Source: Spizellomyces punctatus DAOM BR117 (taxonomy: Eukaryota). Taken from it: 64,000 bases of DNA. The position numbers were made by a program, and so were the translations under genes. The stretch lies in the NCBI GenBank assembly GCA_000182565.2, contig KQ257453.1; one strand, 5' to 3'. Shown piece after piece: positions 1-64,000 of the stretch. Each line of letters begins with the position of its first letter. Position 1 is the first letter of the stretch. The notes beneath the pieces are model-generated. The model saw only the letters and a program-made list of their open reading frames with translations, was not told where the DNA came from and ran no database searches.

Positions 1-80
1 GCAGCGATCAGAACATTGCCTTCCCTTAGCCTGTAACGACCTCAGTTTGCTCGAATAGCACCTTCCATTGTCCTCCATAG

Positions 81-856
81 CCAATATGTGGGGCTACAAT
101 ATCACTCTTCCGTTTGTGGGAGACATTGGCCTTCCTTATATCGAAACCCGGCCAGCTTATTACAAGGTACTCTTGTTAATTCTCGGCAAACTACCTTCCT
201 TCCCGGAAGAGGTGCGCATCGATACGAATCATTTCTGGTACAACTGGACTCTCATTTGTCTGTTTGTCTGCGCTCGGAACGGCCGCTGGTTGCCAAGGCA
301 GAGCAACTCACACTCGCGAGTACCTGAAATCTTGTTCCTTGCCAAGCTGGCGACGTACACGATGTACTACGTTTCCGAACTTTCATTGACCAACATGTGG
401 CACGGGAATTTTCACATGGCAATTCACCATGTGATGGCCCTGTTACTGTTTGCAACTTTCCTCGGCGACGGTCGACAGATCTGCGTAACGGCCATGGTTC
501 CCTTTCTGATCCATGAAGAACTCTCCCGCTCTGAGGAAAGACGATTGGACCTGCTGGTTTGGTATAATGTCTCCATGTACACTGTGGGGCTCGTGGGGCA
601 TGTCATCAATAGACGGGGAATGTTCTCGTGCACGGCGCTACCTAGTCTGTGTGTGATGATTGCTTTATGGAACGTGTTCGCGAGCTGCAGAAAGGGAGAG
701 CGGGGGCTGGATGTCTTTTGTACTTCAGGATGGGGAACGATGGTTGATGGACCGTTTGCCACGGCCGCCAGTTGGGGTTTATTGTGGTGGGTTTTGCGTG
801 AGTGGTTGTCCAGGAAAGTAGCAGGTCTGGGATGGGAAGTCCCTAAGAAATGCTAG
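81..856 (+). CDS. Multi-pass membrane protein, possibly TLC (TRAM/LAG1/CLN8)-like; probably the last exon of a gene starting upstream of the window
   Basis: About 260-aa open frame with several hydrophobic segments and a 'YYVSEL...MAIHHVMALLLF' motif resembling the TLC HH motif. An acceptor-like 'tcctccatag' ends at 80. Confidence 0.45.
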
Positions 857-2122
857 TTTATTGAGATATGGTTGTACGGTTGCTGCAAATAAGAACTATG
901 TCACAGAAAGGGCGAATTTAATGATAATGTAAAAGTAGTCGCTATAAGTACAGTAGCTTCCGCAAAATGGATGACAACTGGTCGACTGCTGGCCCGTATG
1001 GTATGAAAAACCATATTATTTTACGTACACGGATTCCGAGCTTTGATTTCTCCTTCGGAAGTTCAACGGAGAGATTCTGGAAGGTCCGATATTGGACTCT
1101 AACATGGATCCACAGGGCGCTTTTGATAAGGCACGTAAATGATACAGCGATGAACATTCTCGCCGCAACGGCATGGAAGAGATATGGGGAATCACAATTT
1201 TGTATCGCAAAAATAAACGGTTAATCGGTTTGTATCAGGATCATGTGAACCTATATGGGGTTGATACTTGGAACGAGCTTCATGGTATACGAGTTAACGG
1301 CTAAGTTACGAGTACTTTCGAAAGTTCAAGAAATCTCTCGCGTACTATCCTTATGAGGAATTAATGTTGGCATGCACCGGTGTAAAACTACAATGTATCT
1401 CGCTTAGATAGCATGGAAAACGATGGGAAGAAATCGAAGTAGACCAGAATAGCTCAGAGTATAAATAGGCTAGTGGTTAATATAATCGAGAGAATAAAGA
1501 ATAATGAATTGCATTAGTCTATTTGTGCTTCTAGCCGAATATACTTTGCTTTATACATCGATCCTAGGGTAAACTCTGGATAAGAGGTCATTCGAGTATG
1601 AGCTCATAATAGTCCTGTAGTATAGTGAAGTAACAGCCTCCATATTGCAAACGAGTCGGAACCGACCAAGGAAACGCCTTTATACGTTCGCACTTAAGGT
1701 GGCTATCATGTTTAGTGGGTCTTAAGCATGGGTGTATATCGCCTTTGCCGTATTCCCATCCTATACATGCCTGTACAAATGTGCCAACTGCAACGTTGTG
1801 GAGGATCATGTGAGTGTTTGTGAAAGTCAAGTTATTGGTTTTTGCCTACAACTAGACTTGTTGCACTGAGAGGTGGATAGGTCTGTTAGAAGCTATGCCA
1901 TCGCTAGAGAACGTCTCTGGGGACCTTGCATCAAGAGAATAGCAAAAGAGTTATATTATAGAAGGAAACATGTGGGTCCCAAATATAGTACAGATCACAC
2001 AATGACAACCTGACTTTGACCTCTAATTTTGGCCCTAACCCTTCAGCGGAATGGTAACGTAATTTATCATTTACTCCATGACAGCGCTGAAACCCTAACC
2101 CGTATTCTGGTAACAAAACTAG

Positions 2123-4528
2123 ATCTTTCCTGGATTTGCCATGATTCTCGGCCTTACTATCGCTCCGTTGATGACCCCCAGTCCTGATCAAGAAGATCAA
2201 ATCAATTTGTGGATTATGTTTATGGGTGTGTTATTTCGTATTAATCAGTTAATTGAAGTGCCCCGCCTGACAATGATTTCTAAATACCCTGCCCGCTCGT
2301 TCAGCTGGTTTGGCAGTGGGGGCCTTCTTTTTCAAGTGGGGACTCACTTGGGCATACGGATTGGCTAATGCGAGACTCACCAGTCGCCTGCGGCTGGCAA
2401 CACTTGGCAGTCTTTTACAGCAAGAAATTGGTTTTTTTGACTCGAAGTCGAATTCCGTTGGAGTCCTGATTACCAAGCTCGCCCTAGTTGAGGGAGTACC
2501 TCACTTGGTTACGGACATTCGGAAGGAGTTATCGCGCAATGGATTGTGAGTTTACTCAGCTTGTAGTGGAAAGCCGACATTCGTGTGCAGTGTTTGATCG
2601 ACTGTCCTTTTGCATTTCAGCACGGTGGTGTTTGGCATCGCTCCATCGTTCGCTTCTCAGTGGTCATGACTGTGGTATGGTTATACAACTCCATCTCCGT
2701 GTTATTGTACAGTGGCTCATATAAGACCTTCGCAGATCATGCTCGGTTTGGCACCCTTCATATTTCTTGCATCCTTCTGGCAGAGTTATTCCCTTTCCAG
2801 ATACGTCGACGCAAGTAAGGAAGCTATTGAGCAATCAACACAGATTGCCATTGAGTCTATTCGGGAAGTGAAGACCCTGAAAGATCTCCGCGGGAGGAGT
2901 TGCCCGTAAGGCGTTATGAAGGTATTGCAACGATTGTACATTTACCCAGCAGCAATAACTTATCCAACACTGAACCACATGATTGGTGAAATGTTGCAGC
3001 ATTCTTGAAAAGACCATTTGCTCTCAGTAAGAGAAACGCATTCATAGACAGTATCCCATATGCATTCCAGAACGCGGCCACTACCCTCACTGTCTGTGGT
3101 GGTCTTTCTGCGGGGGCCATGTTGATGGAAAAGGGGACCGTGACATTAGCGAACATGCTTACTGCAATCATGGGCATGTTAATGTCGACGATCTCGATCG
3201 CGGATTCTGCCGGGCTTGCTACGTCGTTTGCCAAAGGAAAATTTGCCGCCCTTTCGGTAAGAAATCTGCGGCAGTCCTCCGCACTCCTCACGAAATCCTT
3301 GTACATGTCTTCAGGTCGTCGCTGACGAATAGAAACCTCGTTTCATGTTAGACTTTTGCTCTCCTGGATCGCAAAACACTCATTGATGCGGATCATCCGG
3401 GAATTGCGTCTCGTGACTTTGAACCTAGCGTCAAATTGTCGAACGTCATATTCGCGTATCCCACCTCACCAGATCTTATCTTCGACGGCCGGTTCAATTT
3501 ACAGTGGGCACCGTACAAGTCCTTGGCGCTGGTAGTGTTGTTCAATTGACTTTTCGCTCCAGAGGCGGGGTCTTAAAAACGCTATTTCATCTGACACGGG
3601 CAGGTCGGACCCTCCGGTTGCGGCAAGTCCTCCGTTTTGGGTCTTCTGCAACGTTGGTACGATGTCAACGCAGGCGAAGCACGAATCGGAGATATCCCTA
3701 TCAAGCAATACCATCTCCGAAACGGGCTGCGTTCTCATATGGCTCTGGTGGGACAGGAGCCAATTCTATTTGACCTGTCCATCATGGAAAACATTGCTTG
3801 GGGCGCCGAGCATGGGGCATCCATGAAGGAGGAGATTGTTGAAGCAGCGAAAATGGCTAATGCTGATGTTTTCATCCGCGACCTTCCTGAAGGTATTGGC
3901 AACCGGACCGCTTGTCCCCATAAAGATAGAGCATTTCCAATAAATCATTTGACCCATAGGATATGACACTCGTGTGGGTCTGAAGGGAGGCCAGCTTTCA
4001 GGAGGTAATGTCATGGCGATTATCCTTGACGCATATTCTAAGTTGATCTAATGCTCTCTGGCTGCTTTCGGTTTCGTCGTCTATTTTATATAGGCCAGAA
4101 ACAGGTAAACCCTTCCTCCTGGCTTGTCTTCCGATCATGATGGTATTGCTGTACTTCTCCCGCTGTTCTTTTCAGAGAATCGCCATCGCTAGAGCGCTGA
4201 TCCGGCGACCGAAAATGCTCCTGTTGAACGAGGCGACCAGTGCGCTCGATTCAGCATAGTGAGCAAGAAGTCCAGAAAGCCATTGAAAATGCTTCCAGTG
4301 GAAGGACAACCATCACCATTGCTCACAGGTATGAGGATTGAATTTGCTCACCTCACATTGATGGAAAGCTTCTTTGTTGAGTCGAGCAATCCCAGACTCT
4401 CTTCCATCAGAAACGTTGATTGCATTGCGGTGGTCAATGAAGGACAAGTCGTCGAACTCGGACGACATGATGAGTTGATAAAGACCAATGGGCTTTACGC
4501 GTCGATATGCCGGCAGCAAGATATTTGA
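2123..4528 (+). pseudogene. ABCB1/MDR-type ABC transporter pseudogene (C-terminal TMD2-NBD2 half only)
   Basis: Spliced pieces read QQEIGFFD, IAIESIREVKT, Walker A GPSGCGKS (~3607-3630), ALVGQEPILF, signature [16 protein letters not shown], Walker [12 protein letters not shown] and TIAH/RLSSI. Frameshifts occur near 2665, 2890 and 4257, and the Walker B Asp is changed to Asn. No N-terminal half is visible. Confidence 0.85.
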
Positions 4529-5402
4529 TAACCGCCATAGAACAATGGGCCACCGAATTGTTCGTTCCTGACCGTCTCAAACACTTCTTCGCGCGATACA
4601 TCCTGGAAAACTCGAATAGCGTAACTTTGTCGTCTCGCGTACCGGATGAGCAACATCTTCGGCTGCTTCGCTTTTTCTTTGTTCAGTATATCATGCGTGC
4701 ATTCATCATAATGACTTGGAACAACGTAGATAGGCCAAAAATATATTCGAGAGCTGCACAATCCACTTGACAGAAAGGCATGCGATTGTCCTGCAGCCAG
4801 GATTAAGCGTTCAATGTAACGTCAACACACCGCGCCACTTTCACTGCTGAACTTGGCTAGCAAACTTCTGCGACCAAACTCTCCTGAACTTCCATTGCCG
4901 CGCACCATTGGACACTCACTTTCCTGTCCATAGTGCCGACTGAAAATAACTTCACATTTTAGTCTTAAGAGGAAGCCTAGCTCGAGCTTCATAGAATCTC
5001 CTCATTAAGATGTCTGTTACGATATACGGGACGAATCAGTACAGTGTCCCGTTGTAGTCTGATTTCTCACACAGCTATGTGTTGGACTATTTTCGCCCGC
5101 AAAGTCCGAGGGTTAAACAGTCGTCAAGTACGTTGTTGTCCGCACATTTTAGTATAAATGCCGTTCAGTCTCACAAGCTGTTGATGCATGCCTTGGGGTT
5201 CTATTTTGCTGTACCTGGTTGAGTGTTCAGTCAAACCATGCTGTTGATTTGGAGTACCGACTTATTTTGAAAAACTACCTGTCGCCAGTGGAGATGCTCT
5301 AACCCTAAGGCTTAGCCCAACCGTAGCCACACTAAGCCCATTCGTGGCTCGTCACATCTTTAAATTCTCTCTGCCTTTTGCCTCCATTACAGGCTGTCAC
5401 CG

Positions 5403-6303
5403 ATGAGAAGTAAGTGGGTAGTAAATAGCAGCCGCGAAAGGGTTAATATCTGCAGTTCAGATAAAGGCGCAGATGGACACTGAAGACATTTCCAATCCCG
5501 ATGAGGATGGATGGTCCAGCGCAGCTTCAAGTGAATCGGATCCGACCTACGTTCCTCCTTGGTATGGGGAGGAAGCTGATGACTACGAGAGTGGCGACTC
5601 TTCCGACTCTCATTCTGATTCTTTCTACGAACGGGAGGCACAAGAAGTAGAAGAAGCGGCTATGAATGAAGAAGCTGATGCGGAAGCAAAAAAACGTTAT
5701 CGACATCTACGACGATATCTAGAGACGAAAGTCGCTAACCCTCAATTTGACGAGAATCCATACATACCGAGCGACAGCGAAGCGAGTACGTGCACTGATA
5801 TGGAGTATCAAGCCTCCTGGCTTGAGAGACTCTATCTACCAGATATGGTGGACGACATGGACATCAGCGCTGATGACAACGTAGCTGGTTCCTCCTCGTC
5901 TGCTGCTGGGAATCAGAACAGCGAAGAAAATCCCGCCATAAGAGAAGATGCTGACGAATACGTGAGTAGTGATGGGCTGGAAGGGCTATATTCAGAACAT
6001 CTCGCCATAAGGCAGATGCGTTTTGAGCAATGCCGTACAGATTTTTGCTTGGATCGCGATGGAATCAAGCAGCTTGTCCGGGAGGCTGCGGCATTGGTGC
6101 TATCTAATACCAAGTTCACCAGAAAAGCGATTGATGCCTTGCAAACCGCGGCCGAAGATTTTCTTGTGCAAAGATTCAAGCTTGCTTACAGGCTGGCTTT
6201 GAGCAATTATAGCGCTTCTGCTGACAATGAAAAGCAAGTGAAGCTAACTGTGAAGAATTTCTGGGTGGCGTGTGCAATTATGGAGGGACGAGATTACCCG
6301 TAG
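5403..6303 (+). CDS. Divergent histone H3-fold protein with long acidic N-terminus
   Basis: The C-terminal ~95 aa (AIRQMRFEQCRTDFCLDRDGIKQLVREAA..TKFTRKAIDALQTAAEDFLVQRF..KQVKLTVKNFWVACAI) align with H3 ([68 protein letters not shown]). A micro-exon 5403-5409 and intron 5410-5455 (GTAAGT..CTGCAG) splice in frame to ORF 5473-6303. Confidence 0.75.
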
Positions 6304-8017
6304 CTGGTACAGCACTGTAATGTACTGCAGCGATAGATAGAGATTGGTGCATCTGAACTGCTTACATGAGGACTTTGGTGTGGCTTTTTTGGCGATCCGC
6401 ACAAGTTGCCGTCTTTTATACGATGGACGCAGGCAAACCTGGTGCCTTGTGAATGGGAATTACACATAGCCAATATGGGTGCGTCTATAGTGTCGTCATC
6501 TAACCATGCAGTTGCTAAATGCCAGTCTGCCCACCCTGGTAACAGCTACTTTAAGATCTTCAGCAATTTTTCTCTGAGATTGCATACGAAACATTTGGAC
6601 ATTGCAAACTAAGGAATTTTCGGGTGTAGAAGCCATTTCTGGTGATGAAAGTAAGCATAACCCGAACCTGTGAGAGGGGTGCATACTTATGTCGGGCATT
6701 GAGCTGTGTACCACCATGTTTTCAAAAAATACTGCCATAGTTGCAATGATTGTAGACAAGGCTAAACGACTGCTATGCTTGAACGGTAAATAGGTCGTAT
6801 AACTAGACGAGTCCAATTAACTCCCTTATTGCATATGCCACACTCTGCAAAGATTCTGTTCACGCATATGATGGGCAACATGCGGATATCCTGCAATCCA
6901 AAGTCAGCCTTTCCTTGTCTCGAAATCGGCAGTTCGCTGATCAGTAAGCATCGACATCGTGCTGGTAAAATACATCATGACAATGGGCTCATGTCATCCA
7001 TAGCGTAAAATATAACTTTACAAGTGAAGAGTGGGAAGCCAAAGTGTAGTGCAATGTTTATGGTAAAGTCATGCATGGATACCAGTACAAACGAACATCA
7101 AGTTTATTTCAGGCAAAGAATCAAAGAGCGTCGGACTACACTACGTTACCCTATGAACGACGACTCTCCCTCATTAATTGCGCATACGTTGTCTTGCACC
7201 CTGTAACACGACTAGCCACAATCGCCTTAACGCAACGCTCCTTGCCAACGTCACGGCAGTTGAGATGGTCGAAACGGTGCTGGCGAGAGCGGTTAACGGA
7301 GGATGAGCAAGCGTATAGGTTGTTGGGATGGTCACTTCCGCCATTTTTGCGGGAGATGATGTGGCATCTGCAAGTATCGAAACGTATAAGCTGCTACTGA
7401 ATAGAGGGGAAGGCTTGAAGAATAGCCATTCACGTACTTATCCTGCCCAGCTCGAACGACCAATTTCCCAGTACGGCCGTCACTCCCGCGACAACAACCG
7501 ATGGTCTTGGCGACTTTGGTCACGACCCGTTGGTTGCTGCGTACCGTTTTACGAATCCCACAATCTACGTAGTATTGGCTACCATCCGCACGCTCGTATG
7601 TCTTCAATTGACGATTGGTGTATTTTTGGCGTTTGCACATGTTGGGTAGTTTGCGTGAGAGTGAATCTTTTAGAAGGGGTGCTTTTATAGGAATTGTGCG
7701 CACATTAGAGATTTCTGCGATCCATGTTTGGCTGACATGCTGGGATGCGAGATGGTATGAAATGATAAAAAAAATTGAATTAGTGCTACTATGCTGAATC
7801 GCTGTCGCTGATTTTCATCGACAGGATATCTTCGGATATCCAAGATATCTTGGACCTTCGGACGCGTCACACAAGCAACTACTAGTGGGTGGGATATCTA
7901 AATGAAAAAAGGAAAACAAATCTATGCTTGCAGCCAGCCCCGATGTAGGCACCCACGGAGTATAAATAACCCATCGCTTTTCTTCGCCACCTCAACTCTC
8001 CAGCACCCAAATTCAAT

Positions 8018-8506
8018 ATGGCTCCCCTCTCCCGTAAAAAAGATCTTTGCAACAAGTTCCTCGACAGCGAACTTCGACGTGCCGCCCGCAGATACGGTAT
8101 CTCCGTAACCGACCGACTCAAAGACGAAGTCGCCTTAGCTCTCTCCCGAGCGCATATCAGCGACGCTCAAATCCGACGAGCCAATTCTACATATGCCGTG
8201 GTCGAGAGATCAGGACGCGCGGCAATCATGCCCTACCGTCCCAATTCCCATCGTGCACACTTCTCCGGTGGCCAACACACTCTCACTTTCGGTGGCAATG
8301 GGGATGTTTACGCCAGCACGTATGCTCGTATCGGTCCCAACCATCGTCGATTGATCAGAGATGAATTCGATTCGTATGATGCTGCGTTTAATGCAGTTCA
8401 GAGTGAGACTGCGCGGGTTCACGGGACTTGGCGGCACTTTCCCGTGATTTTTTCGCGAGTGGAAGGGTTGAGTCGGGTGCACGTAGAGCGCAATTGGGGT
8501 GGTTGA
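8018..8506 (+). CDS. Hypothetical basic protein (162 aa)
   Basis: Intact ATG-initiated ORF with TATAAATA at ~7961. The N-terminus resembles a HeH/Rho-N-like helical nucleic-acid-binding module. Confidence 0.55.
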   Translation: MAPLSRKKDLCNKFLDSELRRAARRYGISVTDRLKDEVALALSRAHISDAQIRRANSTYAVVERSGRAAIMPYRPNSHRAHFSGGQHTLTFGGNGDVYASTYARIGPNHRRLIRDEFDSYDAAFNAVQSETARVHGTWRHFPVIFSRVEGLSRVHVERNWGG

Positions 8507-8718
8507 ATTCCTTTTGGGGGGCGAATAGTGGTAGGAGTGGCAGTGGTAGTCGAATTGAAGAGCTTACGGATGATTGAGACGGATCATCATTAGAACGACC
8601 TGGTGGTTCATGGGGTACTGCCAATGTCTCTTTTGCTCACGATAGTTAAATACATCTGTTTTTTCCTATATTGGGTGTTACTCAGCTCAGTTATACTGTT
8701 GGTCATCAGGCAGTCGGA

Positions 8719-10301
8719 ATGAGCGGTAACCCAGCAGCCCCCGCCACATCTAAAAATAGCATGGAGCGGGCAGCCTGTTTCATTCGAAGCTCCATTTTTT
8801 CAACGGCTGACAACTTGGTTTGCTCTCAACTTACTCTTTACTTCTTTCAATTCTTAGCTTGGTACGATGGTAATCATGCCAGACGATGACGAGCTTAGTA
8901 CGATTTTAATGATGCCTGACGATGACGAGGTGCAGAAAGAAGTCTTTGCGGGGACTTTGTTTAAAGAAAGACTCGGAATTTTTCTTGGGGTTAGAAAAAG
9001 AGGATGGAGGCCGGAGAATAATAACAAGGTTGACTGTGAGTGCCATTCGTGCATGAAATGCCCACATTGCGGTCACGAGGACAAGGTGCCTGTGAAGTGT
9101 TTTGCGAAACTGAATAGATATTCATATATGCTCTTCTTTATGTACAGTGGTTTTTGCCAACGCCAACGAATGAGCCTGTGGGGTCCTGTCCGAGAGACCT
9201 GAAGACGCCCAAATTGAAAGATTTAGACTCCCACGTCGGGTGTTCAGAACATGGGAAGACGCCAAAGAGTACGAATTCTGCATGGCGCGGTGCGTCAAAG
9301 GAGAGTACATCTGTGGATACATACAGCGGAACCGAAACAAAAGCATGAATGTGAAGGAGCTAATGAATCACATACGATCGCATCATGGGCTCTACGAAAG
9401 TGTCGCTGCCGAGTTCCCTCATCTGAAGCCGAATGGGACAGGTTGGTTGTCGCCCGCGAGACTCAAATTTTGATGTATACTCACGCGATTCCTCAGCTGC
9501 TGATGTCAGTCAGCAATCCACCGAGGAAACCAACAACCATGACACACTGTCAACCGAAGAATCACCGCCTGGCAGGAACAATGCTTCACAGAGTCGCACC
9601 AGGACACCAAGCACAAGAAGCTCAGAAGGTATGTAGCCGTAGCCTTTCGCTTCCCAATCGACCCAAACGATTCAACCATACCAATACGGTCAATCTCTAA
9701 CCCAGGCAGCAGCAGCTCACACCCCACGACGCCACCACGACGAACACAAGCGTCTCGAAGCTCCAGCACTTCCACCACTGGCATCACCACCATTCCTACA
9801 CCGCCACCATCCAGCGAAAAAACTGCCATGACAAGGCGAGCGAACGGTCAATCCCCCCGGGCAAGCTCGGAACCTCTACCAAGCAGTCCCGCTTCATTGG
9901 AGACCTCAACAACAGCTCAGCTCCGGTCGCGACGCAAGGACCGCAATACAGGATCAACCATCACCAAGCCTGATAGCTCAACAGCGGAAGAGAGTACTGA
10001 GACACCAGGTGATAAACAGGCTAGGAGGAATGGCATGGGGTTGAACCTCAACAAAAAAGGCAAAGAGTCTGTTAGTCCAAAAAATCTAGCAAGCGCTTCA
10101 AATGCGAACATCCAGCAAACAACAAACGATGCCGGCACCCAACCTTCCACAAATCAACCTGAGTCATCCTTACTTACGCAAATAACAGACCTTGAGGCAA
10201 AGCTATCTGAGCTAAGCGTGGAGTTTTCCGATAAATTCCACGCGCTACAAACTGAGATTGAGCGTTTGAAGAGTTCGCACCGCCATGCTATGCGTCCGTA
10301 A
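8719..10301 (+). pseudogene. Multi-exon gene or pseudogene: BED/C2H2-like Zn finger, S/T-rich disordered region, C-terminal coiled coil
   Basis: Inferred introns at ~8818-8857, 9036-9147, ~9442-9496 and ~9629-9705 join the frames. The finger-like motif is ARCVKGEYICG..ELMNHIRSHH. This model has an in-frame TGA at 9171-9173. Confidence 0.45.
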
Positions 10302-10317
10302 TGTTAACATTGAAGAA

Positions 10318-10508
10318 GATCAGACGTGATGAGGCAGTGTGCAGATATCTATTAGCTCATCGCATGAGCCGTTCTTTGTCAAGTGTATCTATACGCCTTA
10401 TAGTACAGTTGCTGATCAGACGTGATGATCAGTGTGCAGATATCTATTAGGTCACCGCATGAGACGTTCTTTGTCAAATGTATCTATACGTCTTATAGTA
10501 CAGTTGCT
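10318..10508. repeat. Tandem duplication, 2 x ~96 bp
   Basis: gatcagacgtgatga...tatagtacagttgct occurs at 10318-10413 and 10414-10508 with few mismatches. Confidence 0.9.
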
Positions 10509-10547
10509 GAATCAGAAGAGAAAGCAGTTCTTTGTTTACAATTATGA

Positions 10548-10638
10548 TGCCTTGTCGAATGCACACAGAAACCATGAGTACCTTGCCAAGTCTCGTGTTT
10601 ATGGTAGATTAACTTGCCTGAGCCATGGTGGAAACATT
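10548..10638 (+). repeat. Diverged copy of 11480-11570 (exon end plus intron start of the downstream methyltransferase-like gene)
   Basis: tgccttgtcgaatgc(a/g)cacagaaacca..gccaagtct..tttatggtagat..tgcctgagccatgg..gaaacatt is present at both positions. Confidence 0.9.
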
Positions 10639-11234
10639 TCTATAATAATTCCCTTCGGGTGTAGAAGCCATTTGTGGTATCAAAAAAAAAAAAAAAAAAA
10701 AAACCATAACCCGAACTTATGAGAGGGCGGTATACTTATGCGACATCTTGTCACCGTGAACCACCACTCGTTCACAGTCTCGATCCTTTTGGCGCTATTT
10801 TTCATTGACGGACCTTCGTGCATCAGCACTTCCGCGACAAACGACACAGGGTCAATACACCATGACATTTCCGATGAAATCAAAGAATGAATTCCAATAC
10901 AATCTGTTCAGACATAAAATGGCTGCGGCAGAAAGTTGCCACCTATAGCATAATAAAAAGAACCATAAAATCTAGCCCTTACATTAAGACTATTTGTCTA
11001 TATGTGTTTACATCCGTGTGCATTTGGGGCGTACGTGCGTGTGTGTGTTTGTAGCACAGAGGAAAGAAGCGTGGATTGCAATCTCCACAATCTCGCATGT
11101 ACAAAAGAGGGCAGAGTGCGAGCGTACTCATGAAAGGAGAGCAAAGGCGAATATAGAATGGTACTGTTCACCAAGGACGTACACGACACAGAAATCACTT
11201 GTGCTGTGCGTTGCTGAAAGCGATCAGGAATACG

Positions 11235-12152
11235 ATGAGCATCAAGATTGAAGTTCTTTGGGGTCCTGAACCAGAGGGCAAGTTTATCACCCTGCCACTG
11301 GCGTCCGGGCGGTTTCAAAAGATCTTATTTGATCGCAGTTTGCCAAAGGTTCTTATTGTGGGAGAAGGCAAAAACTTCACATTCACAGCCGCCTTTGTAG
11401 CGCTCAGACGATCCTTCGAGAACGTCATTACAACCACATGGCCAGTTCTTTCGCCGGATTGGAGTGAAGTGGTAAAGACTGCCTTGTCGAATGCGCACAG
11501 AAACCAAGAGTTCCTCGCCAAGTCTGATCTTTATGGTAGATGAATTTGCCTGAGCCATGGCAGAAACATTGATAACAATCTCCTTTCACTAGATACCACG
11601 TCATTCACCGTTGAAGAAGTATATACTCGCTACGGAAGCATTTTTGGTGTATCACCTTCCACTGGTCCAACCTATATCGGAAATGTCAATGCGACAGAAC
11701 TTGAAGAACACGACAATATAATTCACAGTCATTGCGAAAACATTTTTTTCCAGTGTCCCCACGACGGGCAATCGGGAACCCAGCACCTGATTGTGAGTTT
11801 TATGTCGAGTGCCGCGCGGGTGCAGAAGGCTGGGAACTACCTGTTCCTTGGAATCACTAAAGATGGACGATATTCCAATGTTTATGGCCTTCGTGAGCTT
11901 ATTGAAACATCTGCACCAAACATCGGTTATCGGTTGGAAGGGGTCGATGACATTACTATTCAAAAGATACTGCATTTTGGGTACAGGCATCAAGCAAGAA
12001 GAGATGAAGATGATATCCATGACAGAATATTAGCGCATCATGTTACGCTTGTTTTTCATAGAGAGGTTGTTTGGTTTTGCTTGAACAAACAGCCTTACAC
12101 GATGAATATTAAATCGGCATTTTTTCAAAGGACTCTTCCAGTAGCCCAGTAA
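11235..12152 (+). CDS. DUF2431 / BMT5-like (rRNA uridine-N3 methyltransferase-type Rossmann) protein
   Basis: Motifs KVLIVGEGKNFTF, NVNATEL, NIFFQCPH and LIVSFMSSAA match the DUF2431 pattern ILLVGEGNFSF..IDAT.L..IIFNFPH..LL..FF.SA. Intron at ~11536-11593; the 3' end may be spliced differently. Confidence 0.7.
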
Positions 12153-12803
12153 ATGCAAATGATTTGAGTGACGAGTTTGCCTCGAGGCTCAACATTAGAG
12201 AACCTCAGAGAAGAACCGGGATTGAATATTCTGACGATGAAGGATAGGAGGTTCAAAGGGAAAAAGTTAAACGGGAATGAAGGGTGGTCGGCAATCATCA
12301 TTTAATGCTTTGTAGAGACGGCTAAACCAAATATAATAAGGGGCTGGAAATCGGTGGACAGCTGCTCTCATAGACACGCCGATGCTTGAATAGAGACTGA
12401 TGCAGTCAACTCAATCCATTACACATTTTCCTGTTTTCACTGGCAGCTGTTGCATGTTCGCTGAATCGATTTGACCACGCCTCCGAGCACGCTTCGGTTA
12501 GGACAGTTTTAGTACCACATACGCATGCATGGTTATTTTTAGGGTTAAGAGTGTCCAATGCGTAAGGAGCATTAGGCAACAGAACGCCAACCACTTCAGT
12601 TGTGAGTTGAATTGCCCGATAACGTAGGGAAGACTTTAAATCGGAAAGTTTCACTGCGTATGCATAAAGCGCACAGTAAGCAGTAATAAATAAAGCAATG
12701 TCGGACAAGAGCGCGCTTTGAGGATGACTCAGGTCGAAACATGAAAAGCGGACCTTTTATAAACCTCACGACGCAAACAGTAAGCCATCATCAAATCAAA
12801 AGT

Positions 12804-13766
12804 ATGGACGAACAGAAAGTATCTGAAGCCAATGTTCTCATCATATACGGCTTTGGCAAGGATGAGAATATGCCGAGTGGGGTACGGCCGCAATCCATAT
12901 GATACATGACAAGTTGCATTGTTCCTGCTCATTTACCTTTTACTACAGTCTGGTTTCTGTCAAAAGGTAGAAACCTTTGCAAGAGCGACAAAAATCCCAT
13001 ATGAGCTCCGCGCAACTCTGCCTGATCGTGCGCCGAAAGGAAAGCTTCCTTACATTACTTTCGGAGATGAAACTGTCGCGGATTCCCATTTCATTTTAAA
13101 ATACGTCGTCCAGAAGCGTATCTCTCGGGATCTAGATGCCTCTTTAACTCCTTCTCAAAAGGCGGACTCCCGCGCTTTCCAGTCATATATTGAGGAGCAT
13201 TTGTATTCGTGTATTTGCTATGAGAGGTGGATGGTAGATGCCAATTATCAGGTTGTCGTCCGGGAGTCCTTTTCGGCAGCTCCGTCAGTACTTCGACCAT
13301 TGTTGGGCTGGTACTTTTGGAGAAAAGTGAGGTCCGGATTGTGGGCACAGGGCGTGGGAAGGCATTCGACTGAAGAAGTCTATGGGCTTCTGGAGGACGC
13401 TGTAACCCATCTCGCGGCAAGGCTGGAGGTTCAGTTTGACATCACTGCGGACAAGTCAAGACACATTTACTTTCACGGAGGAGAGAGCCCCACCCAGATT
13501 GATGTCATTCTTTATGCGTTCCTTGCCAACGCTATCGCAACTGATTCGTGAGTAGTGAACCTGTGACTACGAAAAGGCCAGCGCATGTTTGGCTTTGGCT
13601 AATAATGCAAAATCCTTTCCTCTCTACCAGCAATCCGTACTTTAACAAGCTTATGCTTGCCCAGCCAGCACTGGTGACATTTACAAGACAAATGACGACT
13701 CTTTTGTTTCCCGAATACACAAAGGTCTTGGAAAAGCTAGACGCTGGTACTCTTGCGAAAGACTGA
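12804..13766 (+). CDS. Metaxin / failed-axon-connections (FAX)-like glutathione S-transferase-fold protein
   Basis: SGFCQKVETF..APKGKLPYI..VADSHFI..TQIDVILYAFLA. Three exons, with introns at ~12882-12948 and ~13548-13630. Confidence 0.85.
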
Positions 13767-14724
13767 AAAAGCAACTCTTGACGAGTTGAAAAGCGGCTGA
13801 CCCTTCGATCCAACCACCAAGTGACAAAGCCGTTCGTTCATCATATGCCTTATGTAACTTACACCACAAGTGTAAAAATAGATTTGGATGATGGATGGAT
13901 GTAAAGACAGAGGGAAATCCGTTTTGGGACCTCTGCACGTGCTGTATGAAATTCTCTCCCTTTGAGTACCGAGGGATGGACAACGTGGAGGAGTTTGTGC
14001 TCTCGCTCCGTCAAGTAGAATCAAGTGCATCTATTTTCTTTTGTGTTTGTGGAATGGTGTGGGGAACAATTCGAAAATCTCTGTGGAATTATCCATCTCA
14101 GTTTGCTTCTGTTCTTGTCTTACGATCCGCATGTTCTCTTTTTTTCGTAGCGGCTTTGAAACAATGCATGCAACATTTCATAGTGACCAATCGTATATTG
14201 CATATTTAAAGTCATTGACACATTTGACATGAAATTGGCGCCCAACACAAAACTTTAAACGTATGAAAATGGATATCAACCAGCCCTCTATTCAAACTCC
14301 TCACCGCCTCATCTCTCTTGAATCTACAAAAGCGGGCTTTTGGCTGTTTCCCATGTCCGATTTGTGTTTTTTTGACATTTGCTTTCTGTCCAACCACCAA
14401 CTTGTGTTTGCATGCTAAAAGAAGAAAGAAAAAAAAAAAAAAAGTTGATCGGCCCTCCCATTCTGCCAAATGCTTTAATCCACTCGGGCGAGGGCATGGC
14501 AGCATGTGCTGAAGTTTCAAACGATAAAAAGCACTCGAATCACATCTGTTAATGGGATAGGGTTAAGAATGTTAAATGTTCTTGTAGAAAAAACGATTCG
14601 AATTGTCCAATCGAATGTTCCTGTTTCCAAAATGGGGCGTATCAAAAGAATTGAGAAAACATTTTTTTCTGCCAAAAGACAAATCAAACCGTTTCAAAGA
14701 GCCGCGTGTTCTGAGATATGTCTG

Positions 14725-14730
14725 CACGTG
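14725..14730. promoter_or_regulatory. CACGTG E-box (Pho4/NUC-1-type) upstream of the phosphate transporter; second copy at 13936-13941
   Basis: TCTGCACGTGC occurs twice upstream of the PHO84 ATG, at about -210 and -1000. Confidence 0.45.
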
Positions 14731-14936
14731 CAGTCATTCTGGCCATCGGTTGGTCATTGCGTTGAAATGTAGATGAACGAAGTGTTCCACTTTTCTTTTT
14801 TTTTTATTCTTTTTCTTTATTCAGCTTCTGTGGTCAGAATGGAAATAAAAGGCGGACCCTCGCTCGGCCTTCCCTGGTTTCTTTACCCTACCCGTCGCCT
14901 TGTCTACCTGCCGATCCCTCATCAGGTACCTCAGAG

Positions 14937-16728
14937 ATGGCAGCTACACGGCAAAATGCTTTCCAAGCCCTCGATGAGGCAAAGTTTGGTCGCTCTCATG
15001 TGCGCGCGGTCTTGGTGTCTGGTGTCGGTTTCTTGTATGTTCAACATATCGCATTTCTAAAAACGCAATGGGAAATGAAATCTAACTTGCGTTTTTGGTT
15101 AATCCAGTACTGATGCCTACGATATCTTCATTATCGGTCTTGTTGTGCCAATGATCGGTTTTGTATATTTCCAAGACAATGGCGGCAAAGTCCCTACGTT
15201 CCCTGGGTCCAGTATCGATTATGACGGTCTTATTAAGGGTGTTTCCATTTGGGGTACTCTCCTTGGTCAATTGGTCTTTGGTATTCTTGGTGACAAGTTG
15301 GGTCGTAAGAAGGTGTATGGTGTGGAGTTGGGTATTATGATTGTGTCTACCATTGGTAAGTTTTCCGGCATCAATTAATTACGACAGAAACGATGAAAAT
15401 CTTAACATTACATTTTTTGCCAGGGTGCTGCTTCGCGTCCAACACTGCCCGTGGTATCGGTATTCTTGCTATGCTCGGTTTCTGGCGTTTCTGGCTTGGT
15501 TTCGGTATCGGTGGTGACTACCCCGTTTCCGCTATCATCACCTCAGAGTTCGCCACTGTCAAGAGGCGTGGTCAAATGATGGCCATGGTCTTCTCCATGC
15601 AAGGAATTGGTATCTTGCTCGGAGCCCTTTTCGCCTTTATTGTTCTTGCCTGCTTCAAGAGTGCGCTCACCGATACATCAGACCCTCAAGCTTACCTCTA
15701 CTTTGACTACGTGTGGCGTATTTGCCTTGGTCTTGCTGTCATTCCCAACTTGTGCGCTATTTACTTCCGTCTTACCATCCCTGAGACACCCCGTTACACC
15801 GCTGCCATTACTGGAGATGCCGAAAAGGCTGTTCGAGACTCTGAGAGATTTGTCAACGGAGGTGCCGACACTACTGGCATGCACACCCCAGCCACTGGCG
15901 CTGTCGTCCCCGCAAAGAAATCCAACAGTTTTGCCGAGTTCAAGGCATTCTTTGGAAAACGGGAGAACTTCAAGCTCCTTTTCGCCACATCCCTCTGCTG
16001 GTTCTGCCTTGACGTTGCCTTCTACGGTCTTTCCCTCAACAACTCTGTCGTCATCAGCAACATCGGGTTCAAGACCGACAAACACTCGTCGCCATACGAT
16101 GTTATCCACGCCCAGGTCGTCGGAAATGTTATCATTGCGTTCTGTGGAACGGTTCCAGGTTACTACTTCTCCGTCGCATTCATTGAGAAGATGGGCAGGA
16201 AGAAGATTCAATTGATGGGCTTCGCCATGTGCACGATCATCTACGTCGTTTTGGCTTCTGCATACAACAAGATCCTCGAAACTAGCACAGCTCTTTTCAT
16301 CGTCCTCTACTCTCTCGGCATGTTCTTCAAGAACTTTGGAGCCAACATGGTATGTTGACACCACACAGGCAATTCCATCCGATAATGTAACCATTGCTCA
16401 TCTTTACTGTTCTGCGCAGACCACCTTCATCTACCCTGGAGAAATCTTCCCCACCCGCTTCCGATCCACTGCGCACGGTATCTCCGCTGCTGCTGGTAAG
16501 GCAGGTGCCATTCTGGCCGCTCATGGTTTCGCGAAATGGAAGGCAGACCTTGGGCTTGACGGTACCTTGGGTGTGTTGGCGGGTTTCATGTTCATTGGTT
16601 TCTTGACAACTTTCCTTTTGCCTGAAACGGCCGGCCGTAGTCTTGAGGAAATTAACAACGAGGGGGTATATGACCCAGAACACACACATGGCGAGAAGGA
16701 GCGGGATGTAATTGAAGTAAAAGCCTAA
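14937..16728 (+). CDS. PHO84: High-affinity phosphate:H+ symporter (MFS, PHS family)
   Basis: ALDEAKFG..GVGF/TDAYDIF, GDKLGRKKVYG, signature GFGIGGDYPVSAIITSEFA, IPETPRYT, NFGAN/TTFIYPGEIFPTRFRSTAHGISAAAGK. Three introns. Confidence 0.95.
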
Positions 16729-17467
16729 TGTATAGACTGGTCTCTAGCCATCTTCGCATAGCTTGCTTGTAAAGTTGCCGCCGTAGAGGCAGGACTATTG
16801 CTGCCATGTTTGCCTTATTATCTTTTAAATAATTTTCCCTAGCGTATATTTGAGTCAGAAATAAATCCTCATGACCCATATTTCCTGTCGAACTAGTTTG
16901 AAGAGTACTTTTGTGTGCAGGTTGCTTGTAATTGTAATCCCACATTTTCGTTCGCAGATCTTACAAAATTGTAGTTGTAGTTGTAAACTGTGGCACAGTA
17001 ACATTCGCCCCGCACCCTCTAAACCACCTTGACGGTCGCATGCCAAACCAGGTTTGCAAGGGACTAATGTAATTATAACGGTATGCCTGCGTTCGAGGAA
17101 TTGACTTCATGAGGTATATTCATCCTCTCATAGTTAAAAGGGCTACTGAATCATTTAATGACCAACTGCGCCATGCTCTGGAAGACGGGCGATTCGACAA
17201 CATGTTCATAACACTATAGTGCACGACAAAAAGAATTTCAAAGCATCGCCCTCTCAAGCAAGACTTGGTTGCAACAGATTTCAACAAATGCAAAGAAAAA
17301 TTCTCTCTATTTAGTTTTATGGTACACTTTTCACAAATATGCACCGCTGTATCGACTGACCAGTAAACTATACATACGTCTATTGTAAATGACTATCAAA
17401 GAGTCGGTGAGCTACTAGCAGCGCCGGTGTTGAGCGTGAGGGGGCGAGGTCATTCGTCATGGACTGT

Positions 17468-19120
17468 CTAGTTGGTGTTCTTTTGAGAGGTGTTGTTGTT
17501 GGCCGTCTGCTTGTTCGCGTTTGCTTGGCCGTTCTTCTGGTTGTTGTTCTGCTTGTTATTCTGGTTGTTATTCTTCTTGTTGTTCTGGTTGTTGTTATTC
17601 TTTTGAGAAGCGTTGTTGTTGGCCGTCTGCGTGGTGTTTTGGTTTGCGTTTGCTTGGCCGTTCTTCTGGTTGTTGTTCTGCTTGTTCTTTTGGTTGTCCT
17701 TTTCGTTGTTGTTCTGCTTATTGTTATTCTTCTGAGAGGTGTTGTTGTTGGCCGTCTGCGTGGTGTTTTGGTTCGCGTTTGCTTGGCCGTTCTTCTGGTT
17801 GTTGTTCTGCTTATTGTTATTCTTTTGAGAGGTGTTGTTGTTGGCCGTTTGCGTGGTGTTTTGGTTTGCGTTTGCTTGGCCGTTCTTCTGGTTGTTGTTC
17901 TGTTTGTTATTCTGCTTGTTGTTCTGGTTGTTGTTATTGTTTGCAAATTTGAGGTCGATGGCCACACCCTTCCCATTCAAGACGGGAGTAATTGGTGATT
18001 TAAACCCGAGTAACCCCTCACAATTCAAACCATCCGCTCCAAAAGAGTTTGCAAATCGTGCCCCAAGAAAGGTAAACAAGTTGTTGCCTGTGGCGGGATC
18101 CGGCGTAGTTCCTTTGATGGTCAAACCTTTTTGACTCTGGATTACAGGCGGCGCAACCTTGGCAAAGTTTTGACAATATGTTTTGGGGTCAGCGTCTTTA
18201 AGCGTCGCAGCGAGAGTTTGACCGACTTCTTTGCGGTAGGCATTGATTTTGTTGAGATTCTGCTTGCCATTAACGAGCACCATCGGATCATTGGCGGGTA
18301 TTAGGGCGACGGGAGCTCCTTGGAGGGAGGCTTGAAGTTCGTCTGTACCAAGGGTTGCGCGCTTTGCGCCAGGATCATCCAAGGCGGACACGAGGAACGG
18401 AGTGCATCCGATAGCAGGGTCCAAAAAGGCTGTGAGAAGAGCGTTGTCGGAACCATTGTTAATAACTTTGGCTTTCTTTCCCAGTTTTTTCCTGTTGTCT
18501 GCTGTATCCTGCGCAGTAGTTTCTCCAACTTGGAGGTATTGCGTATTTACATTATCTGATTGGTCCTGGTCGATAACGGCGAACGATCGGACAGTGGGGC
18601 AGGTGGTACCGTCTTTAGCGTTACCGAGTTGGGGAATCTTGGCTTGCTTTTGCGCTGCAGCAAAGAAGCCCGCTCCGTTGCAAGAAGCAAATTGACCGAA
18701 AATGCTGTTTCCGAGACCATTGACACATTTGGCTTGCTTGAGCGAACCCTTTACGTCGACAAGCTGGAGATTGTCTGCATTGGTACCAAACCAAATGCCA
18801 ACAATCGCATTTGCGGGAAGGGTGGGAACAACAGGTGCAATGGCGGGTTTGGTCCCTTTTGTGATGACGAGAGGAGAATATGCAAACAGTTCTCCAGTGG
18901 CGGGATCCAGGATGGTGGCCTCTACAAAGCTTTGTGTGTTTGGATCAGACTGCTTGCAGCCGCCAGCGAGTTCGTAAGGGGTAGCTAGCCCTTGGGCGGA
19001 AAGGGCATTAGGAGGAACCGTGAGTGTGCATGGCGCTTTTGCCGCTGGGGCCGCCTGGGCCTTTGCGGTAAAGAGAAGGATGCTACAGCCGAGGATAACA
19101 AGGATTTTGTTGAAAGGCAT
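17468..19120 (-). CDS. Secreted Cys-containing protein with C-terminal Asn/Gln-rich repeats
   Basis: Intronless ORF with signal peptide MPFNKILVILGCSILLFTAKAQA, a ~390-aa globular domain (CTLTVPPNALSAQGLATPY..VGIWFGTN..CVNG..FGQFASCN..IDQDQSDNVNTQY) and an N/Q/K tail. Confidence 0.85.
   Translation of the reverse strand: MPFNKILVILGCSILLFTAKAQAAPAAKAPCTLTVPPNALSAQGLATPYELAGGCKQSDPNTQSFVEATILDPATGELFAYSPLVITKGTKPAIAPVVPTLPANAIVGIWFGTNADNLQLVDVKGSLKQAKCVNGLGNSIFGQFASCNGAGFFAAAQKQAKIPQLGNAKDGTTCPTVRSFAVIDQDQSDNVNTQYLQVGETTAQDTADNRKKLGKKAKVINNGSDNALLTAFLDPAIGCTPFLVSALDDPGAKRATLGTDELQASLQGAPVALIPANDPMVLVNGKQNLNKINAYRKEVGQTLAATLKDADPKTYCQNFAKVAPPVIQSQKGLTIKGTTPDPATGNNLFTFLGARFANSFGADGLNCEGLLGFKSPITPVLNGKGVAIDLKFANNNNNQNNKQNNKQNNNQKNGQANANQNTTQTANNNTSQKNNNKQNNNQKNGQANANQNTTQTANNNTSQKNNNKQNNNEKDNQKNKQNNNQKNGQANANQNTTQTANNNASQKNNNNQNNKKNNNQNNKQNNNQKNGQANANKQTANNNTSQKNTN
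17470..17945 (-). repeat. Coding minisatellite, about 4 units of ~93-126 bp (NNNQKNGQANANQNTTQTANNNTSQKNNN)
   Basis: gtttgcttggccgttcttctggttgttgttctg recurs at ~17519, ~17648, ~17777 and ~17870. Confidence 0.9.
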
Positions 19121-19952
19121 GCTGCCTTCTTCAAGGTCGGAAGGAAAGGTTGTTGAACTCTGGTGTGTGCTTCTTGGCAAAAGGCAACCATTTGTATTTT
19201 CATATTTATGTGCATCGTAATTAAAAGTTCAATCAGCTGTGGGAAAATTGGAGAAGAAGAGGAGATCCGCGTGAGAAAAAAATAAATTCCAAAATCGAAT
19301 TGCGAATATTCCCACAGGTCATTTAATTAATAAACCCCTTAGAAAGACTCCCCTGAAACACGTCTGGCTGCCTAAGCCGTTGTTGATGGAACTTCTAGAG
19401 ATAAAACAGCTCCGCAAAATAAATTTAAACAAAAGCAAGGCATGAAGCAGGAGATGGACAATGCTTACAGCCGAAACAGCCAAACCGACCGTCGGGTTGG
19501 ATTGCACACAAGAGAGAATGTGACTTGATGATGACGATGAGTGGTTACGCTCAAATAATATGGCTCCGATGACCGCCGATTGCCCTTGACAATCAAGACG
19601 AGCACATTTTACCCATTAAACTCCCTCTCGGCAATTGCCAGCCATGAAACAGCATCAAGATCGTACCAAACAAAATGAACACAAGAGTTGATTGTATGAC
19701 GGAACAACTCTCGCTGCAAAACACACATAGTGACCTTGACAATGCAAAGTATTCACGTGAATTCAACCTATGAACGGCGAACGGCCGCCGCTTATGAGAC
19801 TTTAGGGGTTTACTTCACACCTAGCATACTGCTGTATGGGACCATGTTCTGTGGTTTGAGGATGGACTTGGACAAAACTGCCCCCGCTGAGGGATAGCAG
19901 GTTTCATACTTTGTACTGGGAGGGCGATGCTACGTCCGGCAAGGTATTATTT

Positions 19953-20932
19953 TTATGAGACATCCTCATCGGCCGCCTTTCGCCGTCGTTTACTCCTCCT
20001 TAGACCAGTCGTTTCGTCATCATCATTGGACTTTGAGGGACGCTTTTCCTCCTTCTCAGGTATTCCATCTTCTTCTGTGACAGGAGTGCCCGTGTCATTT
20101 CCATTTCCTTTGTCCTCACCCATCTCAGTCAGTCCAAACCGCTTCCCAATGCACCAAGCCCACACAGCGCGCTCGCATTTTCCAGCGGTCCAATTATCGC
20201 TCCCTTCCCTCTTGTTTAATTCGGCAGCTTGAGCGCGCAGCTTCTCCAAAAGGTTTTTATACGCAGGTACTGTATATTGAAGTTTAGCGGAATAGAGGGA
20301 CAGTGCTTCGTCCGACATGAAAGGGATACTCGGATTATATGCAGACAGAAGAGCTGGTAGTCCAAATGCTTAATATTGCAAAAGGTCGTCACACGTTCAT
20401 GTTCACGAACTCACCAGAAGCGGTGGCTGGTCCGACACCTTTCAGCTTTGCCAATTCCTTCAAGGCGGCTATTATAGATTCATCAGATTCTTTAACTAAC
20501 GAAAATCCTCTGCGAGAGGCCCCTACAACAACATCTGGTGGATTGGAGGACACCTGCGCAAGAAGGGTCGGCCGAAATTTTCCCCTCTGAAAAAATATCG
20601 CTCAATCCCCAACACCTCATCTCCCGAGGAACACGTCATTCACAGAAATCTTACACTCAACTTCCACTCCATGACTTTGACCTAAGAGTTTGAAAATCGG
20701 AACGTGAAGCTCCCATCACCTTCGCCCAAAAGACCCAAAGCTAACCAACCAGCTCGTCCCGCGTCAAGCTGCCTCGTTCCACTATCGCCTTGTGAAGATC
20801 ATTCCACATCCACTTGTCCAGCTCCTGTAGTTTGTTTCCTTTAGCAACTTCCTTGGAGGTACATAGAGCTCTAAGAGCCGAGGAGTAGGAGGCATGCGCA
20901 TTTTGCCAGTCGGTGGGAAATGAAGGCGGCAT
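19953..20932 (-). CDS. Conserved eukaryotic helix-hairpin-helix protein of unknown function (DNA glycosylase-like HhH)
   Basis: Spliced motifs LQELDKW..LTRDELV/KVMEWKL/RGKFRPTL..LAKLKGVGPATAS..PFMSDEAL..WTAGKCERAVW. Three introns. Confidence 0.75.
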
Positions 20933-21294
20933 TTTGACAGAGATCGCGACCTGCTGCTGCTTCAGCCAAGCCTGTCTCCGAAAATGTCACGTGACTTGCC
21001 TTGTGCTAAGATCGTTTTGCATCGTCGTTGCCAGTACTGGCCTGTCGTCAACAATGGTTGACCTATCCAGCGATGGATTGGATATTTCTCATATATGAGT
21101 AACATGTTTGTCCACAATGACCTCGCTTGGATGAAACACGAGAGTATGCACAACGTCCACATATTTGCGTTCTCCGTTTTGACAGGGTATTATATTTTCA
21201 TATCACTGCGATATACTATGACATATGATACTCTAGGATATTGTAGACAACGACCTACAGGCAATAGTGAACAGGTACAAACTCCTCCATTCCC

Positions 21295-21979
21295 TCAATA
21301 GCCCAGCTTTTGATAAATGCCAGCCGCCAATCCGTCAGCAATGACCTGACTCTGCTCCAACGCCTTCGTAGCCAGCCCATATCCCTCCTCATTGCGGTGC
21401 TCAATGATGGCTCCGGCGGCTCCAATTGCTAGGTCTTCGTGTTCTTTCAACAAAGCGAATATCTTGTCCTTGGGATACGCAGGGGGATTGAAGCTCTCGA
21501 CCACTGCAGAAAGCTTCTTGGTGCCATCCAGTAGGGTCTTATACAATTCCTTGACTTTCTCCGTGTTCCCAGCTTTTGTTTCGTCCGTGATCTTGGAAAG
21601 CAGGACGATATGTTCCGCAAAGAGCTTTTCGAAAGTGCCGACATCCGCGTCCGGGTAGAAAGATCCAAGGAAATTGGCCATCTTTGGTGCAATCTCAAGT
21701 GCTTTAGGTTTGATGGCGTTAGCGAGGTCCCAGTTGTCGCTGCCAACAGCTATGGCATAATCTCCTGTTGTGGCGACGTGCGCTACCCAAAGGAACCGAG
21801 CTTGACCTGTGACTTTGACGGCCAAATCGACAAGTTCTGTACGATAGGCATGAGTATTAATAGCTTTGTTAACAAGATGACCCGTGACGCATACCATGTC
21901 GCCTATAAACAGGTGTGGAATTCACCAGTGAACACGACAAGAGAAGAAAAATGGAGAGAACTGCGTTCTTGAGCTGCAT
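21295..21979 (-). CDS. Secreted alpha-helical His-containing protein of a bacterial-type family
   Basis: Exon 1 (21895-21979) encodes signal peptide MQLKNAVLSIFLLLSCSLVNS plus YRRH. Intron 21837-21894 (GTATGC..GTACAG). Exon 2 reads RFLWVAHV..FY..FEKLFAEHI..KAGN..SFNP..LLKEH..IADGLAAGI. Confidence 0.8.
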
Positions 21980-24123
21980 GGTGTCGGTAGTGCTGTCTTT
22001 TATGCTCGCACGTCTGCTTACTGATTGACTTGAGAGTTGCTGACAGAGGAGTACTTTCATGGGAAAATGGGGGATTCGGAACGCGACCTGTTTTTATAGA
22101 GGGAAATGGCAAAGTGAGGCATTGGCACATCTGGCCTGGCGCAATACGGTCCGGCGTCGAGTAAGCCCCTCCGACCGCGATGCGTCAGGGTGGAGAAACA
22201 ATTTCATGAGGTGACCTCCACATGAGCGTATCGAGCAGCATCGTGCGGAACCGGTCGCGATTTCGGACATATTCTCACACACATTCATCTTGCGGGAACG
22301 AAGACGACGGAAAAAATCCCAGTACGTAAGGTATGCATCGATCAAGGGGCTCGTTGATCCTTGACTGCCACAAATTGCGGATATCCACCGCGTTCTCTCG
22401 TCATCAATACGATGTAAAGTGTCGATGAACGGACACTCAGCAACGTTAAGCACGTCAAGTGCCTCCAACAGTCCCTGAAGAGATTCCATCATCTTTCATA
22501 TCAGCTCGAAGGCATCATTCATGAGAGATCGAGTGGTCCAGTGGTCGCTTGACAAAATAACCCGCGTGGGCAGGACAATGATCGGAGAGTGGGGGAGCGG
22601 AGACTGTGATGACAGCAGCGGTCTCCCACAGTGATCCCTTGGGTAGCGAAATTAACGCACCTTACTTAGCGCTTAGCATTTGATGCTGGCTGACGTAAGA
22701 TTGGGAGACTTTCAAAATAAACGTGTTGCTCGCGAGAGAATATTGCTATAATGCCTTTGCTTTGCCTTCCCTCCGAATGCCTACGAATATTTCCCCATGT
22801 AGATGGACTGGTGTCATCCCCGGTGAGAAAACACACGTCTGCATCTCAAGCCGCATACACACTGAATTCAGCCTGGGTTGACTGCCACGTCACCCATCAA
22901 CAGGAGATGACCACTGCTTCTCCAACCCCCGGTAGATTTGTGTCTTTTCCTGCATCATCGCTCGCGTGGCCTTCCGGGGTTCCTTCAAAAATGCACGTAT
23001 GACGAAAACAAAACTGTTGCCAAATACCATCGAACCTCCCTATTACCATTGTAAAGTCCTAAATGAAAGATCTGTAATTTTCCGAGCTTTTGACTTTTGC
23101 CTGTTCTGACATGACCACCAAATAGTCGTAGTTTCATAATAACATTCACTTGGTCAAATTGATCAAGACTTGTTCCAGCGTGCAGTAAGAAAATAATTCA
23201 ATTCAATCGATGAAAGTCAACATGAAGACGAAGAACCACAGAATTACATGCTCTGGGGGATTGGGGTAGAGTGACATGGTGGTAGTCATCATTGGATTGT
23301 AGTGAAATATTATCTCACAATTACCGCCCAAAACTCAAAAGGCAAATGTTTTGCTCATCAGTTTAGCCGCAATGCCAAAAAAGAAATCTCACTTTCCCTA
23401 GTTGACGACAATGAAAAATCAAACCCATATTGTGAGGAAGACATGTATTCTACAATCGGTCCACTGTCCTTGAAGCAACCCACTGTACAGAATGCAAAAG
23501 ACCCGTTTTTAAATTGTGAAGGAAAGTTAATTTTCAACAACAAATTGAGATCGTCTCAACATCACCGACGTGGGTATTTGAACGCACATTGCAAAGAAGA
23601 TAAGATCAATCATTTAGGTCGCCTTATGAACTTGAGTGAGGAATATTGGATGACTACCGAATTCAAAGCCAAAAATGTGCTGACATTTCCTGTGTGAAAC
23701 GTCTCATAGCTCAATCATATTCAAGACGTCCGGCTCAGAAAGAGTGTTGGAGGTAGAACTCATCTTGCGGAGGAATTCTGGTAACTTCAACCGACGATTT
23801 TTAGTCTTGCATGAGAACTTAAAAACATCTCATATTTGTTGATTTTTAAAAGCAAAGTTAAGACATACCTCCTGTGTAAATAGTGAAATCAATTCCGGGC
23901 AAAACTAAATATCACAACGGCCTATTGAAAAACTCCTTCAGAGGGTACGATCAGAGTTATAGTGGCAGGGCAGCATATGACAAACACCGATCAGGCCTCA
24001 GGTCTTCAAGGCAGAGGGTAAGTTTTAACTCAAATGCAAATGTATCGGGCACGTATCACAAGGGTGGACGTTAGAAAATGAACATGCAAATTTCAAAAAA
24101 AAATACCTGGCCAAAGTGTGGAG

Positions 24124-24206
24124 TGACGAGAGTGGGATTTGAACCCACGCCTCCGGAGAGATCAGGGCCTTAACCTGACGCCTTAGACCAACTCGGCCAT
24201 CTCGCC
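24124..24206 (-). tRNA. tRNA-Leu(AAG)
   Basis: GGCGAGATGGCCGAGTTGGTCTAAGGCGTCAGGTTAAGGCCCTGATCTCTCCGGAGGCGTGGGTTCAAATCCCACTCTCGTCA: anticodon stem TCAGG/CCTGA, AAG anticodon, long variable arm, A and B boxes, T-run Pol III terminator at 24095-24103. Confidence 0.97.
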
Positions 24207-24308
24207 ATACAGAATCAAATCTGTCTACTTTATTATATTCTAAATATATATACAACAGTGGACAACTCTGCGAATCTTGCCGTCCGCCCATGACCTCTCT
24301 TGCCCATC

Positions 24309-25208
24309 ATGACAAGCATTGACTTGATAATAAAAATAGGTGGGTCAGTCCTAACAGATAAAACCAGCTACGAAACCCTCAGTCCACGTTCCCTCCTTGA
24401 CCCCCTCTTCGACTCCATCTCCAACCTCCACGCGACGACCAGATTCCTCCTCATTCACGGTGCCGGCTCGTTTGGCCATCCACACGCGCATGCAGCGGGT
24501 CTATCAATAGGGTTTACTCCACCTTCTCCAAAACATGTTTTGGGAGCTGCAAAGACACGACATGCTGTTGCTACGTTGAATAGAATGGTTGTTGGTGAGC
24601 TGATTGATAGGGGGATTCCGGCTGTGTCTGTCAACCCTGGGTCATTGTTGGATGGGAATTGGTCTCGCGGGGAAGGTACAAAACCGGACCCGCCCCCACA
24701 GACTGCTTATACGGCTTTATTGCGACATGTCACTGCGTTGATAGACGCTGGATACATCCCGGTCTTACATGGAGACGTGGTATCAAGTCCATTGTTTGGA
24801 TCCATGATACTGTCTGGCGACGATTTGATAGTAGCTTTTGCCTATGCACTCAAACCTAGACGAGGTTGTGTATTTCTTACTGATGTAGACGGAATATTTG
24901 ATCGGGATCCTAAAGTCTTTGCTAATGCTGAACTGTTACGAACCATTCATGTGAACCGAAAAACGGGGTCCTCAAATTGTAATTGCGTGACATCCGAGTC
25001 CATAACTGTGGGGAGTGCTGTAGATGTGACAGGTGGCATGTCCAAAAAGCTGGCCTCTGCGATTGCTGTGGTGAGAGGTCCGCTGGAAGATGTGCAATGG
25101 AATTGTCGGGTGGTGCTGGTAAAGGCGGGTAGTGATGATGCAAGCAAAGCGTTGGCTGGTGACTTACTCAATATTGGGACAACCATGTTAGGCGATGATC
25201 AGGCGTAA
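24309..25208 (+). CDS. IPK: Isopentenyl phosphate kinase (amino acid kinase family)
   Basis: IIKIGGSVLTDK, IHGAGSFGHPHA (IPK-specific His), IPVLHGDVV, ILSGDDL, FLTDVDGIFDRDP, DVTGGMSKK. Intronless. Confidence 0.88.
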   Translation: MTSIDLIIKIGGSVLTDKTSYETLSPRSLLDPLFDSISNLHATTRFLLIHGAGSFGHPHAHAAGLSIGFTPPSPKHVLGAAKTRHAVATLNRMVVGELIDRGIPAVSVNPGSLLDGNWSRGEGTKPDPPPQTAYTALLRHVTALIDAGYIPVLHGDVVSSPLFGSMILSGDDLIVAFAYALKPRRGCVFLTDVDGIFDRDPKVFANAELLRTIHVNRKTGSSNCNCVTSESITVGSAVDVTGGMSKKLASAIAVVRGPLEDVQWNCRVVLVKAGSDDASKALAGDLLNIGTTMLGDDQA

Positions 25209-25693
25209 GACATACCCGTGTGCTCTAGCATAAACGCAGGAAAACCATACTATGGGAGATATAATACACTAGATTTACAACAAAATCATGATTCTCCTCG
25301 CAACTCGATCCCTGCAGAGGCCAATAGGTCGATGTACTTTCTATTATGAGATATCTGTTGCTCCCATAGATTACGTAGGCTGTTGTCGCAAGCTTGAAGC
25401 CAGCGGTTGTTGTCGTCCGACTAGTTTTGCGGATAGAGTCCACCAACGGTCGCGCCCTCAGTGCAAGTTCATATATATCGCTCCCGGCGTATCATATATT
25501 CTGTATACCGGCATTTTCTATCAAAATGTCTTAGTCTTCATTACCGTATGAACTCTGAAAGAGTGGCAGAAGAAAGTCCCAGAGTCGATAGGGTTAGGGT
25601 TAGAGATGAGATTGGAGTGCACTCGAATGCCTCATTGGCCAGCGGTTGAAGGCTCTTTGAGGTCGTCGCGGCGTGTGGGGTAACAGGATCAAC

Positions 25694-26816
25694 ATGCACG
25701 TCCGCATGAACATAATAGGGCCGTGTGCAAGGCGGGGATTAGGGGCAGGTACGTGCTTCGCTATTCAGGATACTGTGTACTTTGTGGACTCAAAAAGGTT
25801 TCGGTATGGCAGTTTCAAGGTCCTGTCCAAGGTCTGGACGACCAACACTCTCTCAATCCCTCGTCCTATCCATCCGTCTCAACTCCACGCCACCCTCCGA
25901 TAACGCACTTCCGGCATCCGAGGTCCCATCCCCGCCAAAGTCATTTGGCAACCGAACCGCCGAAAGTACCCTCGAAAGCTCGCTTCCACCTCTCTCATCC
26001 CCATCAACGCATGTGGACCCCATATCAGCATCATTATCCATGTTGGGTGGAAACACGACGTTTAATACTGCGAGGTATGCGCAAATGCTGCAAGCGGAGG
26101 GATTTACGGCTGCTCAGAGTGATGCAGTATTGGCGTTAGTAACCGAGGCTGTCTCTGAGAGGTACGTTTCTCTAAGCTGTTGGGTGATACAAGTGGAATA
26201 AAGCTCATCCAAAGAACAGCATGGAGAACGTCGCCCGCTCCATGGTCACAAAATCCGAGCAAACTGCCGAGCTAACAGACGCTGAATCCGATTTCACCCA
26301 ACTTCGCTCCGAAATCCACACCCTCGAGAAAAGGGACTTTGCCATCCTCCGCGCCGAACTCGAACGCATACTCCAAGAAGTGGATCGTATGAAATCCAGC
26401 ATGCGCGAAGAAGTATCGCGCGTGCATGGTGGGGTGCGGCTAGATATTAATTTGGAAAAGGCGAGAATACAGGATGAGGCTGGGCAGTTGAGGGATATGG
26501 TGGTCAAGGCTGAGGAGAGGATTGATAAGGAAATGGAGAGCTTGACCAACCGGATGGTGCAGATTCGGGAGGGCACCAAGGCGAGCTTAAAACGTGAGTC
26601 CTACATTATTGACTGCTGCCTAAACTTGTTGATCTGAACGTATTGTTTATTACCACCTCCTTCCAGAGTTTATGGGAATTGCCTTCACGGCGTTTTTAGG
26701 TATGAGTCTCCCTGCATCTCTATGTCTCCTGCTACAACCCCAAATTAACCAGCACTTCAATTCTGCTATATAGTCTATAAACTTATCAGCTACCAACAAC
26801 AACAAAAGAACCGATA
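25694..26816 (+). CDS. DUF1640 / CCDC90 / MCUR1 / FMP32-like mitochondrial coiled-coil protein
   Basis: FNTARYAQMLQAEGFTAAQSDAV..DFTQLRSEI..GGVRLDINLEKARI, a basic N-terminal presequence and a short C-terminal hydrophobic segment. About four introns. Confidence 0.85.
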
Positions 26817-29275
26817 AAATTGTTTACTTTGTCTAATTTTGACTATTAGTATTTATATATGGTGGTTGCTATTGAATTGCTATATCATACTAGCCAAGTG
26901 CTTTGTGCATATTTGAAGGTAGGATGAGAAACACAAAAAGGCCATGTCGTATGCCTCACTTGCAGGATGCATCTTGACTGCATATAATCAATGAACAAGC
27001 TTTTGAAAATCCCATGCTTGCGAACGAAGGATAGGGAGCAACGGATTGTTCTAATACCATTTCTCATCATCCATTCGTCCTTTCCTCTTTATTTGCCCGA
27101 TATTAGCGGTGATGGATAGATCTCCCTAATAAACTTGTACCCCACCTTCTCAGCTCCTGCATCCAGTTCACATCTTCGATGCAACATCCATACGCAACAA
27201 GACGATCCATGATCCCTTTTAGCGTACACACTTGGCCTAAATCACCATTGTGCTTCGTTTAGAATGTAATCTCATTACACCAATTATCTGGAATTCATAT
27301 AGGGAAGCGAAAAGCTTGTTGCCATATCGCTCATATCATTCTGTTTTTACGTCGTATAGGATCTTTTTTAATGCCTTGAACAAGATGCATATGCATTATC
27401 TGAACCAAACTCCTCGGGAGGGTCCGTCATAAACAGCTGTACCTTTGCTTAGGTAGAGGTTGGTGGAAACATGAGTGGACACAACGAACACCATAAGAAA
27501 AATGGCTCTAACCATAGATCTACTTAAAATTCTATCGTTCGTTCTTGCATAGTTGAAAAGGAGAGGACTCGCATCTAGGTCGTACCGCCATAGCTTATGG
27601 TTTAGTTAGTTCTTTGATACCTATCAGTTCTTGTTCACTTCTTTTTATTTCTCGTCTATCTATCATGGTTACTTTTTGCTGACTCGTAGCTCTTGTGGTT
27701 CATCCATTACGTTTGGGTATATATCGTAGTGATAGTTACAAAGGAGATTTGGCAGGTCTGGAGGTAGGCGATATTGCTTGGATAGCTGAAAGCAGGGGTA
27801 ATAACCAGTTTCCAGTCTTCTCTCCAGTAGTCATTAATTAAGGGGAGCTGCATCAGCATGCGGTTGTTTGAGGTTCGTCGGGATTTGGTCCTTGTCTCCA
27901 ACCATGCGTATACATAGTGCAGTGCCTGCTGCAATACTTGTCGGCTAGTTTGTAGCACAGGGCTGTTTTTTCCGCAATCAGGGCATCCATATAGTCATGC
28001 AATAGGTTATTAACCTTGCATTTCTCTAAGGTTGCGTCTGTTTCTAGACGCCGTTCTTTGGCGCAGATAAAACCAACCCGGAGGTTCTGTGCTGCAACAA
28101 ACGCCAATCATCTAAAATTGCGCGACCAGTTTGCTTATACAGGCACAAGAATCCTTTTCCTTGTATCGCTTTTATGAGATGAAAATACTTGAGTGGCAGC
28201 TTAAGCATCTGTGTGTTGCCCCCATCGGCACGTTCCTGAATTGGATAACACTACTTTGTATTTCTCTGAGATCGAGATCTTTAATGAGGTAAAGGATAAT
28301 GTGCAGGCCATTGACATAATCTGGAACTTGAGTGAAAGTCAATCAGGTGCATTTGTTTATAAGAGGAACTCACTATCCTCAATGTCTCTTTCGTCCATCA
28401 CAAATTTATTATTCTCGTGGACATTAAAATCATACTCATACCCACACGCTGCATCCTGTTGTAAATCAGTGTGCGTCATGGACTTGGTTTTGAACAGCCA
28501 GCTTACTTGCAGCATTTTTGATAGCCCACAAATACTCTGGGTTTGGCCAGCAGGCACTGTCATGCCGGTCAATTCATTGAAAGGTGTGCGCTAATGCTTC
28601 CCCGCTCAAGTTATCCCCAAGAGCTGTCCCCTCCAGAATTTTGTGGAACGCTGCTAGACTAGCGAGAAAACAAATATATTAGCTTATTGGCTGCGAGGTA
28701 CAAAGCGAGGGTTCGGGAGGAAATTCCTAATATATGTACCGGCTTGGATTTTTCCGATGATGAGGACTAGGAACGTTCTTGCTAGGTGTAAAGAGTTTGA
28801 CCTTTACAGGTTGTATTTAGGGGTACCGCCAAACCACCAGGATTTGTGTTGTATCACATATTGAATATCCCAATGCTGTGGCATTCATTTTCAACCGGCT
28901 CATGTTACGTTTCAAGACGTGCCTGTAATATACTTTGTTTTTAAAGCAATCTATGGCGTATTGCCATAAAAGAGGATGAAAAGAACATGAAAATCAAAAA
29001 CGTCAGCGGTAACGATAGAATACCATCTCAGTGCCAAAGCATGACGTGAACCCTGCAGGACTTACTACCAGCGACGTCGGAGACGTAAGGGACATGAATT
29101 TTTTGTGTATTGTATAAACGACCATTTCCCCTTTTTTTGGTGAATTCTTGGAATGCAGATACGATATCAAGCATTGAAAAACATCAATGCACGGTACATG
29201 CTACACAAAAAGCTATCAAGGTAATGGAGGAACAGTACTCAAAAAAAATGAATATTATAATGTACATCACAGGGA

Positions 29276-32200
29276 TCATCGTTGGCGTATCATCGGGTAT
29301 GCTACACCAAAAAAGCAACGCACACAATGAATAACACTCCAAACCACAACACAAAAAAAAAGAAAAAACTTACTCAAATTCCGTTTGCGTTCAAGCACAC
29401 CTACTCTCCCCTCCGAATTCCGCACCTCCTTTCTCAAAACATTCAATTCAGAAACCAACATAGCCTGCTGTTGAGTCAAATCCATGTATTCTTGGATCCG
29501 TTTTTCAGTTTGTTTGGTGAGGCGAGTTTGGAGGGTTGTTAGGGTGCGTTCGAGGTGGTCGCGTTGGGTTATTGTTGTTGGTGGGGTGTTTTTTTCGGGG
29601 GTTGGGGGTGTGTGCGGGGGTGTGGTTGGGAGAGAGGTTTGGTGGGTTTTTAGGAGGGTTCGCTGTGTTAAGCATCCGAGTTGGTGGGTAAAGATTGTGT
29701 TTTGTTGTTATATATGTGTAGGATGTCATATGTTTGTTGTGGTGCAATTCGTCGATAGAAAGAAAATAGTAAGCCATCCAATAAACACACAAAAAACTAA
29801 ACCCAATAAAACAAACCTTGAGAGCCGGCACATCCTCAACAACATGATACAACTCCCCCACCTCTTTCCTAACCCTCTCCAAAATCCCTTCCCAAAACCC
29901 GCGTAACGTCCCCTCCTTTTTCCGTTCATTCTCAACCGCCCGAACTCGCATCCGAACCTGCTTCAAAGAGCGTAAAAGTTTATCATGGGTTTCATGGTAG
30001 GCTTCCAATTCTGTATCCATGTCTTTGATAGTGGTGGATAAGGACACGATGTCGTCTTCGCGGGGCTCGACTTGTTTAAAGAGTTCGGCCATTTTGTAGT
30101 CGAGGACGAATTTGAATTTTTCGAGTTCTTGGTTCTTTTTTTTGAGGTCGTAGATGCGTTTGGATTTGTCTTGGATCGTGTCGTCGCGTTCTTGGATCTT
30201 TTGTTTGTGAGGTTATCATTGTTGTTGCGTATCGTAGGAAATGAGTTTATCAAGCCGATCCAAGCATGAGGTTTTGAAAAAGGATCCGTTGCATAGGGTA
30301 TACCACCAAGTAGTAATGTGCGTTTCGTATGTAGTAACCACCGGAAAGCGTGATCGACAAAAGGCATCCGAATAAATGTGCATACAATCATGCAATGACC
30401 AGGCAAAAGACAATACCATAGGCAACAACCAAAAAGAAGAAAACCAACAAAATCAACCACCTGTCCAACCATGTAAACCTCAAAATACCACACAAAAAAC
30501 AAACCTCACGTCGAATCCCCCCAATATCCCTCTCCAAACTCTTAATAATCCCCCCTAACCTCCGTTCCTCATTCACCCGTTTCGCCAACTCCATTTTCTG
30601 CTCCTCTACACCTCGAGTCAGCGCCATAAATTTCGCATGCATAGAAGCATTTTCGGCGCGGATGGAGGCGAGGGATTGGCGTTCGATGGAGAGGAGATGT
30701 TCGTAGTGGGTGGAGAGGTGAAGGATTTCGGTGGTGGTTTCGGTTGAGAGGTCTGTGAGGGTTGCTTCGTGGGTTTGGAGGGCAGTTTGGGAGGTTGCTT
30801 TGAGCTGGTGTTTTTGGTAATCCGGTGTGATGAGGTGTTGTACCCGATGTTTTATAGGTGATTCAGGTGGAATGGGCATTCATGGGGTGTGGTCAACGAG
30901 TGTACACGGCGGTTGATGGGCGTCATGGTTTCCAGGGTAGTAATAGGCATAACGGGTGTAATGGATGAGTACGATACACGAATATATGATAGTTTGCAGC
31001 GTATCAAGGAGGGTCGAAAAATTCCGTTAGTACCCTATCGTAAACACCTTAAAAAAAAGTAAGAGACAAACCTGTTCAATAACTTGAACCTTCTCTTTAA
31101 TCCTCTCCCCAAAAAACCTCTTAACCTCCTCAACCCGTTCCTCATACTCGGATCCCATCCCCTTCATCTGCTCCTCCCACTGCACCTCCATTTGCCGCGT
31201 CCGAGTTTGGAGGGCATTGTATTTAGATGTCACGTCATCGAGTTTAGTGGAAAAGGAGGTTTGGAGGGATGCGAGTTCGGCGGTGTTTGTGGTGCGGGCT
31301 GTGTTGAGGAGGTTGGCGTGGTGAGCTAGGTTTTGGGTGTGTTCGGTGTGAAGGGTGGTTATGGCCTTGGATAATATATGTATGAGGATCGTAATTGGGG
31401 TACATGTGAGATGAGTAACATGGGGGACATACGTTTTTGAGTGTTTCGATTTCTGCACGGTATTTTTCTTCAAGTTCTGTGAGGCGATGTCCATAATTGA
31501 GATCCTTGACACGGAGTTGCGTCTCGTTTTCAGCACGAAGGTCCTAAACAAAACACAAAAGAGGGCAAATCATCAGTTCGCATATTAAAAACAAACAGAA
31601 GAGACATGCCAATACAGCTTCATAAAGTTTACCTCGACTCGCCGTTTCAATTCCGACTGAAGTTTAAAATTATCTTTCAAATCCGATTTCGTGACCAATA
31701 TCTACATCACCACAGAAACCGACACTCAACACTATACACGCACATACCAAAAACCAATTCGGCAACACACGCACATACCTCATCACTAAATCCCCACTCC
31801 TTCTCCCTCTTCCTCTCCCTCTCCACAACCCGAAACACCCACACAAGCCCATCCTCACCACACGTAAATAAATGCTGATCATCATACGAGATGCGGAGGC
31901 GGGTGATGGGTGCGGAATGGAGGGTTTGGTCTGTGTAGTCTATTGGTGCGTCTTGGGGGAAGGGGTATTTGAGGGTGCGGAGGGTACGAGGTGTTGCTGA
32001 TTTATGGGAAAATTGTGGTGAGTAAAGTAACACGATAACGCACAGCATGGGGCTGTTTGTGAAATCAATGACGAAAGAAGACGTACTTGCGAATGCCATT
32101 TTGCCGTTCCGCGAGACTAGGACTTTAAAAGATACTTGTTAGAAACGAACAGACGGCGAAATAGTGCAGAATGGCACAAAATAAAAGAGTACATACTATT

Positions 32201-34598
32201 TGCCAAAGGAACCTTTGTCGAAAACTCTCTCGAGACATGTCCATCACTCACTTCCTAAATATCACCCGCAAAATCACTCATCAACATCAATGAAAAACAG
32301 CAATCCAAAAGACAATAAAAACTCACCCTCAAAACCCCATCTCCACCCACACAATAAACCAACTTTGCATCCGGCGTCACAACCGCTCCCAAAAACACCA
32401 CCCCCTGCACCCGCACTTCCCCCATTTTCTTACTCCCACGCACATCCCAATCATATACAACGCCGTCCATGCCGCAGGAAAGAATGCGGGTGTCGTCGGG
32501 TGACCAGGCAATAGAACGGATTTTGCCATTGTGGCCTTTGAGGTGGGTGATAATGTCTAGTGTCCAGGTGTTGTAAATGAGGATGGTTGAGCCGTGAACG
32601 GCTGCAAAGTACTAAAAAAAGAATCACATCGGTTTGTGTGCTGTTCCTACATTGAGTAAAAAAGCAAATGTTTTACCTGTCCACCATGACTAAAATGACA
32701 CTACCAAAACATCAAAACCCGATCAAAATAAACAAACCATAAAAAAAATCCCACAAAATCATACAACTAAACTCACCTCTCGACACCCTCTCACAGGGGC
32801 CTCCCAATACTGCCGAATATCATCAATCAAGACATTCATGAGCTTCAACCCGTCCGTAAACCCCACCAAAACGTACAACCCACTCGGATGTAACGCGACG
32901 CTAAAAACGAAACCAAAAAAACCAAATTCATACCACCCTTTTTTGGTTCTGTTACAAAAACATGATACATACCTTAAGGGCTCATCAAGAAAATACTTGA
33001 ATACTTCAAGCGAGTTGTCAAGGTAGTTCCATATACGGACGGACCGGTCAGTTCCGCAAGTTGCTAGGAGGGGCTTACGGATGCATGTGTCCATGCCTGT
33101 GATGGAGCCGTGGTGGAAGGGGTGCGTGAGGTAGGTGCATTTGGCATTGTCAGTCTTCATGTCGTGACAGTGTGTCCATGCGCGTGCGTGGAGTTGTTTG
33201 TAAAAAGTCAATGCGTGTTATCAATTCGGTAGGAACGTAATATGTCGCAAGCAAAAAGTTTGTAAAACAGCAAATCAGTACAAACACTCACCATAACAAA
33301 CAAGACAAAACTTCGTACCTCAACCTCCAACCCAACAACAAAAACCTGACTCCCACTCACAACAACCGCAACATCCTCACTCACACTCGTAGCAACCCAC
33401 ACAACCCCAACACCATCCTCAACAACCGTTTCCCGTCGTTTAACCAACCCCGAATCCTCTTTCTCGAAATAAACGAGCACGCCATTGGATGTACCCGCTA
33501 GGACGCCATTGGAGGTGGATTTGAGGGTTGTGATGGAAGGGAGGAGGGTGGCGTGGGGGAGGAGGTAGGCGATTTCGAGGATGAGGTCGCCGGAATCGTA
33601 TAAAAGGAGTTTGGAGTCTTGGGTGCCGGCTAGGATGCGGGTTTCGGAGAGGTAGGTGTGGCAAAGGAGGTTCTTTAAAAAGTCCGTATTATTTGAGTGC
33701 GTGTGAGAGTGGTGGGTGAGAAAGTACAAGACTTTATTATACGTACCTTGTCCGTCTTTTGAGACCACACAACCTTCCACCCCCCCTCACCATGCTTCAG
33801 CGTCCGAAAAACACAATTTCCGGTAACACACACTTGAGTCCCAGCATGTTCAAAAGGGTTGACACTCAAATGACGGATATCCGCATGGGGGGAGCTAACG
33901 GTTTTGTAGGTGCCACGGAGTTTGGCCTTGTCCCAGTCCCAAATGTAGAGTATCCAGTCTGGAAAGGATGATTGGGCGATAATGTGTTTGGAGTCGGGGG
34001 AAAAGGCGAGAGCCATGAATTCCTGTGCGTTAGGAGTGGATGTTTTCAAAGGAAAATTTAAAAGGCTATAAGGCATAGAGTATTAAAATCCTTTGCAACG
34101 ATTTTTCTTACCTTTGCATTGGGATCCCCAGCAACAAGCACCTTTTTCTTTCTCCCATTCACAAAATCATACACCAAGACAGCAGCCTCCCTCTCCATAT
34201 TTCCACCCCCAAAAACACTCGGCCTCGTATCCCCTCCAGCAGTCGGAGGCGTCCCACTCGCACATCGCACCGCAACAGCCACAAGCGACGCTGAGGAACT
34301 GACGGCCATGGCCGTGATACCCTCTCCATCCGTCACATGTAGGAATTTCTGCGTCTTTTGTTCCGTGTTGTAAGAGACGAGTTGGGTTCCGGCGGGATAG
34401 AGGATAATTTGGTCATCAATGTAGGTAATGGGGTTATGGACGTGGGAGCTGATGCCAAAGACGTGGCTAAAATCAAATAATTGGATGATGAGCCATATTA
34501 CACACAATACACACAAGACGAGTTTCTTGTTCTTTTGTATAGATTATTGGTAAGACGATGAATGAATCTTACCTCGGAACCACAGAGGGAATCGACAT
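29276..34598 (-). CDS. CFAP57: Cilia- and flagella-associated protein 57 (WDR65)
   Basis: HVFGISSHVHNPITYIDDQIILYPAG..EQKTQKF, FHHGSITGMDTCIRKPLLATCGTDRSVRIWNY, SVALHPSGLYVLVGFTDGLKLMN and coiled coil QELEKFKFVLDYKMAELFKQVEPRE..QRDHLERTL. Many introns; the 3' end is approximate. Confidence 0.92.
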
Positions 34599-35807
34599 GG
34601 CGAACAAGGAGCTACAGTCATGTAGCAGTAAGTAGAAAAAGCCTCGGAGATCGAACACTCGTTTATCATCGGAACATTATTATATAAAACTAAGGGTAAA
34701 GTATGCAGTAACATGGATGAGGATCCCTTGGATGTTTTTGATTCTTTTAATTGCTACTATTGCGGTTCTCGGATGATTTTCAGCGTATAGGGGTATGCAG
34801 TGAGGGCAGGAAATTCGATGCTTACGAAAGTCCGATCAATGTAACGTAATCCGCTCCCAACCTCCCTCAATGATGTGAATTGCTGGCATTTTGCTATGGA
34901 CAATGGACAAACATTTGGTTCGTTTGCGTATGCTTGTATGTGCGGACCTGGATGGCCTTGTGCTGATGCATCAAATCTGTAAATATATAGTTCAGAGTCC
35001 ATGTTGCTTTAATGCATCCATGTCGTTACGGGTCTTGTCTCGAGTATGAACTCGTGTGTGTGCCAAAAGACTAACCTCGTGTGCATGCGTGTAACTATTG
35101 CTCTCGAGTGACATCTGTTCCGTCCATCACTTGGTATTGGTAAAAGCCTCCCCCGTCACCCGTGATTCATGATTGCTCTATTTTGCCAAAACTCAAAAAG
35201 CGGGGCTCCATTCTTCAAAGCCCCCGTCCAACCATTTGAGTTATAAAGCTTCAATGTGCCGATTCGTCCATCTCTGGTAAAAACAACTCGCGCAAACATG
35301 ATGAATAATCAGCACCTTGAAGAAAGCAAAAAGCGTCTTGCCGCTCGAGGTAAGAGTTGCAATACGCATGTGTGTGTAGCTAGTGAAGATCCAACTAAAA
35401 AGCAACAAAAAGAGCGCGCAGAGCAACTCTTTCGCGAGCAACAAGAGCACGAAGAGCAAGAGAGGCGTGGATGGACACGCATTGCAGACCTGATTGTAAT
35501 GCACCATCAACCCAAAACCAAGACGAGAAAAGAACATAATGAACAGACGGGAGAAAAAGAAGAAAAGAGCAAAGCGAGAGAGAAAGCGAGACAATTGTAT
35601 GAACAAGCTGAAGAACAAGAGCAAAGGAAAAAGAGTGTGAGACGGTTGGTTGGACGAGTGTGAAATGTGTGTTCTGCATTATAGTGTAGGGATGAATTGC
35701 AGAAAAGTAACATGTAAGAATTCAATATGCAGTAAGCGTCTCTCGATGGGGAGTGTGAGAAAAAAAACCATTTTCTCTCCCTCTTGAGAGATATATGTCA
35801 GGAATCG

Positions 35808-37000
35808 TTACCCAACTATGCTGCGGTCGCGGGTTTCGAAATCTAGCACTCCCATGCGGGCATGGCCGCTCTTCAAGTAGCGGAATAGGGAAGTTACGCA
35901 CTTGGCAAACTTTTTCCTATCCTCGCCTTTTGCCAAATCAAATTCCTTTGTCTTCTTGAGCACCATGTAGTCTTCTGCGGCCAGACCGGTGCCTTCGAGA
36001 TTCTTCAAATAGTTGCTTGAGAACACCGCGGATACCAAATAGCATCGACGGTGATGAATGAAAAAAATGAAGACCTATCGATGCGCATCAGCACGGAAAA
36101 ATCCAGCTATGAAAAGAAGAATGTCGGCATCTAAATACCTCAGGAGTCCCATGTGATTTCTTTTTTTCATTATGTTGCGCGATTGCAATGGCTTCAGCGG
36201 CGACTTGAGCCGTGATCGCAACATCATTTTTCTTATGCAGGTGGCGCTTCGCCTCAACGCCAAAGGCCACAGTGGTGCTTACTCTCTTTTTCCCATCTCG
36301 ATTGCAGTGGGTAACTGCTCCGTAACCATCTGTTAGAGAGTTTACCAATGACCCCTGAATGGTAAGGCGCCCATGGAAAGATTGGGAGCGCACATCCAAC
36401 TCCATAGTGGTCCCATCGATGTCAAACCTCCCTGGTCCGCAAATGTCCTGACAGTTCCACAGGTTCAAAAAGCCAAGCAGAGTTTTTTCGGCAACCTTTT
36501 CCGCCTTATCCTCATCGTTTGTCCCGCGGGTATCCACAGACACGTCGCTAACATCTGAAGCGACAGTATTACCAGATCCAAAGGCCAATAGTTCCCTCAA
36601 ATCAAGGAAAAAAAGGGCGTAAATGCCGGGATTAGGTACCGCCTTCTCCAATATTTCACCACGAGTTGCCTCAAACAGCACCCCATGTTCTTCTAGCTCT
36701 GACATGCCACACACCAAAAAGTCAATATGAGCTGGCATTTTTTGACTGTATAAACTGAGGCAAACCTTGCTCTGATGGGTAGTACTCTTCAGGTACGACA
36801 AACTTGGGGTCAAGTCTCTCCACCATGTGCACTTTGGCGGCAGCATAATACCGACTATCCCACTTTGAAGCTGACTTCAAGTCATTGTCGGCGACCACAA
36901 TTCGTGTAAAGGTGTGTAAGCGGTTGGGATTGTTTAGTAGCTTAAACTCTGGATCGTCCTGAAGCAGCTCTTCAAGTGGGATACGGTGAGAGAATGTCAT
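35808..37000 (-). CDS. PD-(D/E)xK restriction-endonuclease-fold protein (fungal, Crinkler REase-like)
   Basis: SLTDGYG...FGVEAKR...TAQVAAEAIAIA motif order. Three exons, with introns at ~36700-36765 and ~36075-36138. Confidence 0.55.
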
Positions 37001-37569
37001 TGTTGCAATGGTCTGAAATGTGTTTTGCTCGATTATAAGGACATTCCCAATATAAATCATGTGATTGTTTGTTGCCCCATTCCGGCGTAATATTTTGCTT
37101 TGATATTTTTGTATCTCTCTCTTTTTCAATGTGTCTCGCCGAGTGTATTTGTTTACAAGTTTATTTATATATGCAACCGCGGTCTCTCTTCTCTTAAGCA
37201 ACCCCAACAAAAAGATGATTCAGTGGCTATAATTAAAGACTACACACGTATAACATATTTGCATATTGGCATAAGAGTCAATTGCCGCCTTTCTCATACA
37301 TCTCTCTGACACACACACAGACTCTATCGCAGATTCATTTGTTTTGTTGTGGAATTCTTTCCATGTGTGTGTTTGTATGATCATTGCTTGCTCTCATCTC
37401 TGTTCATCATGTGATATCCCATTCCACGTGTTCTTTCAATCTTTTCATCATTGTGATATTATCACGTGATTATTATTAGTGATTAGTATGTGTGTGTTAT
37501 GGATCTTCCTTTTTCCCACGCACTCGTAGGTTTTTGTTGTTTTGTTCATCATCATCATCTTTAGTAACA

Positions 37570-39860
37570 ATGGCTACGGACACGCTTGCCATCAACACGA
37601 TTCGCACACTCGCTCCTGATGTCGTCCAAAAGGCAAACTCTGGTCATCCAGGCGCTCCCATGGGATGTGCTCCCATGGCTCACGTCTTGTTTTCACGCTT
37701 CATCTCTGCCAACCCACAGAACCCTCACTGGGTATGTCTTATTGGTTTTTTTTTATCACGTATTGCTTGCTCACTTTTGTTGTTTCGCAGATTAACCGCG
37801 ATCGCTTTGTTTTGTCAAACGGTCACGGATGTGTTCTGCAGTATGTCATGCTTCACCTCCTCGGCTATGACTTGTCCATGGAGGACCTGCAATCCTTTCG
37901 TCAAGTAGGCTCAAAGTAAGAGTTTTTTTATGGTTGGGATGAACAGAGAGGGCATCGCCATTGTGGCAAAATGCCCGTCGTGTCCCACTTTTGCCTTACG
38001 TTCCCCTCGTCTATGCCACTCACTAACGCTCGGTCATGACTCGTTGCCAGAACCCCAGGTCATCCAGAGGCAAACCACGGCACACCAGGAATCGAGGTTA
38101 CTACCGGCCCCCTCGGTCAGGGCATTGCCAGTGCCGTCGGTCTCGCTATTGCAGAGGCCCACCTCGCCGCTGAATTCAACCAGCCCGGCTTTGATCTCGT
38201 TGACAACTACACCTACTGCATCCTCGGTGACGGTTGCATGCAAGAAGGCGTTCAAGCGGAAGCCGCTTCCTTGGCTGGCCACTTGCAACTGGGCAAACTC
38301 ATTGCCTTGTACGATGACAACCACATTCAGATTGACGGAGACACTGCCCTTGGATTCACAGAAAATGTCCGCTTGCGCTACGAATCTTATGGCTGGCACG
38401 TTCAGTTTGTCGAAAACGGTGACTCGGACATTGCCGCGTTGACCAACGCCATTGAAGCCGCCAAAAAAGTCACAGACAAACCATCCTTGATCCAAGTCCG
38501 CACCACCATTGGCTATGGATCAAAGAATGAGGGAGAGGAAAAGGTTCACGGTGCTCCCCTCGGCGAACCCGATATCGCTCAAGTAAAGACCAAATTTGGT
38601 TTTAGCCCCGACCAGAAATTCAATGTCCCCCAACAAGTCTATGACTTTTACGGCAAGGTAGCTGCCAAGGGCAAGGACGCAGAAGCCCAGTGGAACCAGC
38701 TCTTTGACCGCTACGCGGCTCAGTTCCCTCAGCTCGCCGCTGACTTTAAGCGTCGCCTCGCCAAAAAACTCCCAGACAACATCAAAGATCTCTTGCCCAC
38801 CTACAAGCCCAGTGACCCCCCCGTGGCGACCCGCAAACTCTCTGAAACCGTCTTGAACAAGATCGCCCCACAGCTTCCCGAGCTTATTGGTGGTTCGGCC
38901 GATTTGACTGGCTCAAATCTGACCCGCTGGAAGGGCGCCGAAGACTTTCAACCCCCATCCACTAAACTTGGCTCGTACAAGGGCCGCTACATTCGCTTTG
39001 GTGTCCGCGAACACGCCATGGCCGCGATTTGCAACGGTATCTCTGCTTACGGGGCCTTGATTCCCTTTGGAGCCACCTTTTTCAACTTTATCAGCTACGC
39101 TCTCGGTGCCGTCCGTTTGAGCGCATTGTCCAAGCATCACGTTTTGTACATTATGACCCACGACTCGATTGGATTGGGCGAAGACGGTCCTACCCATCAA
39201 CCCATTGAGACGCTGGCCTGCATGCGCGCCATGCCCAACATTCTCAACTTTAGACCCGCGGATGGCAACGAAGTCTCTGGCTCCTACCTCGTGTCTCTTG
39301 AAGCCCACGACCGCCCCTCTGTACTGATTCTCACCCGCCAAAACCTCCCCCAGCTCGCCGGCTCCTCGATTGAAGCCGTCCGTAAGGGCGCCTACGTCCT
39401 CGAAGACGCACCCAACCCCTCGGTCATTCTGGTCGCCACGGGTTCCGAAGTCTCCCTTGCGGTCGACACGGCCGCCCAGCTTGCCAGTGAAAACATTGCT
39501 GCTCGCGTTGTTTCAATGCCCTGTTGGGAGCTCTTCGAGGAGCAATCGGTCGAGTACCAGCAATCCGTCTTTTTGGATGGCGTGCCTGTCGTGAGCATTG
39601 AAGCCATGTCAACGTTTGGATGGCAAAAGTGGGCGCATTTGACGTGTGGAATTGATACTTTTGGTGCGAGTGGGCCTTACAAGGTATGTCTGTTATTTTT
39701 TATCTTTACTTTTGCATATACTGACCATGACAATCTGGGATTTAGGACTTGTACAAGAAATTCGGACTGGTTCCTGATGTCATTGCTGCCAAAGCTAAAA
39801 AGCTGATTGCCTTTTACAAGGACCGCAAGCCCGAGAACAAGATTCAGAGGATTTAAATAG
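37570..39860 (+). CDS. TKL1: Transketolase
   Basis: [63 protein letters not shown]. Introns at ~37732-37790, ~37917-38050 and ~39685-39745. Confidence 0.98.
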
Positions 39861-40187
39861 TGTCTTTTTTTTGTTTGTTTTTGGATCTTGAGATTTTTGT
39901 GGTTGAGGGAATATGTAAACGCAGGATGATAGGACCGCTTCTGAATCTGAATTTTTGTATTTTTCCTTGTATGTGTGTGTGTATCATGATGACATGGCCA
40001 GATGTGACAGACATTTGTGTTGTATCGGCGACATGTATCAAAATCCCAATACCCAAGATACACCGCTTAAATATGCAAAAAGGTACCTATCGCCCACGCC
40101 TCCTAACATTGCCATCAACCCCGTCATCATCCCTCACCTCTATCCCCGCTAAACAACGTACACCTCACCTATATATACGCAAAAAGT

Positions 40188-41300
40188 CTAGCGTACCCGC
40201 CGTCGACCCCTCCACAACACGGCACTCGAAAACAGCATAATCCCATACCTACCCAACAGAGAAAAAACACTCAAATATTAAAAATCCCCTACAACAACAA
40301 CAAAATCACAACAAGAACATACCACGTAATAGCATACTGCAAATGATTATTCCTAAAATTCGTAAAAGCCTTCCGCCGAAACGGCGGCGTCTCCAACCCT
40401 TTATTCAATTCCGAATCTAAAAGAAACTCGTTAACCACACAATACACTTAAACCCAAATCTCAAAACAAAACTCTTTTACCTTCCAACAATTCAACTAGG
40501 ATCGGTTCTGCACCTACGTGGGAGGCCATACCCTTTAAATCCATCCAATACCATTCGTTTTTATCTGTTCGATGAAACATTAATACATAGGAGACAGGTA
40601 TCCCGTCGCAGAATCGAATGTACCTGGTCGATTCTTGGGCATGAATATGGATCCCTACAAAAACAACACCATCAGCACTTTTCTCCAAAAACCAAACAAA
40701 ATCCACAAAAAAAAGCATTACCTCCTCCCCTCTCTTCAAAACCCCCTCAACCCCAACACCACCCTCAACACTCTTCACACCAACCCCTCTAGGAACCCAC
40801 CCCCGATTCACCAAAACAATCCGACCATCATCATTCCGGAACCCCGATATCAAGAAATATCCAACGGGGTTGTGTTGGGTGGGTGGTATATCCGTTCTAG
40901 TTCGTGGACCGAGATGGATATCGGGGGACGTGAATTGGCCTTTTAGAGTTACGCGGGTGTATTCATCCAACGGCGTTATCCTAAAAGATGGTCACATCAC
41001 GCAAAGAGTAGAATCAAAAGTATGATGATTATACATACGTTTCAGGAAGAGGGATACCACCTCTAGACATCCTCTCCTCCCATTTACGAATCAAATCCAA
41101 TTTCCAATCGAGTCGGTATAATTGCCATGATCCAAGACAGAATGTTGTGAGAGGGACGCTCCAGAGCCAGCCTCCGAGGCGGGGTTGGTGGGGGGATGAG
41201 GTATGGGGACCTAATGTGAAAATGGGTGGGTTTAGGGGTTGTTTTTTGGGGATGTGGAGGGGATATAAAACGTACCTGCTCGAATTCCTCGCCAGATCAT
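40188..41300 (-). CDS. SHY1: SURF1/Shy1 cytochrome c oxidase assembly factor
   Basis: TFCLGSWQLYRLDWKLDLI, EYTRVTLKGQF, VLVNRGWVP, WYWMDL, FRNNHLQYAIT/WYG. Alternative in-frame ATG at 41381. Confidence 0.9.
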
Positions 41301-41653
41301 TATCCTTTGCTGGAGATTTGCTATAGCGAGAAACTGTTGGTATGGGTTTCGGGTGGTCACGTGTGTATGTGATGTCAGCATGGGACTTCTTCAAGATCCC
41401 AGATATCGTAGATGGGTGGGCAGGTATCCCGTCATGTTTTTTGTTTCCAACTTTGAAAAGATGTGTTTAAGGCGTTCGTGAACATTCTAGGAAGTTTCGG
41501 TGGACCATGATGGATTTCAGAGAATATTTGGAATTCAATCAGACGTTCGGGGGATAATCCTCGGTTGGGACAAAACAATCTTGGAAAAAGTAACCCAATG
41601 TACAATGCAACATTCCATGTCCTTTCTGTTTATATCTGTTTTCTTTATTTTGG

Positions 41654-42590
41654 TTAAACAGACGCATCATCATCTTCATCCTCTTCCTCATGCTCATCCT
41701 CATCCTCGTCCTCATCCTCTTCATCCTCTTCATCATCCTCATACCAAAAATTCTCATCATCGTCTGTTGGAGGCGGTGGCTTAATCACAAAATCCGCTTC
41801 TACAAAAAAAAAGCATTAGCAAAAGCCCCACACACATTTACCACCAATAGCACATGTACGCACCACTGGTAGGCATCACCAAATCCCCAGGAATATCCCC
41901 CCGACTCTTCTCCACCTGTGCCCTTACAATCTCCTCAAAAGCCCCCCGATCCTTCCGATACAACACCCCTGCATTCACATTCGCAGGTGACGAACAATTC
42001 GGATCATTCAGTAATGATAAAATGGATAACAGCACGCTTTCGACACTTTGAGTTGGGTTCCATCGTTCTGAGGCGGATTCACCAGAGAGAGGGTCGTCGC
42101 CTGGGGGGTGGAGGATTGAGATGCAGAGACGGCCGTCGGGGTAGACGTTTGGGTGGAAAAAGGGGGAATTGAAGGTAAAGGTCGGAGGGTTGAAGGGGAA
42201 GTCTTGTGGGAATTTGAGGGTTGCCTGAATTTTTGAACGAGTCAATTACACAAGATATTTTTGGTATGTTGATTTGGTATTGGTACTTACCAAGAAATAC
42301 CCCCCAGCATACGGCGTCCGAAACGGACCAATAATCCCCACCCTAAGAAACAAACCTTTAACCATCACCACCCATCAACAACTCCTCAAACAAACGTTAA
42401 AGAACTCACTCCCACTCAAAAATATTATCATCCTTCATGGCGACGCGAAACCCCGGAATCGGATGCTTCATCAACTCTGCACAAGAATCCACACCCAATA
42501 CACATGAACAATCCATCTTGCGTAAGATAACGTGTTACAACGCATACCTTTAAGTTGCCGCTGTAAAGCATGTTGCGCGGCATTTGACAT
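41654..42590 (-). CDS. CDC34: Ubiquitin-conjugating enzyme E2, Cdc34/UBE2R type
   Basis: FHPNVYPDGRLCISILHPPGDDPLSGESASERWNPTQSVES (acidic loop insertion), SSPANV and an acidic C-terminal tail. Confidence 0.92.
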
Positions 42591-43297
42591 TTCCAGAGTT
42601 CACAAAACACTATGTCGCTTTCTGAAACAATTGTTAAATACCCGTTGGAAAAAAGGATTAACAGTGCGCAGTAAAAATAACGAAAACACAACACGCATGC
42701 AATTCAACACTTGATGGGGGATTATTGTTGCCATGTCAATATGAGATCTAGTGCACTCGAATGTGTTTGTTTATATTACAAGCATTTGCACACATCTGGT
42801 ATTGGTATATCATTATTCCATTTGCTTTTTGTTAGTTTTGTTACTCGTACTTTTGGCGCTAGATGGCTCATCACATCACCAACATTGCTTTGAACTTTGG
42901 GTTTATTTGTTGTATATAGTCACGTTCCATTTTCCATGGCCTGCTCGTAAGGACGGTATGTGCCTTCCCAACACAGCATCAAGTTTCGGTTGCATTTGCT
43001 CACGACCCACATGTATGCAAACACACATATTGCTGAATTCGTACGTGCTTCTTACATTGCACTATTCTCTTAATGTGGGATGGTAGGTACAGATATGATG
43101 CAATCTTGCGCACAAAAAGAAAATGAAAAGTGAATTGTGCCTGTACGCTTATTGAATGTCAAATGGATTGTCAACATGACCGAGATTCGTATCAGCTTTA
43201 GATCAAAACAAATGGAGTGGGCGTTGAATCTGAATATTGCATAACTTGTATGAAATGCATGATATTCTGATATCTCAAATGTTGGGAAGGTTAGGGT

Positions 43298-43419
43298 ATC
43301 TAACATGGTGACTGGTAAATACAAAGGTCGACTACGCGGATTCACATTCTGATATCCCGAATAATGGGAATCTAACATGGTGACTACTAAATACAAAGGT
43401 GGACTACTGCAAATCCACA
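43298..43419. repeat. Short diverged direct repeat (~48 bp x2, 72-bp spacing)
   Basis: tctaacatggtgact(ggt/act)aaatacaaaggt(c/g)gactac at ~43298 and ~43370. Confidence 0.75.
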
Positions 43420-43422
43420 GGA

Positions 43423-46400
43423 ATGCAAGCGTTTGTCCGAAGCCAGCACGTACGAAAGATGAGCGATCTCTCACATAAAATGACGCGATACGTAAGCGCG
43501 ATCCAAGAACAACACATCTCATCCCATATCCTTTTTCAATACCAAAAACAGATCTACAAGAAACGATGGAATACCGCCAAACGATTCCAGACGCCCACCC
43601 TAAACCCATCCTAGCCCTCCAATATAACCCCTTCCGACGTGAAATCTACAGTGGGGGAGAAGGTAAAAAATCCAAAGTTTTTACATATCAAAAGTTGTTT
43701 TAAAACCTTGCAATTTTCTCTAGATGCCATTATACGTGTATGGGAGGAATCAGGAAAACTCTCTTCGACACTCTCTGAACATGTTGGGTGGATCACGGGG
43801 CTTTTGTACTGGTATGTTCTGCTTTTTTTTTTTGCTCTTTTGAGATGAGGCATAAATAACGTACGTATGCACTAGCAAGGAGCATAAACTGCTATTTTCA
43901 TGCGCGATCGATGGGATGTTGATTGCATGGTCAAACGGCAAAGTCCTCCAAAAAATCGAGGTAAAGCAAAACCGCCCTCAAACTCTAACAAACCCATTTT
44001 TCTCATTTCCTTTATCATAGACGGGCTCACCCATCTACTCTCTCGCATACAACTCTCGTCGTCAACAAATCATGGTAGGCTGTAACAGACAAGTCCGCGT
44101 CTTCCAACTCGTCAGCACAGAAGAAACACATACATCCGATATCCTCGAACGGAAATCCGTATCCTGTACCGAACACTCTGATATCGTGAGTTGTATCGTG
44201 TCGTGTGAAGGGAGGTTTTATTCTGCTGGGTATGTTCTACGCAATATACTATTCGGTCCATATAAAAACGAAATTGAGAGTTTTGTGGTGCGGGGTAGGT
44301 ATGATCGTAAGATTATAATATACGATATTCCACATCACGGAAACCTCAAGCTACGGGTATCGAATGTGATTAGCAATGCGCACGATGCGGCGATTTCTTG
44401 TATGATTTATGGTAAAGATGCTGATAATAGCTGGTAAGTGAAAACAATCCATATTGTTTGTATGTAAAGGAGAGAGTTCTAATGATCCAAAGGTTGATTA
44501 CAGGATCATTTGATCGGTCCGTGAAACTTTGGTCTTTGGATGGCAACTTGTTGCAAAAGTTTGATGGGTTAAGGTAAAGCTATCCTTTTGTTTCCACATG
44601 TTTTCAATATGTGTGTTCCTGAACCGGATCTAGTGATACCGTCACATCCCTCTGCTACGTCCTCCCTACACAGACGCTATGGATCACGACAAATTCCAAT
44701 GTTCCCATTGTTTACGACCCTCGAAGTGGTATCAATGTGAGACCTACCCATCATACAAAAATGTTGAACGTATATTCACATACGGCATTTAGGTATCGGA
44801 TTTTGTACGGACGGGAGAAGAAGGGTTTCAGCATAGTAGCGGCGGGTTCGCGTTTAAACACCTCTTATTTGTCCCGGAAGTGAATGAAGTGTTTGCTGCG
44901 ACGAATCGCAAGAGTATCGTTGTGTGGAAATTCAATCCTTCTGCGGCTTTGACGGTTTTACCGGGGCATACCGATGTCGTCGAGTGTTTGACGTTCAGTA
45001 TGTATCTTTTTGTTTGGATTTAACCCGAGAGTTGCCATGATATCGTGGTGCATTTATTGACTTTTTTTTGCATTGTCTCTTTTTTGGGTAAGCTTCCAAG
45101 GAACCATTATTAATCTTTAGTGGAGGAGACGACGGCGTGATTCGCAAATGGGAACGTCTGCAGTTGAATACCTTCATGTACAGGTAAAGAAGCACACCCT
45201 CACATTCCCACTCCAAACCTGGAACACACACATGAAATGGCTATTCATCACAGCAAAGAAGTCCTCACCCTCCCGAAAGAAGAAAAGCAAGAAGAAGCCC
45301 CTATGCTCTACACATTCTCCCGGGACCCCGAAGAACGCCGAAAAAAACAAGCAGCCCTCCATAAACGGGTTACAGCCAAACTCAACTCTTGGGAACGCGT
45401 AGAAGAAGACCCAGCATCCACACTCTTGCTCACCCAAGATGCGTTACGAACACTACGTAAAAAAGATCATGAAATTGATCCGGAAAACAAGATTTTGAAA
45501 TTAAAAAATAATCGGAGTTTGGAGGGGCTGGAGAATCTTCGTCGAAAAAGTCAAGACGAGCCTTCCAAACCGGGCGTCGTGTCCTTGTTGTATACGAAGA
45601 GTTGGATCTCCTAATCTCTGGNNNNNNNNNNNNNNNNNNNNNNNNNNNNNNNNNNNNNNNNNNNNNNNNNNNNNNNNNNNNNNNNNNNNNNNNNNNNNNN
45701 NNNNNNNNNNNNNNNNNNNNNNNNNNNNNNNNNNNNNNNNNNNNNNNNNNNNNNNNNNNNNNNNNNNNNNNNNNNGAAGCATTTAACGATAAAGACAAGG
45801 AAGGCGTTGATCCAACGGGACTGGCGAATGATGGTGTAACGAATCGTGTTGCGGGCATGTCCCTCAAATACACATTGGAAGAACACAAGGGAGCCGTTAC
45901 TGGAATTGCATGTTTTGCGAGGGATGGGACTCATTGGCTGGTATGTGCACGTTCGTTTTACAACCAAAAAAAGGCCAGACACGCACCTAGGACTCACATA
46001 AACAAAAAAGCTCAGTTCCGGATTCGATCGTCGTATCTGCATATGGGAGTACATGCCCACAACCGCCCAATTCCAACGCCACGACGTCTTTCGAAACGCT
46101 CACGCAGGGTTCGGTAAAGAAGAACTCGCTGCAGATGGCATCATCCTCGACCTTGCTTACTGCCCAGAACGAAACGAGTTTGCCTATGCTTCAGCAGATA
46201 AACTGGCTTATATCCGTAAATTCTCACCAAAAGGGACCGAAATGTTACTACAAGCCATTTTACAAGGCCACGAAGCCGAAGTCACACAGGTAAAACACAA
46301 AGCTACAAGTTTACCTGAACATTCTTGCCTTTTTAACACAACGTCCAGATCAAATGGAACGACATTCACAAACAATGGATAACAGCCTCTGAGGACCGTA

Positions 46401-47419
46401 CGATCCGTATCTGGCCTCCAGAAGGTATCCCCTGTCTCCGCGTCATCAACAACGACGCACCCTGTACCGCACTCTGTATCGACAATGTCAACGGGAGTAT
46501 TATCACCGGGTCCCAAGATAAGATTATTCGTGTGTTTGATCCGGATAAAAAGGATGAGTTGGTGCAAAAGAATGTGGGACATACGGATGAAGTTCGATGT
46601 ATTATACACATCCCGGTTCGGAATCAGGTACGAAAAAGAAGTAACAGAAGCTACCATGTTTTATTGTTTTTACATTTCAAATGTCTTCTTTTTCTTTTGG
46701 GTGGTGACAGTATGTATCGGCCTCGTGGGATAACACTGTGCGCGTATGGAATGGTATGCTACCATTCAATCTTTCTTTTGTCAAAATTTTTCACTTTTTA
46801 ACACCGTCGATACCCTATCCAGCATACCTCAAAAAAGGTCAGCTCCCAACCACCCAAAACCACATAATTCCTCTTTCTTACCCCTCTATCGATAGGACAA
46901 CGCCGAATCGCAGCATCAAAAAGCACTACATACACCCCCACAGGAACATTTGACGAACTCGAAGATGTACGTTTCATCAGAGTATCCCACACTTGTTTCC
47001 GTTACTCACAAAACCTTTTTTCACAGTCAGCAACATATTCTGACATTAACCCCCTCATTAAACCCAAACTGCTCTCCAAACCCCTCTTCATAACCGACTT
47101 ATCCCCAACAAAAGGCTCCCATAAAGACGAGTACGGGTTACCCACCGTAAGTTAAAAAACACCCCATTACCACTCCAAACCCCCATCTTACACATTACTG
47201 TTTTAAAGCAACAATCTCGACTTGAAGATGAACTCCGATCTACACTGAATGATCTGGAAAACGCATTAGCGGCATCCGATGTAAGTTTGATAAAATGTGC
47301 ATGTTTTGGGTTCTTTTTGCTGTTTTGGTAATTCTATTGGGTAGAAGGCACAGAGTGCTAAACGAGGTAGAGGAACGAAATCAGATCGACGAAAAGGGTC
47401 TGAAGGACGGATTGGATAG
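43423..47419 (+). CDS. Multi-exon WD40-repeat protein (two WD clusters), orthology not identified
   Basis: Repeated WD units: EHVGWITGL, ITGSFDRSVKLWSL, GHTDVVECL, IFSGGDDGVIRKWE, GHEAEVTQ/WITASEDRTIRIW, GHTDEVRC/YVSASWDNTVRVW. Spans an assembly gap; the ends are approximate. Confidence 0.75.
45622..45775. other. Assembly gap (N run)
   Basis: 154 consecutive N. Confidence 1.
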
Positions 47420-48128
47420 TCATACATACAGTATTTATTTATTATACAATTTATGTGTGAGAAATGTTATGGGCTTGCTCTGAGAGATGGCAGGGTCATA
47501 TCGCTCGCAAGTGCATCTCCCCGTCCCTGTAGCCCGTAATGCAGTTCCTATCGTCTATATCGTAATCATTGCACACCTTGTCACCCATTCCAACATGGAG
47601 AAACCTGCGGAATGGGAGGCGAAGGCGGTAGTGTTTTGTTGTGTACACTTGCGAAAAGTAACGATTTTGATAAACAAAAAACAAAACGAAATAGCACGAA
47701 TGTTGGATTATCACTTGTATGGGCACTGCAACCGAGATTGCAACCATACTCTTAACGTGACTGAAAAGCGTGTGTGCAGTGACTGGGTACATTTAATCGA
47801 ATAAATGCATTAAATCCTACTTTATGTAATAAAGTGTTATTTACCTTGGATGGTTAAGCGACAAGCTGCGCGTTGTGTGCTAGAAAATAAACTTACTCCA
47901 CGATCACTCCGTTATTTGCAAAAATGACTTTGGTTTTTTTTAGACTTTCAAATTGTTGCTCCGCAGCGTTTTTTTTGTGTTGCTGATAAGCGGAAAAGTG
48001 CAGCAGCAACATGAGAGCAAAAAAAAAAAAATAGATGGAAACAAGAATGACTGTGATGCTGAAAATATAAAAGCATAGCGAATCAACTGACACCATCTTA
48101 GCATCTCATCCCCATCCTCATCAAAGCC

Positions 48129-48934
48129 ATGCACAGTCTTGCTATTCTCACATTGTCGCTGGTCAGCGTAGTGGTTGCCCAGAATGAAGGTGGCCCAGTG
48201 TCGCTGCCTCGTCCAATTCCTTCCTTGACTCTCCCATCTGTGCCATCTGGGTTCCCTACTACTTTTCCTTCGGCGTTCCCATCGGCGTTCCCAACCATTG
48301 CTCCATCTAGTCTGCCGCAGACAGCGGGACCGTCCAGTGTGACAGCAAGTATAGCACCCAGTGGAGCGCCTACCCCGAGGGCCACAAGTTCTCCGACGAA
48401 CCCAATAGGCAATTCCCCAAGCAATCTACCAGGAGGAGGTAAATGACCACGAATCTAAGCAAAAATCATACTATGACAAAGGTGTTGATTCATGATCATC
48501 CTTGGCTATTAGATTGCATGCAACTAGTGAGTGGGCTCGTCGACTGTGAAAGTGAATTTGTCCGGGCTGCCATTACCCAGTCCATCGATTACCCCTCCGA
48601 AGCCTTTGACACGGCAATCGCAAAATTTAGCTCCTGCACATGCGACATGTTCGGAAAACTCAATAGCCTCCAAAGCTGCAAGAGCAATATGAACGACCAA
48701 GAGTTGAAGGATGTGAAAGGCGTTTGTGCCGAACAGCCTTTGAGTGTCAACAAAGTTTTCCTAGCCATTGGAAAGGCTACCGGACAAACTGCTACGATCA
48801 AGTTGCCAAATGGAAAGACTGTCACCCCACCGTTCAAGAATGCAAAGGGTGAGGTTGTCAACAGTGCTCAGAACACTGGAGCCTCTCTCATGGGGGTCAT
48901 TGGGTTGGCTTTGGCTGTCGTTGCTGCTATGTAG
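48129..48934 (+). CDS. Secreted, probably GPI-anchored surface protein (P/S/T-rich stalk plus 6-Cys domain)
   Basis: Signal peptide MHSLAILTLSLVSVVVA, intron 48439-48512, and C-terminal NSA..GASLMGVIGLALAVVAAM GPI-type signal. Confidence 0.8.
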
Positions 48935-49261
48935 ATTTCAACTTCTGTAACAAGAAAATACCTCATAGACTGCTGGCAAATATAAGCAGAGCACACTAGT
49001 TTAGATGGGCTAGATGAGCATAGTTCGCAAATAAAAAAAAGTTATATCCAACTCGATGTTTGCGTAATCATTGTAAAGACTTAATTTCCAGATGACTGTG
49101 CAAACCGATTAGCCAATAAAAAGGTGGCACAGCTCTCATTCTTTTTGGCGAGACTGGAAATGAACGATCGCTTGGCGACTATCTGCAAAAAACACACCTA
49201 CAAAAGCGAGTCGACTGGGACATTGGACGGGTGGGACGCCAGTAACAGAACTCATACAAAA

Positions 49262-52200
49262 ATGTCCAACGATATGATGGCACTGTACTGGGAGTTGGCC
49301 TCCGTCGACCCCACAGTACGTCAAAAAGCTGCCGACAAACTTGTCCGCGCTCTGTACACATTCCAGCATGATCTCCACCCAACACTGGAAAACGCCGTCT
49401 CAACGCCTTCAGGCGATAATTTGGACCAACTTTGTGCACAGGATGTATCGTACGGTATTAAGCGATTGCTGAGAGGGTTGCCTTCTTCGAGGGATGGAGC
49501 CCGGCAGGGGTTTGCGGTTGCTTTGACAGAGGTGGGTGTTGAGCTGCTCCCACGGGAACGAATTCAAAAAAATGACCAACTTTTTTTTTGCTCAGTTGCT
49601 GAAAAGTTTGGAATTTCTTCGAGTCTCAACGGCTCTGTCTCTACTCGCCAAACTGACACAAACCGAAGGAGCAAAAGGCCAGGAGGAGCGGGATATCCTG
49701 TTTGGACGGATCTTTGGGTTAATGGCCATATGTCAGGCGGACATGTTGGCAAGACCGCATACCACGATTGAAGATGTACAGGAGATGGTGACGAGGCTTT
49801 TGAAATATGCATCGAGCAAGTCGTACATCAAGGAGACTTGCTTCAAAGTGTTGATAACCATGGTGGAGAAGCTACATGAAACAAAACTAGAGGCGGAGGC
49901 TGTGGAGTATGTTATTCCCACTGTTTTGAGCAAGGGGATTGAGGGTCCAGAGGAGCTGTGGTTTGCTATTGTCATGCAATCTCGGTATCCAAAGTTTGCA
50001 TGGGCATCCGTCCTCCCATCCTGGAGAGATGGTTCAGTCCTCCACACAAAGAACAAGACACAGCTTGTCGCGATTCTCAAAGAGTCGACGTACACTATTC
50101 CACGCGTTCACTTGGTATGGGACGCCTTGTTGGATGCTGTGCTTACCAGCCCTCCATTAAGCAAGCTCTCCATTCGGGATTTATGGAGCGTCCTCGATGA
50201 CGCACTGTTTTCCTCCTCTTACGAACGCAAATTCCTTGGTTTACTCCTCTTTCAAAAGATTCTTCCCCGTCTTGATGCGACCGAGGTTCCATTCTTGTTC
50301 ACACCTCAACTCCTCCGCACACTGATCAACAACCTTGCGAAACACGACAATTACCTGCATAAAGTCGCCAAACAGACGGCCAGCATGCTTTCAACTGTGG
50401 CCTTAGAGCGGAAAGATGTTGCATTGCAGCTGGTGTTGCAGCTGGTCGGGAAGAATGGACATCAGAGGTTCGATCAGGTGACCAAGACGAAAACAGTTGA
50501 GAACATCTTGGGTAGCTTGGAAGGAGAAGGAATCGAAACCTACATCAAATATCTCCAAGACATGTTTGTAAACCAAGGTGAACCGGGTGACGCAGGGGAG
50601 GCGGATACTGTGAATCAACGCCGGCAATGGGCCGTAGACCAGATGTTGCTTCTTTTAAAGAACGGAAAGATCCCAAAGGAGGAAAAATGGATCCAGCGGA
50701 TTGCGCGTTTCGTATGGCTTCATGCTTTTTTCAAGGTTCAAAAAGCAGACCCAAAGGTGGATGTGATTCAAGTCCCGCGTCCAGAGGTATCCGACGCTAC
50801 TAGGGAACTTTGCACAGAAAGACTAGGTAGCTTGTTGGCCACACTTGCCGGAATTGCTTTGAAATCAACTGGAGGTGACATTTTCTCCTTCTTCTGGATC
50901 GACCGGTATGCGCAATACTGAATCTTTACTCTATTTTAGAAACGCGATTGGCCCCAGGGACCATGACAGATGGCCAGTATTGGGCAAACGATCTCCACAC
51001 CTTCACGGTGGATCTTTCCAAGAACAAGCGCGTATCGCTCCTGGTGGAACTAGACCAAGAAGCGCAACAAACCGTTCAAAACGCAACATCCACCCTTCAT
51101 TCCATTCAGAAGCGGATTACCAAACCCGAAGTGTCCCAAAACCGCGACGTCTTGGCCCAATACAAGGCCTTTGAGCTACTCTTCCTCCATCTTCTTCTCC
51201 ATGTGTATATTGAACCGGCGGAAGCTGTTGGCGTCCTCGACGAACTGAAGAATTGTTTTGACCTGTTTTTCCAGGACAAATCTGCAAGTCCTAAAAAGAG
51301 AAAGGCAAAGGATGCTGACGATATGGAAGAAGATCACGCTCCTATCGAGGTTTTGGTGGATATTTTGATCAGTTTCTTGGCGAAACCTTCCGCTCTCGTT
51401 AGGAGTTTGTCGCAGGATGTATTCAAAGTGTTTAATAACCAGTTGACGAAAAAGTCGTTGGACCTTATCTTTGAGGTTTGCACATTTTTATTTGTGATTG
51501 ATTTGCTGGTCGTCTGACTAAATGATTGTATTTGCTAGGTATTATCTGCAAAGGGCGGTGTTGCCGGTGCTCAAGAGCTCTTTGAGGAGGAGGAAGAAGA
51601 GGACGAGGATGTTGACATGGAGAGTGGTGATGCCATGGATGTTGATTCGAAACAAGAGGACGATGATGACGAAGACGATGAAGAAGAGGGCGAAGACGAG
51701 GACGAGGACGAAGATGATGATGATGAAGAAGAATCTGGAGAGGTGGACGAAGAGCTTCGACGTAAAATCAAGGAAGCCCTAGGCAATGCCGCCATCGACG
51801 AAGAAGATGATGATTCAGACGAAGAGGCATTTTTGGATGACGATGAAATGGAGGCATTTGATGATAAACTGGCAGAAATTTTCCGTCAACGAAAGGAAAT
51901 AAAAACCGCAAAGAAAGGTACTGTGACAAAAAACCTGTACTGTATTCCCCCTGCATTCCTCCATTTCTTATGAATCTCCACTCTTTCCAGATGTCAAAAA
52001 TCAAGTATTGCACTTTAAACTCCGTGTGGTCGACCTCCTCGACATCTTCCTCCGTAAATCTCCTCAAAACCCGCTCGTCATCGAACTCATCATGCCCCTC
52101 ATCAAGCTCATCACAAGCACCTCACGTAGCACAGACGACAAAGATCTCCACGAGAAACTCCTGTCCCTTGCTAAAAACAAGCTTTTCAGGCTCAGGGAAG

Positions 52201-53146
52201 TGCCGACGGAGCCTGCTCTGAATGTCGATCGGGCTGTGGAGGTATTGAAGGAGGTTCATGAGTATGCGCGCCGAGCAACGGATGCCACGTTGTTTGGGTT
52301 GTGTAATGGGGCGTCGTTACTCTTGACCAGGATCTTGAGTCATGTCAAGGAACCCATTCCTAAGAAGGAGGTGAAGAAGACACCAAAGAAGCGCAAGGTC
52401 GAGACAAAGGAGGTGTGTACAATAATTGTCGTACTGGTGTATTCTTTATGGTGCGGTCGAGATTTAATGGTTCTTTGCATTTCAGGCGCCAGACACAAAG
52501 CCCATGAGCCGCGTCGCATCAGTCTACCAAGAAACCTTGTCTGATTTTATGACCAAGAACAAAACCCGCGTCAAACCCGTTATCTTCCTTGATCTCATCA
52601 ACCGGTATCCGGTCTACGCCTGGGAACTCTTGCCCTCCCTCGTAGACTTTACATCCGAGTCTGTCGATGCCAAAGCGTACAATCTGGTCCAAGCGTACAA
52701 CATTATCAGCCGGATTATGAAACAGGCACCCAAAGGGGAGGATGAGGAGCGGGCCAAGGTTGTCAAAGAGGTTTTGCCCAAATTGGCAGAGAATTTTATC
52801 CGCACTTTGCAGCAGGCAGTTGACGGAGAGGTGGATGGGCCGAGGAGTTTAGGAAAGGAGAGGGTAAAGGATTTGCTAAAGGATATGATGGCGGTTGCCA
52901 GGCGAAGTGTAAAGCTGATTGATGATCAGGATGAGGTAAGAAGATGACTGCTACTTGAATTTTCTGCAACAAAACATTGTGATGCTAATCCTGGTGTTGA
53001 ATGATGATAAGATTTCAAAACTGTGGCGAGCGGACGAGATACGACAAGCTTTGGACCGATTATGTGACAGTGAGCGATTCCAAGGCGTTACCTCCCTGAA
53101 GGGTCAAAGCAAGCAGCTGTTGGCGTTGGTGGAGAAGAAAGCCTAA
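49262..53146 (+). CDS. POL5: DNA polymerase phi / Pol5 / MYBBP1A (ribosome biogenesis)
   Basis: LYWELAS..YGIKRLLRGLPSSRDGARQGFAVALTE, SSYERKFLG, LRTLINNL, FDQVTKTKTV, IEVLVDILISFLAKPS, acidic tract with FDDKLAEIF, HFKLRVVDLL. Confidence 0.93.
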
Positions 53147-53270
53147 TTTGGGTGTAGATTGGGATGTGTGCACGAATTTGTATCATATGCTGCATCATGT
53201 TATTTATTTTGGTATTAGAATATATTTGTTTTGCCTAGCTGTCCACAGCCTCATTGCATAAAGTGGTACT

Positions 53271-54029
53271 CTACCAAAATTTTAGCCAACCCCAACGTCC
53301 CGTGGACGTCTTGTCCTCATTCCCGAGCAACTGTCTCTCACGCTCGTTGAGTAGTTTGAGTGTGTCCTCCAAAAATCTTCGCACGAGTAACAACTCGCGC
53401 TTATCAATTCCCTCCAGTTTCTTTATTTCGGCGACAGAGTCCAGATCTGCTAGCGCTGCTGCCACCTTTGCTTTTGCGAGAGTCAAGTAGCTTGCTGTAA
53501 GAGATAAAAAAAAAAGGATGGGCTGTTTGAACCGTTAGAAAGCAACAGAATGGGTATCTGAACGCTTACCATCCGCGTTGCTCCAGTTATACGCAAGATT
53601 GAGTCTGTAATCTCCAAATATCCCAGACAAGTCCAATGCGGAATGACTTTTGGCTTCTTCCGTCTCTCCCTCCTTTTTCTCCACGACTTTCTCGTCGTCG
53701 TCTTTATCATCCTCGTCGTCATCATCATCCGGTTGATACACAAATATTCCCCAATCCGCCAACAATCCTGATCCATGGCTGGCTATAAACGACCCAATCG
53801 TAACACCAGACACGGCAACTATGAGCAGTTTGGTCCATGCTCGCCAAGAGAGATCCGTGAGGTCTTCTGCAATGGCATCGAGAGAGAGGGAAGTGGCAGT
53901 TTTGTGGCTGGATATGATTTGGGGGTGGCCTTGAGTGTGAAAATAGAGTGCAGGGCGGACATGGGTGTGTACTTTAAGTGGTAATGGAGGCCGAAAACGA
54001 AACGGGAATCTTGTTAATATTCTGCTCAT
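53271..54029 (-). CDS. EMRE (SMDT1)-like essential MCU regulator with C-terminal extension
   Basis: Arg-rich presequence, TM KLLIVAVSGVTIGSFIASHGSGLLADWGIFVYQP, then acidic DDDDDEDDKDDDE. Compare animal EMRE RVFSIVIPFLYVGTLISKNFAALLEEHDIFVPEDDDDDD. Intron 53495-53569 joins the frames (~227 aa). Confidence 0.75.
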
Positions 54030-55059
54030 TGGTGTTTTGTGTTTACAGTTGGTGAGTTGGATTTTTGTCCAGCGTGGTCATGGAAGCAAAAGACGCGTCG
54101 CGTCGCGTTCGAGTCGAAAAACGCATCAAACTCGCGTCCTTTTCAGATGTCATTTGCTCTCCCTCTTTCTCTCTCTTGCTCTACAAACGTGACATTATTT
54201 GTAGGTATTTTTCATGCGTATGGGGGGCGTATGGGGGGCATGGGCAGTTTGGTATCCATTCCTGCGGGAACAGAACGGATGGGTGGTATGATGGAATGAT
54301 AAACATTCGACTACCCACTGCTGCATCATTTGTTATCAGTGGTACCCCCTGCTCTGCAAAACGAAACAATGAAACGTCGACCATGGAAACACACAAGTGC
54401 TGTTTTTGAGGTAAGCGCTGGTAATCGCCTTGTAAATTGCCCCCGTAGACGAGAAAAACACGAAATCGCGTGCTTAAATAAGCAGAAGCCAAACGCGTTC
54501 TTCCAAAGAGCGGAGTTGCATTGTGCATTTATGCCCATTTATAGATATATGGAATATCCATATATGGAAATAGATATTGTTCCCACACACGAACGGCTTT
54601 GCGTTTCCACTCGACGGTCACATTTCCCCCCCCCCCCCCCAGCGTCCTTTTTCCGCCAGTGCGTTCGGACATCTCTTTTTCTCGTCGCCTGCATTTCATC
54701 ACTCATCTGGGCAACAAAGGACTTTTAGTGCAACGCCTACTTTTTTTTGCTTTCTCTCCTCTTGCTGCACTTTAAGGTAAGGAACCTACGCATCGTCTTT
54801 GGTGAGAAAACGGGGAGCAGAGCGGAGTTGAATCCGGACCTGGGAATCCCCCAGGTTGATCGCTTTTGACGCGCAACGAGGAACTCTATAAAACCAGAGT
54901 TTCCGTTTTGAACACTCCTTCTACTGTCGTGTATGCGTTGCTATTCACTGTCGTGGTAGCAGCAACGTCAAAAGTGGTGGTGTCTCGCTTTTTTTTGTAC
55001 GCGGTACTCATCTCGAGCCAATCTGTTTCCTGTTCAGTCACACAGATTAAAACACCAGG

Positions 55060-56849
<1,790 letters not shown>

Positions 56850-57498
56850 GCAACTCGACCGTAGTGGGAGGGAGAAAGCAAACCAGTGTAGAGCTCTTTA
56901 CCTTATTATAAGTAACCAAAGTTGTGTGTCCTCTGCTTGTGGTGTCTTGAGTGTTTTTTTCAAATAAAAAAAAAGTAAAAAAAAAAAAACAATCGTCCGT
57001 CTCGTGTTGGTCAATTGCTTGGTTTTTTGCATTCTGATTTTATATGCACAATACTCTTGTATCTTCGGTACGCCGAAAGATATGCATTCCACAATATACG
57101 TGCAATTTGCAATTCGGTTAGTTGCAGAAGTCTACCCTACCGAGAAACTTGATAATTCCCAGAGTCATCCCAAACACGTTGGCCAATTACCAGTACCTTC
57201 AAACCACCTCAGAAAACCCCCCAAAAGTACGGCAGAGTACAAACAGAACCCTATTATAATCGAGAGAAACCAAGTCCAACTTCCTACCATGAATTGACAA
57301 TAAAGAGACAAAAGAAAGGGTTCACGCCATTCCAAGTGCAAAGGAACCCATAAAGAAACAAACCAGTAAACCTTTCAGCCCTCAAAATATATATCGATTC
57401 CCACCACTCTCAACAACACACAAGTAACAAAAAAAAAAAGAAATCATGTACACTAGATTAAGTTCCATCATGTTTTTCTATAATTCTATCGGGGCATA

Positions 57499-60400
57499 TC
57501 AAGCCTTCTTGCTCAAGAGACTAATGTACCACGAAGATCGTTTGGCGGGTGCGTCTGATGTATCTGTCATACGGAAATGTTAGTACGAGTTTTGGGCACC
57601 GATGAGACATCATTCGCCTTACCAAGTTGAGAAAGTTGGGAAAGGGGGGATAATCTGTTGTGTACATTAGGGGAAGTTGGCAAATGAGATGAGAGAATGG
57701 AATAAGAAGTCTAGTCAGAGATACGTACGGTTCCTGTCCTTCACTTTCACCAGCGGCCACAAACGTCCCACCCCCTCCACGAAGGGGTTTGGCGATACGG
57801 GAAGAGTAGAGCCAGCTGCTTGTGGGTTGTTGTTGGGTTTGAGCTAAAAAGTAAAGGTTACTTGTGAGCGATTCAAAAGCCAAAAGGATTGTGAACAAAC
57901 ACAACGTACATCGAGCTTCTTGGACTTTTTCGCGCATGGCAGCTAGCTGTGCCTCGAACTTATGGTTCTGGAGCTCCAGTTTCGTTTGAGCATCTTGTAA
58001 AAGAGTTTCGAGATTTTGTATTCGCTCGTTTCTAGCCGACAATTTACGTTCCGCAACCGCCACCTCCTTTTTCAATGTCGTATTTTGCTCCACAAGTGTT
58101 TTCTGAACCGCAGTCAGTTGCTCCAGATTGCGCTCCAAAAAGGCCATCTTCTGCTGCTGGGCTCGCGAATTGGACGTCCGGAGAATGGAATTGTACTGTT
58201 CCCGCACGTCATCCAGGGAGATTTCGAGTTCAACGACCTTTTCGCAGCGGTTTTGGAGATCGCGCATCAGCTTCTTTTTCATAGTGTCAAACTCGGCCAA
58301 TTGGTGGGTCATGCTCTTGCGAATCGCTTCGATTTCCGCGCGCGCCTGCGTGTCGACGGCGGAAGATTGGTCGAGTGATTTCATAGAGTTCATAGAGTCT
58401 GTTACAGACTGGTTGTGCAAAGGATTATGAAATTAGTATGTAGCAAGGATTGACCTGAAAGACGCGGTGCTCAGTGCTCACTTTAAGATTCTCTGTAATT
58501 TTCGCTTGGTCCGTCATCATGCTGCAAAGATATTCCGTGTAAGGAGAGATTTCATGAAAAGACTCGGGCACAAACCGCCTCACCTCTGCACTCTAGCAAT
58601 CTCATCGTCCTTTCTCGCTAGAAGGGTCTTGAAATCTTCCATCTCCTTTTCTTGCATCTCTTTACGGGACTCGTATGTTGATTCCAGCTTGGCCTATTGC
58701 ATATATCAGTGCATGACGCGGATGCAATATTTCAAAACTGGAAACACCAACCTTCAGCTCTTCAAACATGTGAGCAACCTCCGGCCCGGCATTTTGTGTC
58801 TCCTCATGAATCGTCTTGTCCAAAAGCTCCTCATACTCTCTTTGCAAGGTCACCACCTGCCGTTCCAGTTCCTCCTTCCGCTTAGCTAGATGCCCCGCGT
58901 CCTCCTCCGCGATTTTGGTTTTCACCATTAGATCATCAATTAGTGCTTCCTGTTGAGTCAATTGGGCCTTCACGTCGAGGAGTTCATAATGCTGAGATTC
59001 TATTTCCTCGGGGTTTGTGGGAGGCTCAGAGTTTTCCTTCATATGAGCGAGTTTGGCAAGGGTAGAGCGGAGCTGCTTTTCCTTTTCGGTCATAGAAGCC
59101 TGTAATGGTGTACGATGTGAGTCTTCTTTACCTTGCTCAGGATACACCATCTGTCAGCACTTACGGATGGGTCAAACTCGGCCATCATTTGCGCCATCTT
59201 TTCCTTCTTCCGTTTTTCTTTCTCTTCCTCACTGATGGTGAGGACCGGTTGCGCGGATTGCAACTCGATGATCCGTTTCTATTTCCGCAAAGTCATGAAT
59301 CACTGCTTGTAGGCCAGCTCAACAGTCGGGTTATACCTTCAATTCATCGATTTCCTTGGACATTTCTGTATTGGCATCCTTCAAGCTGTCTACGGTAATC
59401 GCGCTGTCCTTGTTCTCAAAGGAGAGCTTCTCCATTTGAAGTTTGAGTTCACCCAATGTTGTGTTTAATTCCTTGTTTTCCTGTAACACAACGTCAGGCA
59501 AAGGCGCAAGCAACATGAAGAACGTTCATATATACCTGAGCCAATGCAGAGTCATCCTTCCGCAAAGAGGCCAGCTCCTCATTCATGGCTTCCGCATCCT
59601 TCTTCAATCGTTCTAATTGGGCTTCTTTCTCAGCTAATTGATCCGACAGCTCATTCTCGCGCTTCAAGAAGTCTTCGCGCTCATCGTCTGCTATTGGGAG
59701 AGCGGGCGTTGAGGAGCGGGCTACAACATCCGCAACAGAGGGTGGAGGAACGACGGTTGAAGCACGGTCCTGAAGGTAGTTTTGAGGTGTTACCCAATCC
59801 TTTTCTGGCACTGTTCCCCCCGAGCGCCAAATGCTCAGTTCGCCCTCAAGTGCGTTGGAATAGCTTTGCAAGGAGGCAATGTCGGCTTTAGATTTTTTGA
59901 GTAAGGCTTTCAGTTCCCCTGGACTGAGTTCAGCGTTAATCTTGGCCTTGTTCTTGATCGTCTTTGCTCGCATCCCGAAGCGCAAGGTGGAGAGCGTCTC
60001 GGATTCGTTGAATGATGACGGCGAGCAGTTGATGATGAGCGTTGTTCTCGAGTTTCCACCGAGCGACTCTTGGAGGATACGCGTCAGCTTCGAGTCACGG
60101 TACGGGATGTGTGATGATTTGCCGTCCGTGAGAGCATTGATGACCATTCCCAACGCTGACAGGGACTTGTTGATCTTTTTCGCTTCTTCAAGAGTCTGTC
60201 CTGAGGCACCCGTTTTACCAACTTTTTCTGAACCAGCAAGATCGACCAATGACAGTTTCCCGACTTTTTGGCTCCCGTCGTTCAAATTCTTTTGCGTGAT
60301 GGTCAAGACAAAGATGGAGTGACTTCGGGAACTCTCTGCATTCATATTTGTGTGTGCAACGACTCGTGAGCTCTGTCCACGCCGCATGGCCTCATATACC

Positions 60401-61211
60401 TCGTCTATCGATCCGACAAAGACTTCTAAGAGGCCCTTGACATAGACGCCTCGGGTCTTCTCTTCATGAATGGGGAGATTATCATTGCTGGGATTCAACA
60501 AATCACGGATCTTTTCCATGTAAATTTCCATGAAGGAGACGCGGACGGTAAATTCGAGATGGGGAGGGGAAGTAAAAATGGTTGAAAAGATGTTTTCGAC
60601 GATACGCGGTGTCAATCCCTTCATTTCCTCATTTTCCATGTCACCCTATAACCTCGCCTGTCAGCCCCGCAATGCCTGTTATACAAAGGGGATCCAGCAA
60701 TATACCATCATTGTGTGCGTCTTTCCACTCCCAGTTTGTCCATACGCAAAGATTGTTCCATTGTATCCCCTCATAACATCTAACATGCTTGGAATCAGAT
60801 ACCGCGTATCGTCAAGACAACCATTGCGCAGTTACCTTCTATCACAGCGCTCGCAGAATAGGCGAATACAAGCTCCTGAGTTGTATTCCAGTCGAACACG
60901 CGGTCAAAGTTGAAGGTGCCAGGGTAATCTTTACTCTGCAAAGTGTCAGGTCAGTGGATTTAGGTCGTCTGATATTGAGAACATGGCATGATGCTGTGCT
61001 CACCTCCAGCCGAACGCTCGTCATCTCATCATCAAACTGCACAACCGGCACACCACCCTCTTTGATTTCCCTCCCATTTTGCGGTCGAAACCGGCAAACA
61101 ACTCTAATGGAATCTACAAAGGGAGAGTCGGTTGAGATCATCAGATATGTGAGATCTGCAACCAGTAAGAGCCATACCTCCTGCTGCCCTGCTTGGGCTG
61201 TCTGCTAGCAT
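57499..61211 (-). CDS. Kinesin-1 heavy chain (fungal conventional kinesin)
   Basis: [43 protein letters not shown], tail [20 protein letters not shown] and IAKPLRGGG, end KRSSWY. Confidence 0.96.
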
Positions 61212-61653
61212 TTTGTTTGTGTTTTTGTGGGGATGCTAATGGGTAGGAGGAGGGTTTGAGCAAACAGGAAAGTGACGCTACAGTGAAGCAACCCAGTTAC
61301 ATTAATAAAATAATATCAGATCTAAGCGTCAGCTCCACTCGTCTGAACCAAAGGGAGGTGCATCTATCCGTCCTTGTACAAAAAACCAAGAGGTCCTACT
61401 AATAATATTGTAATCTATAAAAACCAAATGACAAGCTCGCAAATGTAAAATAAACCCGTAGGTGCCCAACGAACAGAAGCCGCTAGCCGTTTAAACGCGA
61501 AACGGTTTCATGCATCATAATTTTATTGCACGTGATTGCATTCATGTAACCATTTCTGGATTAATGAAGCATGTGATATGTGGATCTTGAAGTTTCTTTT
61601 TGGGATGAAGAGGTCCTGCGAATTTGGGAATTTCTGGTCATTGCTTTATGGGC

Positions 61654-62890
61654 ATGTCCACGCACGACGAGGACCAAGATGCCACCAGCCAGTCGAGGCA
61701 GGATAACACAGGAACTACACTGCAAGAACCAACATGGGAGCAACTTTCGGACCGTATTGCAAAACGCCTGGTAACAGCGTCCCCACTAGCGTTTTGCTTG
61801 TTTCTCGGATATCTCACACCTATTAGCATCACATTCGGATAGAATTAAAACGCGGCGCTAAAAAAGCCAAGACGTTCGAAACCCGGAAACTCGTTAAAAA
61901 GCTCCGTTTCTTTCGGAAACAGTATGACCAAGCCAAAAATGACGAGAGCACTCCAGACGAGATCAAACTTCAGCGACAGAAGATGGTTGAAAAATTTGAG
62001 GCCGATGTGGAGAGTATAAAGGTGTGTATGCAAGGACCTCTAATAACCCCGGCTTCAAGGACTAGACTAATTGCATAGTACAAGCACATCAACATGGACA
62101 AGATCGTGCACAACGCATTTGCTGCCTGCCTATCCAAATCCTCTCTGCCGCACCTCCCCAACCTTTTATCCACATGGGACTCCGCGAAAGACTGGACCCA
62201 AACGGATCAGAATACTCCATCCGTTACTCGAGTTGAGCAGCGACTATCTTCCTCTGAACCAATTCGGGATGCGGCGGAAGGAGCTATCGAAGATTTGCAT
62301 TGCCTATTAACCGGAGTACGATCAAAGACACGGAAGCGGAAGAAGAATCCTCCAACGCAGAAACTCTCCACTGTGTCCAAAGTCTCTGTGCAAACTGACG
62401 ATGACGATGACGAGGCCGACTCGGACGAGATGTCACGGCCTGTAACGTCTGCCTTCATCGCTTCTCTGGGTGATAGCGACTCAGAGTTGGATCTTAGTGT
62501 GTCGGAAGTTGAGGAAAGCGACTACGACCAGCCAGCCTCTAAGAAAGTCAAAAAGAATCGACAGGGACAAAGAGCTCGGCGAGCGTACGTTTTGATATCC
62601 TGGTATTCCGTCTTTAGCTCATCGACTCACCGCAGCGTGTTATTTTGAACAGCCAAGCAGAAAAGCTTTATGGCCAAAGGGCAAAGCACCTCCAAAACGC
62701 CTCTCATCCACCACCAAACTCCAAACGCGCCCCTTCATCAACAACAACACAACCTGTCAAAGAAGTCCCAAAAGAGACGCTCCACCCATCATGGGAAGCC
62801 AAACGCAAGGCAAAGGAAGCGCAGAGCATGATTTTGCAGGCTGGCAAACCAAAGAAGATTGTGTTTGGGTCTGAATCCGATGAGGATTAG
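61654..62890 (+). CDS. BUD22: Bud22 / SRFBP1-like ribosome biogenesis protein
   Basis: KKNRQGQRARRA/QAEKLYGQRAKHL..LHPSWEAKRKAKE..PKKIVF. Three introns. Confidence 0.85.
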
Positions 62891-63092
62891 ACCATCGCCT
62901 GTATGTTTTTTTGGACAATTATTGTACATAGAATTTCATTGAGGGATGGCGACTACGATTCAAAGCACCATATTGAAAATCATTAAACACTATGATATAC
63001 ACGCGAATGTGAAAAATACTCCAATTGGATAAGACCCAAACGCTTGACTGCGTCTCCCGTTCTGATCCTCCTATACTCCTTTCTTATTCTTC

Positions 63093-64000
63093 TCATGAGG
63101 TTGCTCCCGCGGATTCTCCTGTTATGGATTTGCCTGTTAGTGTAATTCCGCCTTTGCCAACTACATGTGCAAGAGGAAGTTAGTTCAAAATATGGTCCAC
63201 GCAATGAGCTCTCCATGCTCCAGCATCCTAACCCCTCCAAACTCCGAACAACTGCTTGACACTCACTATCAATAATCCCCTTGGTTTTGAGCACGTAGAG
63301 TACAATCGCCACAACCACTAGCACAACAATCAACAAAATAAACACGATGAAGATCTTATCGGTCGCCATTCGTCTCAAAAACACACGCAATTGCTTTTCG
63401 GCTCGTTTGAGATTACTTTCCACCGTCGCAAGATCTTCCTGAATCTTGGACATCTGATTTCCCTGTTTCAAAACTTCATCTTTAACAGCCAATCCCATCT
63501 CCAACGTTTCCTCCACAATACGTTTCGTCCTTGCCGTCGACTGCTGGGTCTGCTCCTGGATTTGAATTGCGGTTTGAGTGATTTCTTTATTCGACATATC
63601 GTCGATAGTTTTTTTTTGCTTCAGATCATCGGTTTGGGCGGTTGTTTCGGCCCATTGGACATCTTGCGTTAGTTGGGCGATTTTCTGCTCGTAGGCTTTG
63701 GCTTTTTGATCCCAGGTGGTTGTTGGAGGGGGAAGTTCGCGGATTTCGACGAGGAGGGTTCTGTGTAGTTTTTTGGCGCGGTTTAGCCGGTTTTTGAGGT
63801 AGCTACATTTCTGGTTTAGGATGCCGAGCGGGTGTGGTAAGGAAAGAGTGGAGGCGGTCGCCCAGTGAATACCAACCTCATAGAACTGATATTGTAATTC
63901 AGAAACAAACCTCCATACGCTCCTGCCCTTTCAGTCTTGGTAGTTCCTTCCCCAACACATTCTCAATCTGCTCAAGCACCTCTTGCATTTCCTCATCGTA
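63093..64000 (-). CDS. Qb-SNARE, NPSN (novel plant SNARE) type; 5' end outside window
   Basis: Habc region, SNARE motif with central Q (VLKQGNQM), LRRMATDKIFIVFILLIV plus TM. Confidence 0.8.

Follow-up and report, generated by a model that had tools for sequence, protein, structure and literature searches.

What is an H3-like protein whose basic tail has been exchanged for a long acidic region, and how did a chytrid come by it? Few known proteins are as constrained as histone H3, and a gene for such an H3-like protein was proposed from sequence alone in a 64,000-nucleotide stretch of contig KQ257453.1 of Spizellomyces punctatus DAOM BR117 (assembly GCA_000182565.2), hereafter called the window. 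We analyzed the gene and its transcript, the domain organization of its product and the relationship of the product to other H3-type proteins.

The gene and its surroundings

The 276-aa H3-like protein (P0001) is encoded at positions 5473-6303 of the window on the plus strand, stop codon included, in one uninterrupted frame. The intact frame of the original prediction is borne out: it runs from stop to stop over 5425-6303 (+), with the first in-frame ATG at 5473, and public protein collections contain the exact 276-aa form. In the unspliced sequence, an upstream ATG opens a 26-codon ORF (5403-5483, +) that extends over the main ATG in another frame. An in-frame 5' intron had also been proposed, and removal of 5410-5455 (GTAAGT...CAG) would add eight in-frame residues to the protein. 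This part of the prediction found no support: reads of the RNA run X10 cover the putative intron (bin 5406-5456, mean depth 1.45) with no joint reported, at a depth too low to exclude splicing.

The same run contributes 204 reads, of which 160 have an identity of at least 99%. Read depth is low (0-2) over the 5' two thirds of the gene and reaches up to 35 at its 3' end (32-35 over 6222-6374). Four reads carry a loose A run after 6372 on the plus strand and represent poly(A) ends; the 3' untranslated region (6304-6372, +) ends near this poly(A) addition site (~6372). Three further runs (X1, X2 and X3) contain identical pieces of 5984-6532 and were excluded as expression evidence because their RNA nature is guessed or the pieces are contigs. 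Lack of expression together with neutral evolution had been named as a result that would count against the prediction. What the data reveal is a real, expressed and polyadenylated host gene.

The gene had been expected to sit in an accessory region. This expectation was not confirmed, as the neighbors are housekeeping genes: an ABC transporter exon, BMT5-like, metaxin/Tom37, sugar transporter and amino-acid kinase genes as well as those for transketolase, Pol5, kinesin and a SNARE. The P0001 gene is a single uninterrupted ORF, and the adjoining ABC transporter gene is fragmented and intron-bearing. The GC3 value of the P0001 gene (0.464) lies within the range of its neighbors (0.449-0.611). 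A tblastn search of the window with H3 detected this gene only (E 1.4e-6), giving one copy, and no H4 gene was found in the window by the same method (best E 2.8).

An H3-type fold behind an acidic N-terminal region

The H3-type histone fold of P0001 spans about residues 166-271. Residues 176-237 (from base 5998) align with alphaN-alpha2 of H3 (best PDB match E 3.1e-4), and all of the PDB sequences listed (60 of 159 matched) are H3 or its variants and chimeras. By itself, the protein scores below the cut-off of the Pfam Histone model (21.3 versus 26.4 bits, E 3.3e-4); the family profile matches canonical H3 with an hhalign probability of 98.4% (E 8e-15). AlphaFold2 predicts helices at residues 166-187, 195-209, 217-248 and 260-271 (block pLDDT 79-97). 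All Foldseek PDB matches listed are chains from nucleosome or histone-octamer entries, and a typical match has a TM-score of 0.8-0.9 by target and an rmsd of about 1.6 Å over about 98 columns. Thus, the H3 fold originally aligned by eye is substantiated by PDB alignment, hhalign, AlphaFold2 and Foldseek. TAF or other non-H3 folds are without support in the Pfam and Foldseek matches. The identity of P0001 with CENP-T/Cnn1, in which a long disordered region precedes a histone fold with additional helices at its C-terminus, was likewise rejected, as PF15511 (CENP-T_C) gave no match even at E<=10, P0001 ends shortly after alpha3 and CENP-T does not occur among the structural matches listed.

The alphaN helix (residues 166-187; 5968-6033, +) includes MRFEQ, in which Glu occupies H3 position 54. 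It is followed by alpha1 (residues 195-209; 6055-6099, +) and loop 1 (residues 210-216), which is of H3 length as predicted, having no gap relative to H3. The next helix, alpha2 (residues 217-248, AIDALQTAAEDFLVQRF...; 6121-6216, +), is extended at its C-terminal end. At the junction of alpha2 and loop 2 there are ~8 extra residues, NYSASADN (6205-6228, +), whose placement is alignment-dependent within a few residues. The insertion of this size had been anticipated; relative to H3 it amounts to eight residues in P0001 and five in the Fimicolochytrium protein described below. The last helix, alpha3 (residues 260-271; 6250-6285, +), has Asn in place of D123 and C, A and M in place of R128, R129 and R131, and the protein ends five residues past it.

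All six positions predicted to have lost DNA-contact or H3-H3' bundle residues (R63, R69, R116, T118, H113 and D123) are indeed substituted. The changes include R63D, R69Q, H113S and D123N, the Ser at the H113 equivalent lying just before the loop 2 insertion, in addition to Q68K and the replacement of T107 by Ala. R116 is replaced by Gln or Ala and T118 by Lys, the exact residue depending on where the insertion is placed (by eye and in two alignments). Overall, loop 2 and alpha3 read LSNYSASADNEKQVKLTVKN where H3 has HAxRVT...PKD. Among 30 basic-tailed H3s, R69, H113, R116, T118 and D123 are each kept in 27-30; position 63 is less uniform (R in 12/30, P in 10/30). The fold of P0001 has a pI of 8.9 versus 10.3 for H3.

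The acidic N-terminal region, estimated initially at ~180 aa, comprises residues 1-171 (5473-5985, +). It has 47 D/E, 24 S, 10 K/R and 15 aromatic residues, a pI of 4.05 and a net charge of -37. Consistent with the predicted absence of H3 tail motifs, ARTK, ARKS, KQTAR and TKQ are all missing from P0001, as are KRKR and RKR. Within the region, AlphaFold2 predicts a long helix at residues 50-88 (5620-5736, +; block pLDDT 83-88 for residues 51-80 and 74 for 81-90), and the sole basic patch of the region, KKRYRHLRR, lies inside it. The acidic regions of P0001 and its relative P0003 have the motifs SDPTY, DSFYERE, DSEAS and LYLPDM in common, and the two proteins are 46% identical over residues 19-195; the P0003 gene model stops after alphaN. 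Another protein, P0004, was considered as sharing these motifs and rejected, as only P0003 has them. With no basic tail motifs and six contact or bundle residues replaced, P0001 is not a canonical or replacement H3 (H3.1, H3.3). Its loop 1 and its loop 2/alpha3 substitutions also agree with the earlier view that it is no obvious CenH3.

The suggestion that the protein binds H4 gains support from modeling. A model of residues 165-276 with a stand-in H4, built without an alignment, scored 0.78, and the best of three controls scored 0.00; the runs had at least 84% of contacts in common, with a partner pLDDT of 70 or more. The score mark is reached by 51/78 solved complexes versus 2/108 mismatched pairs and, on eukaryotes, by 39/65 solved pairs without a like older complex versus 2/126 unrelated pairs. 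The pass may reflect mere likeness, because the pair is textbook-like and has many solved relatives. Judging by this model, the P0001 fold likely pairs with H4. It is probably unfit for canonical nucleosomes.

Relatives and phylogenetic placement

A profile search of 1.84 billion representatives returned 6451 proteins at E<=1e-3. The only full-length matches among those listed are the four proteins from which the profile was built, so that P0001 has just three full-length relatives in this search. Other matches, among 150 listed, cover the fold or little more. A net charge of -14 or lower was found for the N-termini of 43 of 151 proteins analyzed, in a search that favors acidic-tailed matches because the profile included the acidic region. 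The named relative is a protein of Fimicolochytrium jonesii (Spizellomycetales), which is 54% identical to P0001 over residues 125-273, loop 2 insertion included; over the fold, identity is 62-64% and again extends to the insertion as well as to the alpha2/alpha3 core. Searching with a 23-sequence alignment gave three proteins only, and searching with the P0004 fold region gave only P0004 itself. ESM Atlas contributed only generic histone clusters, whose scores (0.77-0.84) fall short of what is required for a meaningful match.

Beyond this small group, the fold resembles that of H3-like proteins with acidic N-termini and Glu at position 54, and such ORFs occur on six distinct virus-like contigs, four of which bear giant-virus marks. 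The L001 contig has Erv1/Alr and Poly_A_pol_cat (1.9e-42) near the H3-like ORF. The L004 contig is syntenic with it (an adjoining 794-aa ORF is 65% identical) and also has Erv1/Pox_E10 and Poly_A_pol_cat (3.5e-38). The names of the L002 and L037 contigs bear a GVMAG label; many ORFs of L037 are without a Pfam match, and an RNA_pol_N domain is present. The L002 ORF is the C-terminus of P0146. The remaining two contigs are L006 and L007. In L001, L004, L006, L007 and L037, the ORFs have Glu54 and N-terminal extensions of 325-503 aa with a net charge of -32 to -74. Most proteins of the acidic Glu54 set are of no known origin.

We analyzed the relationship between these groups using a tree of 72 fold sequences (96 columns). 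One split, with support of 98/94, divides the rows into a set of 40, to which every one of the 30 basic-tailed H3 types belongs, and a set of 32 made up of 29 acidic Glu54-type and 3 viral-contig sequences. P0001 and P0002 are on the latter side; they form a pair (100/98) within a nine-row group (85/90) that includes P0146. The phylogeny with H3 types suggested in the original prediction therefore separates P0001 from the 30 basic-tailed H3s, but this separation is not firm in every respect: placing the pair on the canonical basic-tailed side lowers the log-likelihood by 17.6 and is not rejected by the AU test (p 0.265). Profile comparison points in the same direction as the tree, as the chytrid-group profile scores 169 against the L001/L004-type group and 135 against the GVMAG-linked group versus 124 against divergent basic-tailed H3s and 99 against canonical H3. 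Both E54 and D63 are present in P0001, P0002 and P0004. In the acidic set, D63 is found in 13/28 sequences and E54 in 28/28, the latter partly by construction because the set was first picked by a Glu54 motif; among the basic-tailed H3s, E54 is found in 3/30 and D63 is not among the three commonest residues. Based on these comparisons, P0001 appears to belong to the acidic Glu54 giant-virus-associated set, and giant viruses (Nucleocytoviricota) seem to encode some of its nearest kin outside its own small group, the kinship being drawn through the fold.

The likeness has clear boundaries. The acidic/viral set keeps H113 in 22/28, R116 in 26/28 and D123 in 25/28 sequences, all of which are lost in P0001 and P0002. 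Neither the conserved AIHAxRTxIxPKD of loop 2/alpha3 nor the pre-alphaN KRKR of the set is present in P0001. Using hhalign and BLASTP, we detected no homology between the N-terminal regions of P0001 and the viral groups, the alignment being restricted to 86-89 columns of the fold. The extensions of P0001 and P0004, of P0004 and the viral-type group, and of P0004 and P0062 are likewise unalignable. The common acidic-tail architecture could thus be convergent, because the N-termini cannot be aligned and the likeness is limited to the fold. Scans of viral collections with P0001 and P0004 singly gave no close relative. No other virus-like gene was found in the window by tblastx against L001-L007, which matched only the fold, save for one match of 34 aa to L006 at 48204-48305 that is marginal (E 5.7e-4).

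Origin, possible role and meaning

Three other explanations appear improbable. That P0001 is the chytrid's centromeric histone (a CenH3/CENP-A orthologue) with an unusually acidic tail is improbable. Replacement of Q68 and T107 and a tail unalignable with that of H3 are CenH3 traits, and the CenH3 loop 1 is usually, not universally, longer than that of H3. P0001 resembles CenH3/CENP-A/Cse4 in its H3-derived fold, its long, fast-evolving N-terminal region unrelated to the H3 tail and its changes at these two positions (to Lys and Ala), and it is present in one copy in the window. However, its loop 1 is not lengthened, the nucleosomal loop 2/alpha3 residues H113, R116, T118 and D123 are gone and an insertion has been gained, the pI of the fold is below that of H3, the tree separates it from all 30 basic-tailed variants and its full-length form is limited to a few close relatives. 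A decaying relic, be it of an old viral insertion or of a duplicated histone gene, transcribed but functionless, would account for the loss of nucleosome-critical residues, the RNA depth of 0-2 over the 5' two thirds and a P0003 model that ends after alphaN. We consider it very unlikely given the intact 276-codon frame, the polyadenylated mRNA, the confidently predicted fold, the short motifs conserved in the acidic region and the fold identity retained across genera with the F. jonesii protein, insertion and alpha2/alpha3 core included; the low 5' depth is also consistent with a 3'-biased library. Finally, H3-like genes of fungi that fall outside both H3 and CenH3 may travel with DNA transposons, as described for the hAT-borne H3L of Pyrenophora tritici-repentis (Manning et al. 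2013, PMC3538342), and P0001 is similarly an expressed fungal protein that fits neither class. Unlike P0001, with its acidic tail and single copy in the window, H3L is described there as having an H3-like basic tail with insertions and as being multicopy in hAT elements. No element is visible around the P0001 gene: convincing terminal inverted repeats are missing (the sole flanking pair is 26 nt with 73% complementarity), and the neighboring ORFs have no transposase domain, which makes carriage or copying by a transposon extremely unlikely.

A more serious contender is a home-grown paralogue: a duplicated fungal H3, H3.3 or CenH3 gene that diverged fast in Spizellomycetales, with the viral likeness arising by convergence, long-branch attraction or viral capture from such hosts. 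The canonical-side placement left standing by the AU test, an N-terminal region not homologous to the viral ones, host-like composition and housekeeping neighbors, none of them clearly viral, all speak for it. So does the published view that eukaryotes were the source from which viruses took their H3 singlets (Irwin and Richards 2024, PMC11222145; Grau-Bove et al. preprint), because of which the transfer could also run from host to virus. Against it stand the 98/94 split, in which the chytrid pair falls among the acidic/viral rows, the higher profile scores with viral-type groups (169 and 135) than with canonical H3 (99), and Glu54 and Asp63, which P0001 has in common with the acidic set and which are rare in basic-tailed H3s. 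In addition, no full-length relative beyond the small group was found among the matches listed from the 1.84 billion representatives. On balance, we regard home-grown origin as rather unlikely. The reading we prefer, with a probability of roughly 0.5, is that P0001 belongs to an H3-like family associated with giant viruses, now resides in the host and was probably acquired by transfer.

Known systems offer partial parallels for the preferred reading. Two 'late phycodnavirus' MAGs code for H3-like proteins that have N-terminal extensions of about 170 residues with no known homology (Talbert, Armache and Henikoff 2022, PMC9145170). P0001 is similar to such giant-virus MAG proteins in having one H3-type fold at the C-terminus, preceded by a long N-terminal extension; extensions of this kind, without known homology, range from ~170 to several hundred residues, and those of the viral-contig ORFs analyzed here are strongly acidic. 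Unlike the giant-virus proteins, P0001 is encoded in a host chromosome amid housekeeping genes. It also differs from the viral members in its unalignable N-terminus without the pre-alphaN KRKR, and from most of them in lacking H113, R116 and D123 and in having the loop 2 insertion. Mirusviruses encode H3-type singlets that are phylogenetically distinct and strongly expressed (Gaia et al. 2023, PMC10132985); the viral contigs here, in contrast, have an Erv1/E10 protein and a poly(A) polymerase catalytic subunit of Nucleocytoviricota type. Similar in setting are F. jonesii and Gaertneriomyces semiglobifer, in which a lone giant-virus capsid gene lies on otherwise fungal contigs (Myers et al. 2026, PMC13533422). 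Like those capsid genes, that of P0001 is a single gene of likely giant-virus kinship with host-like composition on a fungal contig, in the same order. Unlike them, it is histone-like and its viral origin is less secure; that paper mentions no histone. We found no published account of a gene such as that of P0001, which the supplementary tables of histone or giant-virus surveys may list.

If the preferred reading is correct, an H3-like gene would have passed from a giant virus into an ancestor of these chytrids, this being the direction we infer, and would since have taken on host composition and been kept. The fold would still pair with H4 in a handshake dimer of the H3 type. Neither (H3-H4)2 tetramer formation nor DNA wrapping would be open to this dimer, given that H113 and D123 of the H3-H3' four-helix bundle and the DNA contacts R63, R69, R116 and T118 are lost and loop 2 has its insertion. 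Because the tetramer and DNA contacts are lost, P0001 may function as a soluble partner of H4, as a histone sink or as a chaperone-like modulator, with the acidic, aromatic-rich N-terminal region shielding basic histone surfaces. Tentatively, and with more doubt than attaches to the kinship itself, it might be argued that a giant-virus histone underwent domestication in a fungus: an ancestor of spizellomycete chytrids would have taken up a virus gene for interfering with host chromatin, whose product then lost its tetramer and DNA contacts and was retained in soluble form to bind H4. Such a protein could regulate histone supply or act as a decoy blocking a related viral protein in infection.

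Spizellomycete chytrids can be cultured, and genetic manipulation is feasible in at least one species, so that the localization of P0001, its partners and the effect of its loss are directly testable. P0001 would represent a natural separation-of-function variant of H3, in which the H4-pairing core is kept, the tetramer and DNA contacts are dropped and an acidic front is gained. If its giant-virus kinship holds, the protein bears on how host chromatin is affected by single viral H3-like genes, and on how far giant-virus gene uptake in fungi extends beyond capsid remnants.

Gene structure, transcription and genomic setting

A frame scan of the window places the H3-like gene in a stop-to-stop frame at 5425-6303 (+). 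The first ATG in this frame, at 5473, gives a 276-aa product (P0001), and an identical copy of this sequence is present in a public protein collection and in the ESM Atlas. The original prediction instead started at 5403, which depends on removing a putative 46-nt intron (5410-5455, GTAAGT...CAG) and would extend P0001 in frame by 8 residues. Without splicing, ATG 5403 starts an upstream ORF of 26 codons, which overlaps ATG 5473 in a different frame. We examined raw reads of the RNA-seq run X10, which carries the same species label as the best-matching DNA sets. The few reads in bin 5406-5456 (mean depth 1.45) lie over the supposed intron and no joint was reported, leaving the intron unsupported at a depth too low to exclude splicing. 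X10 contributed 204 reads (160 at ≥99% identity), the first mate mapping to the + strand in almost all of them. Depth rises from 0-2 across the 5' part to 32-35 across 6222-6374, a profile that looks 3'-biased, and four reads continue into a loose run of A beyond 6372. Given the read orientation, the depth and these A runs, the gene is transcribed on the + strand and polyadenylated ~69 nt past the stop codon.

Placement of the gene in an accessory region, as first proposed, did not hold up. Its neighbours are ordinary cellular genes: an ABC transporter exon (3595-3966), a BMT5-like gene (11544-12152), metaxin/Tom37 (12910-13551), a sugar transporter (15360-16358), an amino-acid kinase (24294-25208), transketolase (38040-39806), Pol5 (49527-50921), kinesin (59494-60645) and a SNARE (62983-63930). 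The GC content of the gene is 0.486 and its GC3 (0.464) falls within the range of the neighbours (0.449-0.611). Around the gene we found no convincing inverted repeats and no transposase. If the gene came from outside, its arrival was long ago. Several short repeats occur nearby: two stretches of ~25-44 nt at 6619-6691, immediately 3' of the gene, recur 4 kb away (10654-10740) at 82-96% identity, a 95-nt tandem pair (94% identity) lies downstream at 10335-10510, and a 91-nt pair (88% identity; 10548-10638 and 11480-11570) is spaced by 932 nt. The window contains 154 N, none within 4800-7000.

Histone fold and predicted H4 pairing

P0001 residues 176-237 align with αN-α2 of H3 (best PDB match E 3.1e-4); 159 PDB sequences matched, and the 60 listed are without exception H3 or its variants. 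The Pfam Histone score, 21.3 bits, is below the 26.4-bit cut-off. The AlphaFold2 model, built on an alignment of 70 relatives (overall pTM 0.43), has fold helices at 166-187, 195-209, 217-248 and 260-271 with block pLDDT of 79-97. All Foldseek matches shown against the PDB are chains from nucleosome or histone-octamer entries, typically with a TM-score of 0.8-0.9 by target and an rmsd of ~1.6 Å across ~98 columns. Loop 1 has H3 length, and an insertion of ~8 residues lies at the α2/loop-2 junction. Relative to H3, the substitutions are R63 to D, Q68 to K, R69 to Q, T107 to A, H113 to S and D123 to N; R116 and T118 are likewise replaced. The pI of the fold is 8.9 versus 10.3 for an H3 fold. Residues 1-171 contain 47 D/E, 24 S, 15 aromatic residues and just 10 K/R (pI 4.05). 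A search for H3-tail motifs in P0001 found none, and AlphaFold2 predicts a helix at 50-88 in this region (block pLDDT 74-88). Composition, H3 matches, predicted fold, loops and substitutions all agree, and therefore the anatomy read from the sequence by eye, an H3 fold with altered contacts behind an acidic N-terminus, is correct.

We modelled residues 165-276 of P0001 with H4, taken as residues 193-275 of a concatenated gene model (P0008), using no alignment. The pair scored 0.78, versus 0.00 for the best of three controls; at least 84% of contacts coincide between runs, and partner pLDDT is at least 70. Among solved complexes 51 of 78 attain the pairing mark, versus 2 of 108 mismatched pairs; on eukaryotes, the figures are 39 of 65 for solved pairs without a like older complex and 2 of 126 for unrelated pairs. 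Since H3-H4 complexes have been solved many times over, this pass shows likeness of the modelled pair to them, not proof that P0001 itself binds H4.

Relatives in chytrids and on virus-like contigs

A word-based search returned three relatives. P0002 (uncharacterized protein EV422DRAFT_568672) of Fimicolochytrium jonesii (Spizellomycetales) is 54% identical over P0001 residues 125-273, including the loop-2 insertion; its model begins at P0001 residue 125 and carries 8 extra residues in loop 1. The unnamed P0003 shares 46% identity and some short motifs with P0001 in the acidic region (residues 19-195) and ends after αN. For P0004 (unnamed, 462 aa), resemblance to P0001 is confined to the fold (45% across 71 residues). 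The gene models behind P0002 and P0003 appear to be incomplete or mis-spliced, not genuinely truncated. Judged by P0002, the single named homologue, a spizellomycete chytrid is the most likely source of the window.

A profile of these four proteins, searched against 1.84 billion representatives, gave 6451 matches at E≤1e-3, of which 528 reach E≤1e-10. Among the matches listed, only P0001-P0004, the builders of the profile, are full-length; the others cover the fold or slightly more. The top-scoring fold-only matches (P0005-P0017) are long gene models in which several canonical histones (repeated H3, H2A, H4) are joined, probably run-through predictions over histone gene clusters. An N-terminal net charge of ≤-14 was found in 43 of the 151 proteins examined, the acidic part of the profile favouring such proteins, and a subset of the wider relatives has Glu at H3 position 54 in common (EIRxEQ).

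Acidic H3-like ORFs of this Glu54 type occur on six distinct virus-like contigs. They are 423-602 aa long (L002 being just a fragment), with an N-terminal charge of -32 to -74. L001 makes up one end of a viral-collection contig of 81 kb. A few kb off are Erv1/Alr and a match to PF19244 (1.9e-42), the poly(A) polymerase catalytic subunit family, which we take to be of giant viruses. The syntenic L004, on a 26.7-kb metagenome contig, has Erv1/Pox_E10 and PF19244 (3.5e-38). Gene order is conserved between the two, because in both the same ORF directly follows the H3-like gene (L001 2429-4741, 770 aa; L004 11917-14301, 794 aa; 65% identical), and Erv1/E10 and the poly(A) polymerase subunit come after it. 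This ORF has no Pfam match; its HTDLHxNN stretch is reminiscent of kinase-like folds. The contig names of L002 and L037 bear a giant-virus MAG (GVMAG) label. L037 has dense ORFs, mostly without Pfam match, and an RNA_pol_N domain; its 433-aa ORF at 7173-8474 carries an RNA polymerase N/8-kDa subunit domain in residues 1-59, followed by ~370 residues without Pfam match. L006 is surrounded by ORFs without Pfam match and by ankyrin and MYND ORFs, and L007 is on a 3-kb contig. The representative list includes the L002 and L006 proteins (P0146 and P0108). A broad H3 pattern run over the viral collection gave 31 loci (L008-L038), of which 28 are near-canonical basic-tailed H3 singlets, one is acidic (L037) and two are unresolved. 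The 28 singlets (96-212 aa) are on contigs filed as viral, and several basic-tailed loci (L011, L015-L018, L035) have an identical C-terminal stretch.

Origin and possible role

A careful tree was built from 72 fold sequences over 96 columns under LG+G4. With support of 98/94, it divides 40 rows, including all 30 basic-tailed H3 types, from 32 rows: 29 acidic Glu54-type and three viral-contig sequences. P0001 and P0002 (100/98) are on the 32-row side, within a nine-row group (85/90) containing P0146; a quick tree of 127 rows is in agreement. A second acidic-tailed cluster (P0022, P0023, P0025, P0030, P0032, P0041, P0057, P0086, P0089, P0111, P0114), several members of which have EIRYYQSTTH at αN, nests among the canonical, basic-tailed rows, so that H3 folds seem to have gained acidic tails more than once. 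Profile-profile scores of the chytrid group are 169 against the L001/L004-type group and 135 against the GVMAG-linked group, versus 124 for divergent basic-tailed H3 and 99 for canonical H3. P0001, P0002 and P0004 have E54 and D63, as in the Glu54 set, a group first chosen by its Glu54 motif. The best-supported reading is that P0001 is the product of a host gene confined to its lineage, with a fold that belongs among the acidic H3-like proteins of giant viruses.

Two main rivals stand against this reading: an H3 paralogue that arose at home and evolved fast (or transfer from host to virus), and a highly unusual CenH3. Holding P0001 and P0002 with the 40-row side was not rejected by the AU test (log-likelihood 17.6 lower, p 0.265). 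The likeness to the viral set is restricted to the fold, and the acidic extensions do not align; that of P0004 matched neither that of P0001 nor those of the other members compared. Viral members mostly retain H113 (22/28), R116 (26/28) and D123 (25/28), all three lost in P0001 and P0002. No close relatives of P0001 or P0004 were found in the viral collection, and tblastx of the window against L001-L007 gave, beyond the fold, a single marginal 34-aa match (48204-48305 to L006, E 5.7e-4). Irwin and Richards 2024 (PMC11222145) and Grau-Bove et al. interpret the histone singlets of viruses as recently captured from eukaryotes.

On the reading that the fold belongs with the giant-virus proteins, the gene was probably gained by transfer. 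Solitary giant-virus genes are already on record in the same order: Myers et al. 2026 (PMC13533422) report that in F. jonesii and Gaertneriomyces semiglobifer giant-virus capsid genes occur singly on contigs that are otherwise fungal. Talbert et al. 2022 (PMC9145170) describe, in two 'late phycodnavirus' MAGs, H3-like proteins whose N-terminal extensions of ~170 residues have no known homology, and suggest that single viral H3-likes work through host histones. Distinct, highly expressed H3 histones are listed among mirusvirus core genes (Gaia et al. 2023, PMC10132985), and H3-like genes carried by a transposon are reported in Pyrenophora (Manning et al. 2013, PMC3538342). Our literature search, which covered papers without their supplements, found no cellular gene described that encodes an acidic-tailed H3-like protein of the P0001 kind.

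After its gain, the protein would have been remodelled, retaining the α1-α2-α3 core predicted to pair with H4, losing the bundle and DNA contacts and acquiring the loop-2 insertion. Because of this combination, a soluble H3-like/H4 dimer would be expected rather than a nucleosome component, in which the acidic, aromatic-rich N-terminus may act as a built-in shield over basic histone surfaces.
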